Origin: an uncultured virus (IMG/VR IMGVR_UViG_3300035180_002914)
Taxonomy: Duplodnaviria; Heunggongvirae; Uroviricota; Caudoviricetes
IMG/VR virus record: IMGVR_UViG_3300035180_002914
Direction: 5' to 3' (one strand)
Length of the DNA: 64,000 nt
Under the pieces are notes generated by a model. It was not told where the DNA came from, ran no database searches, and was given only the letters and a program-made list of their open reading frames with translations. The position numbers and the translations under genes are program-made. Below are positions 1 through 64,000 of the stretch, piece after piece (position 1 is the first letter of the stretch; each line of letters starts with the position of its first letter).

Positions 1-225
1 CCAAAACACGGGCTTACTTTTGACTATAAAAAAGGTCTTGGTTCAAACAAACCTAATGAGCTTGAAGCTATGTTTTCCGAAGCTGGAGGATTTGAAAAGT
101 TTATTGTCCCTCTAGAGTATAATGAAGGCTCAAAGGAAAGAATGGATTTGTGGTTCGGTAGTAAGAACTCAGATTTGAGAAAGTCAGAAGTAGATAAGAC
201 AATATTCGATATCAACGCAATGTAA
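1..225 (+). CDS. gp39: DNA topoisomerase II large subunit, C-terminal part (gp39/gp60-like), truncated by window edge
   Basis: Frame 1 reads PKHGLTFDYKKGLGSNKPNE...MDLWFGSKNSDLRK...NAM*; contains the YxKGLG motif and lies directly upstream of gp52. Confidence 0.85.
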   Translation, partial: PKHGLTFDYKKGLGSNKPNELEAMFSEAGGFEKFIVPLEYNEGSKERMDLWFGSKNSDLRKSEVDKTIFDINAM

Positions 226-237
226 TATTTAAGGAAG

Positions 238-1572
238 ATGATGAAAACTCAAAAAATAACAGAATTCTTTGATAATGATTATGTACTCTTTTCAGTTTAC
301 GACAATTATAGGAAACTCGCTAGTGTAGTTGATGGTTTAAAGCCGTCAAGTAGGAAAGTTGTTTATACTATGTTAAAGAATAATATTAAAGAAAAAATTA
401 AGGTTTCGACTCTAGGTAGTAAAGTAATAGGTGAAACTTCCTATTTACACGGCGAAAAATCTATGTATGATGTTATAGTAGGTTTAGCTCAAGATTTTGT
501 TGGAGCAAATAACATCAATCTTATTCTTCCAGAGGCTTCTTTCGGATTTAGACATAATAATGAAGCATCAGAAGCAAGGTATATATTTACCTGTAAGTCT
601 CCTATTATGGACAAGTTGTTCTTGAAGGAAGATAATGATGTATTAATTCAACAAACATTCGAGGGCGAAAAAATTGAGCCTAGATTTTTCGTTCCAACAC
701 TACCAATTTTGTTAATTAACGGCTCTGAAGGTATAGGTAATGGTTATGCTCAAAAAATTCTTCCTAGAAACCCAGAAAACTTGAAGAAATGGATTGAAAA
801 GTATCTTAAAGATGGAACTAAAGACTCTACGCTTCTAATTCCTTATTATTCTGGATTTAAAGGTGATATTATTCAAACTGGAGAAAAATCTTTCTCTATT
901 ATAGGTAAGGTTGATGTTCTGTCACAAACAGAGCTAATGATTACAGAAATACCTTTAAACTACGACCTAGAAAAATATGTGAAGGTACTAAACACTCTTG
1001 AAGAAAAAGGAGTGATAAAGTCTTATACAGACCTGAGCGACTCTAAAAAAGACACATTCAAATTTCATATTAAGTGTGATAGAAAATTCACTCAACAAAC
1101 TAAGGAAAAAATTCTTGATGACTTGAAGCTAATTCAAAAGGTAACTGAAAACTATACTTGTCTAAACGAACATAATAGAGTTGAAACATTCGAAAGTGTA
1201 GAAGACATTCTAGAGAGATATATATCTATAAAACTAGAATATATGTTTAAACGAAAAGAAGCTATAATAGGAAAAATAAAAAGGGAAGTCGATTTACTAG
1301 AAGCTAAATATCGTTTCATAGAACTTATTATAAAAGGAAAAATTGAAGTCAATGGAAAATCTAAACAATATATTGTGGATAAGATTGAAGAATTACTTCC
1401 TTCTGCTTCCGACAAAACCGATATACTTCTTTCTATGCCAATTTGGTCTTTGACACCAGAAAAACAAGAAGAGCTTCTAAAAAGCTTAAAGAAGCTTGCT
1501 GAAGAATATAAAGAGTATAAAGATAAATCCCTAGAAGATATGTGGAAAGAAGAGATAGATGGCATTAAATGA
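238..1572 (+). CDS. gp52: DNA topoisomerase II medium subunit (GyrA/ParC-like)
   Basis: DGLKPSSRK, YLHGE, active-site ARYI and NGSEGIGNGYA motifs. Confidence 0.95.
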   Translation: MMKTQKITEFFDNDYVLFSVYDNYRKLASVVDGLKPSSRKVVYTMLKNNIKEKIKVSTLGSKVIGETSYLHGEKSMYDVIVGLAQDFVGANNINLILPEASFGFRHNNEASEARYIFTCKSPIMDKLFLKEDNDVLIQQTFEGEKIEPRFFVPTLPILLINGSEGIGNGYAQKILPRNPENLKKWIEKYLKDGTKDSTLLIPYYSGFKGDIIQTGEKSFSIIGKVDVLSQTELMITEIPLNYDLEKYVKVLNTLEEKGVIKSYTDLSDSKKDTFKFHIKCDRKFTQQTKEKILDDLKLIQKVTENYTCLNEHNRVETFESVEDILERYISIKLEYMFKRKEAIIGKIKREVDLLEAKYRFIELIIKGKIEVNGKSKQYIVDKIEELLPSASDKTDILLSMPIWSLTPEKQEELLKSLKKLAEEYKEYKDKSLEDMWKEEIDGIK

Positions 1573-2008
1573 AAAAATTTTGAATCTAGAAATAGTATCA
1601 GAACAAGTACAAAAATTTCTAGATAAAAATAAAGAAATTTGCTCTCTTCTTGAACAAAAGAAATTCGACGAATTTGTTGAATCAGCTCCTCTTTTTGTAG
1701 CTAAAATAATTGACTTTATAGGAAGACTAAAAAGAAGATTATACTTATTGGAAACATACTATAAGGAGACTGAAGCTTTAAGGTATTCTTATTATAAATT
1801 CGAATTTAATATAAAGCTCAACAATTCTGAAGTGAAGGAATTCCTAGAAAGAGACTCCTCTCTTTTATCTATTCAATCTTCGATGAAAGAATTGTCTTCC
1901 TATATTGAGATGCTTATTGATATGAAAAAGAATCTTGAATCTACAAGGTTTGATATTAAGAATTGGATAGAACTAAAAAAATTAGCTATTGAATTGGGGC
2001 AGTTTTGA
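1559..2008 (+). CDS. uvsY: UvsY-like recombination mediator
   Basis: 149-aa helical protein (RYSYY...RFDIKNWIE) directly upstream of UvsW, T4-like synteny. Confidence 0.7.
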   Translation: MALNEKILNLEIVSEQVQKFLDKNKEICSLLEQKKFDEFVESAPLFVAKIIDFIGRLKRRLYLLETYYKETEALRYSYYKFEFNIKLNNSEVKEFLERDSSLLSIQSSMKELSSYIEMLIDMKKNLESTRFDIKNWIELKKLAIELGQF

Positions 2009-3627
2009 TAGAATATGTAAATGAAAGTTATAGCCGTGTAGTAATAGATGATATGGACAAGAAAGTAGCCATAATGGACTTTCTTTCTCCATATATACCT
2101 AATTACAGGTTTCATCCTAGAGTTAGAGCAAGACTATGGGATGGTAGAGAAAAACTCTATATGGTAGATGAAAATCAAAATATCATATTCCCTAAAGGTT
2201 TAGAACAGAGGCTAGCGGAAAAATTCGATCTAAAAATTTCACTTCCAGAGCCGATTATTACTAGAGAAAAATTGCTTTCATTTATAGAGACTCTTAATAT
2301 ACCTATGACACCGTTCGATTATCAAATCGACGCCGTTCTTGAAACTTTAAATGAGAGAAGAAAGACCGTTCTTCTACCAACAGGCTCAGGTAAATCTTTG
2401 GTAATCTACATTATTAGTAGGTTTATGATGGCTTGGAATAAGAAGACAGTTCTTATTGTTCCAAATGTTATGCTTGTGAATCAAATGTATTCTGATTTTA
2501 GAGATTACGGCTTTAAAGATTTGGAAAATTATGTTCACCAAATTTGTGCTGGAAAAGAAAAACATTTCGAGAAGCCTATCACTATAACAACTTGGCAGTC
2601 AATCTATAAATCAAAAGAGCTGTTTGAAGACATTCATTGTATTTTAGTAGATGAAGCTCACGGTTGTGCTGCCCAAAGTTTGAAAGACGTAGTAATATCT
2701 GCTAGTAATACACCTTACAGAATAGGTTTGACAGGAACACTTCCGGAAGAGTATATAAGCAAAATGTATCTTGAGGGCGCTTTAGGACAAAGTAAGAGGT
2801 ATTTGACTACTAAGAAACTGATTGAGATGGGTCTTGCTACTCCTGTAGAAATTTATGCTCTATTTTTGAAATATCCTGACGATGTTTGTAAAGCCGTTTT
2901 AAAAATGGAATATCAAAAAGAAAATCAATTTTTGAATGAATACTCAAACCGAAAGAAATTTATAGTTAAGCTTGCTGATAAAATTTCTAAACAGGGAAAT
3001 ACTCTTTGTCTTTTTTCTAAAGTAGAAAATCACGGAGTTCCTCTTGTAAAGGAAACGATTAAACAAAGAGTCGGAGAGTCTGCTGAATTCATTTTTAAAT
3101 TGACTAAGAATGAGCTTCTTTCGGCTATAATATCGAAGAAAGACCTGATTTATGTAAATGATCAAGTAGATGAGGCTAAAATTAAAAGACTTCTATCAGG
3201 AACTGAATACGCAAGCCAATACAAAGAAGTATATGGAAAAGTTAAATCTCTTGAAGAACTTCAAATTTTCGTTGTAACCGGTGCTGTTGACGAAAAACAG
3301 AGAGAGTATATCAGAAGAATTCTTGAACAGTACGATAATGCGATACTATTCGCTTCTTACGCTACTATGAGTACAGGCGTAAATATAAAAAAGCTAAGAC
3401 ACCTGATACTAGGAGAAAGTACAAAATCTTCTATAAGACTTCTTCAAAGTATAGGACGTATGCTAAGGCTACACGATAGTAAAGACAAAGTCGGAGTTTG
3501 GGATATTGTCGATGACTGTGGTTACGGTAAGAAACAAAATTATTGTTTGAAACACTTTTTTGAAAGACTAGCCGAATATCAAGAACAAGAATTCGACCTT
3601 TTTGAGAAAGAAGTGAATATACAGTAA
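2005..3627 (+). CDS. uvsW: UvsW SF2 DNA helicase
   Basis: WDG motif, PTGSGKS, DEAH, GLTGT, STGVNI, QSIGRMLR. Confidence 0.95.
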   Translation: MIEYVNESYSRVVIDDMDKKVAIMDFLSPYIPNYRFHPRVRARLWDGREKLYMVDENQNIIFPKGLEQRLAEKFDLKISLPEPIITREKLLSFIETLNIPMTPFDYQIDAVLETLNERRKTVLLPTGSGKSLVIYIISRFMMAWNKKTVLIVPNVMLVNQMYSDFRDYGFKDLENYVHQICAGKEKHFEKPITITTWQSIYKSKELFEDIHCILVDEAHGCAAQSLKDVVISASNTPYRIGLTGTLPEEYISKMYLEGALGQSKRYLTTKKLIEMGLATPVEIYALFLKYPDDVCKAVLKMEYQKENQFLNEYSNRKKFIVKLADKISKQGNTLCLFSKVENHGVPLVKETIKQRVGESAEFIFKLTKNELLSAIISKKDLIYVNDQVDEAKIKRLLSGTEYASQYKEVYGKVKSLEELQIFVVTGAVDEKQREYIRRILEQYDNAILFASYATMSTGVNIKKLRHLILGESTKSSIRLLQSIGRMLRLHDSKDKVGVWDIVDDCGYGKKQNYCLKHFFERLAEYQEQEFDLFEKEVNIQ

Positions 3628-3768
3628 ATTGAAGAATACGGATTGAAATCTAGAATTTTTGTGTAACAGAATTCAATTAAAGTAGTTTTAAACTAAAATC
3701 AGTAATAATATTCGTTATAGAAATATTTGTATAAATATCTATTAATCAAAAGAATAAAAGGAAATTAT

Positions 3769-4671
3769 ATGCGAATAATGATTTTAGGAAGTAGCGGATT
3801 TTTAGGAACACATCTTGTTGAAGCGTTAGAAGACAAACACGAGTTGGTTCTAATTGATAGAGAAGAGCCTATTTTAGAATCTCATAAAGACAGATTTTTT
3901 AAATATGATTTAACAAAACCGATAGATCTCAAAACATTCGGCGCTGAGATGGTTATTAATCTCGCAAGTTCTGTCGGCGTGAAATACATTCAAAATAATC
4001 CAGAATCATTCATAAAAAACAATGCTCTTTTAATAGAAATTCTTATTCCAGAGTTAAGAGAACTTAAAGTTCCTGTCATATTCACGAGCACATCTGAAGT
4101 TTACGACGGGCTTCATTTTGACGATACAAGACCTCTTTCTACTAGCGAAAGAGATTTTTACGCTCTAAATAAACTATATACCGAGTCTGTTATTTTTAAC
4201 ACATTTTACAGTCCTGCGATAGTGTTCAGACTCTTCAATATAGTTGGAAAATATCAAAATCCAGAAAGCGGCGTATTTGCAAACTTCTACAACAAGATGA
4301 TGAATAATGATGTTTGTGAAATTCATATTTCGTCTCAAAATTTCTCTCCTCTTAGATCGTTCACTTCTGTTGAAGATTTCATCTTCGGCATCGAATATGC
4401 TATTAAAGATGTCGAAGATGATTTCCGACACGAGTATTGGGGGCAAACATACGATATTATTGCTCCGGAAAATATTGTGACGATAGAAAGACTCTATAAG
4501 ATGTTAAGAGCGCATTTCGAAGCTAAAGGCGTCTCTGTAAAAGATCCGATTTATAGCGAGATCGCTGAAGGCGAAATAATTAACAAAATTTATACTGGAT
4601 ATTTTGACACTGTTCCTTCAGGTTTCAAATACAAATCTCTTGAATGGATTATCGAAAATTACGAAAAATAG
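3769..4671 (+). CDS. NAD-dependent epimerase/dehydratase (extended SDR)
   Basis: GSSGFLG Rossmann motif, TSTSEVY, YxxxK (YALNK), RLFNIVG; start moved to ATG 3769 after an AAGGA RBS. Confidence 0.85.
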   Translation: MRIMILGSSGFLGTHLVEALEDKHELVLIDREEPILESHKDRFFKYDLTKPIDLKTFGAEMVINLASSVGVKYIQNNPESFIKNNALLIEILIPELRELKVPVIFTSTSEVYDGLHFDDTRPLSTSERDFYALNKLYTESVIFNTFYSPAIVFRLFNIVGKYQNPESGVFANFYNKMMNNDVCEIHISSQNFSPLRSFTSVEDFIFGIEYAIKDVEDDFRHEYWGQTYDIIAPENIVTIERLYKMLRAHFEAKGVSVKDPIYSEIAEGEIINKIYTGYFDTVPSGFKYKSLEWIIENYEK

Positions 4672-4697
4672 TCGTCATTCCTCTGACGACCTTTCTA
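4668..4697 (+). terminator. Probable intrinsic terminator
   Basis: GTCGTCA-ttcctc-TGACGAC hairpin followed by T-rich sequence at the epimerase stop. Confidence 0.55.
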
Positions 4698-4782
4698 TTG
4701 ATAACGGATTGTTTTCTTCCACAATAAATCGGTTAAAAATTTGCTTAAAGATTACACCGAAATATTTAAATCTTTCGGGAAT

Positions 4783-4814
4783 TAAGCTTTCTTAAAGAAA
4801 AGTTTAGCTATAAT
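4783..4814 (+). promoter_or_regulatory. Early/host-sigma promoter
   Basis: TTAAGCTTTCTTAAAGAAAAGTTTAGCTATAAT; near-copy at 6824-6856. Confidence 0.6.
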
Positions 4815-4869
4815 TTTTGAAATTAAAAAAGGATTTCAAAATGAAAAACATCGAAAAATATCTAGGCGT

Positions 4870-5004
4870 TTCTAAACTCACTTCTGAATATAAACCGTAC
4901 CGCCGTAACGGCGGTACTTCCTAACTAACAGCTTCTCTAATGAAGCTGAGCACGAAAGGCTTTGTGTTTATAGTCCACAAGGCTGGTTCCCAGCCCAAAC
5001 GACT
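4870..5004 (-). ncRNA. Stand-alone TnpB omegaRNA (copy B); scaffold 5004-4890, predicted guide ATTCAGAAGTGAGTTTAGAA
   Basis: Homologous to the tnpB 3' end with compensatory stem changes; TCGACT-17-TATAAT promoter immediately upstream. Confidence 0.75.
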
Positions 5005-5110
5005 ATGATTATTATATCATATTTGTTATAGTTAGTCGATAGCAAAAGCAGAAAATTGTTAAATGTTAATTTAATGTGTTTATATCGCCGTCCTACAGGT
5101 GATGGTGGAG
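4890..5110 (-). mobile_element. Non-autonomous IS200/IS605-family mini-element (degenerate left end + promoter + omegaRNA/right end, no ORF)
   Basis: Reverse complement matches the left-end sequence at 25969-26055 and the tnpB 3' scaffold at 6582-6700. Confidence 0.8.
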
Positions 5111-5257
5111 TTATCTCGTCTTCTTTTATTTTCGTTTAATTTAAATTTTTTTATAGTATAATAACTAAATTAAAAATTTTCTTTAGTGAACCTATTTCAA
5201 ACAAAATTCGATTACAAATAAATAATTAATCTTATTAAGGAACAATATTAATCTCGT

Positions 5258-6667
5258 ATGAACAAAACTGTAAATCTAGGTTATAAATATCAGATCTATC
5301 CTACAGAAGAACAAAAGAAGCTTCTCGACCATCAAATGTTCGTTTATAATCAAGCCTACAACATCTGTCTTAATCTATGGCAAAAAGAACAAGAAAGAAA
5401 TAGAAAGCTAGAGAAAGCAGATAGAAAATACAGGAAGGATTCGTCTTACGACAGAGTTATAAAAAGAGCTTTAAAACTTAGAAATATTCCTTTTTCTTCC
5501 GTTGTTATTCAACAAGCTAGAATAAATTTTCTTAAGGCGACTAAACGAGCTTTCTCAAAAAATGTTGTTAATGAAAGAAATAAAGCTTTACAAAACGCAA
5601 AAACTCCAAAAGAAAAAGCAAAAGCGCTATCAATCGGATTTCCAAAGTTTAAATCAAGTAAAGATGTAAGACAATCATTTGTGTGGAACAATCAAGCAGT
5701 ATCTATTAAAGAAACAGATAAAAGAACTGCTATTTTGAAATTGATGAAGCAAAACATAAAACTAAGATATCATAGAGAACTTCCAAAAGAATATAAGTTA
5801 ACTTCTGTTGTTATATCTAGAGATGCGACTGGTTATTACGCTAGCATAGGAATTTCTTTTGAAAAAGAAATAGAACCTGTATCTATCGACAATTTGAATG
5901 AAGAAAATTGTATAGGTATAGATATGAATGTTTATAACTTTGCAGTTTCAAACGATGTAGATTTTCTCTTTGAATCGATACCAAACTTAGTATCGGTTGA
6001 ATCAGGACATCTAATAAACAACGGTTCTGCTAATCGTAAAGCAATGCTGAATAACAAAAGAATCAAACTTCTTTTGCGAAAGCAGTCTAGAAGAATTCTA
6101 AAAAACAAAAAATCAAAAACCAAACTAGGGAGAAACTATAATAAAACACAACAACAATTAAATAAACTACAAAAAAGAATTATCAATAAAAGAACGGATC
6201 TATATCATCAAATCTCCTCCAGATTAACAAACAAATTTGATTTGATAGTAGTTGAAGACCTTAAACTAAAGCAAATGACTAAATCTGCTAAAGGAAATGA
6301 AGTCGAGCACGGAAAAAATGTAAGACAAAAAGCAGGTTTAAATAAATCAATTTTAAGAGCTTCATTCTATCAGTTTATATCTATGCTTGAATACAAGCAG
6401 TCGCTTAATGGCAAATTGTTTGTAAAAGTAGATCCTTCCTATACTTCTATGACTTGTTTAAACTGTGGTAATATTGATAAGAACAATAGACCTAAACAAG
6501 ACAAATTTATATGTACAGCTTGTGGTCATCAGACTAATCCTGACCATCAAGCTTCAGTACATATATTGTATAGAGGTATGAAGTCGTTTGGGTTGGGAAC
6601 CAACCTTGCGGACTTATATAAACGCAAAGCCTTTCGTGTTTCAGCTTCGCTGGAAGCTGTTAGTTAG
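5258..6667 (+). CDS. tnpB: TnpB RNA-guided endonuclease (IS200/IS605 family)
   Basis: N-terminal YKYQIYPTEEQK helix-turn-helix, GFPKFKS, RuvC-I GIDMN, RuvC-II VVEDL, CxxC...CxxC zinc ribbon, RuvC-III PDHQAS. Confidence 0.95.
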   Translation: MNKTVNLGYKYQIYPTEEQKKLLDHQMFVYNQAYNICLNLWQKEQERNRKLEKADRKYRKDSSYDRVIKRALKLRNIPFSSVVIQQARINFLKATKRAFSKNVVNERNKALQNAKTPKEKAKALSIGFPKFKSSKDVRQSFVWNNQAVSIKETDKRTAILKLMKQNIKLRYHRELPKEYKLTSVVISRDATGYYASIGISFEKEIEPVSIDNLNEENCIGIDMNVYNFAVSNDVDFLFESIPNLVSVESGHLINNGSANRKAMLNNKRIKLLLRKQSRRILKNKKSKTKLGRNYNKTQQQLNKLQKRIINKRTDLYHQISSRLTNKFDLIVVEDLKLKQMTKSAKGNEVEHGKNVRQKAGLNKSILRASFYQFISMLEYKQSLNGKLFVKVDPSYTSMTCLNCGNIDKNNRPKQDKFICTACGHQTNPDHQASVHILYRGMKSFGLGTNLADLYKRKAFRVSASLEAVS

Positions 6668-6720
6668 GAAGCCGACTCCTTTAAGGAGTAGGCAGTTCAC
6701 TCTATATTGACTCTTTCTTA
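6582..6720 (+). ncRNA. TnpB cis omegaRNA (copy A) and right end; scaffold ends GTTCAC at 6700, predicted guide TCTATATTGACTCTTTCTTA
   Basis: Overlaps the tnpB 3' end; GAAG followed by subterminal hairpin GCCGACTCC-ttta-AGGAGTAGGC and terminal TTCAC. Confidence 0.85.
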
Positions 6721-6823
6721 TTTTGGTGATACTTCTCCGTATGTTTTGAATTTGTCAGGAAAAAAATTCTCAACTTCCGAAGAGGCGTCCGCTTACTTCA
6801 AAACGCATCAAAAATAATTTTCT

Positions 6824-6856
6824 TTAAGCTTATTTAAAGAAAAGACAAGGTATAAT
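6824..6856 (+). promoter_or_regulatory. Early/host-sigma promoter
   Basis: TTTAAGCTTATTTAAAGAAAAGACAAGGTATAAT upstream of the 6882 ORF. Confidence 0.6.
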
Positions 6857-6881
6857 TCTTTATCTTTTTTAGGAGTTCGTT

Positions 6882-7337
6882 ATGAACGATGTAAAAACAG
6901 CATACAAAGTCCTAAAAACTCTTAAAGGACTTTCAGCTTCAAAAGCTGATATAAAAAGAAATGCGGACCTTTTTATAGATAAAATTCTCGAATATTCAGA
7001 AAGCCTAAAAGGTGTTGATATTGACGCTCTATTTGGTGTGGACTTTGAAACTCAAAAAAGAATAAAAGACCTTGAAGAACAAGTTAGAGTTTTGTCTTCT
7101 CAAAATAAATCTCTTTCACTTAAAAATCAAGGAAGACAAACTGTTATAGAAAGCGTAGAAAAAGCTCTCTACGACTTAGAGAGAATCAAAAAACAACATA
7201 AAGGCGAACTTCTTGCTAATGATTTTGAGCTACAAACTACTAAGAATCAATTAAAATTCTACAAAGAAAAATGTGAAAAACTTCAAAAACAACTTGAAGA
7301 TGAGTCTAGAAGAAGAGTAGAAGGACTATTCGAATGA
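6882..7337 (+). CDS. Hypothetical coiled-coil protein
   Basis: AGGAG RBS; heptad-like K/E/L/Q-rich sequence. Confidence 0.7.
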   Translation: MNDVKTAYKVLKTLKGLSASKADIKRNADLFIDKILEYSESLKGVDIDALFGVDFETQKRIKDLEEQVRVLSSQNKSLSLKNQGRQTVIESVEKALYDLERIKKQHKGELLANDFELQTTKNQLKFYKEKCEKLQKQLEDESRRRVEGLFE

Positions 7338-7579
7338 AAAGGATACTCTTTCTTATTATTGTATTGTTCCTATTTTCTGGCTGTTATGATGAAAAACAAG
7401 ATGATTATTTTACAGCGAATAATACCACATTAAAAATAGTTCGCCATTCTCGTTTTGTCTATGTATACTCTCAAACAAAATACGGGTGGAAACTTGAAAT
7501 GTCTTTCGAAAAAGATTTGAATGTAACTAAGAATGACATCATAAAAATCCTACAACTTAAACAGGAAGGAAGAATATGA
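7334..7579 (+). CDS. Small putative lipoprotein
   Basis: Signal peptide with lipobox LFSG-C; ATGA overlap with the upstream gene. Confidence 0.7.
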   Translation: MKRILFLIIVLFLFSGCYDEKQDDYFTANNTTLKIVRHSRFVYVYSQTKYGWKLEMSFEKDLNVTKNDIIKILQLKQEGRI

Positions 7580-8079
7580 CACAATACACTTTAGGAAAAA
7601 ACTTTGTTTCTACATCAGAATTAAGCGAAAAGCTTGGAATTCATTTAGCTACCTTTACTGTTCTAGCTAAAAAATATAAGCTAGAAGAAGATGTAGATTT
7701 CAAAAGAATCTATGATGTCTCTAAGGGTAAAGGAATGAAGAAAACTCTTTTTATAGATACACACTGTGTCAAATGGCCGAGAAAATTCAGAGAGAAAATC
7801 TCTTCAGTAAAAACAGACTACTCAAGCGTTGTTGACTTCACAAAAATCAAAAATGATTTTCCTGAATTGACTGATGATGATATGAAAATTTTGAAAGAGA
7901 AAATCTTTAAAACAAAAATTCAAGTCGGTAAAAAAGAGTTCATTACACTAGACGAAGAAGCGAAAAAGATTTTCAAAAAGACTATCTATGTTTTAGACAA
8001 AGAAGACTTTCTTGATATGAAGGAAGAACTCATCGGTTATATAGAGCTTACAAAAGGAAAATACTTCGTTTGGTATTAA
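7576..8079 (+). CDS. Hypothetical protein, possible N-terminal helix-turn-helix
   Basis: STSELSEKLGIHLATF segment; basic protein; coupled to the upstream gene. Confidence 0.6.
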   Translation: MTQYTLGKNFVSTSELSEKLGIHLATFTVLAKKYKLEEDVDFKRIYDVSKGKGMKKTLFIDTHCVKWPRKFREKISSVKTDYSSVVDFTKIKNDFPELTDDDMKILKEKIFKTKIQVGKKEFITLDEEAKKIFKKTIYVLDKEDFLDMKEELIGYIELTKGKYFVWY

Positions 8080-8179
8080 TTGTTAAACTTTTCTCGGCTA
8101 TAATAACCGAAGTTAAAAGTTTTCGGCTTTCAAAATACATTTTGTCGTAAGACCGAAAAACTTTAATTTCGTTTGAAGG

Positions 8180-8881
8180 ATGAAAATGCTTAACAAAAAC
8201 TCGTTGACAATCCTGTCAAAATTACAAGATATTTCTTCAAGCCTAGTTGTTTCTTATCCTATACTCGGGATTAAAGATATAGATTCAACCATTATGGCCA
8301 AAATCGATCTTTCTAGATACGACTCTGAAGAGTTTGAAGAATTCGGTTTGCTCGGAAAACTTTCCGAATTTCTATCAGTAGTGAAACTTCTTGAAGATCC
8401 GGAAATTAAACAAGAAGATTCAAAACTTATTCTTTCTGATAGGTCAACACAAATCACATATTACACATCAGACCTAGACCTACTAGACAAATATAGACTA
8501 AACTTTAGTATATTTGACAAGGTTGATTCTATTGAACCGATTATTTCGTTTACTCTTAGCGACGAAGATATGGGTAAACTAAGAAAGGCGTCAAGCGTTC
8601 TTAAAGATCTAGAAAATATCACAATCTCATCGTCTGATGATGAAATAACAATTTCTCTTGATTCAGAAACTCTCGGAAATACTTTTTCTATTAAATGTGA
8701 CGGCGAGTCGAAAGAAGATGTTATGCTTTCTTTGAGCAATGATAACTTTAAAAAAATTCCTCTAGGAACATACAGAGTTTCTATACATAGAAATGCGTCA
8801 GGTAAAGTGATTTTTAAATTTGTTTCAAATACTCTAGAAACTTTTGAAGTTCTGGTAGCTGAGAAACCAAAACAAAACTGA
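8180..8881 (+). CDS. gp45: Sliding clamp
   Basis: 233-aa acidic protein with FEEFGL..LSEFLSVV, ITYYTSD and KLRKASSVL patterns in replication context. Confidence 0.85.
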   Translation: MKMLNKNSLTILSKLQDISSSLVVSYPILGIKDIDSTIMAKIDLSRYDSEEFEEFGLLGKLSEFLSVVKLLEDPEIKQEDSKLILSDRSTQITYYTSDLDLLDKYRLNFSIFDKVDSIEPIISFTLSDEDMGKLRKASSVLKDLENITISSSDDEITISLDSETLGNTFSIKCDGESKEDVMLSLSNDNFKKIPLGTYRVSIHRNASGKVIFKFVSNTLETFEVLVAEKPKQN

Positions 8882-8923
8882 TAAATAAATCAGTCTAAAG
8901 AATTTGGCGTTCGTTTTTATCTA

Positions 8924-9094
8924 TCTGTTTTTGCTATCGACTGATTATATAATATAATCATAGTCGTTTGGGCTAGGAACTAGCCTTGTGGACTATAAAC
9001 ACAAAGCCTTTCGTGCTCAACTTCGTTGGAAGTTGTTAGTTAGGAAGCTCTTCTTTTACGAAGGAGCGGTTCACAAATCGTTTAAAAAGGAATT
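8924..9094 (+). ncRNA. Stand-alone TnpB omegaRNA (copy C) with promoter; scaffold 8962-9074, predicted guide AAATCGTTTAAAAAGGAATT
   Basis: Homologous to copies A and B with compensatory changes; ends GGTTCAC; TATAAT boxes at 8948-8958. Confidence 0.8.
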
Positions 9095-9098
9095 AAAA

Positions 9099-10025
9099 AT
9101 GTTTGAATTTTCGTGGGAAACACTTCAACAAAATCTACAAAAAGACGCTCTTCCAGGAGAGAAAAAAGACTTCAAAGACTCAAGGTTTTGGAAGCTTTCT
9201 AAAGATGAAAGTGGTACAGGAGCAGCTGTAATTAGATTACTACCAGACTCAGCAGGTCCAGACGCTAAACCTTTTGTCAAAATATTCCATCACTCAATAA
9301 AATTTACAAGAAACGGTAAAGACTTTTACTACATTCAAGACAGTCCTGAAACAATAGGTCTTCCGTGTCCAGCTTCTGAAAAATGGCAAGAACTATGGAA
9401 CAGTGGTAATCAAGAAAAAGCGAAACTATACTCAAGAAAAATCAAGTATATAGCTAACATACTTGTTGTAAAAGATCCAGGCTGTCCGGAAAACAACGGT
9501 AAAGTGTTCCTCTGGGAATTCGGCACCAAACTTATGGACAAATTCATAGCAGCTATGAATCCAACAGAAGCTATGAGAGAAGTAGGCGTAAAACCAAAAC
9601 AACTTTTCGATCCTACAGCGAATGGATCTTCAATTAGTCTTCAAATTAAGAAAGCTAATAACTTCTTTAATTATGATGATACAACAATTCTTGATGCAAG
9701 TGCTGTTTTCAAATCTACTGAAGCTGCGGTAGAATTTATAAACAAAAATTGTTACAAACTGGATGAGTTTATTTCTCCAGCTCACTTTAAACCATATAAT
9801 GAGTTGAAAGCCCTTTTGACTTTTGCTGAAACAGGTCAAAAAACTGTAAAGGGAGCTGAGATTAAAAATAATGATGTACCTTTTGATGAAGATGAAAAAC
9901 CTAAAGAGATTGGAGTTAAAAAACAAGCTACTATAGAAAAACCTACAAAAAAGAAAGTCGAGGAAGCTCCGGAAACAAAAAGCGTCAATGACGATTTAGA
10001 TTTTCTTGACGATCTAATAGGTTAA
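9099..10025 (+). CDS. gp32: Single-stranded DNA-binding protein
   Basis: DSRFWKL, GAAVIRLLP, ANILVVKDP..PENNGKVFL, acidic C-terminal tail; start at ATG 9099 after AAGGA. Confidence 0.95.
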   Translation: MFEFSWETLQQNLQKDALPGEKKDFKDSRFWKLSKDESGTGAAVIRLLPDSAGPDAKPFVKIFHHSIKFTRNGKDFYYIQDSPETIGLPCPASEKWQELWNSGNQEKAKLYSRKIKYIANILVVKDPGCPENNGKVFLWEFGTKLMDKFIAAMNPTEAMREVGVKPKQLFDPTANGSSISLQIKKANNFFNYDDTTILDASAVFKSTEAAVEFINKNCYKLDEFISPAHFKPYNELKALLTFAETGQKTVKGAEIKNNDVPFDEDEKPKEIGVKKQATIEKPTKKKVEEAPETKSVNDDLDFLDDLIG

Positions 10026-10036
10026 AAGGCGGAAAA

Positions 10037-10207
10037 ATGTCAAAAGAAAAACTAGAAAAATATAACAAAATTCTTTCAGAATTTGAAATAGCAAAAATGT
10101 ATGGACCTGAGAGCGACGCAAAAAATGCGAAGCTCCTCGCTATACTTCTTCCATTTATAGAAGATGAGTTTAAAGAGAAAATAGAAAAGCTAAGAAAGGC
10201 ACAATAA
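10037..10207 (+). CDS. Small hypothetical protein (56 aa)
   Basis: MSKEKLEKYNKILSEFEIAKMYG...KLRKAQ* exactly fills the gp32-rnh gap. Confidence 0.6.
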   Translation: MSKEKLEKYNKILSEFEIAKMYGPESDAKNAKLLAILLPFIEDEFKEKIEKLRKAQ

Positions 10208-10211
10208 TATA

Positions 10212-11270
10212 ATGGTCTTAATGGACTTTAGCCATTTAGCTCATAGATTGCTTTATGTTTCCATATTTCAACTCAAACTAAAAGTCGATAAAACTACTAA
10301 AAAGTTTAGAACAAAAGACTATGAAGACTTCTTCAGACATCTTTTGTTCAACAACTTGAAATATATTTTCTCGAACAAATTTAACGAGTGGAATGACGAA
10401 ATAGTAATAGCTTGCGACGCTAAAAATAATTGGCGAAAAGATTTTTATAAAGAATATAAAGCACATAGAGCCGCCGGAAGAGAAAATTCTGATATAGACT
10501 TCAACGAATTTTTCGCTGTAGTAAACGATGTTCTGGAAGCTTTAAAAACAAGTTTTCCAGTAAAGGTTGTTTATGTCGATAGAGCTGAAGCTGATGATGT
10601 TTGTGGAGTTTTGGCTAAGAATCTTTCTAAGAAAAGGAAAGTGCTAGTCGTGTCTTCTGATAAAGACTATAAACAAGTGCTTGAATACGATAATGTAAGT
10701 CTTTTCGATCCGATAAAGAAAGAATTCGTTAAAATGACTAAGCCAGAAGTAAGGAATTTTAAACTATTCCACATTCTTCTTGGCGATTCTGGCGATAATG
10801 TTCCTAGTATAAAAGCCGAATCAGAATTCCATAAGGATTTCATTTCTTTTCTTAGACGAGAAAATATTTTCGTCACCGAAGTAGACAAGTTCTTTAAGCT
10901 TCAAATCTCAGGTATGTTGATTGAGAAATATCAAACTGAATTTCTCGACAAGCCTATCTATAAGAAAGCTATGTTTGGTGAAGTAGGAGTAAATAAGTTT
11001 CTCGAAAATTTTGAAGAAAACTTTGAGAAACTTCCGGAAATTTGTAAATCGAATTTTGAAAGGAACAAAGTCCTCATAGACTTTGATTATATTCCTGAAG
11101 ATATTCAGAAAGCCATACTCGAAGAATATTCTAAAGCAGAAGCACACTACGACTCAAAAGGTATGATGGATTACTTCCTAGCCCATAACTTGAACGAAAT
11201 GTTCGAGAATTTGAGCACATTCTACGTTAAACCTGTCGAAAAAGAGGATACTACTCTAGACGATTTTTAA
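10212..11270 (+). CDS. rnh: RNase H / 5'-3' exonuclease (T4 rnh-like)
   Basis: NWRKDFYKEYKAHR, EADD, SSDKDYKQ, GDSGDNVP motifs. Confidence 0.93.
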   Translation: MVLMDFSHLAHRLLYVSIFQLKLKVDKTTKKFRTKDYEDFFRHLLFNNLKYIFSNKFNEWNDEIVIACDAKNNWRKDFYKEYKAHRAAGRENSDIDFNEFFAVVNDVLEALKTSFPVKVVYVDRAEADDVCGVLAKNLSKKRKVLVVSSDKDYKQVLEYDNVSLFDPIKKEFVKMTKPEVRNFKLFHILLGDSGDNVPSIKAESEFHKDFISFLRRENIFVTEVDKFFKLQISGMLIEKYQTEFLDKPIYKKAMFGEVGVNKFLENFEENFEKLPEICKSNFERNKVLIDFDYIPEDIQKAILEEYSKAEAHYDSKGMMDYFLAHNLNEMFENLSTFYVKPVEKEDTTLDDF

Positions 11271-11299
11271 GGAGAGTTTAAACTCTCCTTTCTCCTTTT
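11269..11299 (+). terminator. Intrinsic terminator
   Basis: AAGGAGAG-tttaaa-CTCTCCTT followed by pyrimidines. Confidence 0.6.
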
Positions 11300-11335
11300 A
11301 AACTTATTTTAGGTATAATTCCTCTTAAAGGATTT

Positions 11336-12316
11336 ATGACTATGACTCCATTAGCAGAAAAATTCATAAAATACGCTTATCTAGACGCTAAGAAAGTTGG
11401 TGACAAATATAATATAAGATGTCCTATTTGCGGCGATTCTAAGAAGAATAAAAGAAAAAGAAGATTTTGGTTTATAGAAAACAACAAAAAGGACTATGTA
11501 CACTGTTTTAACTGTGATTATAGTTCAAGCTTTTATAAGTTCTTCAAGGAAAATTGTCCAGAATTTTTTGACTCTTATAGAAATGAGTTAAGACAAAACA
11601 GTTTTAAATCATTGACTGGAGAAAGTCTTGATGATTTAGTTTTTGAAGATTTGCCGCCTATAATAGAAAAAGAGCCTGAAGAAGAAGTTATTGATGATTT
11701 TGAAAATCCATTTCAAGAAATTGATAGTGAAGCGATAGAATACCTTGAAAAAAGAAAAGTCTTGTCTGAAATAAAGCGAAGAAATATTCAAGTATATCAA
11801 GCGAAAAATTTAAATGTGTTTGATATGTATCTTGACAACTTTATCATTTTTCCTCTTTTAAGAGAAGACGGTACTTGGTTTGGGTTTCAAGGTAGGAGTT
11901 TAGTAGGAAAACAATTTATTACCAAATTATTTGACGAAAGCCTGCCGAAGGCTTGGAATATATTTCAAACTGACAAAACAAAGGAAGTTTTTGTTTGTGA
12001 GTCAATATTCGACGCTCTTTCTACAGGTCAAGATAATAGTATGGCTGTTCTAGGCTCTTCTTCAGAAATTCTTTCTAAGTACAAGAGAGACTATGTTATT
12101 TGTCTCGACAATTATAATTTCGATATGAAAGCGAAACAGTCTTATAGGAAATATGTGGATGAAGGATTTAAAGCCTTTATGTGGCCAAAAGAAATAGAAT
12201 ACAAAGATTTTAATGAGATGTTGGTTAATGGAAATTTTAAACCGGAACAGATTAAAATACTAATCAATGAAAACATAGAAGAAGGTCTTCCTGCTCAAGT
12301 AACACTAAGGTTCTAG
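11336..12316 (+). CDS. gp61: DNA primase
   Basis: CPICGDS...HCFNC zinc domain, GFQGR, TOPRIM VCESIFDALS, KDFNEM. Confidence 0.93.
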   Translation: MTMTPLAEKFIKYAYLDAKKVGDKYNIRCPICGDSKKNKRKRRFWFIENNKKDYVHCFNCDYSSSFYKFFKENCPEFFDSYRNELRQNSFKSLTGESLDDLVFEDLPPIIEKEPEEEVIDDFENPFQEIDSEAIEYLEKRKVLSEIKRRNIQVYQAKNLNVFDMYLDNFIIFPLLREDGTWFGFQGRSLVGKQFITKLFDESLPKAWNIFQTDKTKEVFVCESIFDALSTGQDNSMAVLGSSSEILSKYKRDYVICLDNYNFDMKAKQSYRKYVDEGFKAFMWPKEIEYKDFNEMLVNGNFKPEQIKILINENIEEGLPAQVTLRF

Positions 12317-12319
12317 AAG

Positions 12320-14863
12320 GTGTTTAGATTTACTCAACTAATTACTGATTCAAATAAGAAAGTTCCATTTTCAAAAGATAATAAGTTTCAATTCGTTTCA
12401 TACAATGTGTCTAAGGAAAATCTAGCAGACTTTCTTTCATCATCATTTTATTTGAATCATCCTCTAGCGGATGATATAATTACTTGCGAGAGGAAAAAAG
12501 AATTTCTTAGATATAAGGAAACATCAAACTATTTTATTCTTGATATTGACCACGTAGATACATTAGCACAATTTAAAAAGGTTGTAAATTATTTTCTCTT
12601 TAATGATTTTCCTGTATTTCTAATTACATCTCGTTCCTTTAACAACACTGACTGTTTTAATATGAAAGGAATTTTTTATTTAAAAGATTTTCTTTCAAGG
12701 GATATCATCAAATCTTATGTTAAAACAATCAATAAACATCTAAAAAATATATGTAGTATAGATGAACACGTATTGAACGCTTCATCATATCAAGCGCCTA
12801 CTAAAAATTCTAAAATAATTTTAGACAACTTAAACGGTAATGGTAAACTCACATTAGAAGTATTTGAAGAAAAACAAATCGATTTTGTTATTCCTTCGTC
12901 TTCAGATATTGAAAAAGACTGGGCGCTTCAAAAGTTTACCGAAATGGGATTTAGAAGAGTTCGAGATTATAAAAACAATAACGGCTCTTTTCAATTCTCG
13001 CATTATAGCGAAAAGAAAACTAAGAACGGTTATTTTTGGTTTGAAAATTCGCCATTTATAATGCATCATCACGATAAGAATAAATCAGTAAACATTTTTA
13101 AAGAATTTGCTAACACTCTTACAGGGAAAAAGTTTCTAAAAGAACAACAAGAACAGAGATTAAGAGATAAGTTATATTCTAAATTCGCCTTTGAAACAAT
13201 CCATAAAGTAGATAAACAGTACTTGTCGGTTGACGAGAAGACTATCGAATTTATAGAGGCGTTCCTTTCAAAAAAACATTCTGTTGCTCTAAAAATTAAA
13301 TCATTTATGGGTTCTGGGAAGTCAAATATTATAGAAGAGGTCTTGAAAAGAAAAAATAGAAGAATACTTTTCTTAAGTAATAGAATAAATTCGACAATAG
13401 ACTACTCTGAGCGCTATAATATAAAAACATATTTGGATGATGATTATGTAATAGGAGATTCTCTTATTGTACAAATTGAGTCTCTTTGGAAATACGACCT
13501 TAGAAACTTCGACATAGTCATTATAGATGAATTTTGTTCTGTTCTATTTCAGAACCTATCAACGCTTTCGACAAAACAGAGACAGACTATTAAAAAGTTT
13601 ATGAGTATATTTACTAACAAGATGCCGATTTTATTAGCTGACGCCTTTCTTCTAGGTTTTGAAAATAATTTTCTAAGCGAATATGATTCGATTTTGAAAA
13701 TAGAAAATAAAAGGAAAGACCAACAAGATTGTTCTTTGTTTGTTGATACCGACGAGCAAACTCTTATCAAAACTATAATAGAAGATAATGACAAAATATC
13801 TGTCTCGACTACATCAAAGAGTTTTGCAATAGAGCTTAAGAAACAGTTAGAGTTGAAAGGTAAAAAAGTTCTTTTTGTTTCTGGAGACCTTTCGATTGAA
13901 CACAAAAAAGAAATTCTTAAGATTATAGGAGAAAAAGAGAGAGAAATTCTTTGGGATGTCTTAATTTATTCGCCTACAATTACTGTTGGCGTTAATATTT
14001 TAAACCATTACAAGAGACACTATCATTATGATTGTTCATCGAGTTGCGATGTTATTTCAAGCCTCCAAATGATTAAGCGAGTAAGGAATGTAGAAAAGGT
14101 TTTCCTCTATGTGAAGAAATCGCAATTCAAGAATCTACCGATTGAGCACAAGATCCTTGACAAGATTATGGAAGAAGATTTTAAAAACATAGAATTTGAA
14201 TCGTATGATGAGTATGGAAATATTGTTCCTTCAGAAGAGCAGTATTTTGTCAATAAGATTAGAGCGTTTTCAAATCTTCTTGATAACTCTCATTATTTTT
14301 CATTTAGGCTTCTTCTTTCTGAACAGTTTGAAAGAGTAACCGAAGTAACTGATAAGAAATTTGTAAAAAGGTTGAAGAAGAGTTCTAAAGATGAATATAT
14401 CACTAATCGGTTGAAAGAAATAGATGAAATTTTTGAAGGTAAAAAAACATTTAGTGAACAAGAAAAACTTCTAAGTGAACTAGAGTCGATTAGAATAAGG
14501 TTTTCAAAATATAAAACTTTTTCTAGGGAATATGCTTTAGAACTATATAAGGAAAGTTTAAGAGATAGAAATTTTATTTTTACTCTAAAGCGCCTCTTTA
14601 TATTTTTAAAAGATGACAAGAAAACCTTGAAGAAAAGGAGAACTGAGCTTCTTCTTGAAAGTTCTATGAGTAGCGAAGAGAATAAATACAAGAAATTTCT
14701 CGATCTTTGCATTAAATTCAACGGTATGAAATTAAAGGAGTGGTACACTCTGAATGAAATAACCGAAGAAGAAAGGACTCTTTTGGAGCAAATAGGGTTC
14801 AAACAGAATAGTAAGAGACTCGAGTTGGGTAAAAAATATAGAGATGTCATAGAAGCTAATTAA
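12320..14863 (+). CDS. Putative primase-polymerase-like N-terminus fused to an origin-binding-protein-like SF2 helicase
   Basis: ILDIDH near the N-terminus; SFMGSGKS, IIDEF, SPTITVGVN, QMIKRVR. Confidence 0.7.
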   Translation: MFRFTQLITDSNKKVPFSKDNKFQFVSYNVSKENLADFLSSSFYLNHPLADDIITCERKKEFLRYKETSNYFILDIDHVDTLAQFKKVVNYFLFNDFPVFLITSRSFNNTDCFNMKGIFYLKDFLSRDIIKSYVKTINKHLKNICSIDEHVLNASSYQAPTKNSKIILDNLNGNGKLTLEVFEEKQIDFVIPSSSDIEKDWALQKFTEMGFRRVRDYKNNNGSFQFSHYSEKKTKNGYFWFENSPFIMHHHDKNKSVNIFKEFANTLTGKKFLKEQQEQRLRDKLYSKFAFETIHKVDKQYLSVDEKTIEFIEAFLSKKHSVALKIKSFMGSGKSNIIEEVLKRKNRRILFLSNRINSTIDYSERYNIKTYLDDDYVIGDSLIVQIESLWKYDLRNFDIVIIDEFCSVLFQNLSTLSTKQRQTIKKFMSIFTNKMPILLADAFLLGFENNFLSEYDSILKIENKRKDQQDCSLFVDTDEQTLIKTIIEDNDKISVSTTSKSFAIELKKQLELKGKKVLFVSGDLSIEHKKEILKIIGEKEREILWDVLIYSPTITVGVNILNHYKRHYHYDCSSSCDVISSLQMIKRVRNVEKVFLYVKKSQFKNLPIEHKILDKIMEEDFKNIEFESYDEYGNIVPSEEQYFVNKIRAFSNLLDNSHYFSFRLLLSEQFERVTEVTDKKFVKRLKKSSKDEYITNRLKEIDEIFEGKKTFSEQEKLLSELESIRIRFSKYKTFSREYALELYKESLRDRNFIFTLKRLFIFLKDDKKTLKKRRTELLLESSMSSEENKYKKFLDLCIKFNGMKLKEWYTLNEITEEERTLLEQIGFKQNSKRLELGKKYRDVIEAN

Positions 14864-14962
14864 AAGTAGTTTGGACTATAGATAATTATATCTGTTTATG
14901 ATTATCTTACAAATAAATAGTAAAGATTTGAATTGTACAAAATAAAAAAGAGGTTCTGTTTA

Positions 14963-16237
14963 ATGAATAATGAAATAACAGCCAGTAAGGTCTTAGAGAA
15001 TTCAAAGAAGGCTATACAGCTGAGCGAATCATCAGTTGGAGATATTTCCTTTCAAGAACAACTACTTGATAAGGTAATTCAATATACCTATAACAATTCT
15101 ATACTTGACAAAATTTCATCAATAGTTCCTCTTGATGGCCCAATAGGCAAAGTTTATGTTCAAACGGCGAACTACGCAGGAAATTCTAAAACTGCTAAAG
15201 AGAATAACACTAAAGTCATCAAATTGACCTCTACTTGTCCTTGGACTGTTGGAGCTAGAATAAAAAAAGATGGTAATAATCCTGAAATAGCAACAGTAAG
15301 ATTTGTTGAGTTGAATAAAGTTCTTCTTGAGTTTGATGTTCCAGGAGAAACATTTGCTGTTGGAGATAGTATTACTGACGGAAATAACAAAGAAACAGTA
15401 AAAGATGTTTTCTCTTCAAGAATAGCTATTAAAAAGGTATTCAATACTTATTCTGGTCCATTCCTTACTTCTGATGGTGAAAAACTTGTTCCTAGAGAAA
15501 TTAATCATTCTATTAGAGCTCTTACTCTTACTACTCAAACTAGAAAGATTAAATCCGTTTTAACTAGAGAAGTTATAAAAGATATTCAAGCTCAATTTGG
15601 AATGGAAAATGCTGTAGAGATTATAGCTAAAACTCTAGCAGAAGAAATAAACAACGAAGTTGAGCAAGAGTTGTTTGATTATCTTAGAGCAATAGCAAGA
15701 GAAGGCGGAGATCTTGTTGTAAGTGATAGAGATGGTTCTACAGATTTGATTTACGCTTACACGATTATATACACCAAAATAGTAAAAGAGCTTGCTGATA
15801 TTTCTAAAAGAACAGGAAGAAATATTGTTGGCTTCGCTATTGCTTCACATAGAACTGTTGCTGCTCTTTCAGCTTCTGGTGCTCTTGACCTATCAAAAGG
15901 TGGTAAAACTGAACAAGAAAATGTAGTTACAGACACAGATTATATAGGTAAAGCTCTCGGATATATCGATATTATAAAAAGTAACTATCAAGATGATGAA
16001 GAAGTTATTGTTGGATTTAATGCTGGTAAATTTAAAACTGATTCAGGTTTGATTTTCTCCCCTTATAATCTTACTATTACTACAGCAACTAATCCTGAAA
16101 CAGGCGAAGAAAACCTTGTTGTATTTTATAGATATGCTTTCGGAAGAAATCCTTTTGACGAAGGAACAGGTCTAAATGATTCTGACTTCTTTTGTAGATT
16201 TACAGTAGATTACTCACAAGTTAAGCAGGTAATATGA
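14963..16237 (+). CDS. Major-capsid-fold protein (gp23/gp24-like, probable vertex protein)
   Basis: LDGPIGKV, TRKIKSVLTREVIKDI, LAEEINNEV, GLIFSPY...RYAFGRNPF; late promoter AATAAATA at ~14912. Confidence 0.8.
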   Translation: MNNEITASKVLENSKKAIQLSESSVGDISFQEQLLDKVIQYTYNNSILDKISSIVPLDGPIGKVYVQTANYAGNSKTAKENNTKVIKLTSTCPWTVGARIKKDGNNPEIATVRFVELNKVLLEFDVPGETFAVGDSITDGNNKETVKDVFSSRIAIKKVFNTYSGPFLTSDGEKLVPREINHSIRALTLTTQTRKIKSVLTREVIKDIQAQFGMENAVEIIAKTLAEEINNEVEQELFDYLRAIAREGGDLVVSDRDGSTDLIYAYTIIYTKIVKELADISKRTGRNIVGFAIASHRTVAALSASGALDLSKGGKTEQENVVTDTDYIGKALGYIDIIKSNYQDDEEVIVGFNAGKFKTDSGLIFSPYNLTITTATNPETGEENLVVFYRYAFGRNPFDEGTGLNDSDFFCRFTVDYSQVKQVI

Positions 16238-16238
16238 T

Positions 16239-17387
16239 ATGATAAATGAAAGTACACTCTCAACAGATTTAGTCGAGTTTGCGTCACTAGAGAAAAAGAT
16301 ATTTGAAAGAATTTATTCAAATAGTTTAGCAAGTAATGTATGTTCTGTTCAGAGAATGAAAACTCCAACAGACTTTGTCTATTCTTTCTATACATCTCAT
16401 CATCCAGAAGGAACAAATAACTCTCAAAATTTTTCATTTATTATGATTGATAAATCTTTGAATATTTCAGTAGGAGATACTCTTACTACTTCTACAGGAA
16501 AAGGTATAGTAAGATATTTTGAAAAACTTAATATACTTATTGACATTTATGACGGTTCAATGTCTGTAGGTCAAGATATTAAAACTTCTGACAATTCATC
16601 GGCTAAAATAAAAAGAATTACTAAAAATATATCATCTATTATTTTTGCCTTTTCTAGATTTTTTGAGTCTAATGAAATTACTATTCCTAACTCAATAGAC
16701 CTAAGTGTAAAAAGAATTAAAACTACAGCTATAAGTAAAAAAATCAAAACTCAAATTACAAGAGAAGTTCTAGAAGATATAAAATTTCTTTATCCTACTG
16801 ATTTTGAAGATAAAATAGCTCAAAACCTTTCTCAAGTAGTTATAGATGAAATTGATAGAGAGATAATTTTTACACTAAAAGATATTTCTACAATTTTACC
16901 AACACTAGCTTTAGATTCTAATGACCTTCCACCTAACCAAGATATACCTAGCGCACTTTTTAGTAATCTTAATTTGGATATTATGTCTCTTAACTCTATA
17001 ATTAATAGAGGTCTTTCTTTTGAGATTATAATGTCTCCTAAAGTAGCTGGATACCTATTATCATCAATTCAATCATCTATTACATCAGATAAAAGCGGAA
17101 CAGGAAGAGATGAAAAATATATTGGTACTCTTTCTGGTTATGACTGCTATGTTGACAATTTTGCTGATGAAGACTATTATATGATTTTCTATAATAGCGA
17201 GAAATTTGGTGATTCAACACTTATACTAGGAAATTATAAAGATAAGCTTTACTTTGCTACTGATTATGAAACAGGAAAAGAAACTCTTTTCTATTTAAAT
17301 AGAAAATCTATATGTAGAAATCCTCAAGATACTGGTTCAGGATTAAATGATTCGATTTTTTCATATTACAGAACTGTGACATTTTAA
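16239..17387 (+). CDS. Second gp23/gp24-like capsid paralog
   Basis: SVQRMKTPT, KKIKTQITREVLEDI, EIDREII, RNPQDTGSGLNDS; clearly paralogous to the upstream gene. Confidence 0.75.
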   Translation: MINESTLSTDLVEFASLEKKIFERIYSNSLASNVCSVQRMKTPTDFVYSFYTSHHPEGTNNSQNFSFIMIDKSLNISVGDTLTTSTGKGIVRYFEKLNILIDIYDGSMSVGQDIKTSDNSSAKIKRITKNISSIIFAFSRFFESNEITIPNSIDLSVKRIKTTAISKKIKTQITREVLEDIKFLYPTDFEDKIAQNLSQVVIDEIDREIIFTLKDISTILPTLALDSNDLPPNQDIPSALFSNLNLDIMSLNSIINRGLSFEIIMSPKVAGYLLSSIQSSITSDKSGTGRDEKYIGTLSGYDCYVDNFADEDYYMIFYNSEKFGDSTLILGNYKDKLYFATDYETGKETLFYLNRKSICRNPQDTGSGLNDSIFSYYRTVTF

Positions 17388-17403
17388 AATTTAAAGGATT
17401 ATA

Positions 17404-18030
17404 TTGTTTAAATTTCATTCAAACGAAAAGGAGTCAATTCTTTTCGACTACGCTTATTTTCCTATAGAGGAAATAGAATCTCCTGATTATAACTGCTTTG
17501 ATATTCTATTTCAAGTCGCAATTCATAAAGACTTAGAAACAGAAGACTTTAAATTCATTTCTTCTAGCGGTTCTGATGAATATGATTTTATCCATACTAA
17601 AATACAAGATTTGCCTCTTACAGATTTTACTAATAGTATAAATGGACTAAGAAAAGTTGTTCTTGAAATGTTTTACTCTTTGAAAGAAGGCAATAGTAAT
17701 AAGTGTTTGGAAGAAGAAAAACATTCTTTTGTTGTATCTAGAGGTGAGGAAGAAGACCTTTTTAAAATTGTATTTAAATTTCATTATAATGCGGATGATA
17801 GTATTTACGGTGGAGTAGAAATATATTCTCTTTTAGAAGAGAAATTTTTAGAAGAGAAAGGAATAAAGATAGATTATTTCTTTTTTGAAGGAATGAAATT
17901 TTTTAAAATTACGAAAGGCGACTTTGAAGGAAGCTTTCAGATAGAAGGAAAATTTCAAACTGAATCTAATATGAATCGTTGGGTATTTCAAATTATTGAA
18001 ATCTTTAGGATAGTTAGTTTTGTAGAGTAA
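17404..18030 (+). CDS. Hypothetical acidic protein
   Basis: 208-aa ORF with AAGGA RBS and TTG start. Confidence 0.6.
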   Translation: MFKFHSNEKESILFDYAYFPIEEIESPDYNCFDILFQVAIHKDLETEDFKFISSSGSDEYDFIHTKIQDLPLTDFTNSINGLRKVVLEMFYSLKEGNSNKCLEEEKHSFVVSRGEEEDLFKIVFKFHYNADDSIYGGVEIYSLLEEKFLEEKGIKIDYFFFEGMKFFKITKGDFEGSFQIEGKFQTESNMNRWVFQIIEIFRIVSFVE

Positions 18031-18116
18031 TTTTAAGGAATAAGATTCATAGAGTAAAGGTTTGTTGCTGTTGGTTCTCTAATAAATAATCTATAAAAAA
18101 TTTATGGAGAATTATA

Positions 18117-19205
18117 ATGAACATAGAAAGCTTCCTACCAAACACTAACCTTTCGAAAAGGTATATAAACTTTTGTAAGAAGTTTAATACATTAAGTAAA
18201 ACTCATACTCATAAACATCATATACTACTAAGAGCGTTATTTCCTGAATATGAAAATCTTAATTTATATCCTTGGAATGGTGTTAATCTATCTTACAGAG
18301 CTCATTTTATAGCTCATATAATGCTAGCTAGAATTTTTGGTGGAAAAATGGTTTATGCTCTTTGGCAGCTAAAACACACATCAGAAAAAAGAGGATGGGG
18401 AGAGATTACTAATTCGAGACTTTTTGAGAAAGTTAACAGAGAGATTTTCGAAAAATTTAAAACTGTTGATGAAAATGGTTTGAGTGAATATAAAAAGGCG
18501 GCTTTAAAGGCGGCGAAAACTAGAAAGGAAACAGTTCTAGAGAATGGATTGACTAATGCTCAGGATAGTGGTAGACGTGGTTATAAAACTAGGAAGGAAA
18601 CTATTTTAGAAAATGGAATGTCTGTTCAAGAACTCATAATCCAAAAAACAAAAGAAAAGCTGTCTGAAGTAGGCGAAGACGGTTTAACTGGTTATCAGAG
18701 AAAAGGTAGAAAAACTTCAGAAAGTTTGAAAGGTTATAAACCTTCTAAAGAAACCATAGAAAAGAGAGCAGCTGCAGTAAAGAAATATTATCAAAGTTTA
18801 ACTCCTGAAGAAAGAGAAAAATATGCTGAGAAAAGAAGAGGAGAAAATAGTGGTGCTTTTGGGCGTATTTGGATAAAGAAGGGTAGAGAAAGTATATCCA
18901 TTAAGCAAGAAGAGTTAGAAGAGTATTTAAATGATGGCTGGGTTAAAGGGAAGACACAAAATAATTTAGGTACTGTTTGGATGACAAATGGTGTAGATAG
19001 TTTTCAGGTAGAGAAAGACAGAATAGAAGAATTTTTGAATAAAGGGTTTAGAAGAGGCAGGATTGTGAATATGGATCCCGAAAAAATGAAAACCAATCTA
19101 GGAAAAAGTTGGTATCATAATGATAAGCTTAAAATATGTAAAACATTATTACCAGAAGAAGTAACTAAAGGTTGGGTAAAAGGAAGAAAAAGCTATAAGT
19201 CTTAA
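18117..19205 (+). CDS. Free-standing HNH-type homing endonuclease
   Basis: HKHHIL...NGVNLSYRAHFIAH nuclease motif, ENG repeats, NUMOD-like ETIEKR and W..NG/GWVKG repeats. Confidence 0.8.
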   Translation: MNIESFLPNTNLSKRYINFCKKFNTLSKTHTHKHHILLRALFPEYENLNLYPWNGVNLSYRAHFIAHIMLARIFGGKMVYALWQLKHTSEKRGWGEITNSRLFEKVNREIFEKFKTVDENGLSEYKKAALKAAKTRKETVLENGLTNAQDSGRRGYKTRKETILENGMSVQELIIQKTKEKLSEVGEDGLTGYQRKGRKTSESLKGYKPSKETIEKRAAAVKKYYQSLTPEEREKYAEKRRGENSGAFGRIWIKKGRESISIKQEELEEYLNDGWVKGKTQNNLGTVWMTNGVDSFQVEKDRIEEFLNKGFRRGRIVNMDPEKMKTNLGKSWYHNDKLKICKTLLPEEVTKGWVKGRKSYKS

Positions 19206-19221
19206 TTGACTTATAGCTTTT
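19188..19221. terminator. Bidirectional terminator between convergent endonuclease and gp18
   Basis: AAAAGCTATAAGTC-ttaatt-GACTTATAGCTTTT perfect inverted repeat. Confidence 0.75.
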
Positions 19222-19225
19222 ATAG

Positions 19226-19642
19226 TTAGATGGATTGTACCACCTGTTCGAACTTGAGCGAATTTCCTACCGCTGTAAACCCAAGAGATATGAATTCCAT
19301 TGTATATACTGGTTTTATAAGTATATTAACAATAAATTCGCCTCTAGCTATTACTTCAGGAGTATTCTTACTTAAGTCGATATAGAACTGATCTACACCA
19401 GGATCTTGAGCAAGAACCGGAGTAATAGTTGATTTGAATCTTTCTCTTGTAAATTCGTTGTTTTTTGCGAAACAGAACGCATTAGCCATTTTAGAGATAA
19501 CTCTTTCAAGTTTATTGAATAGGCATCTAACATTAACTCTGTCAAACGCACTAGCATAACCATTAAGAGTTTTTTGTCCCCAGATAACTTTACCTTGTCC
19601 GACAAAATTTACTACAGGGTTTACCCTACTTTTGTATAAAAG
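19226..19642 (-). CDS. gp18: Tail sheath protein, exon 2 (138 aa)
   Basis: LLYKSRVNPVVNFVGQGKVIWGQKTL...AFDRVNVRCLF...IKPVYTMEFISLGF, the conserved sheath C-terminus. Confidence 0.92.
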   Translation of the reverse strand, partial: LLYKSRVNPVVNFVGQGKVIWGQKTLNGYASAFDRVNVRCLFNKLERVISKMANAFCFAKNNEFTRERFKSTITPVLAQDPGVDQFYIDLSKNTPEVIARGEFIVNILIKPVYTMEFISLGFTAVGNSLKFEQVVQSI

Positions 19643-20128
19643 CTTTTATATTCGCATTTGTTCGTTACACAAATACCGCATTTACTGCTGCTTATAGTTT
19701 CCTATAAGATTAGACTATATCTTCATCTATTTCTAGATGTCTACCATTTCCACTCACTCGAGTGTACGAACTTTCGTTCTAGTCGTTGAACCTTCTACAT
19801 TTTAAAGTAGCTTGGCTGCTGATTGTCCAATTCTATTCATTTTTAAACATTCAAGCTTAGATTTTCATCTTACTTTGTAGTTGAATAGACTCTAAGGATT
19901 TTCCAGCAATTAGATAGATTAATTTTTCCATATATCACTATATGGCGAGACCTTTTTATAACAATAAAAAGAATAAGAACATTACTGCCTTCGGAACAGT
20001 AAGTGTTTAATATAAAAACACACAGATTATTTATTTTGGTTGTTTTTGTGATATAGGTTTAAGAGAATATATTTGCTTTTAGTTTTCAGTTTCATTAGAT
20101 GTAACTATTTAGGAAGCCTAGTCTGTTT

Positions 20129-21289
20129 TTACCAGACTAGGTTGTTTATTAAAGTATCAAGATCAATCGAACAAGCTCTATTTTTAGATAGATTGTTTCT
20201 AGCAGAAATCATTTCAAGATTAGCTATATTACCTATGATGTATGGCGGAACACAGTTTTTAAAGCCTTCGTGTATTGAAAATTTATGGTCTAGATGGTAT
20301 GAACCTGCTTTATTTGCATGTCCTCTTAAATCATAATCCGGAAGCTTCTTTATCTGCTCATCGAATTTTTTCATACATTTATAAACTTTGTATCTGTAAT
20401 GTTGAAAATCGTCTTTATCTTCTGGTCTAGTAAATCTTCCAGAATTATATTGTGCTTCAGTTTGTCTTTGGTAGAAATTTAATCCGTTTTCGTCTATATC
20501 GTTCAATCTTTTTATATGTAGTCTTTGATAGTAATTTAGTCCGTTTTCGTCTATATCGTTCAATCTTTTTATATGTAGTCTTTGATAGTAATTTAGTCCA
20601 TTTTCATCTATATCATTCAGTTTCCTCTGATGAATTCTGTTGTAATGATCTAATCCATTTTTATCTATATCATTTAGTTTCCTCTGATGAATTCTATCAT
20701 AATGATCTAATCCATTTTCATCAATTTTACTTTTAAGTGTTTTTGCAGCTTTTAAATGTGTTTCTTTGATTTTTTCTTTATTATTTGTATTAGACCATTC
20801 TTGGAATGGAGAATAGAAAGTTCCTCTTTCTAAAGCATTTTTATAACCCTTTAATCCTTCTAATCTACGATAATCTTCACCGTATCTTTCTCTTTTTGTT
20901 TGATCACATTTTTGTCTTATTTCTTTTCTTCGTTCTTCTGTATGAAGACTTTTTGTTTCATTCATTTTTGCTACTCTTTTAGTTTGATCTGTAGAGTATA
21001 ATGAACCATAAGCTGAGTTACAAGAACCATTTCCACAAGTTTTGTTAAAGCCTTTCACGAATGAACGAAATTTTCTTTTCTTTCCACATATTTTACATGC
21101 TAGGTCTTCTAATTTAATTTCGTGGAAAATGATATAAACTCTTTCCATCATTTTTGTATCTTCCGGAAGAAAACTAGTGAAATTTATAATGTCGTCTTTT
21201 CTTCTTTTTATAACGAGAGCGTTTGAGGTAAGAGCATCGTTTCCGAATTTGTTTAGATAGTTTTGGATGTCTTGTTGAAGTTGTTTCAT
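20129..21289 (-). CDS. Intron-encoded HNH homing endonuclease
   Basis: CxxC...CxxxxC N-terminal module, 19-aa repeats, C-terminal YHLDHKFSI...NLEMISARNNLSK. Confidence 0.85.
   Translation of the reverse strand: MKQLQQDIQNYLNKFGNDALTSNALVIKRRKDDIINFTSFLPEDTKMMERVYIIFHEIKLEDLACKICGKKRKFRSFVKGFNKTCGNGSCNSAYGSLYSTDQTKRVAKMNETKSLHTEERRKEIRQKCDQTKRERYGEDYRRLEGLKGYKNALERGTFYSPFQEWSNTNNKEKIKETHLKAAKTLKSKIDENGLDHYDRIHQRKLNDIDKNGLDHYNRIHQRKLNDIDENGLNYYQRLHIKRLNDIDENGLNYYQRLHIKRLNDIDENGLNFYQRQTEAQYNSGRFTRPEDKDDFQHYRYKVYKCMKKFDEQIKKLPDYDLRGHANKAGSYHLDHKFSIHEGFKNCVPPYIIGNIANLEMISARNNLSKNRACSIDLDTLINNLVW
20464..20730 (-). repeat. About five 57-bp tandem repeats in the intron endonuclease
   Basis: Unit DIDENGLNYYQRLHIKRLN and variants. 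Confidence 0.85.
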
Positions 21290-21409
21290 TGAAGTGCCTT
21301 TAATTTTAATTAAAGGTTATGAAATAGACCTAAAAGTTCCGAAGTTTTAGGTCTGTGTGTTTTATATAACCTTTCAGTTATTTATTATTCTTTTTAAACG
21401 GGCACACCA

Positions 21410-22885
21410 ATCTCTTTGCCCCGAGTTTGGACTGTAGTAAAGCTTTGTTATACCTTTTAGCACGCCATTAATAAGACCTGCAGAAGCCTCAGACTCTGAT
21501 AAGTTATAAGAAGTTTTAGCTCTTGCGCCAGCAATAAGACCAGCAACATTACACCATCTTAACTTATCATTCCATTTATCATAGAATTGTGTGTAATTAT
21601 CATAGAACGCAACAAATGAAGTGTTTAGGTTCATTGGCGAATTTGAATCGTTTATATATGCTATTTGTTTAGCAACAATGTCTGAAGATTTAAGACCGAT
21701 TACATTCTCATATTTTGCGCCTACATAGCATATACAGTCAGCTCTATTCATAGCAAGAGTAGCCGCCGCAAGATGCGCTTGTTCATTAGCTATAACTATA
21801 TCTACATCAACTTCTTCTTTATTAGAGAATACATCATATGCTACTTCTATGTCATCAGTATTTGGAAGACCAGAATTACCATAAGCAAGTTTAAGAGTTG
21901 TAGAATCGTTAGCTAGCGCAGAAGCAACAGTAGTTGTTAATTTGTTGTGAACCACATACACATAGTTAGACTGTCTGTTTAGTACATCTTCGATGTAAGT
22001 AGATCTATTTGTATAGTCTTTTGTTCCTGGAACAAGAGAAACAATAAATTTCTCTACCATAACGCCACCAACAGAAATAACGATAGCTATTTCAGTAGTT
22101 GTAGGATATCTGTCAAATAGTTGACTGAAAAGAACTCCAGGAAGAGCTTGAGAAGTAGAACCATTAGTGAAATCAGCTGTATTACCGATAGAGATAGTGA
22201 TATTGTTACCAAATTCGCCTGGATCTTTCGCTATAAATTGAAGAGCAACATTATTAGCATCGGTAACACCAAAACTAGCGTTAAAATCTTCAAAGTATTG
22301 AGAATTTGGAACAAATATTCCAAGTTTTTTAAGAGCTAGCGCATACGGAGCAGTGCCACCTACTTTTTTGGCTTCAACAGCTGCGTTTGTAGCTTTAACA
22401 AATTTTTCTACAAGAGAATTCTTATCAACAGCAGTAGCAAGAGTTTCTACAAGATCAACACTTGAAGAATTTACTTTGTCTATTGTATAGATGTGAGTTC
22501 TATCGCCGTTAAAAACAATTTTATCACCTTCAGAAAAATTAGTAATATGGTCTATTGAAACAGTTTTTGAACCAGAAGCAGCAGCATCTGTTACTGTTGA
22601 AGTGGTTGAAACTAGTGATCCATTACTATCGATTGCTCTAGAAACAAGAAGAGAGCTTCCGTAAAGAAGGAACGAATAGCATTGGAACCAGTCATTATAA
22701 TTTGAATCTGTAGGTTCACCGTAATTAGATATCAAATCGTCAACAGAAGAAACAAGTTTGTATACACCAACTTGACCTCTTTTAAATAACCCAGCAAATG
22801 CACCAGTAGCAGAAGATACTGACGGTACAATTATGCTCATATCAATTTCGTGTGTATAAACACCAGGAGAAAGCATAGTAGCCAT
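21410..22885 (-). CDS. gp18: Tail sheath protein, exon 1 (492 aa; spliced product 630 aa)
   Basis: MLSPGVYTHEID, GAFAGLF, FLLYGSSLLVSRA, RADC, YDKWNDKLRW; ends PNSGQRD. Confidence 0.95.
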
Positions 22886-22902
22886 TTTTATATTTCCTTA
22901 TA

Positions 22903-22972
22903 ATTGTCAAGGGTCAAAGTTTTAAGCAGAATGACAAGTTCTGCGCCCAAGTCTTAGTTGGGGTCTTTGCCG
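22903..22972 (-). promoter_or_regulatory. Structured 5' leader of gp18 (three-way junction plus possible pseudoknot)
   Basis: Stems CAAAG/CUUUG, CCCAA/UUGGG, GCAGAA/UUCUGC; loop UUGUCA complementary to UGACAA just before the RBS; AATAAATA upstream. Confidence 0.55.
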
Positions 22973-23012
22973 AATTTATTTATTGATAAATCTTTAAACT
23001 CAATTATAGTAT

Positions 23013-23075
23013 AATAAATATATCGCGTAAAATTCCTCACGGAATGTGACATACCAAGTCGCGACGCGAAAAATT
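23013..23075 (+). promoter_or_regulatory. Late promoter plus conserved structured leader, copy 1
   Basis: AATAAATA, then TCGCGT...TTCC-tcac-GGAATGTGACATACCAAGT...ACGCGA; repeated at 28660-28718. Confidence 0.65.
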
Positions 23076-23093
23076 TTTGAGGAAGGAAATAAA

Positions 23094-24518
23094 ATGGCAT
23101 ATAACAAATCTCCCATTTGGGAATTTTCTGATGTAAATCAAACTGGCATTGACAAAGTGCCTCTAAACAGGTTAATACATATCCAAAGTACTGGAAAAAT
23201 GTTTAAAAAGTTAAGTAATGACGGTTTAACAAGTACTTCTACTGTAACTGACCTTTTAAGAAATCCGAGTAATTTTAAGAATGCAGCAGAAGTTGACCTA
23301 AAAGCTAACAATTCTGATCTTCAAATGGCTATTGGTAATATCCATAATCCTTTGCTAGATCTTCCACTAAAAAACTCTTTGGCTATGAGGTCTGGTACAG
23401 GTAGTGTTACATTCTCAAGAGCTTCAACTGCTACTTATATAGATAGATATGGTGTTCTAAAAACAGCTGGTATAGATGTACCTAGATTTGAAAAAGAAGG
23501 TTATTTGAACGAAGGTAATAGTACGAATCTATTTTCTTATTCAAACCAATTCGAACAATGGAGTACTCAAAATTCTGCTATTACTCAAAATGTTACTGGT
23601 CCTGACGGTGTAGCAAACTCTGCTTATCATTTTTATAAAACTACAACTGGGTCAGAGGAAAATATATATATTTCATATTTTTCGTTAACTGCTGGGACAA
23701 CATATACTGCTTCTATATTTGCTCAAAAAGCAGAAGACTCTATAATAAGAATAATGTATCCGTCATTTTTCTTCTCAGACGGTACTTCACGTGATTTGAG
23801 TTATAACTTCGACACAGGAGTTTTAACAGATCAAAACAATAACCTACAAGATAAAAATGTACAAATATTAGCTAATGGGTGGGTAAGACTTAGTATGACT
23901 TTCACTGTCACTACCTCTGACCGTAAATATGTTAATGTTATATACAGCTACTCTTCGACAGATAAAACAGGAAATGGTGTAAACATCTATGGAGCACAAT
24001 TAGAAGCGTTGCCATTTACTACATCCTATATTTCTACAACTTCTAGCACTGTTACTAGAGCAGCTGATATGTTGAGTGCCACTCTAGAAGGTAACTTTCC
24101 GTCCGTATATGATTCGAGAACCGTTATTGCTGACTTTGATATAAAAGGAAAAAAAGACGGCGATTGGAGCTCTATAATCGCAATTAATAGTAATGGCGAC
24201 GGCGCGTTGATATTTGGCTACGGAGATGGTACTGATTTTCATTGTCACGGTGGTAAAAATACTAATATGCTGGCTTATACATATATTCCATTTGATACTG
24301 TTACTAAAAGGATTTGTGCAATTTCTGATAGTAAAAACAATCAAACTAGTATTTACAAAAATGGAGTATTATTGGCTAAAGAATCTAGATTACAACAATA
24401 TAACGACTTAGGCGATACTGCTTCTAGTATTATGATAGGAAGACTTTGGTATGGTCATATTACAAATTTGCGAATTTATGATAGAGCATTAACTGCATAC
24501 GAAGTATCGCTTGCATAG
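23094..24518 (+). CDS. Virion fibre/spike protein with LamG/concanavalin-like C-terminus
   Basis: TFSRASTATY...PRFE, YGAQLE...TSYI.T..TVTRAAD, LRIYDRALT; shared N-terminal module; start ATG 23094 after GAAGGA. Confidence 0.75.
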   Translation: MAYNKSPIWEFSDVNQTGIDKVPLNRLIHIQSTGKMFKKLSNDGLTSTSTVTDLLRNPSNFKNAAEVDLKANNSDLQMAIGNIHNPLLDLPLKNSLAMRSGTGSVTFSRASTATYIDRYGVLKTAGIDVPRFEKEGYLNEGNSTNLFSYSNQFEQWSTQNSAITQNVTGPDGVANSAYHFYKTTTGSEENIYISYFSLTAGTTYTASIFAQKAEDSIIRIMYPSFFFSDGTSRDLSYNFDTGVLTDQNNNLQDKNVQILANGWVRLSMTFTVTTSDRKYVNVIYSYSSTDKTGNGVNIYGAQLEALPFTTSYISTTSSTVTRAADMLSATLEGNFPSVYDSRTVIADFDIKGKKDGDWSSIIAINSNGDGALIFGYGDGTDFHCHGGKNTNMLAYTYIPFDTVTKRICAISDSKNNQTSIYKNGVLLAKESRLQQYNDLGDTASSIMIGRLWYGHITNLRIYDRALTAYEVSLA

Positions 24519-24551
24519 TTTGATAAACAATAAAACCCTTAGGAGAAACAA

Positions 24552-24914
24552 ATGAATTACGTAATAACGTATTGTAAAGATACTAAAGCTTTTATGGATG
24601 AACTTCCAGATAGCTATAAAGTTAAAGATGGAGAAGGGAATGTAACTGGGTGGAATGTCCAAACCACACCAGTCATTAAAAACGAAAATGGGAGCTTGGC
24701 TCTATCAATTCTTACAGATGAGGAATTAGCTTTTGTAAAGACTATGAAGTCAATACAGGTGCTTGGAACATATGAAGAGCTGTTTGCTAACGATAAAGCT
24801 CTTGCTATATATAAATCTGTGTACCCATATGATGTGCCAATAAGCTATAAAGATATGGATGGGAATACCAAACAATACTTTAGACCCCAAAAAATAGGAG
24901 AATTCGCACTATGA
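24552..24914 (+). CDS. Hypothetical protein (fibre cluster)
   Basis: AGGAG RBS, 120 aa. Confidence 0.7.
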   Translation: MNYVITYCKDTKAFMDELPDSYKVKDGEGNVTGWNVQTTPVIKNENGSLALSILTDEELAFVKTMKSIQVLGTYEELFANDKALAIYKSVYPYDVPISYKDMDGNTKQYFRPQKIGEFAL

Positions 24915-25564
24915 TTAAGTATTCACTAGATAAGCTTAATGATGTAAAAGCAAACATCAACTCGCCAGTATTTACTGGTCAGGTTTTTATTCCGGAAGGT
25001 ACGAATATCGCCCCAGGACTAGTATTTCAAAATGATAGTTCAAATGATACAGGTTTCTACCATATTGCAGAAGGCAATATCGGTATTGCTTGTAATGGAA
25101 AACACATAGTAACTATTAATTCAAATAGTGTTGTATATGACACTGGTGTTAATTTATTAGTAGGAACAACAACAGATAATGGTGTTGATAAGTTACAGGT
25201 TAATGGAAGTATAAGCGCTAGCAATTTATTTACTCCAATAATTTCTACATTATCCGATGCTGATTGTAGTTCAAAACAATTTATTTCCCCAGCTTTATCA
25301 GGAGGAACGTATATCGCCAATGTTCGCGGGTTTGACATTTATAATGTTGCTTATGAGCAAGTTTTTTCATTTGTTTTTGCGGTTCATTTTGATGCCTCTT
25401 CTTCAGAGGATATTCAAATAGTTGGTGTAAATAAGTCTACATATAAGACGGAGAATAATGAACCTAGTTACACATTTTACTTCGGGAATCAAAAAAGATT
25501 ATCAGTTCAATCATCATCAAGTGATAAAGTAAGTTGCACTTGTACAGTACAAAAAATACTATAA
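24911..25564 (+). CDS. Tail-fibre-like protein
   Basis: KANINSPVFTG, APGLVF..DTGFY, LLVGTTTDNGVDKLQVNGSI fibre-type motifs. Confidence 0.65.
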   Translation: MIKYSLDKLNDVKANINSPVFTGQVFIPEGTNIAPGLVFQNDSSNDTGFYHIAEGNIGIACNGKHIVTINSNSVVYDTGVNLLVGTTTDNGVDKLQVNGSISASNLFTPIISTLSDADCSSKQFISPALSGGTYIANVRGFDIYNVAYEQVFSFVFAVHFDASSSEDIQIVGVNKSTYKTENNEPSYTFYFGNQKRLSVQSSSSDKVSCTCTVQKIL

Positions 25565-25577
25565 AAAGGAAAATAAA

Positions 25578-25889
25578 ATGGCAATACAAACAAATTACAA
25601 CTTCAATGGCATAGAAGTAAAAGATGCTTATATCAGAATCGATAGACTGTTTGGAAGCAAACGAGAAGGGTGGAATAGTTTAGTTGGTGTTTATAACATT
25701 ACTACAGAAGCTGTACCTGCAGTGCCGGCAAATGCTGAGCTTAACATACCAGCTCAGGAAGCCACTACTAGACAGGTATTCAATAAGATAGAAGAGTTCA
25801 ATTATCAAGTTCCTTACTCAGCAGATGAAAGAGGCTATGTAAGTGTCTATAAGTCACTACAAAAAAAGTTTGGTGGTACGAACGTCTAA
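25578..25889 (+). CDS. Small fibre-associated protein
   Basis: MAIQ...GIEVKDAYIRI pattern typical of small genes following fibre genes; RBS present. Confidence 0.55.
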   Translation: MAIQTNYNFNGIEVKDAYIRIDRLFGSKREGWNSLVGVYNITTEAVPAVPANAELNIPAQEATTRQVFNKIEEFNYQVPYSADERGYVSVYKSLQKKFGGTNV

Positions 25890-25946
25890 TACCTACGGAC
25901 ATAGTGATCTTGGACTTATAGAAAAAGAAAGCAGAGTGTGAGATTA

Positions 25947-26056
25947 TTTATCCATTTTGTGCGTAAAACACCGTCCTTTAGGACGGTGATATAAGCACAT
26001 TAAATTATCAATAATTATTTGATAATTTTCTGTTTTGACTATTGACTAATTATAAT
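25947..26056 (+). mobile_element. Orphan IS200/IS605-type left end with promoter
   Basis: TTTAT|CCATTTTGTGCGTAAAA-CACCGTCC-ttta-GGACGGTG-ATATAAGCAC...; homologous to 54436-54489 and to the reverse complement of ~5025-5107. Confidence 0.75.
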
Positions 26057-26250
26057 AAAAGAGAAAATATCGCTAAATAATATCAAATGAATAGATATAA
26101 ATATTTTAAACTATATTAAAAATTTTATATAGAAGTTTAGTTGAACTAATTCTTATAGTTATATGAAAAATAGAATTCGAAAAAAGTTTATAAAAATGCG
26201 ATTAAAATACTAAAAAGCGCTTCATATTTCAAAAATAGGAGAATTTAGCT

Positions 26251-26598
26251 ATGATTAAAACTGTGTTGAGAAATTTATCAAAAACAATAATAATGATAAT
26301 ATTTTTTTCTTCTTCGCTTTTCGCTGATGAACCATTTTTTCAGCAAAAAGATAAGCAAAAACATATCGCTGCCACTGCTGCTATTAGCGGAACTGCTACT
26401 GCATTAGCTCGATACTATGGAGCTAATAAGTTTGAAGCTTTTGCTATCGGTGTCGCTTCTGGGCTTTTGGTGGGAATTGCTAAAGAGAAATGGGATGCAG
26501 CAGGTCACGGAACAGAAGATATTCACGATGTTTATGCTGACACAGTTGGTTCTGTATTAGGAAGCGCTATTACTGCGCAGTTTAGTTGGAAATTTTAA
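26251..26598 (+). CDS. YfiM/DUF2279-like membrane protein
   Basis: Signal peptide, DKQKH, GIAKEKWD, D..ADTVG motifs. Confidence 0.7.
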   Translation: MIKTVLRNLSKTIIMIIFFSSSLFADEPFFQQKDKQKHIAATAAISGTATALARYYGANKFEAFAIGVASGLLVGIAKEKWDAAGHGTEDIHDVYADTVGSVLGSAITAQFSWKF

Positions 26599-26614
26599 TA
26601 AAAAGGATTAAACA

Positions 26615-26887
26615 ATGAAAAAGTTAATAATCGGTTTTTTTGTACTTTTAGGATTAACAGGTTGCTCAACTAATTACCAAAATTGGGTTGACTGGAAAAA
26701 CGATAGAGTAGGAACACATTATGCTGTAGTACAGTCTTGTGAAATAAAAGATGGTGCGTATATAGGTACAGCAAAGCTTTGTTATGGTGAACACAAAGGA
26801 AAAGTAGTAAACTTTTACTTAAAACCTTATTTCAAACCTATTGTTCCATACAGTAAAGATACAGTATTGCTTGTTGAAGATAAGTAA
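26615..26887 (+). CDS. Putative lipoprotein
   Basis: Lipobox LTG-C after a hydrophobic signal. Confidence 0.75.
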   Translation: MKKLIIGFFVLLGLTGCSTNYQNWVDWKNDRVGTHYAVVQSCEIKDGAYIGTAKLCYGEHKGKVVNFYLKPYFKPIVPYSKDTVLLVEDK

Positions 26888-27076
26888 ACTATCACTCCAT
26901 AAAACGGAGTTGACTGGTTTATATATTCTTTCTTCTAATTATAGACAATAAAATCAAAACACTTTGTCTTACTTTAATAAAACTCTCGTTAACTGAAGAC
27001 ATCAGAACAATAAATATATAAACTAGAATCCTAATATTTAATAGGTTTTAAGTTATATTTAAAAAGGAGAATAACA

Positions 27077-28189
27077 ATGTCTTACAATTTATCGCCAGTT
27101 TGGTATTTTAATGATGTAAATCAAACAGGTATAAACAAAGTACCTCTGCTTAAACTAATATACATTCAGAGTACTAAACAATTCTTTACAAAAATAAGTA
27201 ACGATAATATAACAGCTGATACTAAAATATCTGATGTTATAAATAACTCAAGCGTTTTTAAATGTATTGCTGGCGGCGACACTCCTACCGCTCCAACTGC
27301 TCCAGCTGGAACAAATACAGACCAAATCGCTACTACAGCTTTCGTTACTGGTGCTATCGCTGACACAAAAACTTGGATAAGTTCTCAACCTTTCTATAAT
27401 GCTAGACCGCAAGTAAGCTCTGATTGGACTGCATCTAGTGGTGCGGCTCAAATACTAAATAAACCTACAACTATTGCTGGTTACGGTATTACTGATGCTT
27501 ATACTAAAACTGAAGTAGATGGTAAAGATACTTCTACATTAGCATCATCTAAGTCTTATACAGATACAGCAATTGCTAATCTAGTAAATTCCGCACCGGC
27601 AACACTAGATACACTAAAAGAAATAGCCGACCAACTAGCAAATGATGAGTCAGCTGCCGCTGCTTTAACTGCTGTTGTTGGTACTAAAGCTCCATTGGCG
27701 TCTCCTGCTCTAACAGGAACACCAACTGCACCAACTGCCGATTCGGGAACAAATACAGATCAAATTGCCACCACAAAATTTGTTACTAGCGCTATTTCTA
27801 GTACTCCTGCGACTAAATTGGCTACTGGTAGAGTTTTAACTGTTACTGGCGATATTTCCTTTACTACACCGGCCTTTGACGGTTCAAGTGATATTAGCGC
27901 TACAGCTACACTACCTAATGTGGTTACAGCCGGTACTTATACTTCAGTTACAGTCAACAGCAAAGGTCTAATAACTGCAGGCGGTACAATACCTACGTAT
28001 ATTCAAGAATTAGTAGCCGACGATGGACAAACTAAAGTCACTCTAAATGGACCAAAAGGTTCTTATTTTGTAGTGTATAAAAACGGTATTAGATTTGCTT
28101 CTTCAAACTGGTCTGTAGATGGAACTACTTTAACATTCAATGATGCTCTATCTAAAGGTGATGAAATAGCAATAGAAAGTATATTTTAA
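27077..28189 (+). CDS. Tail fibre protein
   Basis: TPTAPTA..GTNTDQIATT.FV (twice), KPTTIAGYGITDAYTK, APATLDTLKEIA, GTYTSVTVNSKG; shared N-terminal module. Confidence 0.85.
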   Translation: MSYNLSPVWYFNDVNQTGINKVPLLKLIYIQSTKQFFTKISNDNITADTKISDVINNSSVFKCIAGGDTPTAPTAPAGTNTDQIATTAFVTGAIADTKTWISSQPFYNARPQVSSDWTASSGAAQILNKPTTIAGYGITDAYTKTEVDGKDTSTLASSKSYTDTAIANLVNSAPATLDTLKEIADQLANDESAAAALTAVVGTKAPLASPALTGTPTAPTADSGTNTDQIATTKFVTSAISSTPATKLATGRVLTVTGDISFTTPAFDGSSDISATATLPNVVTAGTYTSVTVNSKGLITAGGTIPTYIQELVADDGQTKVTLNGPKGSYFVVYKNGIRFASSNWSVDGTTLTFNDALSKGDEIAIESIF

Positions 28190-28288
28190 TAGAGTTTAAA
28201 ATATAAGCTCAAAGCCTACTACTTTTACAGTAGTAGGTTTGAAGGTCATATTTTATAAATAATATTAAAACTAAAGGAGGAAATAAAA

Positions 28289-28582
28289 ATGGCTGGAATA
28301 AAATTTGGAAGTGTAATACCTGCGGCGAATACAGATACAGTTTTGTGTAAAGTGCCTGTAGGTAAAACTGCTACTATGGCTATAAATGTTTGTAATACGA
28401 CTTCTGATTCTGTTACTATTAATATAACTATAGGCGGAGATAAAATAGAATCAGGAACAACAATATCGGCAAACGATACTTTAGAAAGAACAGATCTTAT
28501 AGTAGTTTCTGGAGAGAGTGTTATAGTAAGTGCTTCTGCTGCCGGAGTTGTATTTAGAGCTTATGGTATTTGGGGCGTATAA
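28289..28582 (+). CDS. Small beta-sandwich virion protein
   Basis: VPVGKTAT..INVCN...LERT...RAYG; strong RBS and TATAAATA late promoter at ~28254. Confidence 0.65.
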   Translation: MAGIKFGSVIPAANTDTVLCKVPVGKTATMAINVCNTTSDSVTINITIGGDKIESGTTISANDTLERTDLIVVSGESVIVSASAAGVVFRAYGIWGV

Positions 28583-28659
28583 AAATTAAAAGATTGACAC
28601 GAACAAACAAAGTTTGTGTCTTTTATTTATTAAAAATTTTAGTGTAATCAAACCTACAA

Positions 28660-28718
28660 AATAAATATATTGCGTTAAACTCCTTACGGAATGTGACATA
28701 CCAAGTAACGCAAAAAAC
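28660..28718 (+). promoter_or_regulatory. Late promoter plus conserved structured leader, copy 2
   Basis: AATAAATA, then TTGCGTTA...TCC-ttac-GGAATGTGACATACCAAG-TAACGCAA. Confidence 0.65.
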
Positions 28719-28736
28719 TCTAGGGTAGGTAAATAA

Positions 28737-29147
28737 ATGACATACAATGTAGAACCAATTTGGTATCTCAAAGATCATACTGAAACAGGAATTAATAAAA
28801 TTCCTAATGGTAAGTTGATATTTGTTGTATCGTCAGGCTGTACTTATCAAAAAATTTCAAACGCTGGTCTAAATGGTGACACTACTTTAGGCGACGCAAT
28901 TGATGCTGGTACTTCTTTTATTCAAACTTCTATCCCATTTTTTAAACCAAATACATTTTATAGAGTAAATACTCTAGTAGTCTTTGATGGAGCGATTTAT
29001 AAAAAAATCAATTCTACTAATACTACACTAAATGTATTGAATAAAAACGAATGGGAGAAAATAGGTCTTGGAGAAGAGTATCAAAATGTTGTAAACAGTT
29101 CAATGACGGTAAACAAACTTCTTGCTACCAATTATGGTGGTTTTTAA
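28737..29147 (+). CDS. Short fibre-adaptor protein with the shared N-terminal module
   Basis: N-terminus paralogous to the 23094 and 27077 proteins. Confidence 0.7.
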   Translation: MTYNVEPIWYLKDHTETGINKIPNGKLIFVVSSGCTYQKISNAGLNGDTTLGDAIDAGTSFIQTSIPFFKPNTFYRVNTLVVFDGAIYKKINSTNTTLNVLNKNEWEKIGLGEEYQNVVNSSMTVNKLLATNYGGF

Positions 29148-29173
29148 CTTAACTTTATAGGAGAAAAATATAT

Positions 29174-32100
29174 ATGAGTGCAAACACTGCTCCAATTTTT
29201 CCTTCAGTTCCAAAATCAACAGTAAACAATCTTTATTCAGCTAACACTAATAAAGATGGTTCTTTTGCAACTGCACTTTTTAATACTCCAACAGCTCAAG
29301 TAATTGTTGGTAATAAATTGTACATTGCGGATTCTAATAACCACAGAATTAGAACTGTTGATATGGATACTGGAATGACTGAAACATATTTCGGCTCTGG
29401 TTCTAATGCTTCAATAGACGGTTTCGGAATAAATGCTTCATTCAACAACCCTTATGGTATAACAACAAACGGTACAGACAAACTGTATGTTATAGAAAAT
29501 GCTGGTTGTAGAATCAGACAAATTGATTTAAATAGTAGAGAGGTAATTACTCTTGCTGGTTCTGGTTCTTCTAGTTCTCAAGATGGTATAGGAATATCAG
29601 CTACTATTCAATCTGGTGTAAGTATAACTTATTTGAATGGAAAACTTTACTTTGTTCAACAAGCACAACATAAACTAAGAGTTCTTGACCTTACTACTCT
29701 TGAAGTTTTAACTCTTGCTGGTTCTGGAAATGCTGGTTTTAAACCTGGATTTGGTACTAATGCTCAACTTAACTCTCCAAGATATGTTACTACTGATGGT
29801 ACAGATCTTTATATAACTCAAGTCGGAACAATAGTAAAATATATTGTTGCTACAGGAGAAGTAAGACCATTCTCTGGAAATATTTCACAAACATCTATTT
29901 TCTGTGACACTGATATAGGTGATCAAAAAATAGCTATGTTTAATACTCCGAAAGGTGTAACATACGATGGTACTTATGTTTATGTTGCTGATACAGCTAA
30001 TCACTGTATAAGAAAAATAGACCAAACAAATAATAAAACTATTACTCTTTGCGGTATTGGTGGAACTCCAGGATATGTTGATGGAATCGCTTCAAAGGTT
30101 AAATTCAATCAACCTAGAGGACTATTCTACTATTCAGGTTTCATTTATGTTGCTGATATGGGTAATAACTGTATAAGAAAAGTAAGTGTTGCTGATGGCT
30201 CAGCTACTACTGTAGCAGGTATTTCTTCTGCTGGTTATCTTGACGGAGATATTGCTTCAGCTCAATTTGCTAGTCCTGTTGATATCTGTATAGATAAAAC
30301 AACAAATATGGCTTATGTTGCTGACCAAAATAACAATGTTGTAAGAAGAATAGATCTTACTAATAATGTTGTTTCTACTATAGCTGGTGTTGTTGGAACA
30401 TTCGGATCTACAGACTCTGAAAAAGGTCTAAATGCTACATTCAGTCAATTGACTTCTCTAGCATTAGACGAAACAAATCAATTCCTTTTTGTTGCTGATG
30501 CTTCTGCTAACAAAATTAGAAAGATAGATCTAAAATCAGCAAATTTCGGCGTAACTACTGTTGCTGGTACAGGTTCTGCTGGTTCTTATGATGGTCCAGT
30601 AAATGCTGCTACATTTAACTATCCTTCAGGAATAGCTTTTGACGGATTTGAACAACTTTATGTTGCTGATGTCAATAACAACAAAATAAGAGTAATAGAC
30701 CTTAGAAGTAATACTGTTTTCTCAGTTTATGGTTCAGGTACTGCTGGTTCTACTGATGGTATAGGTGTTCTAGCAACATTCTTCAATCCTTTTGATATTT
30801 TTGTATCTCAAGACAGTAAAACTGCATTTGTTGCTGATACAGGAAACTCAAAAATAAGAGCTATTAATACTCTAACAAAAGAAGTAAATCTTCTTGCTGG
30901 TGCTGGTATAGTTTCTTATGGAGATGGTATTTCTATTCCTTATTCTGCTTCTTTTGGTCTAGTATCTGCTACGGCTTATGATGGTAGATATTACTATATA
31001 GCTGATGCTAACACATATAAAATCAAAAGATATGACCCAATAACAAATACTATTATGTTGATAGCCGGAAACGGAAACTCAAATCTTACTGACGGCTTTG
31101 GTATGGCAGCAAGTTTTGGTGTCATTTCACATATGGAATATGATGCAACTTCAAACTGTCTATATTTCTCAGATACAACAAACCACGCAATAAGAAGACT
31201 TGAGCTAAATAATAACTTCTTCATTTCTACTATGGCTGGAGATGGAAATGCTTCTTACTCTGATGGTGCTGGTTACTTTATGGCTTCAGAAGTTAATGAA
31301 CCTAGAGGCGTATGTTCTGATGGTACTACAGTATACTTTACTGATACTAAAAACAACAAAATAAGAAAATACGATATTGCTACTGGTGTGGTTTCTACTA
31401 TTGCTGGTACAGGACAATTCGGTTCTCTAAACGGAGCTGGTACAAGCGCAACATTTAACCTTCCTAAAGGTATTTGTCTAGACCAAACTAATACAAAACT
31501 ATTTGTTGCTGATACTGGTAATAATATGATTAGACAAATAGATTTGAGTAATAATACTGTTACTACAATCGCTGGTTCTGGAGATAATTCTTCTCTTGAT
31601 GGAAATGGTCTTTCTGCTACATTTAACTATCCTCAAGGTATTACTCAACTAAACGGCGTTCTATATGTTGCAGATACTAACTCAAACAAAATTAGAAGTC
31701 TAACTTATAACTCTACTCTTTCACAATGGGTGGTTGCTACTGTAGCTGGTACTGGTCTAAATGCTGTTTCTCAATTAAATCAAGATAATGCAGGTATAAA
31801 CAGACCTCAATATAATGTTGATGGTAACACTGGAAGCGCTGTTTCATTCTTCCAACCAACAGGCATTACTTGTGACGACCAATATCTATATGTTGCTGAT
31901 ACAGGTAACCAAAGAATTAGAAAAGTAAATCCACTAAATGGTGCTACTACAACTCTTGCTGGTTCTCCTTCTGGTGCAATAGGTGGTACTGACGGTACAG
32001 GTCTAAATGCTAGCTTCTATTCACCTACAGATATTACTTGTGATAAATCTGGTAATATACTATATGTTACTGATACAGGTAATAATAAAATCAGAAAAAT

Positions 32101-35100
32101 TATGACTCAAACTGGTGCTGTTTATACAATTGCTGGTTCTGGTTCTGCTGGTTCTACTGATAACAGTACAGGTACTAATGGTACTCTTAATGGTCCTCTA
32201 GGTCTTTGTGTATCTCCAACTGCTGATTATATCTATGTTGCTGATACAAAATCAAATAAAATCAGAAGAGTTTCAACTTCAGGTTACGCTCTTTCAACTA
32301 TTGTTGGAACCGGTAACACTGGTTCTATGGATGGTGTTGGTCAATATTCTCAAGCTATTCTTGCTTCTCCAAATTTCTGTTATCTAGACGAAGCAAATAA
32401 TGCAGTTTATTTTACAGATGGAAATAAAGTAAGAAAACTAGATAATAAAACTGGTATTATAACTTCTGTTGCTGGTTCAGGTGCTTCTGGTTTTGCTGAT
32501 GGTCCTGCTGTTGGAATTCAAGCGTCATTTAACTCTCCATATAATGTTGTTGTTGATTCAGCTTCTAAATATATGTATGTTGCTGATACTGCCAATAACA
32601 AAATAAGAAGAGTAGAATTAGCTACAGGTAATACTATAACTTTTGCTGGTACAGGTTCTAGCGGTTTTGTTAATGGTGAAGGTCTAAACGCTTCATTTAA
32701 TACTCCTGTTGCTCTATGTTTCTCAAAAGACTTTAATACTCTTTATGTTACTGATAGCGGAAACAATGCGATTAGAAAAATAGATGTTGCTACTGCTAGG
32801 GTTGAAACTCTTGCTGGTGGAGCTAGTGGTTTTGTTGATGGTAACTCTACTTCAGCAAAATTTAATTCACCTAAACAAATTTGTCTAGGTCAAGGTCCAC
32901 TTTCAGATTCTCTACTAGTTGCTGATACAGGAAATAACGCAATCAGAAGAATTGTAATTGCTACAGGTCAAGTTTCTACATATTCTGGTCTTACTTCTGG
33001 ATCTTCAGGAAACTTCCAAGGATATTCATCTGGTACTCCGGCGTCATTTAACAGCCATAAAGGTATTGCTCAATACGGTAGTATACTTTATGTAGCCGAC
33101 TCTAGTAACCACAAAATTAGAAAAATTGATATGAGTACAGGCGCTGTTTCTACTATTTCTGGTACTGGTACTTCTGGTTTTACTGATGGTACTAACGGTG
33201 CTGGTTCAGCATTTAATGGTCCTCAAGGTGTAGCAGTAACAAACGACGGAAATTATCTATATGTTGCTGATACAGGTAACCACGCAATTAGAAAGGTAAC
33301 TATAGCTACTGGTGCTACTACTACTGTTGTTGGTGCTGCTGCTCCAAACGCTACAGCTGGTTATGCTGATGGTAGTCAAGGTTCTTCAAGATTGAATGGT
33401 CCGACTGATGTTATTCTTACTCCAGACAATTCGACTATGTATATTTGTGAAGCTGCTGGTAACAGAATTAGATCTGCGGCTATAAATAACTCTTATTCAA
33501 CTTCAACAATTGCTGGTGCTTCTGGAGCGAATGTTGGTACAGCTGGTGGTGCAGACGGAGCAGGATCTAACGCTACTTGTAATAACCCTTCAGGTGGTTG
33601 TCTTGGTGCTTCTGGTGTATTCTACTTTGTTGATAGCGGTGGTTATACAGTAAGAAAAATAACAGGTCTTCCAAATAATCCAAATGTTACTACAATAGCT
33701 GGTTCATATAACTCTTCTGGTTATGCAGATGGAGCTCCTACAGCTACTGCTAGATTTAAAGCTGTTTATGACATTGCTGTTGACGCAAATGAAGCAAACT
33801 TATATGTTGCTGACGGTGGTAACTATTTGATAAGAAGAATTCCTTTGGATGCTTCCGGAAATGCTGGAAATGTTGTGACAATAGCTGGTAATACTAGCTC
33901 ACAATCTTCTGCTGGTAACCAAGATGGTCAAGGTCCAGGAGGTGGTTCTTATAACGCTCTTATAGGTTCAGTTTATTCTCTATTTGTTGATTCTACAGGT
34001 CAATACTTGTTTATGGCTGATACTACAAACCACGTAATTAGAAGAATGGATTTGACTTCTGGCGACGTCGAAACATACGCAGGTATAAATGGTACTTATG
34101 GTTCTGCTGATGGTATAAGAAAACTTGCAGCGTTTAACAGTCCTATAGGTGTTGCTTGTGCTTCTGATGGTACAGTTTATGTTGGTGATGCTTATAACCA
34201 CAGAGTTAGAAAAATAAATCCTTCTACAGGCTTTGTATCACACGTAACAGGTAGTATTTTTGCTCAACCTGGAAGTCTAGATGGTAAGTATGGTCAACAA
34301 GCAGTATTCAGTAGTTATAATGCTACAGGACAACTTCCTCTAAACGGTAACAATATTTGTAAAATAGGCGGAGATGTATTTGTAGCTGATAATAAAAACG
34401 GTCTAAGAAGAATAGCTTCTGATGGTACTGTATCAACTATTTCTACAAAACCTATGTTCTCAGTTTGTACAGACGGAACAAATGTTTTCACTCTTTCTGC
34501 TAACTGTATTTTGAAATACTCTGGTACAGGTTGGACAACAGAATCTACACTTTCTGGTTCTTATAATACTAGTACACAAACTACAAATACTTGTAGCTCA
34601 ACAGCAAGTTCAAATAATTACTACACTGCTGGTACTAAGAACTCAATGGTTTATTCAGCCGGTAAGATATATGTACAAACTCACGATACATTCAGAGTTG
34701 TTGATACTTCTACTGGTTCAGCTGTTCAACTATCATACAATAATACACAAAATGACTGCTACGGATACTATAGTCCTACAGCAAGTATTCCTACTTTCCA
34801 ATCAGCTTTAAGAGGATTATCTTTCATTTCTAAAAATGTGACTGCTATAGCTGATGTTAGATCTGTAAAACTTTGGAATCAAGCAACAGGTGATATTAGT
34901 ATTCTTGCTGGTAGTGCTCTAAGCGGTCTACAAGATGGTGCTCAAATCAATCTAGTAACTCCTACTGATAATTATGACACATTCTCAAATTATCCAGCGA
35001 AAACAACTAAACTTCCTGATGGCAGAATTGTTTCAATAGGCGGTTCAACTGACGGTACTAACGGTATAAAAACTGTTAAAATAGGAACTGTTTCTGGTAA

Positions 35101-38100
35101 TAGTACTACTTGGGTTGCTTCAACTGACTTCCCTGAAGCTGGTGTAATTGAACACAGTGTAGCTACTCTTCCTGATGGAAAAATTATAGTACTAGGCGGT
35201 TATACTGATTCAAGTAATAAAACTGCTTGCGGTTCTTATATAGGTACTGTTTCTAGCGATAATAAAATTACTTGGACATCTATTTCAGCTTGTCCTAATG
35301 GTACAGCTGACGGTCTTCTTGTTGTATCAGGTTCAAATGTTGTTTACTTGTCAAGCAAAAGCTCTGTTATAGGTAAATATACTGGTAGTGATGTTTCTTG
35401 GGGATCATTGTTTAGCGCTCTTCCTAACTCTGGCGGAGGCGTCACAGGTAAATCTGCTATTACTCTTCCTGACGGTAGAATTTTTGTTACAGGCGGTATG
35501 TACTCTGGTAACTGCCAAAGTGAAGCTTATATAGGTGTTTTAGGAAGTGATACTATTAACTGGACATCAGTAACAAACCTTCCGTACACTATGGCTTATC
35601 ATAAATCTTTAGTTCTTTCTAACGGTTATGTAGTTCTTGTTGGTGGACAAACAGGAAATGGTAAAGCATCGGCTTTAGTTTTCTTTGCTATTATTTCTAA
35701 CAATACTGTAAGTTATATTCAAGGAAATAATCTTGATACAGCAGGTATAGTAGATAGCTTAATACTTCTTTCTTCTTCAGATAATAGAGTTATTCTACTA
35801 GGAATGGGTTCATCTACATCATCATATACAGCAACATCTGAAGTTGGTTATTTGTCTATTCCGCCTACATTCACATCTATTACTGGAATTACAACTGATG
35901 GCACAAATTTCTATGTTTGTGACTCTTCTACTGTAAGAAAAATCACTCAAAACGGTATTGTTACCACAATAGCCGGTTCAGTAATGACTGGTTTTGAAAA
36001 CGGCACTGGAGCAAATGCTACATTCAGTACTACACTTAATGACATAGTTTACTCTTCCGGAGCTAACTGTCTATATGTTGCTGATGCTGGAAACAATGTA
36101 ATCAGAAGAATAGATCTAGCTACAGGAATTGTTTCAATAGCTTGTGGTAATGGTCAAACTTCAATGGGTACAGGTGAAGGTATAAACGCTTCTGTTGGTA
36201 CTGTTATGGCTATGGCTTATGATGCTACAAATCAAGATCTTTGGTTTACAGCTTATTCTTCAGGCGATAGTAATGCTGCTGTTAGAAAATACAATGAAGC
36301 TACTCAACAAGTAATTACAATTGCTGGTAGTGGTAACGGTTCTGTAATAAATGGAAATCTACTTTCTTCTAGATTCTCATCAACTATGAACGGTATCATT
36401 GTTGACTCTAAAAACAAAAAAGTTTATGTTTCTGATACAGGAAACAATGTAGTAAGAGTAATTGATCTTGGCTTCCTTCCATATCCACAAGTATTCTCTT
36501 ATACAGGTTCAGGAGTTTCTTCTCAAACAGGTCACGTAGATTATGTTACTGCTACAGGTATAGGTAAACTTTGCAGTATTGACAAAGATAAATTCCTAGC
36601 TATTACTGCTTCAAGCCTTGGACTTGTGAAATACGATATTAGTAAAAACTTTGTTTCAACAATTATCTCATCATTTGCTGATTCGTATTCTACATCACCA
36701 GCAAAAATGACAAGCTCTAAAACAGCTTTAGGTTCATTCGGTCTTTCTTCTGGTTATTTCTCTGTTGGTCTTGATGGCAATATCTACGCTTATAATAGAG
36801 CAAATTATACTATCACAAAATACGATACTACAACAGGTGAATTTAGTCAATTCCTTGGAACACACGGAGCTTCTGGTTCAGCTTCTAACTGTCCAGCTTA
36901 TAAAACTACATTCTCTGAAACAGGTACATACAATGATAGTATTTCTAATATTGTATGGGAAGATGCGAACACAGTGTGGTTCTTCGGACAACCTTATGTT
37001 AGAAGAATAAGCTTCGCTACTGACGATTGTCAAACAATTAACTCTTCTAACTCTTATGGTTCAACTGACGGACAATACGGATCGTTTACAATCGCACATA
37101 TTCCTGGAGCAATTTATGACTCAAATGATAAGTTGATTTACTTTACAAACTCAAACATCTCTACAGCAGTTACAACTGTTAGATCTTTTGATGTTAACTC
37201 TTATTATGTTGAGACTTATGCTGGTGGTACAAAATACTCTGGTTCTGGAGCATCTAACGACGGCGTAAGACTAAGACCATTGATTACATATCCTTCATAC
37301 CTATCTCTAAGCGAAGATGGTTCAAAACTTTATATAGGTAACTGGAACTCAGGCGACGCTAGAATGAGAAGACTCGACATTTCAACTAATCTAGTTGATA
37401 CTGTTCTGGGTGATGGTACTTCTGGTTCAAATGACACTTACGGAAACTTTACAAGAGTAGGAAACGGCGTTCTAACTCCTTTCTATAAATCTGGAAAAGT
37501 TTATTTTGCTGATTATGCAAACTATAAAGTAAGAGTATATGACGAAACCACAAAACTGACTTCTGTTGTTGCAGGTTCAGGTTATTCTGGTTATACTGAA
37601 GGAAAGGCCGCAGTCGGTATGTTTAACTATCCAATGGGTATAGTAGTCGACACAAATGGCGATATTTATGTTGCTGATAGTTCAAATAACAGAATTAGAA
37701 AAATATCTAACGGACAAATAACAACATTTGCTGGTAAAGGTGTTGCTGGTTTTGCTGATGGTAAACCTAGTGAAGCTATGTTTAACAATCCTAATGGTCT
37801 AGCTTGGTCAAGCGATAAATCTACAATTTATGTAGCTGATACTAATAACAATAGGGTAAGATATATCGACAAAGCCACTGGTAAAGTCGGTACACTTTTC
37901 GGAAACGGTTCAGCTTCTACTGTTGACGGTATCGGTGACTCTGCAGCTATTAATGGTCCAATGCATATGGTAGAATTTGAAGGTAACCTTTATGTTACAG
38001 AATACAGCGGTCATAGAATTAGAAAATACGGCTTGTCTGATAAGAGAGTTTCTGTATTTGCTGGTGACGGTACAAAAGGTTATATAGATGGTACTGGTCA

Positions 38101-39811
38101 AGCCAATACTAGATTTAACAATCCTTGGGGCATTTGTGTATCAAATAACAGAGAGCTTTATGTTGCAGAATACAGTAACCACGTTATTAGAAGAATTGAC
38201 ATAGATACTTGTACAGTACTTCTTATTGCTGGTACTCCACCTAATAACTCAACTTCTGATACAACATATCCAGGTAACGTTGACGGTTATAATACTTCAA
38301 CTAAATTCAACTATCCGAGAGGTATTGTTTGTACTGCTGACGGAACTAGTCTATATGTTGCTGACCAATCTAACTATAAAATAAGAAGAGTATATCCTCA
38401 ACTTAATGTTATGGTTCAAACTTGGGCAGGTACAGGTAACTCTGGTTATGCTGATGGTGTAAACCTTATAGCAAGAATGAATAATCCAAGACAATTTGTT
38501 CTTGATGGCAACGGAAATATGTTTATAGCTGATAGCGGTAACAATGTTATTAGAAAAATGAAACTTTCAACAGGTTTCTTAACTACTATTGCTGGTGATA
38601 CATCTGGATCTTCTAGTGATGGTACTGGTTGGGGTATTGCTTCTGATGGTCCAAAATCGAAATTCAACTATCCTGCAGGTATAGCTTTCGATGGTAACTT
38701 CTTGTATGTAGCTGATTATTCAGGTTACAGAATAAGAAAAGTAAATCCATATAATGGTTATACTACAACTATAGCAGGTAGCGGACAAGGGTTCTTAGAT
38801 GGAAATGGAACTTCAGCAAGTTTCTATAATCCAGCTAAACTTTCTCTTGATGCGTCTAAAGAAAACCTTTATATAGTTGATGTTGGATATTCAAAAATAA
38901 GAGTTATGGATATTCAAAGCGGTCTTGTTTCTACACTAGTAAATACTAGTGGTAAGTCAAACAGTTACGGTATAGGTAATATTGCTCAAGTTCCATTGAA
39001 TTTGACAATTCATAGTCAAATTACTTGGATTAGTCCAACTCAATTCCTAATAGGAAACTCAGCTTATGTTTCAAAAGTAGATATTTCTAGTAAAACTCTC
39101 ACAATGGAACTTGGTGTCGGTTCTTATCCTGGAAATTGTATGGGTAAAAAAGCGACTTATCAGTCTACACCAATAGGTATGACAAAAGTCGGTTCAACTT
39201 GGTATGTCTCAGATGTAACAAAAATTAAAACTGTCGATGATGCTACAGGAATATCTGCTTACTTTGCAGGAAATCCTTTTGGTCAATCTGGTTTTGTTGA
39301 TGGTAGTGGTGGTCTTTCTGCTGCTCTATTCGGTTCTATTGCTGATATTAAATATAGCGCTTCAAGAAACGCACTCTTTATTCTTGATTCACAATATCAT
39401 AAAGTAAGAAAAATCGATTTGACAACAGGAAAAGTTTCTACTCTAGCTGGTAGCAATTTCGGTATAGCAGGTTACTCTGATGATACTATGAAACTTGTTT
39501 ATGCTGCTGGTCCTTATGGTTCTAGACTAGATACATTCAAAGTCAGACCTACATCTACTACAGGTTCAACAGTAGTAAGGTTCTTCTTGAATAATGGTGG
39601 AGATGTCAAGATAAAAGAAAACAACTCAATGATAGCGGAAATCTCTGTTCCTTCTATATCAACTACAGAGACAGGCGCTCAAAGTGAGTTCTTCTATTAT
39701 CCAAATCTTTCTCTTGATAGTGGTATGAGAGTTTATGCTACTCTTGGTACTGCTACATCATATGGTCCAAATTCTCCGATAGCTGTTACAGTATTCGGTG
39801 GTGATTACTAA
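29174..39811 (+). CDS. Giant (3545 aa) NHL-repeat multi-beta-propeller protein with a central Kelch-like propeller; probable virion appendage or adhesin
   Basis: Dozens of F..P.GI....LYVADT.N..IRKID...V.T.AG.G..G..DG repeats; LPDGRI..GG repeats at ~34946-35863. Confidence 0.9.
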   Translation: MSANTAPIFPSVPKSTVNNLYSANTNKDGSFATALFNTPTAQVIVGNKLYIADSNNHRIRTVDMDTGMTETYFGSGSNASIDGFGINASFNNPYGITTNGTDKLYVIENAGCRIRQIDLNSREVITLAGSGSSSSQDGIGISATIQSGVSITYLNGKLYFVQQAQHKLRVLDLTTLEVLTLAGSGNAGFKPGFGTNAQLNSPRYVTTDGTDLYITQVGTIVKYIVATGEVRPFSGNISQTSIFCDTDIGDQKIAMFNTPKGVTYDGTYVYVADTANHCIRKIDQTNNKTITLCGIGGTPGYVDGIASKVKFNQPRGLFYYSGFIYVADMGNNCIRKVSVADGSATTVAGISSAGYLDGDIASAQFASPVDICIDKTTNMAYVADQNNNVVRRIDLTNNVVSTIAGVVGTFGSTDSEKGLNATFSQLTSLALDETNQFLFVADASANKIRKIDLKSANFGVTTVAGTGSAGSYDGPVNAATFNYPSGIAFDGFEQLYVADVNNNKIRVIDLRSNTVFSVYGSGTAGSTDGIGVLATFFNPFDIFVSQDSKTAFVADTGNSKIRAINTLTKEVNLLAGAGIVSYGDGISIPYSASFGLVSATAYDGRYYYIADANTYKIKRYDPITNTIMLIAGNGNSNLTDGFGMAASFGVISHMEYDATSNCLYFSDTTNHAIRRLELNNNFFISTMAGDGNASYSDGAGYFMASEVNEPRGVCSDGTTVYFTDTKNNKIRKYDIATGVVSTIAGTGQFGSLNGAGTSATFNLPKGICLDQTNTKLFVADTGNNMIRQIDLSNNTVTTIAGSGDNSSLDGNGLSATFNYPQGITQLNGVLYVADTNSNKIRSLTYNSTLSQWVVATVAGTGLNAVSQLNQDNAGINRPQYNVDGNTGSAVSFFQPTGITCDDQYLYVADTGNQRIRKVNPLNGATTTLAGSPSGAIGGTDGTGLNASFYSPTDITCDKSGNILYVTDTGNNKIRKIMTQTGAVYTIAGSGSAGSTDNSTGTNGTLNGPLGLCVSPTADYIYVADTKSNKIRRVSTSGYALSTIVGTGNTGSMDGVGQYSQAILASPNFCYLDEANNAVYFTDGNKVRKLDNKTGIITSVAGSGASGFADGPAVGIQASFNSPYNVVVDSASKYMYVADTANNKIRRVELATGNTITFAGTGSSGFVNGEGLNASFNTPVALCFSKDFNTLYVTDSGNNAIRKIDVATARVETLAGGASGFVDGNSTSAKFNSPKQICLGQGPLSDSLLVADTGNNAIRRIVIATGQVSTYSGLTSGSSGNFQGYSSGTPASFNSHKGIAQYGSILYVADSSNHKIRKIDMSTGAVSTISGTGTSGFTDGTNGAGSAFNGPQGVAVTNDGNYLYVADTGNHAIRKVTIATGATTTVVGAAAPNATAGYADGSQGSSRLNGPTDVILTPDNSTMYICEAAGNRIRSAAINNSYSTSTIAGASGANVGTAGGADGAGSNATCNNPSGGCLGASGVFYFVDSGGYTVRKITGLPNNPNVTTIAGSYNSSGYADGAPTATARFKAVYDIAVDANEANLYVADGGNYLIRRIPLDASGNAGNVVTIAGNTSSQSSAGNQDGQGPGGGSYNALIGSVYSLFVDSTGQYLFMADTTNHVIRRMDLTSGDVETYAGINGTYGSADGIRKLAAFNSPIGVACASDGTVYVGDAYNHRVRKINPSTGFVSHVTGSIFAQPGSLDGKYGQQAVFSSYNATGQLPLNGNNICKIGGDVFVADNKNGLRRIASDGTVSTISTKPMFSVCTDGTNVFTLSANCILKYSGTGWTTESTLSGSYNTSTQTTNTCSSTASSNNYYTAGTKNSMVYSAGKIYVQTHDTFRVVDTSTGSAVQLSYNNTQNDCYGYYSPTASIPTFQSALRGLSFISKNVTAIADVRSVKLWNQATGDISILAGSALSGLQDGAQINLVTPTDNYDTFSNYPAKTTKLPDGRIVSIGGSTDGTNGIKTVKIGTVSGNSTTWVASTDFPEAGVIEHSVATLPDGKIIVLGGYTDSSNKTACGSYIGTVSSDNKITWTSISACPNGTADGLLVVSGSNVVYLSSKSSVIGKYTGSDVSWGSLFSALPNSGGGVTGKSAITLPDGRIFVTGGMYSGNCQSEAYIGVLGSDTINWTSVTNLPYTMAYHKSLVLSNGYVVLVGGQTGNGKASALVFFAIISNNTVSYIQGNNLDTAGIVDSLILLSSSDNRVILLGMGSSTSSYTATSEVGYLSIPPTFTSITGITTDGTNFYVCDSSTVRKITQNGIVTTIAGSVMTGFENGTGANATFSTTLNDIVYSSGANCLYVADAGNNVIRRIDLATGIVSIACGNGQTSMGTGEGINASVGTVMAMAYDATNQDLWFTAYSSGDSNAAVRKYNEATQQVITIAGSGNGSVINGNLLSSRFSSTMNGIIVDSKNKKVYVSDTGNNVVRVIDLGFLPYPQVFSYTGSGVSSQTGHVDYVTATGIGKLCSIDKDKFLAITASSLGLVKYDISKNFVSTIISSFADSYSTSPAKMTSSKTALGSFGLSSGYFSVGLDGNIYAYNRANYTITKYDTTTGEFSQFLGTHGASGSASNCPAYKTTFSETGTYNDSISNIVWEDANTVWFFGQPYVRRISFATDDCQTINSSNSYGSTDGQYGSFTIAHIPGAIYDSNDKLIYFTNSNISTAVTTVRSFDVNSYYVETYAGGTKYSGSGASNDGVRLRPLITYPSYLSLSEDGSKLYIGNWNSGDARMRRLDISTNLVDTVLGDGTSGSNDTYGNFTRVGNGVLTPFYKSGKVYFADYANYKVRVYDETTKLTSVVAGSGYSGYTEGKAAVGMFNYPMGIVVDTNGDIYVADSSNNRIRKISNGQITTFAGKGVAGFADGKPSEAMFNNPNGLAWSSDKSTIYVADTNNNRVRYIDKATGKVGTLFGNGSASTVDGIGDSAAINGPMHMVEFEGNLYVTEYSGHRIRKYGLSDKRVSVFAGDGTKGYIDGTGQANTRFNNPWGICVSNNRELYVAEYSNHVIRRIDIDTCTVLLIAGTPPNNSTSDTTYPGNVDGYNTSTKFNYPRGIVCTADGTSLYVADQSNYKIRRVYPQLNVMVQTWAGTGNSGYADGVNLIARMNNPRQFVLDGNGNMFIADSGNNVIRKMKLSTGFLTTIAGDTSGSSSDGTGWGIASDGPKSKFNYPAGIAFDGNFLYVADYSGYRIRKVNPYNGYTTTIAGSGQGFLDGNGTSASFYNPAKLSLDASKENLYIVDVGYSKIRVMDIQSGLVSTLVNTSGKSNSYGIGNIAQVPLNLTIHSQITWISPTQFLIGNSAYVSKVDISSKTLTMELGVGSYPGNCMGKKATYQSTPIGMTKVGSTWYVSDVTKIKTVDDATGISAYFAGNPFGQSGFVDGSGGLSAALFGSIADIKYSASRNALFILDSQYHKVRKIDLTTGKVSTLAGSNFGIAGYSDDTMKLVYAAGPYGSRLDTFKVRPTSTTGSTVVRFFLNNGGDVKIKENNSMIAEISVPSISTTETGAQSEFFYYPNLSLDSGMRVYATLGTATSYGPNSPIAVTVFGGDY

Positions 39812-39843
39812 AAAAGAGAGGGCTTAAGCCCTCTCCTTTATTA
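39812..39843 (+). terminator. Intrinsic terminator
   Basis: GAGAGGGC-ttaa-GCCCTCTC followed by CTTTATT. Confidence 0.7.
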
Positions 39844-39854
39844 AAGGATTTTTA

Positions 39855-40259
39855 ATGAAACTTTTCAAAGTATTGAAAAACAAAATAATCGTTCACGAAG
39901 GAAGAAGATATGACTTTAAAAAAGATTCTCTAGTCGAAGAATCTGTTATTACTAGAATCTATAAAGACAATTTCTTTTGTGTTGGCGAGAAAATTTATAT
40001 TCAAGCTCCTTTTTCTGAACCAAAGGTTATAATTTCTGAAACAGAAGTTGCTACTTCTGAACAAGAAGTTGTTTCTAAACCAGAAACTATAATTTCAGAA
40101 CCAGAAACTGCTACTTCTGAACAAGAAGTTGTTTCTAAACCAGAAACTATAATTTCAGAACCAGAAGTCGTAATTAATGAAATAAATAATAACGACGAAA
40201 GGAGTGAAATTGGAGAACAAAAACAATCAGGAAACTCAAAAATCAAAAAAGGTAATTGA
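39855..40259 (+). CDS. Hypothetical protein with a 20-aa internal repeat
   Basis: 60-bp direct repeat at ~40029-40167 (ATSEQEVVSKPETIISEPE twice). Confidence 0.65.
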   Translation: MKLFKVLKNKIIVHEGRRYDFKKDSLVEESVITRIYKDNFFCVGEKIYIQAPFSEPKVIISETEVATSEQEVVSKPETIISEPETATSEQEVVSKPETIISEPEVVINEINNNDERSEIGEQKQSGNSKIKKGN

Positions 40260-40377
40260 GTACGATATGAGCGAAAGTGTTACTATTGAGGAAGCTTTCG
40301 GAAAACCAACTAACAACGAAATTAATACAAAATGTCCTCTATGTTTAGAGGGGTTTAAAGAGGAGAAAAATGTATAA
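40210..40377 (+). CDS. Small hypothetical protein (55 aa, CPLC motif)
   Basis: AGGAG RBS plus TTG start; fills the gap between neighbours. Confidence 0.4.
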   Translation: MENKNNQETQKSKKVIEYDMSESVTIEEAFGKPTNNEINTKCPLCLEGFKEEKNV

Positions 40378-40669
40378 GGCGCTAGTAGATAGAGTCATTT
40401 CGATTGGTCACATTTCACAAGAAATAAAAGCTGGAGAACTTTATGTTAAGTCTCCATTTACAGAGGTTTTTTCAAGTTTTTTCGAGAAAGTAGAAGGTTT
40501 TGTTGAAACGGCTGAAACAAAAGTAGAAGAAGCTGTTAAAGAAATAAAAGAAACCGTTACTGAAAAATTTGTAGAAAATGACGAAGAAATTCTTAAAGAC
40601 GAATCTTCTGATATTACTGTTACTGAAGAAGCTGTCGAAGAAACAAAAGGTAGAAAAGGTAGAAAATAA
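40370..40669 (+). CDS. Hypothetical acidic protein
   Basis: GAGGAG RBS; coupled to gp13 by TAATG. Confidence 0.7.
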   Translation: MYKALVDRVISIGHISQEIKAGELYVKSPFTEVFSSFFEKVEGFVETAETKVEEAVKEIKETVTEKFVENDEEILKDESSDITVTEEAVEETKGRKGRK

Positions 40670-41418
40670 TGGCATTTTCAAAAATACAATCGGAAGTAGA
40701 TCTTAAAAAATATATCAAAAGAAAACTTGGTGATGGTATAATATCTGTTGAGTTAACTGAATCTCAACTTTCCGATTGTATTAATGAAGCTATAAACAAA
40801 TTCACCACTTTTGCTTATGAGGGATACACAGAAGATGTGTATCTCCTTCCTGTTCAACAAGGAGTTAGAAAGTATAAACTTCCTGACAAAACACTAGCCT
40901 TGCTTAATATCTATGTCGGTAACGCTTCTATGTTCACTATGCCAGATAGAACTGTTATTCAATCAGATTTTGTGTTTCAAATGTTCGGTTTCAATCCTCA
41001 GGGACAATCGTACCAAATAGATATTACTCAAGTCTACTCTATGATGGCTCAATATGAACATATTATGAGATTTTTCAGAAGATGTCCAAACTATTCTTGG
41101 AATTCCTTTAATAAAGAAATAAATTTCCTAGAAGATGTTTATAGTCAAGGTTATCCAAATATACTTTTACATCTAGCTTTACAGTATACTCCTGGAGATA
41201 TAGACGACATTTATAATCATACTTGGGTAAAAAATTATGCACATAATCTTGCTCTATTACAACAAGGAACAAATCTAGGTAAATACGATGCAAGTTTGGT
41301 TTCCGGCTCTAAAATAGAATACAATAGAATGATATCTGATGCTAAAGAAGCGCTAAGTAAGCTTGATGAAGATCTAACTAAACTTTACGGCTGTCCAACA
41401 GGTATAACGGTGGTATAA
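40669..41418 (+). CDS. gp13: Neck protein
   Basis: LKKYIKRKLG...VELTESQL.DCI, YNHTWVKNYA..L..QQGTNLGKY. Confidence 0.9.
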   Translation: MAFSKIQSEVDLKKYIKRKLGDGIISVELTESQLSDCINEAINKFTTFAYEGYTEDVYLLPVQQGVRKYKLPDKTLALLNIYVGNASMFTMPDRTVIQSDFVFQMFGFNPQGQSYQIDITQVYSMMAQYEHIMRFFRRCPNYSWNSFNKEINFLEDVYSQGYPNILLHLALQYTPGDIDDIYNHTWVKNYAHNLALLQQGTNLGKYDASLVSGSKIEYNRMISDAKEALSKLDEDLTKLYGCPTGITVV

Positions 41419-41586
41419 ATGAAAGTGTCTGAATTTTTATTACTTCAAGAAGAAACTGTTTCTGGTGATGTAGTTAATCCAGGAGATCCATCTAAGAAAG
41501 ACCAAAAGAAAAAACCAAAATTGTTTAAAAGAAACAAAGACAAAGAAATTGAAGAAGAAACTGAAGAAATAACAAAAGAAAAATAA
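41419..41586 (+). CDS. Small highly charged protein (55 aa)
   Basis: MKVSEFLLLQEETVSGDV...TKEK* immediately after gp13. Confidence 0.55.
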   Translation: MKVSEFLLLQEETVSGDVVNPGDPSKKDQKKKPKLFKRNKDKEIEEETEEITKEK

Positions 41587-41604
41587 AAGGAAGAAATATT
41601 CCCT

Positions 41605-41802
41605 TTATTGTTGTGTCGAGTTGCTTTCTGATACTACTTTATTTAGATGAGAAGCTGTTTCTGTTTGAACAGTAGCAGATTGTGTTTTTAAGAATACTTG
41701 AATACCTGCTACAGCAACAACACCTACTAATACAAGTAGAAGTGCTACTACAACATCACTAATTCCTTTCTGAGATTTGATTTTTTTAAAAAATTTGTTC
41801 GT
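41605..41802 (-). CDS. Pilin-like protein with class III signal peptide (65 aa, ACG at the start position)
   Basis: AAAGGAG RBS, then ACG-NKFFKKIKSQKG|ISDVVVALLLVLVGVVAVAGIQVFLK...QQ*. Confidence 0.6.
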   Translation of the reverse strand, partial: TNKFFKKIKSQKGISDVVVALLLVLVGVVAVAGIQVFLKTQSATVQTETASHLNKVVSESNSTQQ

Positions 41803-41835
41803 ATAAACTCCTTTATAAGAGATTTTCTAAAAAAG

Positions 41836-41866
41836 AAATGAGGAGAGATAATTCTCCTCATTTTTA
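41836..41866 (-). terminator. Terminator of the tail tube gene
   Basis: AAATGAGGAGA...TCTCCTCATTT hairpin with flanking T/A runs. Confidence 0.7.
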
Positions 41867-42373
41867 TTAAAGCGTTCTTACGTAGTCTGAGTAGCAGAAA
41901 GTTACCTGAAGCTCAATAATTTCTTCACCTTCTTCTGAAGTGAATTCAATTTCACCAACAGTTTTTACCCAAACATTTTTAAATTCCCATTTTGCTTTTT
42001 CAGTGTCATCACCTGCAAGCTGAACAAGAGTCATACCTGTAATCATATAATCTGCGTGGCTATTTGTGGCTATGTTAGTGGTATATGAGTCAGTTTTTTC
42101 TATAATCGTTTCAAACGCTTTTCTTAATGTATGAGCATCATCAGAAAGGAATGTACAAGTTAATTCGCCATCGAATTTTCTGTGTCCTCTGATTTTTAGT
42201 TTTCTTCCTTTTGAAAATACTTCTGTTTCAGCAATTTCTATATTAGGAAGTTTCGCAGTCTTAACGAGCAAGTCTGCTTTGTCAGCACCTTCAAGAGGAA
42301 GTATTAATTTAAATCTATACTTCTTTGCACCTATACCAAGTGTGGTCTTTAGATTTTCTATATCATAAGCCAT
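41867..42373 (-). CDS. gp19: Tail tube protein
   Basis: KTAKLP...GRKLKIRG.RKFD...LRKAFE...NVWVKTVGEIEF...VTFCYSDY. Confidence 0.88.
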   Translation of the reverse strand: MAYDIENLKTTLGIGAKKYRFKLILPLEGADKADLLVKTAKLPNIEIAETEVFSKGRKLKIRGHRKFDGELTCTFLSDDAHTLRKAFETIIEKTDSYTTNIATNSHADYMITGMTLVQLAGDDTEKAKWEFKNVWVKTVGEIEFTSEEGEEIIELQVTFCYSDYVRTL

Positions 42374-42385
42374 TTTTTATCTCCA

Positions 42386-42419
42386 AATAAATAATTTCGG
42401 TTCACAATATTTATTTGAG
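42386..42419. promoter_or_regulatory. Overlapping face-to-face late promoters for gp19 (-) and the baseplate operon (+)
   Basis: CAAATAAATA...TATTTATTTG inverted pair in the 52-bp intergenic gap. Confidence 0.6.
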
Positions 42420-42425
42420 GTAAAA

Positions 42426-42956
42426 ATGGCTAAAAATCCACTCGATAGTTTTTTATATAGATTTTCTTTCAAAAATAATTTTTCGATCGATATAATTCTA
42501 CCTAGAGAGAAAAAATTAAAATCTGTAGGTTTAACTCCTGGAAGTAAAATAACTATACCAGGCGTAAAAACTTTCAATTTGGACGCTATAACTGCATCAT
42601 TAGCGACTGAATATCAATCTGGATTTTTTAACTTTTGTTATGTTAGCCAAAAAGAAGTACAGCTTTCTTTCGAACTTTATGAAATGGAAGGAAATACCTA
42701 TCATACAATGTTCGCTTCAATTCTTAAATGTTTATATGACTCTTATCCAGACGATTCTTTTTTCCAGATAAAAGTTTATAAGTATGCCGATTGGGGCGAT
42801 AGAGACGATGTAGAAGTGATTTATGATTTAAGCTACTGTTGGTTGACGAATGTTTCTACTTTGACCTTTGAAGCATCTTCAAACGATGTCCAAACTGTTA
42901 CTGTACAGTTTGTTACTGACCCTAAATGTATTACTATCAATAGGACAAATAAATAA
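42426..42956 (+). CDS. Tail-tube-fold protein (gp54/gp19-like)
   Basis: LSFELYE, CWLTNVSTLTF...VQTVTVQF tube-fold C-terminus; synteny. Confidence 0.55.
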   Translation: MAKNPLDSFLYRFSFKNNFSIDIILPREKKLKSVGLTPGSKITIPGVKTFNLDAITASLATEYQSGFFNFCYVSQKEVQLSFELYEMEGNTYHTMFASILKCLYDSYPDDSFFQIKVYKYADWGDRDDVEVIYDLSYCWLTNVSTLTFEASSNDVQTVTVQFVTDPKCITINRTNK

Positions 42957-42983
42957 TCTTGAAACTTAACTTAAAGGACAAAT

Positions 42984-43706
42984 ATGAAACTAAAAAATTC
43001 TGAATCGTTTTTCCCGATAGAAATAGGCAATAGAGCTTTCTTCTTTAAAAGGTGGACAACTAAAAATGAAAAGAACTACCTTCTTGCGAAAATGCAGATA
43101 CAAGAAGGTGCTAAAGAATCAGAATATATGGAAGCTTTATATGAAAGTCTTATCTATTCTAACTGTGAAACTCCTGAAGAAGTGGAAAAGCTTTCTGACG
43201 CAGAAAAGGAATATATTCTTGTACAACTAAGAAAAGCTTCAATAGGTGACAAATTTAATGTGAAATATGTTTGTCCTCATTGTAATAAAAGAAATAGCCA
43301 AGAACTTTCAATTTCAAAAGTTATAACATTTAAACCTTCGAGTTTTGGAACAATAAAAAAAGTTATTGAGGGTGAAGAAGTTGAAATAGAATTTTTTGAC
43401 AACAATAATCCTGAAGCAAGAAAAATAGTAAGAGAAGAAGAAAATATCGTAGAAAAAGTCATTAAAGAATTTGCTCTAGCTATTAAAAAAGTAAGAATAG
43501 GCGATGAAGTTTTCGAAGCATTCGGAATAGAAGAAGTAAATGAATTCATTGAAAGTCTTCCTGTTTCAGATTTTGACGATCTCATTTCTCAATATAAAGA
43601 AATGAAGGCTTCAACTACAACTAATACTGTTAAAGTGAAATGTAAATACTGTAAAGAAGAGACTGAAATCTCTCTAGGAGATTCACCAGATTTTTTGCCG
43701 TGGTAG
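42984..43706 (+). CDS. gp26: Baseplate hub assembly protein
   Basis: WTTKNEK, EYILVQLRKASIG, two CxxC pairs, EFIESL. Confidence 0.85.
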   Translation: MKLKNSESFFPIEIGNRAFFFKRWTTKNEKNYLLAKMQIQEGAKESEYMEALYESLIYSNCETPEEVEKLSDAEKEYILVQLRKASIGDKFNVKYVCPHCNKRNSQELSISKVITFKPSSFGTIKKVIEGEEVEIEFFDNNNPEARKIVREEENIVEKVIKEFALAIKKVRIGDEVFEAFGIEEVNEFIESLPVSDFDDLISQYKEMKASTTTNTVKVKCKYCKEETEISLGDSPDFLPW

Positions 43707-43885
43707 CAATAGACCTCACTTTAGAGGACTACTACAAATTTGTTACTTCAATGAAAATACACGGAAAATTTTCTGTGGAAGAAATTGACAATATGTATCC
43801 TTTTGAGAGAGAGGTCTATGGAAATTTAGTTTCCGAGGAAATAAAAAAATTAAGAGAATCAATGATTTTTGATGAATCATTGTAA
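43700..43885 (+). CDS. gp51-like hub assembly peptide, probably translated by -1 frameshift from gp26
   Basis: YYK...FSVEEIDNMYPFEREVY; -1 frame relative to gp26 with a slippery heptamer at 43691-43697. Confidence 0.75.
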   Translation: MVAIDLTLEDYYKFVTSMKIHGKFSVEEIDNMYPFEREVYGNLVSEEIKKLRESMIFDESL

Positions 43886-43893
43886 GGTTTAAA

Positions 43894-46800
43894 ATGGCTG
43901 AAACAACTGATTTTAATAAAGAACTAGAAAGGTTAAAAAAAGAACTAGAAGGCATTTCAGAATCAATTGATGAGGTAAAAGATAATTCATTTGATGACAA
44001 AACTAGGAATGCAGTCGATGTTATTAGAAAATCAGTTGATGAGATAAGTTCAAAAGTAAAGAATGGATTATTTGATCCGAATAATGTAGAAGAAGTTCTT
44101 AAAGCTATCAAAGAAGTAAAAGGCTTAAAAAAGAAATTAGATTTTCTAGGCGCTAAACTCGATAATATGGAATCGGGTTTGAGTGCCTTAAACAAAGCTG
44201 TTGAAAAAAGTCGTGTTTCTCTTTCCCAAGCTTTCAGAACAAGCCTAGCCGATAAACTTTCAAAATTATCTAAAAATTCTAACGGTCAATTTGCCAAAAT
44301 CATTACTATGGTGAGTGAAGAGCAAATGATTGCTAGAAAAGAAAGAATTGCTCTTCAACAAATACAAGAATCAGGCTTTAGTAACCAATATAAAAAATTC
44401 GCTTCAGAAATTGTTGACTTAAAGTCAGACTTTTCAATAAAACTTCAACAAAATAGAAAAACCTTTGGAAATATAGTAAAAACTTCATTCTCAGATTTTC
44501 AAAGTAAAGGCATTCTTGGTGTTGCCTATGAGATGAAGAAAAATTATGAAATCTTCGGAAAGAAACAACAGGTTGATATAGAAGGCTTAAGAAAAGACCT
44601 TAAAACACAAAAAGACGAATATCAAAAATCATTAGATCAACAACTTGCGAGAATCGATATTCTACTTGCAGGCGCTTCAGAAGAAGAAAAAAGGGAACTT
44701 GAAGAACAGAAAGCTCAAATACTAAAAGAACAAGAGGTTTTTCAAAACCAATATAAAGAAAATCTTGTAGAAGCTCTCGTTAGCAAGGAAAAAGCTAACT
44801 ACAGTCTCTTCAGAAAACTCTCTATGAATAGAGAAGATGAAGAAAGGCTTAGAAATAAGATTGAAGATCAAGTTAAACTAGATGAAGAAATCGATTCTAT
44901 AAAAAAACAAATTGTAGAAAAAAGAAAAGATCCTGTTCTTAAAGAAATTGAAGAAAGTAGAGATACAGTAGTAGATAGACTAAATGAAATTTCAGGAGAC
45001 GCTGAAGCTGCGGCTGCCGAAAGAGAAAAAAGAGAAGAAGAAAAGAAAAAAGCCGAAAAAGAACTTGCTAAGTTAGAAGAAAAGCTTCGTGAGCTAGAAA
45101 CGAAGAAAGAAGGAAACGAAAAAGATTTAGCGAAAAAAGAAATGAAACTACCGTCTTTTATGACGGGAATAAAAAATAACAACAATGAAAATAGTCCAAG
45201 AGGAGTTCGTGGAATAGTTGAAGCCACTTCAGCCGGAGTGATAGGTCTTCTTGGTGGTTTTTTCAGATCGCAAAGAGTAGAAAATACATTAAATAATACT
45301 TCAGAGTCTAGAGAACAAGCTTCAAATTCTAATACTGAAATAGGCAGGTCAACAACATCTTCTACAGCTAGACCAAGAGTTGAAACAGACAGACCAGAAA
45401 CTGAAACAAGCAGACCTAGAACTAGAACACGTAGACAAAGAACGGAAACTAATAGTCCAGAAACAGACAGACCAGAAACTGAAACAAGCAGACCTAGAAC
45501 TAGAACACGTAGACAAAGAACAGAAACTAATAGACAAAGAGCTAGAGAAAGTAGACAAAGAGCTAGAGAAAACAGACAAAGTGTTAGAGCTGAAATAGTT
45601 AGAATAAGATCTGGAATAGTTAGACCAACACCATCTTTTATTACTAGGTCAATAGTAGAAACAAACAGGCCGTCAACTGAAACTGTTTTACCAGTACAGT
45701 CTTCTACTGTTTTACCAGTACAGTCTTCTACTGTTAGACCATCTTCTACTGTTTTACCAGTACAGTCTTCTATAGCTAGACCAGTACAGTCTTCTACTGT
45801 TTTACCAGTACAGTCTTCTATAGCTAGACCAGTACAGTCTTCTACTGTTTTACCAGTACAGTCTTCTACTGTTAGACCAGTACAGTCTTCTATGGCTAGA
45901 CCGTCTTCTACTGTTAGACCAGTACAGTCTTCTACTACTAGACCGACAACTGAAACTGTTTTACCAGTACAGTCTTCTACTGTTAGACCAGTACAGTCTT
46001 CTACTACTAGACCGACAACTGAAACTGTTTTACCAGTACAGTCTTCTATGGCTAGACCGTCTTCTACTGTTAGACCAGTACAGTCTTCTACTGTTTTACC
46101 AGTACAGTCTTCTATGGCTAGACCGTCTTCTACTGTTTTACCAGTACAGTCTTCTACTATTAGACCATCTTCTACTGTTTTACCAGTACAGTCTTCTACT
46201 GTTAGACCAGTACAGTCTTCTACTGTTTTACCAGTACAACATTTTATTACTAAACCGGCTGTTGAAATAACTAAATCAATGGCTGAAATAACCAAACAGT
46301 CTTTCGAAGTAGCTAGACCAACACAACATTTTATGACTTTGCCAAGGGCTGAAGTAGATAAATCGAACAACACCAAAGTTCATAAAGTTGCTGGCCATTC
46401 TACTGGAATAGTTAATGCAGTTAGAGGTTTTTTCAAACCAAAAAAAGGCGAAAAAACACAAAACACTGATTCTGAATCTAAAGGACAAAATTCAAATCCT
46501 AAAGTCGAATCAGAAAAATCAACACAGCCAACACAGCCGACCTTTATGTCTGGTTCAAAGGCTGAGGTAGATAAATCTGGTAATTTTAAAACTCACGAAG
46601 TAGCAGGTTATTCTAAAGGAATATTGGGTGCAGTTGGAGGTTTAATTGGCGCAGTTGGAGGTCTTTTCGGTTCTAAAAGACGTGGCGGAAAAGAAGACGA
46701 AAAAGAAGGTCAAAAAGAGGATAAAAAAGAGAAAAAAGGTTTATTTGGTGGTTTATTTAATAAGAAAGTTCCTAAAAAATCAGTAAAAGAAGCTCCAAAA

Positions 46801-48810
46801 CCCAAAGGCGGTCTATTTTCAAATTTATTTAAGGCTGAAACAGATAAGAGTAAAAACTTTAAAACTCACGGAATGGATAAATGGAAAAAAGGTATTCTAG
46901 GACTTCTTAAAGGTCTTTTAAAAGGTCTTCTCTGGATGGCTAAGGGTCTTTTCAAAGTAGTCAAGAAATTCGGTTCATTCTTAAGAAAATCTTTATCTGC
47001 TGCAAGAAGAGGACTTACTAAAGTAGCTAAGAAAATCGGCTCATTCGCAAAAAATGCTGTTTCAAAAGGAAAAGCAGGTCTTTCAAAAGTAGCTAATAAA
47101 ACTGGTTCACTAGTAAAAAATATCGCAGATAAAGGTAAGGCCGGTCTTTCTTCAACTTGGAAATTTATTAAAAAGCTAGGTTCTCCGAAAGTTGCAGGTC
47201 CATTAGCTGGTATTATGGGCGGTATCGACAGATTTTTAGAAGTAAAAGATGATAAGAATCTTAATAGAGGACAAAAAACAGCTAAAATAGGAGCTTCCGC
47301 TATTGGAGCAGCTGGTGGCGCGGCTTTAGGTTCTCTTTTTGGTCCGATAGGAACAATGGTTGGAGGTTATCTAGGTAAAAAACTAGGTGATAGTGTTGGA
47401 GATTGGCTTTCAGACAAGATGTCTGACCCAAATTCAACGCTTACGAAAACTTTTACTGCGATAGGCGATGCCTTTGTTTGGATTTGGAACAAAGTGCAAG
47501 AAGTTCCAAAAGTATTAATAGATGTAATAACATCACCATTTACTTGGATTCAAAAAGGTATATCTGCGATAGGCGCAGGTATTAAAAAAGTTTGGAACTT
47601 TATTAAAACTGTTGGCACTACTATACAAAGTTTAACAAAACTTCTTTTAGAAGCTCCAGGAAAATTTATTAAGACAGTTGCAGACTTTGTCACTTCACTT
47701 CCAGGAAAATTATTTGATTCTATAACTTCTATCCCTCTTCCAGGATGGGTTTCAAAATTAACAAATTCTAATACTGTTGGCGAGTTATTTTCTTCTGGAG
47801 CAAATGTTGTATCAAACACAGCAAGTAAAGTAGGAAACTTTGTTTCTTCTACAGCAAGTGCCGCAGGAAACTTCATTTCTTCTACAGCAGGCAAAGTAGG
47901 AAATTTTGTTTCTTCTGCCGCAAGCAAAGTAGGAAATACAGTATCTTCTGTTGCTAGTTCAATTGGCTCAGGTATTAGTGGAGCAATCGACAAAATAAAA
48001 AGTGGTTTAGGTTTCAAAAAACAATCTGGCGTAGATTTGGATAATGTAAATCCAGCTTTCTTTAAAAACTTTCAAGGAATGGCAGCTGATTTTAAAAAAG
48101 CAACAGGAAGAGATATTCAAGTAAACTCTGGATATAGGGATTCAGTAAAACAAGCACAATTATACGCCGAGAATGTTAAACAGTATCCGCCGAAAGGTAA
48201 TGGTAAAGTGGCGCCTCCAGGAAGATCCGCTCACGAAAAGGGTCTTGCTATGGACATAAACTCCAATGATGCTAATGAAGCTGATAGGCTCGGTCTTCTA
48301 GCTAAATGGGGAATAGATAGACCATTACTTCACAGTCCTAGATTACCTGAAGCGTGGCACATTCAACCTGCGGGAGTTAATGCTAAAGCTGCTCCTCCTT
48401 TGAAACCTGTACCACCAATTAAAGTAAGCAGTGGCGGAGGAAGTTCTTCTGATCCAAATCCTAGACAAGTTGAAAGTGTAAACAGACCAAATGTTAAAAA
48501 TCCGTCAGAAGGCGCTAAGAAAAGTGCTTCGGTGACTCCTTCATCTAGTTCTCCAAGCACACCTAAAGCTCCTGCGACACCAGCAACAGTTACTCCTGTA
48601 GGTTCAACTAGCAGCGCTGTTAATAAAATTGGAGAAGCCGGAAAAATGGCAATAAATAAACCAAATCAAGAAGCGCAACAACAAAGTAATCTTGCTATGA
48701 CTAATCCAGCAAGCAAAGATCTATCAAAGGTAACAACTACCAATATAAGTCTTCACGATTTTGAAGCTGACAGAATGGGATTATTGACACAATTTTTCAT
48801 AAAAGGATAA
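43894..48810 (+). CDS. Tape-measure/baseplate hub (gp29-like) protein with C-terminal M15-family peptidase
   Basis: Coiled-coil N-terminus, S/T-rich repeats, Gly-rich amphipathic repeats, NSGYR..Q...PGRSAHEKGLAMDI...EAWH. Confidence 0.8.
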   Translation: MAETTDFNKELERLKKELEGISESIDEVKDNSFDDKTRNAVDVIRKSVDEISSKVKNGLFDPNNVEEVLKAIKEVKGLKKKLDFLGAKLDNMESGLSALNKAVEKSRVSLSQAFRTSLADKLSKLSKNSNGQFAKIITMVSEEQMIARKERIALQQIQESGFSNQYKKFASEIVDLKSDFSIKLQQNRKTFGNIVKTSFSDFQSKGILGVAYEMKKNYEIFGKKQQVDIEGLRKDLKTQKDEYQKSLDQQLARIDILLAGASEEEKRELEEQKAQILKEQEVFQNQYKENLVEALVSKEKANYSLFRKLSMNREDEERLRNKIEDQVKLDEEIDSIKKQIVEKRKDPVLKEIEESRDTVVDRLNEISGDAEAAAAEREKREEEKKKAEKELAKLEEKLRELETKKEGNEKDLAKKEMKLPSFMTGIKNNNNENSPRGVRGIVEATSAGVIGLLGGFFRSQRVENTLNNTSESREQASNSNTEIGRSTTSSTARPRVETDRPETETSRPRTRTRRQRTETNSPETDRPETETSRPRTRTRRQRTETNRQRARESRQRARENRQSVRAEIVRIRSGIVRPTPSFITRSIVETNRPSTETVLPVQSSTVLPVQSSTVRPSSTVLPVQSSIARPVQSSTVLPVQSSIARPVQSSTVLPVQSSTVRPVQSSMARPSSTVRPVQSSTTRPTTETVLPVQSSTVRPVQSSTTRPTTETVLPVQSSMARPSSTVRPVQSSTVLPVQSSMARPSSTVLPVQSSTIRPSSTVLPVQSSTVRPVQSSTVLPVQHFITKPAVEITKSMAEITKQSFEVARPTQHFMTLPRAEVDKSNNTKVHKVAGHSTGIVNAVRGFFKPKKGEKTQNTDSESKGQNSNPKVESEKSTQPTQPTFMSGSKAEVDKSGNFKTHEVAGYSKGILGAVGGLIGAVGGLFGSKRRGGKEDEKEGQKEDKKEKKGLFGGLFNKKVPKKSVKEAPKPKGGLFSNLFKAETDKSKNFKTHGMDKWKKGILGLLKGLLKGLLWMAKGLFKVVKKFGSFLRKSLSAARRGLTKVAKKIGSFAKNAVSKGKAGLSKVANKTGSLVKNIADKGKAGLSSTWKFIKKLGSPKVAGPLAGIMGGIDRFLEVKDDKNLNRGQKTAKIGASAIGAAGGAALGSLFGPIGTMVGGYLGKKLGDSVGDWLSDKMSDPNSTLTKTFTAIGDAFVWIWNKVQEVPKVLIDVITSPFTWIQKGISAIGAGIKKVWNFIKTVGTTIQSLTKLLLEAPGKFIKTVADFVTSLPGKLFDSITSIPLPGWVSKLTNSNTVGELFSSGANVVSNTASKVGNFVSSTASAAGNFISSTAGKVGNFVSSAASKVGNTVSSVASSIGSGISGAIDKIKSGLGFKKQSGVDLDNVNPAFFKNFQGMAADFKKATGRDIQVNSGYRDSVKQAQLYAENVKQYPPKGNGKVAPPGRSAHEKGLAMDINSNDANEADRLGLLAKWGIDRPLLHSPRLPEAWHIQPAGVNAKAAPPLKPVPPIKVSSGGGSSSDPNPRQVESVNRPNVKNPSEGAKKSASVTPSSSSPSTPKAPATPATVTPVGSTSSAVNKIGEAGKMAINKPNQEAQQQSNLAMTNPASKDLSKVTTTNISLHDFEADRMGLLTQFFIKG
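45378..45530 (+). repeat. Direct repeat encoding ETDRPETETSRPRTRTRRQRTETN twice
   Basis: Near-identical DNA copies. Confidence 0.85.
45678..46238 (+). repeat. Minisatellite of 24-bp units with shorter variants (PVQSSTVL/R)
   Basis: CCAGTACAGTCTTCTACTGTT(TTA/AGA) repeated roughly 20 times with variants. Confidence 0.9.
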
Positions 48811-48816
48811 ATTTGA

Positions 48817-49845
48817 ATGGATATTACACCGTATTTTCAGATGGCGCTCGATGCTCCGTCGGCGTTCATATCAAAAGATAATACTGTTGATACTTCTCCA
48901 ACAAATATATCAAGAGGAGATCTTCCTTCATTTGCTCAACAACCGGAATCGCAGCCAAAAACAAGACAATCAAGCATTGCCAATTCAAAACTCGGGTTAC
49001 AAGTTTCTGATTTAACTGCTATTCAAAGACCACCGTCTCCTCTATCTGGTAAACAAAATCAAGACGGTCTTTTGAGGGTCACTTTAAGTGCAGGAAAAAT
49101 AGATCACGCATTCTTTTTTAAAGATGCAAGAAATGTTACTGATGCTGATTTTAAAGGAGAAATGCATTTTACTTTTCTAGTAGCTACAGAACTAGTTGAG
49201 AAAATAGATATCAATTGGCAAGAAACAGACCTATTTAAAATCGCTTCTGGTTTAGGTGGTCAAATTGCTCAAACAGGTCAAGAAGCAACTAACTCATTAC
49301 TTGCAGCAACAAATGATAATATTGTGAATCCATTTACAAGAATGAAGTTCGCCGGTGTCAAACCAAGAGATTGGGGGATTCAGGCTTATTTCTATCCTAA
49401 AAACCAAAAAGAATCTGATATGCTTTCAAAACAAATAACAATGCTGAAAGATGCGGCTCTTCCAATAGCATCAGGAATATTTCTTGAATCGCCTAAAGTT
49501 TTCAAAATTACATTCGGTAGTGATGGCAGCGTATTAAATAATATTGCCCAACCTGGACTATGTGCAATAACAAGTATACATTTGAATTATACTCCTTTGG
49601 AAGGAAAGGCTACTTTTTTTGAAAATTGGAGATCAAAAGCTATGAAACTTGATATTAGTCTTGCAGAAATTACACCAATATATTTCGGTAAAAACTCTGG
49701 AGGTATTTCTTCTGCAAAAGGATTTGAATCTGCTTTTGTTGGTTCTAATATTGTGCAGCAAGCCACTTCTACTAAGACAGCGAACAGCACACCACCTACA
49801 AATACCGCTACTCCAGCATCAACAGACACTAATGTGAGACATTAA
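48817..49845 (+). CDS. gp48: Baseplate tail tube cap
   Basis: IVNPFTRMKF.GV..R....FYPKNQKES, PKVFKI, CAITSIHLNYTP. Confidence 0.85.
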   Translation: MDITPYFQMALDAPSAFISKDNTVDTSPTNISRGDLPSFAQQPESQPKTRQSSIANSKLGLQVSDLTAIQRPPSPLSGKQNQDGLLRVTLSAGKIDHAFFFKDARNVTDADFKGEMHFTFLVATELVEKIDINWQETDLFKIASGLGGQIAQTGQEATNSLLAATNDNIVNPFTRMKFAGVKPRDWGIQAYFYPKNQKESDMLSKQITMLKDAALPIASGIFLESPKVFKITFGSDGSVLNNIAQPGLCAITSIHLNYTPLEGKATFFENWRSKAMKLDISLAEITPIYFGKNSGGISSAKGFESAFVGSNIVQQATSTKTANSTPPTNTATPASTDTNVRH

Positions 49846-52358
49846 TGAAAAATGCACTATTAAATTTTAATGAGATCTCATTTCCAGAAAGAAATATTAC
49901 TCTTTATGACCTTTCTGAGAAGTCTATGAGAGATATTCCGGAAAAATATAAAATAAACAACGAATATTTCGAAACTATGCAAGTAGAAGATTCTGCTACT
50001 CCAGATCTTCTTTCTTCCCTCTATTACGGCGAAACTGTTGAGTGGGACATTGTATGCCTAGAAAATAATATCAGTCCTATTTACGATCTTCCTAAATCTC
50101 AAAGAGTGCTAGAAAGAAGAGTTGATGACTTACTTAAAAAATGGGAAGAAACTTTCCTTCCGATTATTTCTCAAAGTATGACAGAAGAAGAAATCGAAAG
50201 AAAAATACAAACTAAGAGGGATTATTTTTATACTATTGTCGAAAAAGAAAATGAAACATACAGAAATCTGAAATTCTTAAAGAAAAATTATATGATTTAT
50301 ATGTATGAAGACGTAAGAAAAAATATTAAAAATTTCGTAGAATCAGAATCCATAGATTATAAGCCTGTATTTATAGAAGGAAATGATCAAATTCATACTG
50401 TTGTTATAGCTACTCCTATTGATAGCAAAAATATCCACAGAGAATATGATCTTCTTATAACTGAGAACGGAACTATAACAACAGTATACGATATAGTGTC
50501 GATTATAGGAATTTATTTTGAAGAAAAAACTCTTTCTTACGATTCTTTTGCGCAAAATACAATTGTTTTGAGTAATTATCCTTTTAATCAAATTTCTCAC
50601 AAACAATTTAATGTATATGAAACTGATATACATAGCGATATAAATTTCAGTTTCTCGAAAGACAGTTCTAATAATTCAACAATAACCATTACGGCTTCTA
50701 TAACGGAAACTTATTTTTCTCATTTGAATAAAATAACATCAGCATTAAACGGTCTTGTTTCAGTTTCGACTTTCGATTCAAATATAAAAAAGAGTTTGAC
50801 TTCAGTATCAGGAACAGACTATCCAAAAGCTACTCTTCCTGGAAGCACAGTTACTCTTCTTTCCGATAATAGAATTCTAATTATAGGTGGATTAGATGGT
50901 TCTACATCTCAAACTACAACATACTTTGGAACATTTTCCGGTAATACAATAAACTGGGTTTCAGGAACAGACCTTCCGGCGGCTCTTAATAATCACACAA
51001 CAACGCTTCTTTCTGATGGGAGAATTCTAGTTATTGGAGGTTCTAACAACGGTTCGGCTGTCGATAAAACATACTTTGGAACAATATCTGGTAATACAAT
51101 TACTTGGGTAGAAGGAACAAAATTCAATTCTGTAATTGTGAATCACGCAACAGTATTACTTTCTGATGGAAGATTATTAATCACCGGTGGCTCAGGAGAT
51201 TCTTCTTCTAATCAAACAACAACGTATAATCAATCAACATTCGGAACAATCTCTGGTAATACTATTACTTGGAATTCAGGAAAAGAAATTAAAATAGAGC
51301 AACATTCTTGTGTTCTTTTACCTGATGGAAGAGTTTTAATTTCTGGAGGACTCTCAAAAGATGTTTCTGGAAATAATGTGACGACAACATATTACTCTAA
51401 TACAACCTTCGGTGTAATCTCTAATAATACAATTACTTGGTCTACTGGTTCTGATATGCCTGCTGATATTCAGTTTCTACATTCTAGTACTGTACTAGGA
51501 GATGGAAGAATTCTATTTAACGGCGGTTACAAAGTATCTGACAGTGTTTCTGTAAATGAACAGTATTTGGCAATAATTAATGGAACAACAATAACATTTG
51601 AACGGTTAGATGACCTTCCGGATTTGACATCAGGACATAAAACGGTTTTCCTTCCAGATTCAAGAGTCTTGGTAAGTGGTGGAACATCAGCAAAAAATAC
51701 TATAGTATTTGTGAAACTAAAAGAACTTGTTAAATATAAATTAACATCTCTTAAAGAAGACTCAAGCTTTAACATCACAAATGCTTCAAACTTCACAACA
51801 CTAGATTCAGCATATACTCTTTCTCTAATTGATTCTGCAAAAACATTTTCTTTAGAATTGAATGGATTTGATGTTATAATTAGAAATAATAGTGGAAATA
51901 TAGTTGACGATATTTCTTATTTCATAACAGAACTTGCGAGGAGATTTATAACTGCTACGAATATTGATAATAAAATCGTTATAACATCTACTACATCAAA
52001 AATTACTAATCTTGAAAATATTTCAATTACATATCAAACTTCGCAAGCTATGCAACTTGCTTATGCTGATGTTGAGTATAACTATATTCCGAAATATCAA
52101 GTTATTACTGTGACTTTGGTTTCAAGCACAACTTCGTCTGAAACATTTAGTATCTATATTAATAATGTCACATACACATACAATAAAGCTGATAACCAAA
52201 CAGTTGATGCTTCTATTTTGATGAATTCAATCACTGATGTTAATTTTGATAAGACTTTAGTAAATCCAACAACATTTACTTTAACAAATAAATATATGAG
52301 TAGAAGATGTTTAGCTACGTGTACTAATAATATTACTCTCACTGAAAGATTTATTTAA
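49845..52358 (+). CDS. gp53: Baseplate wedge gp53-like protein with Kelch-like propeller extension
   Basis: LysM-like TPDLLSSLYYG...WDIVCLENNI N-terminus; six LLSDGRILVIGG-type repeats. Confidence 0.75.
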   Translation: MKNALLNFNEISFPERNITLYDLSEKSMRDIPEKYKINNEYFETMQVEDSATPDLLSSLYYGETVEWDIVCLENNISPIYDLPKSQRVLERRVDDLLKKWEETFLPIISQSMTEEEIERKIQTKRDYFYTIVEKENETYRNLKFLKKNYMIYMYEDVRKNIKNFVESESIDYKPVFIEGNDQIHTVVIATPIDSKNIHREYDLLITENGTITTVYDIVSIIGIYFEEKTLSYDSFAQNTIVLSNYPFNQISHKQFNVYETDIHSDINFSFSKDSSNNSTITITASITETYFSHLNKITSALNGLVSVSTFDSNIKKSLTSVSGTDYPKATLPGSTVTLLSDNRILIIGGLDGSTSQTTTYFGTFSGNTINWVSGTDLPAALNNHTTTLLSDGRILVIGGSNNGSAVDKTYFGTISGNTITWVEGTKFNSVIVNHATVLLSDGRLLITGGSGDSSSNQTTTYNQSTFGTISGNTITWNSGKEIKIEQHSCVLLPDGRVLISGGLSKDVSGNNVTTTYYSNTTFGVISNNTITWSTGSDMPADIQFLHSSTVLGDGRILFNGGYKVSDSVSVNEQYLAIINGTTITFERLDDLPDLTSGHKTVFLPDSRVLVSGGTSAKNTIVFVKLKELVKYKLTSLKEDSSFNITNASNFTTLDSAYTLSLIDSAKTFSLELNGFDVIIRNNSGNIVDDISYFITELARRFITATNIDNKIVITSTTSKITNLENISITYQTSQAMQLAYADVEYNYIPKYQVITVTLVSSTTSSETFSIYINNVTYTYNKADNQTVDASILMNSITDVNFDKTLVNPTTFTLTNKYMSRRCLATCTNNITLTERFI

Positions 52359-53506
52359 TGTTTAATACTAGAAATGAACAGAAACTTAAACATTTCACGC
52401 TAATATTTGACGACAATAAAGCGAGAAGTATTGGGACTGTTTATATCACTTCTCTTCAAATAAACAGAAGTCTTGATAACTCTTATGTATCCGGAGTTTT
52501 GAAATTTGTAGATACTCAAAACTTGGTCGAGATTATTCCGCTTAATAAGAATAACAAGATAGATATTATAGCGAAATGTTGTCTAGATATAGAGTATAAA
52601 GAAACCTTCGTCGCTATAAAAACTAAAGTAAATTCTGTTGGAAATAAAACAAACGAAGTAGAAATAGAATTTGTGGATCAAGACACATATCAGTTTATGT
52701 GTCAAACTCATACTGAAGTATTTGTAGATAAAAAACCTGGAGATATAATTAGCGATCTTCTAAGTGAATATATGGTTTCAGACAAAGGTGTAGACTATAT
52801 AGAAAATGATTACGCTAAATCTCTAGATTATTATACTGTTCAAGGTAATAAACCTCTAATAGCTAGTTTAAATCTACTTGCTAAGAAATACAATATGAAA
52901 GTATATCAAACTAGAGATAATATCTGTTGTAAGTCATACGACAATATAATTAAAGACGCAAAGGAATTCGAACATCCGTATATTTTCCATCACCTTAATC
53001 CGTATTATCTATATCAAATAAAAGAATTTAAAGTGATAAAAATGGGAGCAGGAAGCTCTCCTCTTACGACACCTAAACAAAAGATCTTTTCAATTGATAT
53101 TACTGATTTAAGACAACAGTTTAGGTTATATTCCAGAGATTTAATGGAAAAGGATCAGAACACTTTGACAGAAAAGGAAATCGATTATAGCCCAAAAAAT
53201 CTTTTAGAAAGATCTGTTTATAAACATATCAAAACTGTTGAAGAAGATGTCCGTTATACATTCGCTAACAGTTTTAATGAAAATAATATGATGGAAATTT
53301 TAATTCCTGGAACATTTGACTCTCCGGATATAGGTGATAAGATAACTATACATAGAGAAACACCTGACAGAGGAGAATCGTTTAAACCAGATCAAAACAT
53401 CGCTGGTTATTGGTTAGTGAAAGGCGTTTCTTATATGTTCATAACACAAGATCTTTTTATGATTAAATTAATATTAGTTAGAAGTGGTTATAAGGATAGA
53501 ATATGA
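52358..53506 (+). CDS. Baseplate hub protein (gp27-like)
   Basis: GVLKFVDTQNL N-terminus, IPG...IGDKI...AGYWLVKGV C-terminus; directly before gp5. Confidence 0.7.
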   Translation: MFNTRNEQKLKHFTLIFDDNKARSIGTVYITSLQINRSLDNSYVSGVLKFVDTQNLVEIIPLNKNNKIDIIAKCCLDIEYKETFVAIKTKVNSVGNKTNEVEIEFVDQDTYQFMCQTHTEVFVDKKPGDIISDLLSEYMVSDKGVDYIENDYAKSLDYYTVQGNKPLIASLNLLAKKYNMKVYQTRDNICCKSYDNIIKDAKEFEHPYIFHHLNPYYLYQIKEFKVIKMGAGSSPLTTPKQKIFSIDITDLRQQFRLYSRDLMEKDQNTLTEKEIDYSPKNLLERSVYKHIKTVEEDVRYTFANSFNENNMMEILIPGTFDSPDIGDKITIHRETPDRGESFKPDQNIAGYWLVKGVSYMFITQDLFMIKLILVRSGYKDRI

Positions 53507-54381
53507 TAGATTCACTAGAACAAGCAAGTGACCTTTCAAGTAGAAATCAGATCTTTTACAGAGGAGTTGTAGAAGACAATCAAGACCCATTAAAAATGGG
53601 AAGAGTAAGGGTAAGAATTTTCGGAATTCACTCTGAAGACCCTAAAGTAAATCCTGTTGATAATCTTCCTTGGGCAGAATGTTTGGTTTCTCCAGATTTT
53701 GGACTAATTTCAGGAATAGGCGTTTCTTCTGTTCCTGAACAAGGTTGTTATGTTTGGGTATTTTTTGATGCGGGAGAACACGACCATCCTGTAGTAATTG
53801 GAGTAACAGCAGGCGTTAGAAAACAAAGAGACACAATATCATTCTGCGATAAAGATCTCAAATATCCTCTTCTTTCAAGATTGAATGAACCAGACTATAA
53901 TAGATTAGCTAGGGGAGAAAAACAAGACCAAACTCCTTGTGCTAAAAAACAACAAGATAATAAAGTAGAAGAACCTTATGATAATTATAAGAAAGGCAAA
54001 TATACAAAAAATAAAGTTCTAGAAACTTCAAGCGGTCACGTTATTGAGATAGATGATACCGAAGGAAATGAAAGAATCCATATCTTCCATAAATCAGGTT
54101 CACTTATAGAAATGCTTCCTGATGGAAAAATTGTCATTAAATCATTGAATAATACATATGAAATAGTAAATGGTGATAGGAAAACTCATATAACAGGGAA
54201 TTCTATAGAATTTATTGATTCAGATATTAAAAGAGAAACTCACGGCTCAGAAACGATAAAAATCGGCGGAAATGTTTCATTTGAAATCGGCGGAAGTTTG
54301 TCTTTTAAAACTGGAGGCGCAACTAATTTTCATTCCGGAGGCGCTTTCTCTGTTTCTGCTCCATCCATAAATTTGAATTAA
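53503..54381 (+). CDS. gp5: Baseplate central spike (OB fold plus beta-helix, no lysozyme domain)
   Basis: GVVEDNQDPLKMGRVRVRIFGIH, LPWA, ETSSGHVIEIDDTEGNERIHIFHKSG. Confidence 0.92.
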   Translation: MIDSLEQASDLSSRNQIFYRGVVEDNQDPLKMGRVRVRIFGIHSEDPKVNPVDNLPWAECLVSPDFGLISGIGVSSVPEQGCYVWVFFDAGEHDHPVVIGVTAGVRKQRDTISFCDKDLKYPLLSRLNEPDYNRLARGEKQDQTPCAKKQQDNKVEEPYDNYKKGKYTKNKVLETSSGHVIEIDDTEGNERIHIFHKSGSLIEMLPDGKIVIKSLNNTYEIVNGDRKTHITGNSIEFIDSDIKRETHGSETIKIGGNVSFEIGGSLSFKTGGATNFHSGGAFSVSAPSINLN

Positions 54382-54435
54382 GGAAATTCGTGTACTGGTT
54401 AAGAGTTTTTTGTTGTTCTATTTTGATACCAATTT

Positions 54436-54489
54436 TTTATCCATTTTGTGTGTAAAACACCGTCCTAAAGGACGGTTGATATAAGCACA
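54436..54489 (+). mobile_element. Orphan IS200/IS605-type left-end hairpin
   Basis: TTTAT|CCATTTTGTGTGTAAAACACCGTCCTAAAGGACGGTTGATATAAGCACA, near-identical to 25947-25999. Confidence 0.75.
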
Positions 54490-54548
54490 AATAAATATTT
54501 TACCATACAAAAAAAGCGTCCCACTTATATTATCATTGAGGAATATTA

Positions 54549-54839
54549 ATGCTTGGAGTAGTAAGAAAAGGTGATATGTCTACTGGAGACCCTTGTAAAG
54601 CGCCACCAAGAAAAGCTGCCGGAGGTTCTCCAAATGTCTTTGCCAACGGTCTTCCTATTATGAGAGTTGGCGATAAATATGAAGATCACTCTTGTCCAGG
54701 AAGTCCTCCACATTCAGCTACAGCTTCTTCCGGTTCTTCAAAGGTTTTCATTAACGGTAGACCGGCACATAGACACGGAGACAAAATAAGTTGTGGTTCT
54801 AAAGCTGATAAATGCTCGCCAAATGTTTTAATAGGATAG
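54549..54839 (+). CDS. PAAR spike-tip protein (gp5.4-like)
   Basis: GSPNVFANG, GSSKVFINGRPAHRHGD..SCG. Confidence 0.92.
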   Translation: MLGVVRKGDMSTGDPCKAPPRKAAGGSPNVFANGLPIMRVGDKYEDHSCPGSPPHSATASSGSSKVFINGRPAHRHGDKISCGSKADKCSPNVLIG

Positions 54840-54845
54840 AAGAAA

Positions 54846-56462
54846 TTGATTACACCGAGCTTAACATCTAATTTGCCGTCTTCTTTTTCGGATCTTCTTA
54901 CAAATCAAGCAACTAGTATTCCTGAAAATTATCAAGAATTTATTCACCAACAAATGCAATCAGAAGCGGAAGATAGATTTAAGACTCAATCTACTCTTCT
55001 TAAAATAGATATTAATCAGTTTGATACTCTTCTAAATGAATTCGTAAATCAAGTAAATACTATGTCAGATTTGACTCCTAGATCAGGATTGTTCAAAAAT
55101 ACTACACCGAAGAACACTCTTCAAAACCTCAGACCAGATAGAAAATCTGTTTCTTCAATATGTATTAATGACTGTTTTGCTGATATTTCTCCTTCTGCTA
55201 AAACAGTAAGAGATAAACAAGTTGAAGTTCTTAAAGGCGTTCTATCTCATCCAAACGATTTTTTAAAACAAGATTTAGGTGTTTTTAATTCAGGAGAAGA
55301 AACTGTTTCTTCAGCTCTTAAAACCGTATCAACATACAATCTAGCAAACTCAATAAAAGATACGACTAGTCAATTAACAAATATAAACGGTTTTTCTCTA
55401 CCAAATAATAAAGATGTTATGAGTCTTATAACCTCAAATGCACAGGGATTAATAGGCGGTGCAAGTTTGCCGACTTCTGTTGGATTGTTTTCCAATTCTG
55501 TAGGCGGAATAGACGCTCTTCAAAAGGATGTAGCAGGTACACTTAATAGTATGATGCCTGGACAAAAGTCGGAACTTGTTTCTTCTATTGTAAGTAAGGC
55601 AACAGAAGAGTTAGTGAAGGATATAAAATCAGTAACAAATGCTTTGGGGGTTGTTTCTAGTGCGAAGTTTGATTCTGCTCAAAAAGGAAAAGTCGCTCTT
55701 AAAGATTTGGCTTCCGCATTCCAACAAACTTCTACTACAGCCTTTTCTGGTATTGACGATTTGATAAAAACTTTAGGCGCTAACGAAGAATTTAAAAATC
55801 TTGCAAACTCTCTAAATTCATCTGTTACTAATATTCGAGGTCTATTGACATCATCTATGAGTCAAATAAATTCTTTACTTTCTGGGAGTAAATTAGCATT
55901 ACCTGACGCAACAAAAATGCTTAGTAATATTACTTCAGAAGTTCAAGGTAAACTGTCATCTATGATGGATTCAACTCTCGGAAATCTTTCTTCTTTAAAA
56001 TCAGAGATGTTAACAAATCTCGATGTTAAAGTCGACTATTTGGATCTTCCACTTCCTTCTATATATCAAATGATTGATGTAGTGAAAGAAGACATAAAAG
56101 ATCTTCACTCTCAATCTTTGACACCAACCGAACAAAGTCTTTTTGGTATGATAACAGAGATAGAATCCTTTGCGAAAACAAAACAATTAAGTCAAAGGGC
56201 AAAAAGTTTGACAGATATGAGAAATTGTATAAAGAAACAAGTTCCGACTGCGAATTTAATAAATATTTCCTTTATAAATAATCTACCACTAACCGAATCT
56301 AACGATTTAGATATAATGAGAATCCAAAACAGAACAACAACAAAATTAGATACTAAAAAGTTAGACACGCTCAAAACTATGTATAAAAACTATAAAAGAG
56401 AAATAAGAGCAACTATTCCTCAAAACGATTACTATAAAACTGTTGCGCAAGGGGTGATTTAA
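54846..56462 (+). CDS. Hypothetical helical protein in the baseplate operon
   Basis: 538-aa ORF between PAAR and gp25. Confidence 0.7.
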   Translation: MITPSLTSNLPSSFSDLLTNQATSIPENYQEFIHQQMQSEAEDRFKTQSTLLKIDINQFDTLLNEFVNQVNTMSDLTPRSGLFKNTTPKNTLQNLRPDRKSVSSICINDCFADISPSAKTVRDKQVEVLKGVLSHPNDFLKQDLGVFNSGEETVSSALKTVSTYNLANSIKDTTSQLTNINGFSLPNNKDVMSLITSNAQGLIGGASLPTSVGLFSNSVGGIDALQKDVAGTLNSMMPGQKSELVSSIVSKATEELVKDIKSVTNALGVVSSAKFDSAQKGKVALKDLASAFQQTSTTAFSGIDDLIKTLGANEEFKNLANSLNSSVTNIRGLLTSSMSQINSLLSGSKLALPDATKMLSNITSEVQGKLSSMMDSTLGNLSSLKSEMLTNLDVKVDYLDLPLPSIYQMIDVVKEDIKDLHSQSLTPTEQSLFGMITEIESFAKTKQLSQRAKSLTDMRNCIKKQVPTANLINISFINNLPLTESNDLDIMRIQNRTTTKLDTKKLDTLKTMYKNYKREIRATIPQNDYYKTVAQGVI

Positions 56463-56463
56463 A

Positions 56464-56832
56464 ATGGCACAGGACATTTTTTATGTTGACGTTGCTTGTA
56501 AGAATACTGGTTTCGATATTAACTATGAAGCCGTAGAAAATTCCATTAGAAATATACTTTTAACACCAATAGGAAGTCTTCCGTCTTCACCTGAGTTTGG
56601 TTCAAGATTAAGTTCTCTTCTTTTTTCGGCTATGAATTCAAATATAGTTGATGTCGTTAAGGGTGAAATAACTTCTTCAATAGAAATGTGGGAGAAAAGA
56701 GTAACAGTTAAATTCGTTGATGTTCAACCTCATCCAGAATATAATTCTCTAGAAATAAAAGTTTATTTCACTCTAAAAATAGATAATGATTCCACAGCAA
56801 GAGTACTCAAAATAAATATGAAAACACCATAG
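56464..56832 (+). CDS. gp25: Baseplate wedge subunit
   Basis: AVENSIRNILLTPIGS....PEFGSRL..LLF, WEKRV. Confidence 0.92.
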   Translation: MAQDIFYVDVACKNTGFDINYEAVENSIRNILLTPIGSLPSSPEFGSRLSSLLFSAMNSNIVDVVKGEITSSIEMWEKRVTVKFVDVQPHPEYNSLEIKVYFTLKIDNDSTARVLKINMKTP

Positions 56833-56841
56833 GAAAAATAA

Positions 56842-58971
56842 ATGTTAGATTTTGTACCGTTCAATCAAGATGATATTCAATCAGCTTTAAATGAAAAAGC
56901 AACAGAACTAGGTTTCGTTGACGCTATTTTTCCTGGTTCAAATACAGCTTTCTTAACAACATTATTATCTTACGCCGTCGCTATGAATAATGCGAACGCA
57001 TCTCTTATGCTTTCTGAATTCTTTCTTGCTACTGCAACAAAAAGAAAAAACATATTGAAAATGGCCAGAATGCTAGGCTATGAAGTAAAAAGAAAAACAT
57101 CATATCAATATCAATTATTGATTAAGTGTGAAGCTCCTGATGGAGTATTAAACAACCAACCGTTTAACTGTGTTCTTCCAAAATATAGCGCTTTTACTGA
57201 CGGAAATAATACTTTTTACTATATGGATTCTGATAAAGAAATCATTGGAATAACTCAAGACCAAATAACAAAAGAAACAACCTTATATAATACTCTTCTC
57301 AAAACAAAAGGCAATATTACTCAATCAGATCTTGATGAACATAATATACAAACATTTTTCTTTATAACAGTAAAGGAAGGAACTCTGTTTAGATATTTTG
57401 ATCCTGTATATGCTCCACTAGGAAGTAGCGAATTATGCTTTAAAATGACAAAAACTCTTCAACCTGATGGTTCTTTAGGAACAACATATACTATACCACT
57501 AGATTATCAAGATATTGAACAAGACGGAATTGAAGTTTTTGTTTCAAGATATAATGCTGATGGCGAATACGAGGATAAAGTTCTTTGGCAAAATGTTCAG
57601 TTTCAAGATATAGATTTAAAAAAATATAATTTTGAAAAATCATATGTCGTATTGAGAGATATCGATACTAATACATCAACAATTTATTTTAAATTCGCAG
57701 GCGTCTGTGATGAACCTATACTTAATGCCGAAGTGTTTGTTAATGTGCTTATTTCAAAAGGTTCTCAAGGAAGCGCCCAAGGAAAAATCACATTCGTATC
57801 AGCAAATAAAAACTTTAATGTTGTTCCTATTGGCGTAACTGATAGTTCGATCTATACTGTATTTACTTATATGAATGAAGTGTTTGCTGGTTCTGATGAA
57901 GAGTCAAATGAACAAATTAAAGAAATAGCGGCAGTATTTCATAATGTCGCAAACAGAGCTGTTACCGCTCAAGATTATGAAGTTATATTAAAACAACACC
58001 AATTAGTTCAAGATTCTTCCGTTTGGGGTGGCGAAGACTATGTAATAGAACAACTTGGTACAGTTTATATTTCAGGTCTTCCAACAAAAACAACAAAATC
58101 TAAACAATATTTGAATGTTAATGGCGGGAATGTTGAATATAAAAGAATATATTCTTCTGAAAATGAAAAAGAGTTTTATTTTACTGATGAAAATAAAAGC
58201 GATATTCTTACATATCTTTCAAAATACAAAATAATGACTCTAAAAAATGAATTCAGACAACCATTATACTTCAACCTTGATATCAATGTAAGAATAACAA
58301 AACCCATTTTTGACTCAAATGTTTTGAATAAAATCATAACATCTGTGACTGATTTATTTGATACTACATATGAAACATTTAATAATGAGTTCTTTAGAAG
58401 TGGAATATCAAAAATAGTTTATTCTTCTATTGGTGATACTAACGGCGTCGATATTAATGTTTCTCAAAAAATCGTTCTTTCAAAATACAATATAATAGAC
58501 AAGTCAAATGAGTCAGGAGCAAATAAATTTTTTGAATTTTTTCTTCCTCTTCCGTTTACTAACTTTATAGACGAAAATAGTTTTGTAAATCCCGATTTGC
58601 TTCCGGATATATCGACTATTGGTTTCTTAACAGATGATGTAAAAATTGGTAATAATAACCTTATTGTCAATTTTACTCAAGGAAGCGTTTTATATGATGG
58701 TAGAACTGTATCATTTAATATTTCTTATAATAATGTTGTTTGTGGTACATATATAGTTTCAAAAATATACGGTAAACAATTCATCTATATAAAATTGAAT
58801 CTTAGAACATCTAACGCATCTGTTGATGTAAATTCGTCATCAAGTCTAGCTGACACATTCTTTACTAATAATCAGTATCTTAATTTTGTTTTCTCGCCAA
58901 ATTCTCAAGATGCAAGATACATAAGAAATTCTACCCCAAGATTAAACTATTTCAAAATAAGTAGCCTATAA
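56842..58971 (+). CDS. gp6: Baseplate wedge subunit
   Basis: GSN...L.LLSY, EFFLATA..R.NI...A..LGY, GSDEES..QIK, NRAVTAQDY, VWGGE. Confidence 0.92.
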   Translation: MLDFVPFNQDDIQSALNEKATELGFVDAIFPGSNTAFLTTLLSYAVAMNNANASLMLSEFFLATATKRKNILKMARMLGYEVKRKTSYQYQLLIKCEAPDGVLNNQPFNCVLPKYSAFTDGNNTFYYMDSDKEIIGITQDQITKETTLYNTLLKTKGNITQSDLDEHNIQTFFFITVKEGTLFRYFDPVYAPLGSSELCFKMTKTLQPDGSLGTTYTIPLDYQDIEQDGIEVFVSRYNADGEYEDKVLWQNVQFQDIDLKKYNFEKSYVVLRDIDTNTSTIYFKFAGVCDEPILNAEVFVNVLISKGSQGSAQGKITFVSANKNFNVVPIGVTDSSIYTVFTYMNEVFAGSDEESNEQIKEIAAVFHNVANRAVTAQDYEVILKQHQLVQDSSVWGGEDYVIEQLGTVYISGLPTKTTKSKQYLNVNGGNVEYKRIYSSENEKEFYFTDENKSDILTYLSKYKIMTLKNEFRQPLYFNLDINVRITKPIFDSNVLNKIITSVTDLFDTTYETFNNEFFRSGISKIVYSSIGDTNGVDINVSQKIVLSKYNIIDKSNESGANKFFEFFLPLPFTNFIDENSFVNPDLLPDISTIGFLTDDVKIGNNNLIVNFTQGSVLYDGRTVSFNISYNNVVCGTYIVSKIYGKQFIYIKLNLRTSNASVDVNSSSSLADTFFTNNQYLNFVFSPNSQDARYIRNSTPRLNYFKISSL

Positions 58972-58973
58972 TA

Positions 58974-60503
58974 ATGATTGTTAATAAGCAGTTCTCAAAT
59001 ATTCCGGAAATAGGTGTTAATGAGCTTGAGGTAATATATCAAGATATAATTCCTCCTCAACTTAGAGATACAAGTCCGGTTCTTTATGACTTATTCTTTC
59101 TCTTTTTGAGATACATAGAACCAACAACAAGAATTTCTTTTGATTTTAATCTTAAAAATAATGAATATTTTGATACAATAGATCTTCAAGCGTTCAAAAG
59201 AAATATTGTAAATATGTTTCTTAATTCATTTAGTGTCGCTTTCTATAAAGGACTAGATGATACTGAGGTTATTAACGACCTAAAAAAATTCTTTACTGCA
59301 ATAGGTCAAGACTTTGTTGATATAGATAGAAATTATCCTTTTAATGACGGTTTCAATTTTACTGAAGACTTGATACTTTTCTCTCAAAAATCTGTAACAG
59401 ATAAAGGTAAAGTAAATCCTTTCTATTACTACGCAAAATTACTTTCTAAAACTAAACTTTCGTTTGACGATGATACTAACTTTTATATAAATGTCGAAGA
59501 AGGAGATAAGCCTTTTAAATATACTGTAGAAGGTTCGCTTAGAAGAGTACTGTTTAACAAAATTATTAAGCCGCTTGTTCACCCTGTTGGATTTAGTTAC
59601 GAGTATGCTAATAAAGTATATAATTTTTTGGAAGATTACTTTGATGTTGAAGAAATTCAATCAAACTTCGTAGTAAGAATATCAGAAGGTCCAAGCGTCA
59701 GGGATTTTTCTTCTGGTGTTTCATTTATATATTACACAAAAGATGGTTTCGGAAAAGATAATTATCTTATAACATACACTGATGGTTCTTATATAAAAAA
59801 GGACGGTTCAGGGAAAATTATCTTCTATTCCAAAGATAACACAGTTCTTTCAGTATTAGAAAGGGCAAAACTTACTGTAAGCTACGACAGAAAGTTTGTA
59901 ACAAGAATAAAAGAAAGTTTATTTGAAAGTTCAAATAAAATCATAAAAATGAACTTCTGGAAATATGGATGTCCGAGATTAGGTGTTGACGAAAAAAAAC
60001 TTGGTGAAAAAGGATTGAAACTTTGCTCATTCCGTATAGGAGGAGGATATACAAAAGAGTTATTTGTTTACTCAGAAGACTATTTTATTACTTCAGACTC
60101 TTCTGATTCATTAATCACAGCAGAAACATTACAGTTAGAAGAAAATCAAAAAATATCAGAGAAATTTGAAACACACGATACTATAACAAATTTTGGAAAT
60201 ATCTTTAGACTTCGAGATAAAATGGCTAGAGGTCATTATTTAGGAGAAGACGGATTAAAACTTAACGATAAGAAACGCCCTGTTATTATTCATCCATATG
60301 AAGAAGTTATGTTCCCGTATGCATCTGTTGATGTTAAAGTTCTATCAGTTAAAAGTTATGGTTTGTTTGAAAGAATGACCACAGGCTATTATTTGGGCGA
60401 AGGAATAAGACTTAACGACCCTAAATATCCTGTTAAAGTTCTTCCATACGAAAATGTTTTGTTCCCAAATTCAACTATTGATTTTGAAATACGTAAGAAA
60501 TAA
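58974..60503 (+). CDS. Baseplate wedge protein (gp7-like)
   Basis: KG...IKPLVHPVGF motif; follows gp6. Confidence 0.65.
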   Translation: MIVNKQFSNIPEIGVNELEVIYQDIIPPQLRDTSPVLYDLFFLFLRYIEPTTRISFDFNLKNNEYFDTIDLQAFKRNIVNMFLNSFSVAFYKGLDDTEVINDLKKFFTAIGQDFVDIDRNYPFNDGFNFTEDLILFSQKSVTDKGKVNPFYYYAKLLSKTKLSFDDDTNFYINVEEGDKPFKYTVEGSLRRVLFNKIIKPLVHPVGFSYEYANKVYNFLEDYFDVEEIQSNFVVRISEGPSVRDFSSGVSFIYYTKDGFGKDNYLITYTDGSYIKKDGSGKIIFYSKDNTVLSVLERAKLTVSYDRKFVTRIKESLFESSNKIIKMNFWKYGCPRLGVDEKKLGEKGLKLCSFRIGGGYTKELFVYSEDYFITSDSSDSLITAETLQLEENQKISEKFETHDTITNFGNIFRLRDKMARGHYLGEDGLKLNDKKRPVIIHPYEEVMFPYASVDVKVLSVKSYGLFERMTTGYYLGEGIRLNDPKYPVKVLPYENVLFPNSTIDFEIRKK

Positions 60504-60532
60504 ATAAAGAATAAAGTTAAAGGAGAAAAATC

Positions 60533-61153
60533 TTGAAAGAAGAAATGAAAGCAAGAGGTTATTTTAAAATTGAGTCTCTTGATAAAGATGGAAATATTAT
60601 TGATACATATGAAGACAATAATCTTGTTGTTGTAAATGCTAGAATCTATATGGCTAAAGTAATAGCAGGACAAGTAACAAATGCAGTTGGTATTTCAAGA
60701 TTTGTTATTGGTACAGATGGTTACGGCACTAATCTTATGACTCCTCTTAATGTCGGCGATAAATTTACAAAAGGACAACAAACAGAAATATTTGATGAAA
60801 ATAGAAATCAACTGATTTCTCAATCATTTAATGACTATTACTATACTGTTGATTTTACAGATCCGGGCGCAAATGGTTATGCGACAAATGTTTCTGGAAT
60901 AGGTAACGGCGAAAAAAATTCATCTGCTTCTCCAAGTGTAAATGTAAATGCTGCCGGAACAGTTTTAACATTTGTTGTTATTCTTCCGTCTGATGTTGCA
61001 AACGGTTCAAACGATTCTGCGGCATTTACTGAAGCTGGTTTATTTTTTAAAACTTCTGGAACATCATATAATATGTTTGCTATGAAGACATTTCCAGTTA
61101 AAGCTAAAGACTCTTCGGTTGAACACAAAATAACTTGGACAATCTATTTCTAA
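60533..61153 (+). CDS. Baseplate/collar structural protein
   Basis: NLVV, FTEAGLF...MFAMKTFPVKAK...ITWTIYF. Confidence 0.7.
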   Translation: MKEEMKARGYFKIESLDKDGNIIDTYEDNNLVVVNARIYMAKVIAGQVTNAVGISRFVIGTDGYGTNLMTPLNVGDKFTKGQQTEIFDENRNQLISQSFNDYYYTVDFTDPGANGYATNVSGIGNGEKNSSASPSVNVNAAGTVLTFVVILPSDVANGSNDSAAFTEAGLFFKTSGTSYNMFAMKTFPVKAKDSSVEHKITWTIYF

Positions 61154-61169
61154 ATACTAGGACAACACT

Positions 61170-62315
61170 ATGATAACGACTGTACAAGAATTTTATCAAA
61201 ATTATATGATGAAAGACGGTGATTTGCTCGCCGAAGAACTTCTCAATAAACCTTTTTTTCGACTGAAATATGAATTACAAGCTCTTATTTCGTTTTTCAA
61301 GCTCGATAATGTTCCTGATTGGAATTCAACAACATATTACAAAGAATCTGATGCTGTATTTTATAATAATCGTTTTTGGGTGTGTATAAAACCTTCAAGA
61401 GGTTCTGCTCCGGATTCGAATAGTTCTAATTGGGTATTAAGTTCTTTTGATGTTTTAACAGGAGCAAAAATAGCGATCGAAACCGAAGAACACATTATCA
61501 GTGGAGTAACAAACAGTGTCGCTTTTACAAATTTTCCTAGAGTAGTATTTCTAAACGGTTTTTTACTTGATTCAAGTGAATATAGAGTTAATGATGATAA
61601 TACGGTAACTTTAATTTCAAAATATTTCAATTTAGATGATATTGTTACAGCCATAATAACAAGTAACACAATAAACGAGACGAATTCTCCTATTGTTGGA
61701 ATCGAAGAACATATCTCTGACGGAAAATCGAATAGTATTACTTTCACAAATACTCCTAAAATATTATTTGTAAACAGCGTAATGATTAGTTCAAGCGAGT
61801 ATAGTATAAATGGTAATACTGTAACATTCACTTCAACTCTCGATCCGGGAATTGTTGTTTCGAGTTTAATAATAAGTAATACGACAAACGGAGCAAATTT
61901 TACAATTACAACTGAAGAATTTACTTCTAATGGACAATCAAATTTTGTTACTTTTACTAATGACCCTAATTTAGTATTTTTAAATGGCGCTTTGCTCAAT
62001 TTAAACGAATACAATATAAATAACAATTTTGTATCTTTTCTTCCAGGAGTTCTCAAGTCAGGCGATATTATTTCGTTTGTTTCAATAAGAAATTCAATAA
62101 ACAAAATAAAAAAACACGAACATACTTATATTGCTTCTGAAGATAATAATGTAATTTCTGTTCCATCAGATATGGATTTGACTTCTATTTTCGTTTATAG
62201 AAACGGTGTCATTTTGAGAAGTTTAACATATACTGTTAATAATCACACAAAAGAAATTTCATTCATTCCTGGTACTCTATCAGACGGCGATTGGGTTCTA
62301 ATACAAGTTGTCTAA
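61170..62315 (+). CDS. Baseplate/fibre protein with CBM-like WN..TYY motif and repeated VFLNG domains
   Basis: Four VFLNG..L...EY-type repeats. Confidence 0.65.
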   Translation: MITTVQEFYQNYMMKDGDLLAEELLNKPFFRLKYELQALISFFKLDNVPDWNSTTYYKESDAVFYNNRFWVCIKPSRGSAPDSNSSNWVLSSFDVLTGAKIAIETEEHIISGVTNSVAFTNFPRVVFLNGFLLDSSEYRVNDDNTVTLISKYFNLDDIVTAIITSNTINETNSPIVGIEEHISDGKSNSITFTNTPKILFVNSVMISSSEYSINGNTVTFTSTLDPGIVVSSLIISNTTNGANFTITTEEFTSNGQSNFVTFTNDPNLVFLNGALLNLNEYNINNNFVSFLPGVLKSGDIISFVSIRNSINKIKKHEHTYIASEDNNVISVPSDMDLTSIFVYRNGVILRSLTYTVNNHTKEISFIPGTLSDGDWVLIQVV

Positions 62316-62739
62316 GTTCTGTCAAGGTACTTATGTACCAAAAAATCCCCAGAAATACGCTGGGGATGTCTCTAAAATCTACTATCGCTCTTCTTGGGAA
62401 AAACTCTTTATGTGTTGGTGTGATTTTACCGACGCTGTAGTAAAATGGGCAAGCGAAGAAATTGTTATACCATATCTATATACAATAGACAACAAAATCC
62501 ACAGGTATTTTCCCGATTTTTATGTTGAGATAGAAAAGAACGGTATAATTGAAAAATACCTTATAGAAATAAAACCTTCAAAAGATATGCAAATCAAAGC
62601 TACAAAAAATAAAAAAAGACTAGTCGAGAACGCTATCACTGTAGAACAAAATAGATGTAAATGGGAAGCAGCTCAAAAATTTTGTGAAGAAAATGGTATA
62701 ACATTTAAAGTTCTCACCGAAAAAGATTTACCTGTGTGA
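62308..62739 (+). CDS. gp4: Head completion nuclease
   Basis: PKNPQKY.GD...YRSSWE, WASEE..IPY, HRYFPDF, IEIKP, KWEAA. Confidence 0.93.
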   Translation: MSKFCQGTYVPKNPQKYAGDVSKIYYRSSWEKLFMCWCDFTDAVVKWASEEIVIPYLYTIDNKIHRYFPDFYVEIEKNGIIEKYLIEIKPSKDMQIKATKNKKRLVENAITVEQNRCKWEAAQKFCEENGITFKVLTEKDLPV

Positions 62740-62793
62740 TTATTTTAAACCTTTATTATTTATAATTCTATGTTCTAAAAAAGGAGAATTCGT

Positions 62794-62979
62794 ATGGAAA
62801 TAAGAAAAATTTCAGAGTGTAAAAGAGACTGTGTTGGTCAAAAAATCGAAGGTTCTAACCACAAAAAAAGAACTGAGAAAGGTGTTGGTATGTATGTCAT
62901 CATAGAAAACAACGGTAGAGGCGGAAGAAGAACCTCTAGAACAGTTCATTGTAGAGAAAAGGACTTACCGAGAGGTTAA
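62794..62979 (+). CDS. Small basic hypothetical protein
   Basis: AAGGAG RBS and TATAAT upstream. Confidence 0.55.
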   Translation: MEIRKISECKRDCVGQKIEGSNHKKRTEKGVGMYVIIENNGRGGRRTSRTVHCREKDLPRG

Positions 62980-62981
62980 TC

Positions 62982-63506
62982 TTAACCTCTCTTTTTCATA
63001 GCCTTTGATGCTCTTGCGAATAAGACTTCTCCTTTAGGCGCTCCTTTTATGAAAGTCTCTACTCTTAGTTCTATTGCTTGTTGATGAAGATTGAAAGGGA
63101 TTTTAACACCTCTTTTACTTATTCTTTTTCTTATATAAAGTCTTAAAACAGGTTTTCCTAGCTTTAAAACGAATTTTCTTATTTGACTCCAGCTAAAAAC
63201 AATCCTTTGTTGTTTTTCTATTTCTTTTCCGTATAGAGAAAAGAGATATTGATATAAAATTTTTCTTCTTCTTACAGGTAGATAATGGAAATTTAATCCC
63301 AAAAGATAGTTTGATGACAGCCTGAGACAGAATACCATTGGAGTTCTATCCCATCTATTAGTTTTATCTTTAGCATCGTATGTAAAGAAAACAAGGTTTC
63401 CTGGAGCAAGATTCTTATTATCCAGAGGTCTTGTCTCTTTCATAATAAGACTTCTTACCATTCTTAATGATGCTTCAGCCGATAATTGGTCCTTAGTTTT
63501 TTTCAT
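62982..63506 (-). CDS. gp2: DNA end protector protein
   Basis: PGNLVFFTYDAK...WDRTP...GLNFHYLP. Confidence 0.88.
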   Translation of the reverse strand: MKKTKDQLSAEASLRMVRSLIMKETRPLDNKNLAPGNLVFFTYDAKDKTNRWDRTPMVFCLRLSSNYLLGLNFHYLPVRRRKILYQYLFSLYGKEIEKQQRIVFSWSQIRKFVLKLGKPVLRLYIRKRISKRGVKIPFNLHQQAIELRVETFIKGAPKGEVLFARASKAMKKRG

Positions 63507-63566
63507 AATTTTAAACTTCTTTAAGGTAAAATAATATCAATATATTATTTATAGGAATTAAAATTA

Positions 63567-64000
63567 ATGGCGGTTTATTTAAAAGAAGAAGATCTACTTT
63601 TAGAACTTCGAAAATGTAAGGAAGATCCAAAACATTCAAAGGAAGCTCTAGGTGAAATGTTTATTTCAATAGCAAACAATATGACGAGGATGCCTAGTTT
63701 CTCCAATTATTCTGACCTATGGAAAGCCGATATGATTTCAAATGCTGTTATGAGATGCCTTCTTTATTATAGAAATTTTGACGAATCTAAGATTAGTAAA
63801 AGAACTAATAAACCAGTAAAAGCCTTTGCATATCTTACTGAGATTTGCTTTAAATCATTTGTTGAAGTAATAAATCAGAAAAGACGAAATGAAAAAATAA
63901 TGGAAAGAAGCATAGAGATATCACAGCTTGATGAAGTAATCAAAGAATATGGAAAAAAGCTTCTAAGAAAAAGTTATGAAGAAGAGGAAGAGATTGTTCC
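63567..64000 (+). CDS. gp55: Late transcription sigma factor, truncated by window edge
   Basis: Not in the ORF track; MAVYLKEEDLL...LGEMFISIA...FSNYS...DMIS.A...NFDE...AFAYLTEICFKSF. Confidence 0.9.
   Translation, partial: MAVYLKEEDLLLELRKCKEDPKHSKEALGEMFISIANNMTRMPSFSNYSDLWKADMISNAVMRCLLYYRNFDESKISKRTNKPVKAFAYLTEICFKSFVEVINQKRRNEKIMERSIEISQLDEVIKEYGKKLLRKSYEEEEEIV

Follow-up and report, generated by a model that had tools for sequence, protein, structure and literature searches.

The locus considered here raises the question of whether copies of a guide-RNA scaffold that stand apart from any nuclease gene can still serve a nuclease encoded elsewhere in the same phage genome, or are simply the debris of insertion sequences. 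It lies in a window of 64,000 nucleotides (the whole stretch of DNA that was analysed), part of a larger phage record of 138,481 bp. The nuclease gene in the window, tnpB1, encodes a protein with the Pfam domains HTH_OrfB_IS605, OrfB_IS605 and Cas12f1-like_TNB, and its TnpB region can be aligned with TnpB and Cas12f chains of known structure. The combination of HTH, OrfB_IS605 (RuvC) and zinc-ribbon domains with a D-E-D triad is that of an IS605-type protein, and when 16 homologues are aligned D222, E333, D429 and two CxxC pairs do not vary, which upholds an earlier reading of the same DNA (the sequence-only reading) in its claim that TnpB keeps the RuvC D/E/D residues. Assignment of the protein to the TldR-type nuclease-dead repressors was considered and rejected because the catalytic D/E/D is retained. 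The nearest cellular relatives, approximately 60% identical, are from Aliarcobacter, Sulfurovum, Sulfurimonas and Sulfurospirillum. The sequence-only reading counted one TnpB and three omegaRNAs, which is true inside the window, but the whole record holds three tnpB genes, with a scaffold to each, and a third free copy; the products of tnpB1 and tnpB2 are 86% identical at the protein level and the third gene is cut by the contig end.

Table 1. Positions in the window of the tnpB gene, the scaffold copies and their flanking parts, and the solitary left ends.
Feature	Position	Strand	Basis or remark
tnpB1, IS605-type RNA-guided nuclease gene, 469 aa	5258..6667	+	Pfam, alignment, structure match
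Copy A, omegaRNA scaffold and right end of the tnpB1 element, ends GTTCAC	6582..6700	+	model 125.7 bits
Copy B, free omegaRNA scaffold	4890..5004	-	model 126.5 bits
Copy C, free omegaRNA scaffold	8962..9074	+	model 141.9 bits
Guide-encoding flank of A	6701..6720	+	also start of C-terminal remnant 6701-6817
Guide-encoding flank of B	4870..4889	-	antisense to N-terminal remnant 4842-4894
Guide-encoding flank of C	9075..9094	+	covers ribosome-binding region before gp32 start codon 9099
Left part of mini-element B	5005..5125	-	tnpA-tnpB spacer, tnpB promoter, degenerate left end
Left part of mini-element C	8921..8961	+	spacer and promoter remnant
Solitary left end: TTTAT, then CCATTTTGTG, hairpin, GATATAAGCAC and spacer remnant, without scaffold	25947..26060	+	no model match
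Second solitary left end, TTTAT flank	54436..54495	+	

The three scaffold copies of approximately 115 nt with different flanks that had been described are indeed present in the window, A sharing 86 nt with the end of the tnpB ORF (5258-6667). A scan with a covariance model built on the six phage copies, a check of the kind that the sequence-only reading had proposed, found no fourth copy in the window; across the record there are six intact scaffolds, of which A, E and F are linked to tnpB and B, C and, outside the window, D are free, and the model also detected the scaffold at tnpB 3' ends in cellular genomes. The record contains in addition one fragment, a 35-nt right-end piece of the scaffold. 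The six copies score 125.7-141.9 bits, the level expected of the training sequences of the model, and within the phage record they are 85-92% identical to each other (BLAST E-values of 1e-22 to 1e-38), the free copies differing by about 10%. All six are full length with similar scores, the fragment being the only eroded form. Indels common to B, C and D separate them from A, E and F, and the right-end hairpin with GTTCAC is found in five of the six, copy B having GTTTAT. No ORF of its own of at least 40 aa was found in B (4890-5125) or C (8921-9074).

The model places the same scaffold at the tnpB 3' ends of 11 cellular loci and it is the RNA conserved at the 3' end in a Campylobacterota clade of IS605-type TnpBs; at tnpB1, as in IS605-type elements, a structured RNA overlaps the 3' end of the gene and reaches the right-end boundary. 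Pairing was assessed for 28 pairs in an alignment of 18 distinct scaffold sequences, in which 95.2% of the pair cells pair, compared with 82.8% when shuffled and 38-61% in the slid controls, and two-sided changes occur in 16 of the 28 pairs, a number reached by none of 500 shuffles. Structural constraint on the scaffold, which the sequence-only reading had proposed for the free copies, is supported by these figures; the stem variants that it quoted are correct, with pairing kept, and the terminal hairpins of the three window copies are, as it maintained, unlike in sequence and each able to fold. Stem 2 reads C-G in B, U.G in D and U-A in A, a series that is an RNA-type path. Covariation among the three free copies alone is thin, with two pairs compensated, one wobble and one lost, and part of it could have come from tnpB-linked copies via recombination, B resembling F and C resembling E in the terminal hairpin. 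Fold z-scores are -2.8 for A, -4.8 for B and -0.7 for D, and synonymous divergence between tnpB1 and tnpB2 (3 of 28 codons inside the scaffold, 79 of 441 outside) is not clearly lower inside.

The sequence ahead of the free scaffolds bears on their origin. B and C share a junction, correctly identified at the outset, in which ATAATCAT is joined to AGTCGTTTGGG with TATAAT ahead. The predicted promoter of B has a -35 at 5039-5034 and a TG-extended -10 at 5016-5011, and that of C is TTGCTA-16-TATAAT at 8931-8958; these sigma-70-like sites, with 10 of 12 matches, rank within the top three of 22 in a promoter scan of 4.6 kb and end 3-6 nt ahead of the scaffold, and in D a -10-like box abuts it. Ahead of the scaffold the free copies can be aligned with the spacer between tnpA and tnpB in cellular elements, and the alignment takes in the -10 region of tnpB. 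In the left part of B the 13-mer ATATGATATAATA is common to an Aliarcobacter tnpB promoter, TTTTGCTATCGAC resembles the tnpA start region and a degenerate left-end core lies at 5094-5070. By alignment B, C and D are internal-deletion derivatives of an IS605-type element, put together from remnants of the left end, the ancestral spacer between tnpA and tnpB, which carries the tnpB promoter, and the scaffold, and these comparisons firmly support both the anatomy of the elements and their IS605-type descent.

The three cellular relatives examined have the order left end, tnpA (Y1), spacer, tnpB and right end. No Y1 transposase (PF01797 or a match to Aliarcobacter TnpA) and no serine recombinase was found in the 138,481-bp record, which is 94% complete, so that the absence of TnpA first reported for the window extends to the whole record; a host copy of TnpA could act in trans. 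No scaffold-bearing copy whose upstream side is present has an intact left end, that of tnpB3 being lost at the contig end; B keeps only the left-end core, with the hairpin broken and its tip missing, and no left-end hairpin was found in mini-element C. Neither B nor C therefore has the two intact ends on which TnpA mobility of the elements known as PATEs depends, and like PATEs neither has a protein-coding gene between its ends. TTTAT stands 5' of all five left ends read and, going by these flanks, is the putative TAM; it also occurs at 8916-8920, beside mini-element C.

The guides of A and B lie in what was once a single gene, the remnants 4842-4894 and 6701-6817 being the N- and C-terminal parts of one disrupted paralogue of the phrog_4655 family, and A, B and F are all in or beside disrupted copies of this family. 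In an intact paralogue the position homologous to the guide of A is preceded by CTTTAT. The three guides are as originally quoted, each different, and allowing up to two mismatches in the first 16 nt no second match to any of them was found in the window, as had been stated; outside it the guide of B has matches with 1-2 mismatches in four other paralogues, one of them preceded by TTTAT. The right end of B, however, reads GGTTTAT where the others have GGTTCAC, and since it thereby ends in the putative TAM, guide B, if it worked, would direct cleavage of the locus that encodes it. B also has a perfect hairpin followed by GGTTTATATT ahead of the guide, flagged as terminator-like, and a hairpin with a T-rich tail in this position counts against a working guide B.

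Copy C sits between a gp45-like clamp gene (8180-8881) and gp32 (9099-10025), and ends 24 nt ahead of the gp32 start codon. The reading frame at 8988-10025 that runs across it is the gp32 frame when a GTG upstream is taken as the start. In the syntenic relative L045 the spacer is 46 nt long and empty, with no C, and metagenome contigs from three runs skip 8918-9074, having 24 other letters there instead and breaking exactly at the right-end/guide boundary (9074/9075). Copy C is a presence/absence polymorphism in natural populations. In the C-less metagenome allele the guide match is preceded by AAAAT, not TTTAT, and this together with the 24 extra letters means that the allele is not a plain cleavable empty site. 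In support of the supposition that relatives carry empty alleles, a co-occurring strain does lack C.

We lean, by a modest degree of confidence, towards a reading in which the free copies are non-autonomous IS605-type elements that give guides in trans for TnpA-independent homing. A T4-like phage would have acquired IS605-type elements from its Campylobacterota hosts, and internal deletions would have taken out tnpA and the whole of tnpB as far as the scaffold's first base, leaving the ancestral tnpB promoter directly ahead of the scaffold. This promoter would drive transcription of each free copy through the scaffold and on into the flank 3' of it, the RNA would be loaded in trans by one of the phage TnpB proteins, and the complex would cut DNA in which TTTAT is followed by the flank, DNA of this kind being the allele without the element in a relative that co-infects the cell. 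Repair by recombination, with the element-bearing genome as template, would then copy the element and its neighbours, the outcome being TnpA-independent homing or marker exclusion. In proposing this we infer transcription, loading in trans, the TAM, cleavage and the benefit to the phage. A more ambitious version, which is tentative and rather doubtful, is that of a TnpA-free RNA-guided gene-drive network in a virulent T4-like phage, in which a few TnpBs and several promoter-driven, guide-only mini-elements without ends force the inheritance of loci in mixed infections; each mini-element would mark a locus, such as the clamp-gp32 replication module, and the AAAAT C-less allele would be drive-resistant.

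That B, C and D are instead inert debris, decaying IS605-type remnants that look intact because they are young or have undergone gene conversion by the copies linked to tnpB, we consider unlikely. Every kind of fragment is present, including the degenerate left end of B, and the two left ends without a scaffold and the 35-nt right-end fragment mean that random decay can explain part of the pattern. Debris is also suggested by the siting of A, B and F within or next to broken members of a paralogue family that looks dispensable, by the end of B, which is itself the putative TAM and tolerable only with B inactive, by the fold of D, which is no better than shuffles, and by a cellular genome in which tnpB has likewise lost an internal part while the scaffold is intact. 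However, six full-length scaffolds in the range 125.7-141.9 bits, with nothing partly eroded but one fragment, speak against decay, as do stems kept through compensated changes despite the roughly 10% divergence of the free copies, terminal hairpins that are wholly unlike and yet all pair, and the retention of a promoter-like site in both B and C.

It is improbable that the free copies are domesticated promoter or leader modules, C driving gp32 and D the next gene, with the scaffold merely a structured 5' leader. The promoter site of C is close to consensus, its end lies 24 nt before the gp32 start with the ribosome-binding region in its flank, and D ends approximately 20 nt before an ATG, but B is directed antisense into the remnant of a gene, which leaves it none to drive, gp32 of L045 is expressed from a 46-nt spacer with no such module, a co-occurring strain does without C, and the conserved pairing of the scaffold would be left unexplained. 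A purpose-built multi-guide weapon, with three dispersed guides dedicated to reprogramming the one TnpB of the phage, was the proposal of the sequence-only reading and is suggested by one tnpB and three scaffolds with unlike flanks in the window. It now seems very improbable: three tnpB genes in the genome, each with a scaffold, contradict the single-TnpB count, the guides are insertion-site flanks, two of them in the remnants of one disrupted paralogue, and the free copies descend by deletion from ordinary IS605-type elements, which makes them PATE-like rather than a multi-guide system made for the purpose.

Were the free copies used, they would be a natural case of TnpB with guide-only loci acting in trans without any transposase, in which the homing (gene-drive) role of TnpB is separated from transposition, and marker exclusion between phages would have an RNA-guided form, comparable to seg/mob of T4 but programmed by RNA, through which the nuclease could hit rival phages at extra sites. 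The free copies mark a natural minimal scaffold of approximately 113-119 nt, its length set by promoter fusion and not by tnpB mRNA processing, which would aid guide-RNA trimming in this clade. If inert, they are still a clear example of the fragmentation of an IS605-type element inside a phage genome.

IS608 and IS605 of Helicobacter pylori encode a Y1 TnpA and TnpB, have subterminal hairpins and insert 3' of TTAC. The phage elements likewise have a short motif 5' of the insertion, but the motif is TTTAT; weak DNA matches to the scaffold occur at the tnpB 3' ends of three Helicobacter prophage records, though protein identity to the Helicobacter relatives is approximately 50% or lower and the phage copies are without tnpA. 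Also comparable are ISCaje1-4 of the Campylobacter phages CP220 and CPt10 (Timms et al. 2010, PMC2853527), IS200/IS605 elements of T4-like Campylobacterota phages that are mostly TnpB-only and occupy different sites in near-identical phages; the available text of that paper, which predates omegaRNAs, reports one element with tnpA and no protein-less copies.

A protein-less remnant with a promoter and a guide-RNA scaffold is an already known kind of element. The PATEs of Geobacillus stearothermophilus, as described in the accessible part of a preprint (Meers et al. 2023, PMC10055086), are gene-less, derive from TnpB-bearing IS, keep the omegaRNA right end, "often encode omegaRNAs" for use in trans, and are likewise proposed to need TnpB in trans. 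PATEs so described keep both ends, are presumed to be moved by a resident TnpA and lie in a bacterial chromosome. In the phage, by comparison, the record has no tnpA, the left ends have degenerated or been lost, and the tnpB promoter is joined to the scaffold at its first base. The stand-alone omegaRNAs of Altae-Tran et al. 2021, according to the passages available of a commentary (PMC11610941), are in cellular chromosomes, and like the free copies have no adjacent nuclease gene, their suggested partner nucleases being encoded elsewhere. The VIPR solo guide RNAs of phages (Lopez et al. 2026 preprint, as partly accessible) are also orphan guides for an RNA-guided protein encoded elsewhere, but belong to another protein and RNA family, use a non-contiguous code and silence where TnpB would cut, so that the likeness is one of analogy only. 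As for homing, the available text of a preprint (Mears et al.) describes a TnpA-independent TnpB gene drive of IS elements in plasmids, which like the process proposed here cuts element-free copies of a multicopy replicon and is followed by repair from the element-bearing copy; there it was shown with a full TnpB element in plasmids, and here the phage, guide-only case is a proposal. A review of 'transposon non-restorative homing' (PMC13565253), in the part available, lists co-infecting phages as possible targets. The free-standing homing endonucleases seg/mob of T4, in such accounts as were available, recognise DNA by protein and have no homology to the phage TnpB elements, but the proposed outcome is the same, namely localised marker exclusion between co-infecting T4-like phages.

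The window corresponds to the reverse strand of positions 42851-106850 in a 138,481-bp IMG/VR virus record that is estimated to be 94% complete, and the presence of genes for a UvsW-like helicase, a gp45-like sliding clamp, gp32 and a T4-type RNase H marks the virus as a T4-like phage. The phage TnpB is closest (~60% identity) to proteins of Aliarcobacter, Sulfurovum, Sulfurimonas and Sulfurospirillum, near-identical DNA occurs in sediment and microbial-mat metagenome runs (the run search gave six DNA metagenomes and no RNA run), and it can be inferred that the phage probably infects one of the Campylobacterota. The sequence-only reading had described one TnpB with three omegaRNAs, which is correct for the window and not for the phage, since the whole genome holds three tnpB genes and six full scaffolds. 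tnpB1 lies in the window, tnpB2 (86% identical to tnpB1 at the protein level) lies outside it, and tnpB3 is cut by the contig end and extended in a near-identical IMG/VR contig. Scaffolds A, E and F are found at the three tnpB genes, scaffolds B, C and D (the last outside the window) are free, and there is a single 35-nt right-end fragment upstream of tnpB2. The RuvC D/E/D residues reported from the sequence were identified as D222, E333 and D429, which, like two CxxC pairs, do not vary in an alignment of 16 homologues, and the protein can be aligned with solved TnpB chains.

Features of the window and its phage record, in window positions unless stated
Feature	Position (strand)	Details
Disrupted paralogue, first 18 codons	4842-4894	adjoin right end of B
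Scaffold B, free	5004-4890 (-)	right end 4890-4894 (-)
Promoter-like site of B	5039-5011	TCGACT-17-TATAAT, TG extension; consensus scan
tnpB1	5258-6667
Scaffold A, at tnpB1 end	6582-6700 (+)
Compensated changes in two omegaRNA stems	6593-6616	in tnpB frame; codons 446-456, tnpB1 vs tnpB2
Disrupted paralogue, last 38 codons	6701-6817	after right end of A
gp45-like sliding clamp gene	8180-8881
Promoter-like site of C	8931-8958	TTGCTA-16-TATAAT; consensus scan
Scaffold C, free	8962-9074 (+)
gp32 gene	9099-10025
ORF just downstream of intron	19226-19489 (-)	weak tail-sheath C-terminal match
Group I intron	19691-19967 (-)	Rfam RF00028, 85.4 bits, full-length model match
Tandem repeats, four of 57 nt	20464-20691	inside ORF upstream of intron
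Solitary left end	25947-26060 (+)	intergenic, TTTAT flank
Very long gene region	29300-39500 (+)	dozens of diverged ~170-nt repeats
Dense tandem repeats	45360-46260	periods 21 and 24 nt, ~15 or more copies, within coding region
Solitary left end	54436-54495 (+)	intergenic, TTTAT flank
UvsW-like helicase gene	in window
T4-type RNase H gene	in window
phrog_4655 paralogues, tandem	114700-121800 of phage record	outside window

The positions of A, B and C, the different flanks that follow them, the junction of ATAATCAT with AGTCGTTTGGG after a TATAAT box common to B and C, and the variant stems in which pairing is kept were all read again as first described; the terminal hairpins differ in sequence yet fold in every copy, and the core stems are common to all copies. 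Under a covariance model trained on the phage's own copies, the six scaffolds are all full length with similar scores (125.7-141.9 bits), no further copy was found in the window, and a scan of relatives gave matches at the tnpB 3' end in 11 cellular loci of Sulfurovum, Sulfurimonas, Aliarcobacter, Sulfurospirillum, Helicobacter and other Campylobacterota. Over 18 distinct sequences standard pairs occupy 95.2% of the pair cells, compared with 82.8% in shuffles and 38-61% with slid partners, and 16 of the 28 pairs have two-sided changes, values that none of 500 shuffles reached; fitting this alignment to the model biases it towards the structure, but the signal is still clear from the slid controls and from how many pairs are compensated. 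Within the phage, stem 2 is C-G in B, U.G in D and U-A in A, the path expected for an RNA. Compensated changes also lie within the tnpB reading frame, and at stem 3 two compensating pairs alter the protein (A451V together with R456H), so that TnpB sequence appears to be dictated there by RNA pairing. Synonymous divergence between tnpB1 and tnpB2, examined for a sign of the scaffold's 5' edge, is not clearly lower within the scaffold (3 in 28 codons) than elsewhere (79 in 441). Five of the phage copies and most cellular relatives have GTTCAC at the close of the right end, and the conserved structure is that of the omegaRNA scaffold in an IS605-type clade of TnpB.

Comparison with cellular elements establishes what the free copies are. 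In the three cellular relatives examined tnpB adjoins a gene for a 138-aa Y1 transposase, and in Aliarcobacter and Sulfurovum the left end is followed by the transposase gene in opposite orientation, a short spacer holding divergent promoters, tnpB and the right end, the left end consisting of TTTAT followed by CC, a hairpin and GATGTAAGCA. The sequence upstream of B and C can be aligned to this tnpA-tnpB spacer: their TTTTGCTATCGACT..TATA resembles TTTTCCATAGACC..TATA at the cellular tnpA start, and the 13-mer ATATGATATAATA of B recurs in the -10 region of Aliarcobacter tnpB. B keeps the left-end core AGGACGGCGATATAAACACATTAAA, with the left arm and tip of the hairpin gone, and C is without any left-end hairpin. 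The free copies are thus internal-deletion derivatives of an IS605-type element, in which a left end and a spacer with the tnpB promoter run directly into the scaffold, an identification in which we have high confidence. The identical breakpoint of B and C implies one deletion event ancestral to both, and two small indels common to B, C and D, absent from A, E and F and matched in cellular scaffolds, indicate a lineage of their own rather than recent decay from the resident tnpB copies. The phage mini-elements have a cellular counterpart in Arcobacteraceae locus L068 (G077:C131:1-2020), where an internal deletion in tnpB joins residues ~8-67 to ~418-467 with an intact scaffold after it.

A consensus scan of 4700-9300 returned 22 sigma-70-like sites against 15.9 +/- 4.1 in shuffles, so there is no overall excess; the free copies own two of the three best sites (10/12 matches), each ending 3-6 nt before scaffold base 1. 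In D a -10-like box abuts the scaffold and is less convincing as a promoter. The possibility that TTTTGCTATCGACT is a general phage promoter was rejected, as its occurrences are confined to B and C, apart from a near copy at 26034.

The claim that TnpA is absent can be extended to the whole phage record, in which neither a Y1 transposase nor a serine recombinase was found. Intact left-end tips occur at just two places in the genome, 25947 and 54436, each with TTTAT on the 5' side and without a scaffold, and no scaffold-bearing copy whose upstream side is present has an intact left end (the upstream side of tnpB3 is lost at the contig end). These solitary left ends have near-identical hairpins (ACCGTCC..GGACGGT), the first also retains a tnpA-tnpB spacer remnant, and they may now be terminators or promoters; plain terminators were rejected as the explanation of the repeated hairpins (25970 and 54447), which align with cellular left ends.

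TTTAT is found at all five left ends read, and CTTTAT precedes the position homologous to the start of the A guide in an intact paralogue of the gene into which A and B are inserted, so that, given the known logic of the family, TTTAT is likely to be the target and TAM motif. The gene is one disrupted copy of a ~97-aa paralogue family (phrog_4655, at least 8 genome copies), from which ~44 codons are missing; the F guide is a paralogue tail. The tandem paralogues each lie behind a conserved promoter-like block, CTTTAAGC..TTAAGAAAAG..TATAAT, and the family is a hotspot of tnpB or right-end insertions (A, B, F and the 35-nt fragment). At the right end of B, GGTTTAT stands in place of GGTTCAC, and the phage genome therefore carries TTTAT followed by the B guide sequence, an apparent self-target of the inferred TAM. 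The TTTAT could have arisen by two C-to-T changes or could be the paralogue's own codons, since the five end bases of B also fit these (TAT AAA) and the exact junction is ambiguous. B also has a perfect 9-bp hairpin followed by GGTTTATATT, flagged as terminator-like, and in four further paralogues there is a match to its guide with 1-2 mismatches over 16 nt, one of these having TTTAT in front. The right end argues against B as an active guide.

Contigs of four metagenome runs were compared over 4300-9500, and in one contig from each of three runs 8917 is joined to 9075, at depths of 21.7, 6.6 and 27 where the main form has 54.5, ~8-20 and ~33 respectively. The joint omits 157 nt, comprising element C and its promoter, has 24 other letters there and breaks on the right exactly at the boundary between right end and guide; its sides are only 30 nt long and the evidence is accordingly moderate. 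In agreement with this, a syntenic relative (gp32 66% identical) has an empty clamp-gp32 spacer of 46 nt, and a C-less strain therefore co-occurs with the phage. There the bases before the guide match read AAAAT, and those before a second, partial match (8/16) read TTAAT; the allele is not a plain TTTAT empty site and may be a diverged or resistant one. The 24 letters had no match in IMG/VR contigs or JGI metagenome contigs. One contig of one run joins 4894 to 6701; it may come from an allele that lacks B, tnpB1 and A or else from a paralogue, and it is left out of the evidence.

Judged from sequence, we give slightly better than even odds that the free copies are transcribed from the retained tnpB promoter and that their RNAs are employed in trans by the phage TnpB proteins, which would cut the element-free alleles of co-infecting relatives, after which the element would be copied through the recombination on which T4-like phages depend. 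Use in trans is favoured because the promoter is kept, the scaffolds are intact and compensated, left ends are lost, TnpA is absent and element-free relatives exist. The contrast between intact scaffolds and lost left ends is consistent with selection that acts on the RNA and not on mobility. The solitary left ends and the 35-nt fragment are evidence that plain fragmentation has also taken place, and the copies might be inert debris, with the right end of B in keeping with this and the separate lineage of B, C and D against their being recent decay products; we regard debris as rather unlikely. It is improbable that they are promoter or leader modules retained for downstream genes, a role that the strong promoter-like site of C would suit, and which does not account for the conserved pairing of the scaffold.

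Away from these elements, the window contains a group I intron and several repeat arrays. The ~170-nt repeats of the very long gene region encode a motif (..YVAD..GN..IR.I..) that is NHL-like by eye, and this is probably a giant fibre or adhesin.

Searching 50,697 phage records with the scaffold produced three matches, all in Helicobacter prophages, one of them at a tnpB pseudogene and two under transposase-type annotations, and 4 of 121 Arcobacteraceae genomes had a match. IMG/VR contigs with the scaffold or TnpB were 99.9-100% identical to the phage and so added no independent copies, none of eighteen other loci in gp32-based relatives had a scaffold match, and the B/C junction 19-mer gave four unrelated chance matches in JGI metagenome contigs. 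Neither these sequence searches nor the literature covered gave any account of a phage with guide-only copies, of a scaffold whose start is fused to a tnpB promoter, or of copies that keep a guide after losing the left end. Related arrangements have been reported. Stand-alone omegaRNAs are attributed to Altae-Tran et al. (2021) in a commentary (PMC11610941), TnpB-only IS200/IS605 elements were described in T4-like Campylobacter phages in 2010 (Timms et al., PMC2853527) and the preprint of Mears et al. deals with a TnpB element that spread without TnpA in plasmids. A 2026 review (PMC13565253) discusses TnpA-independent spread, with co-infecting phages as conceivable targets. The present locus offers a natural setting in which to test whether homing in phages can be independent of TnpA and guided in trans.
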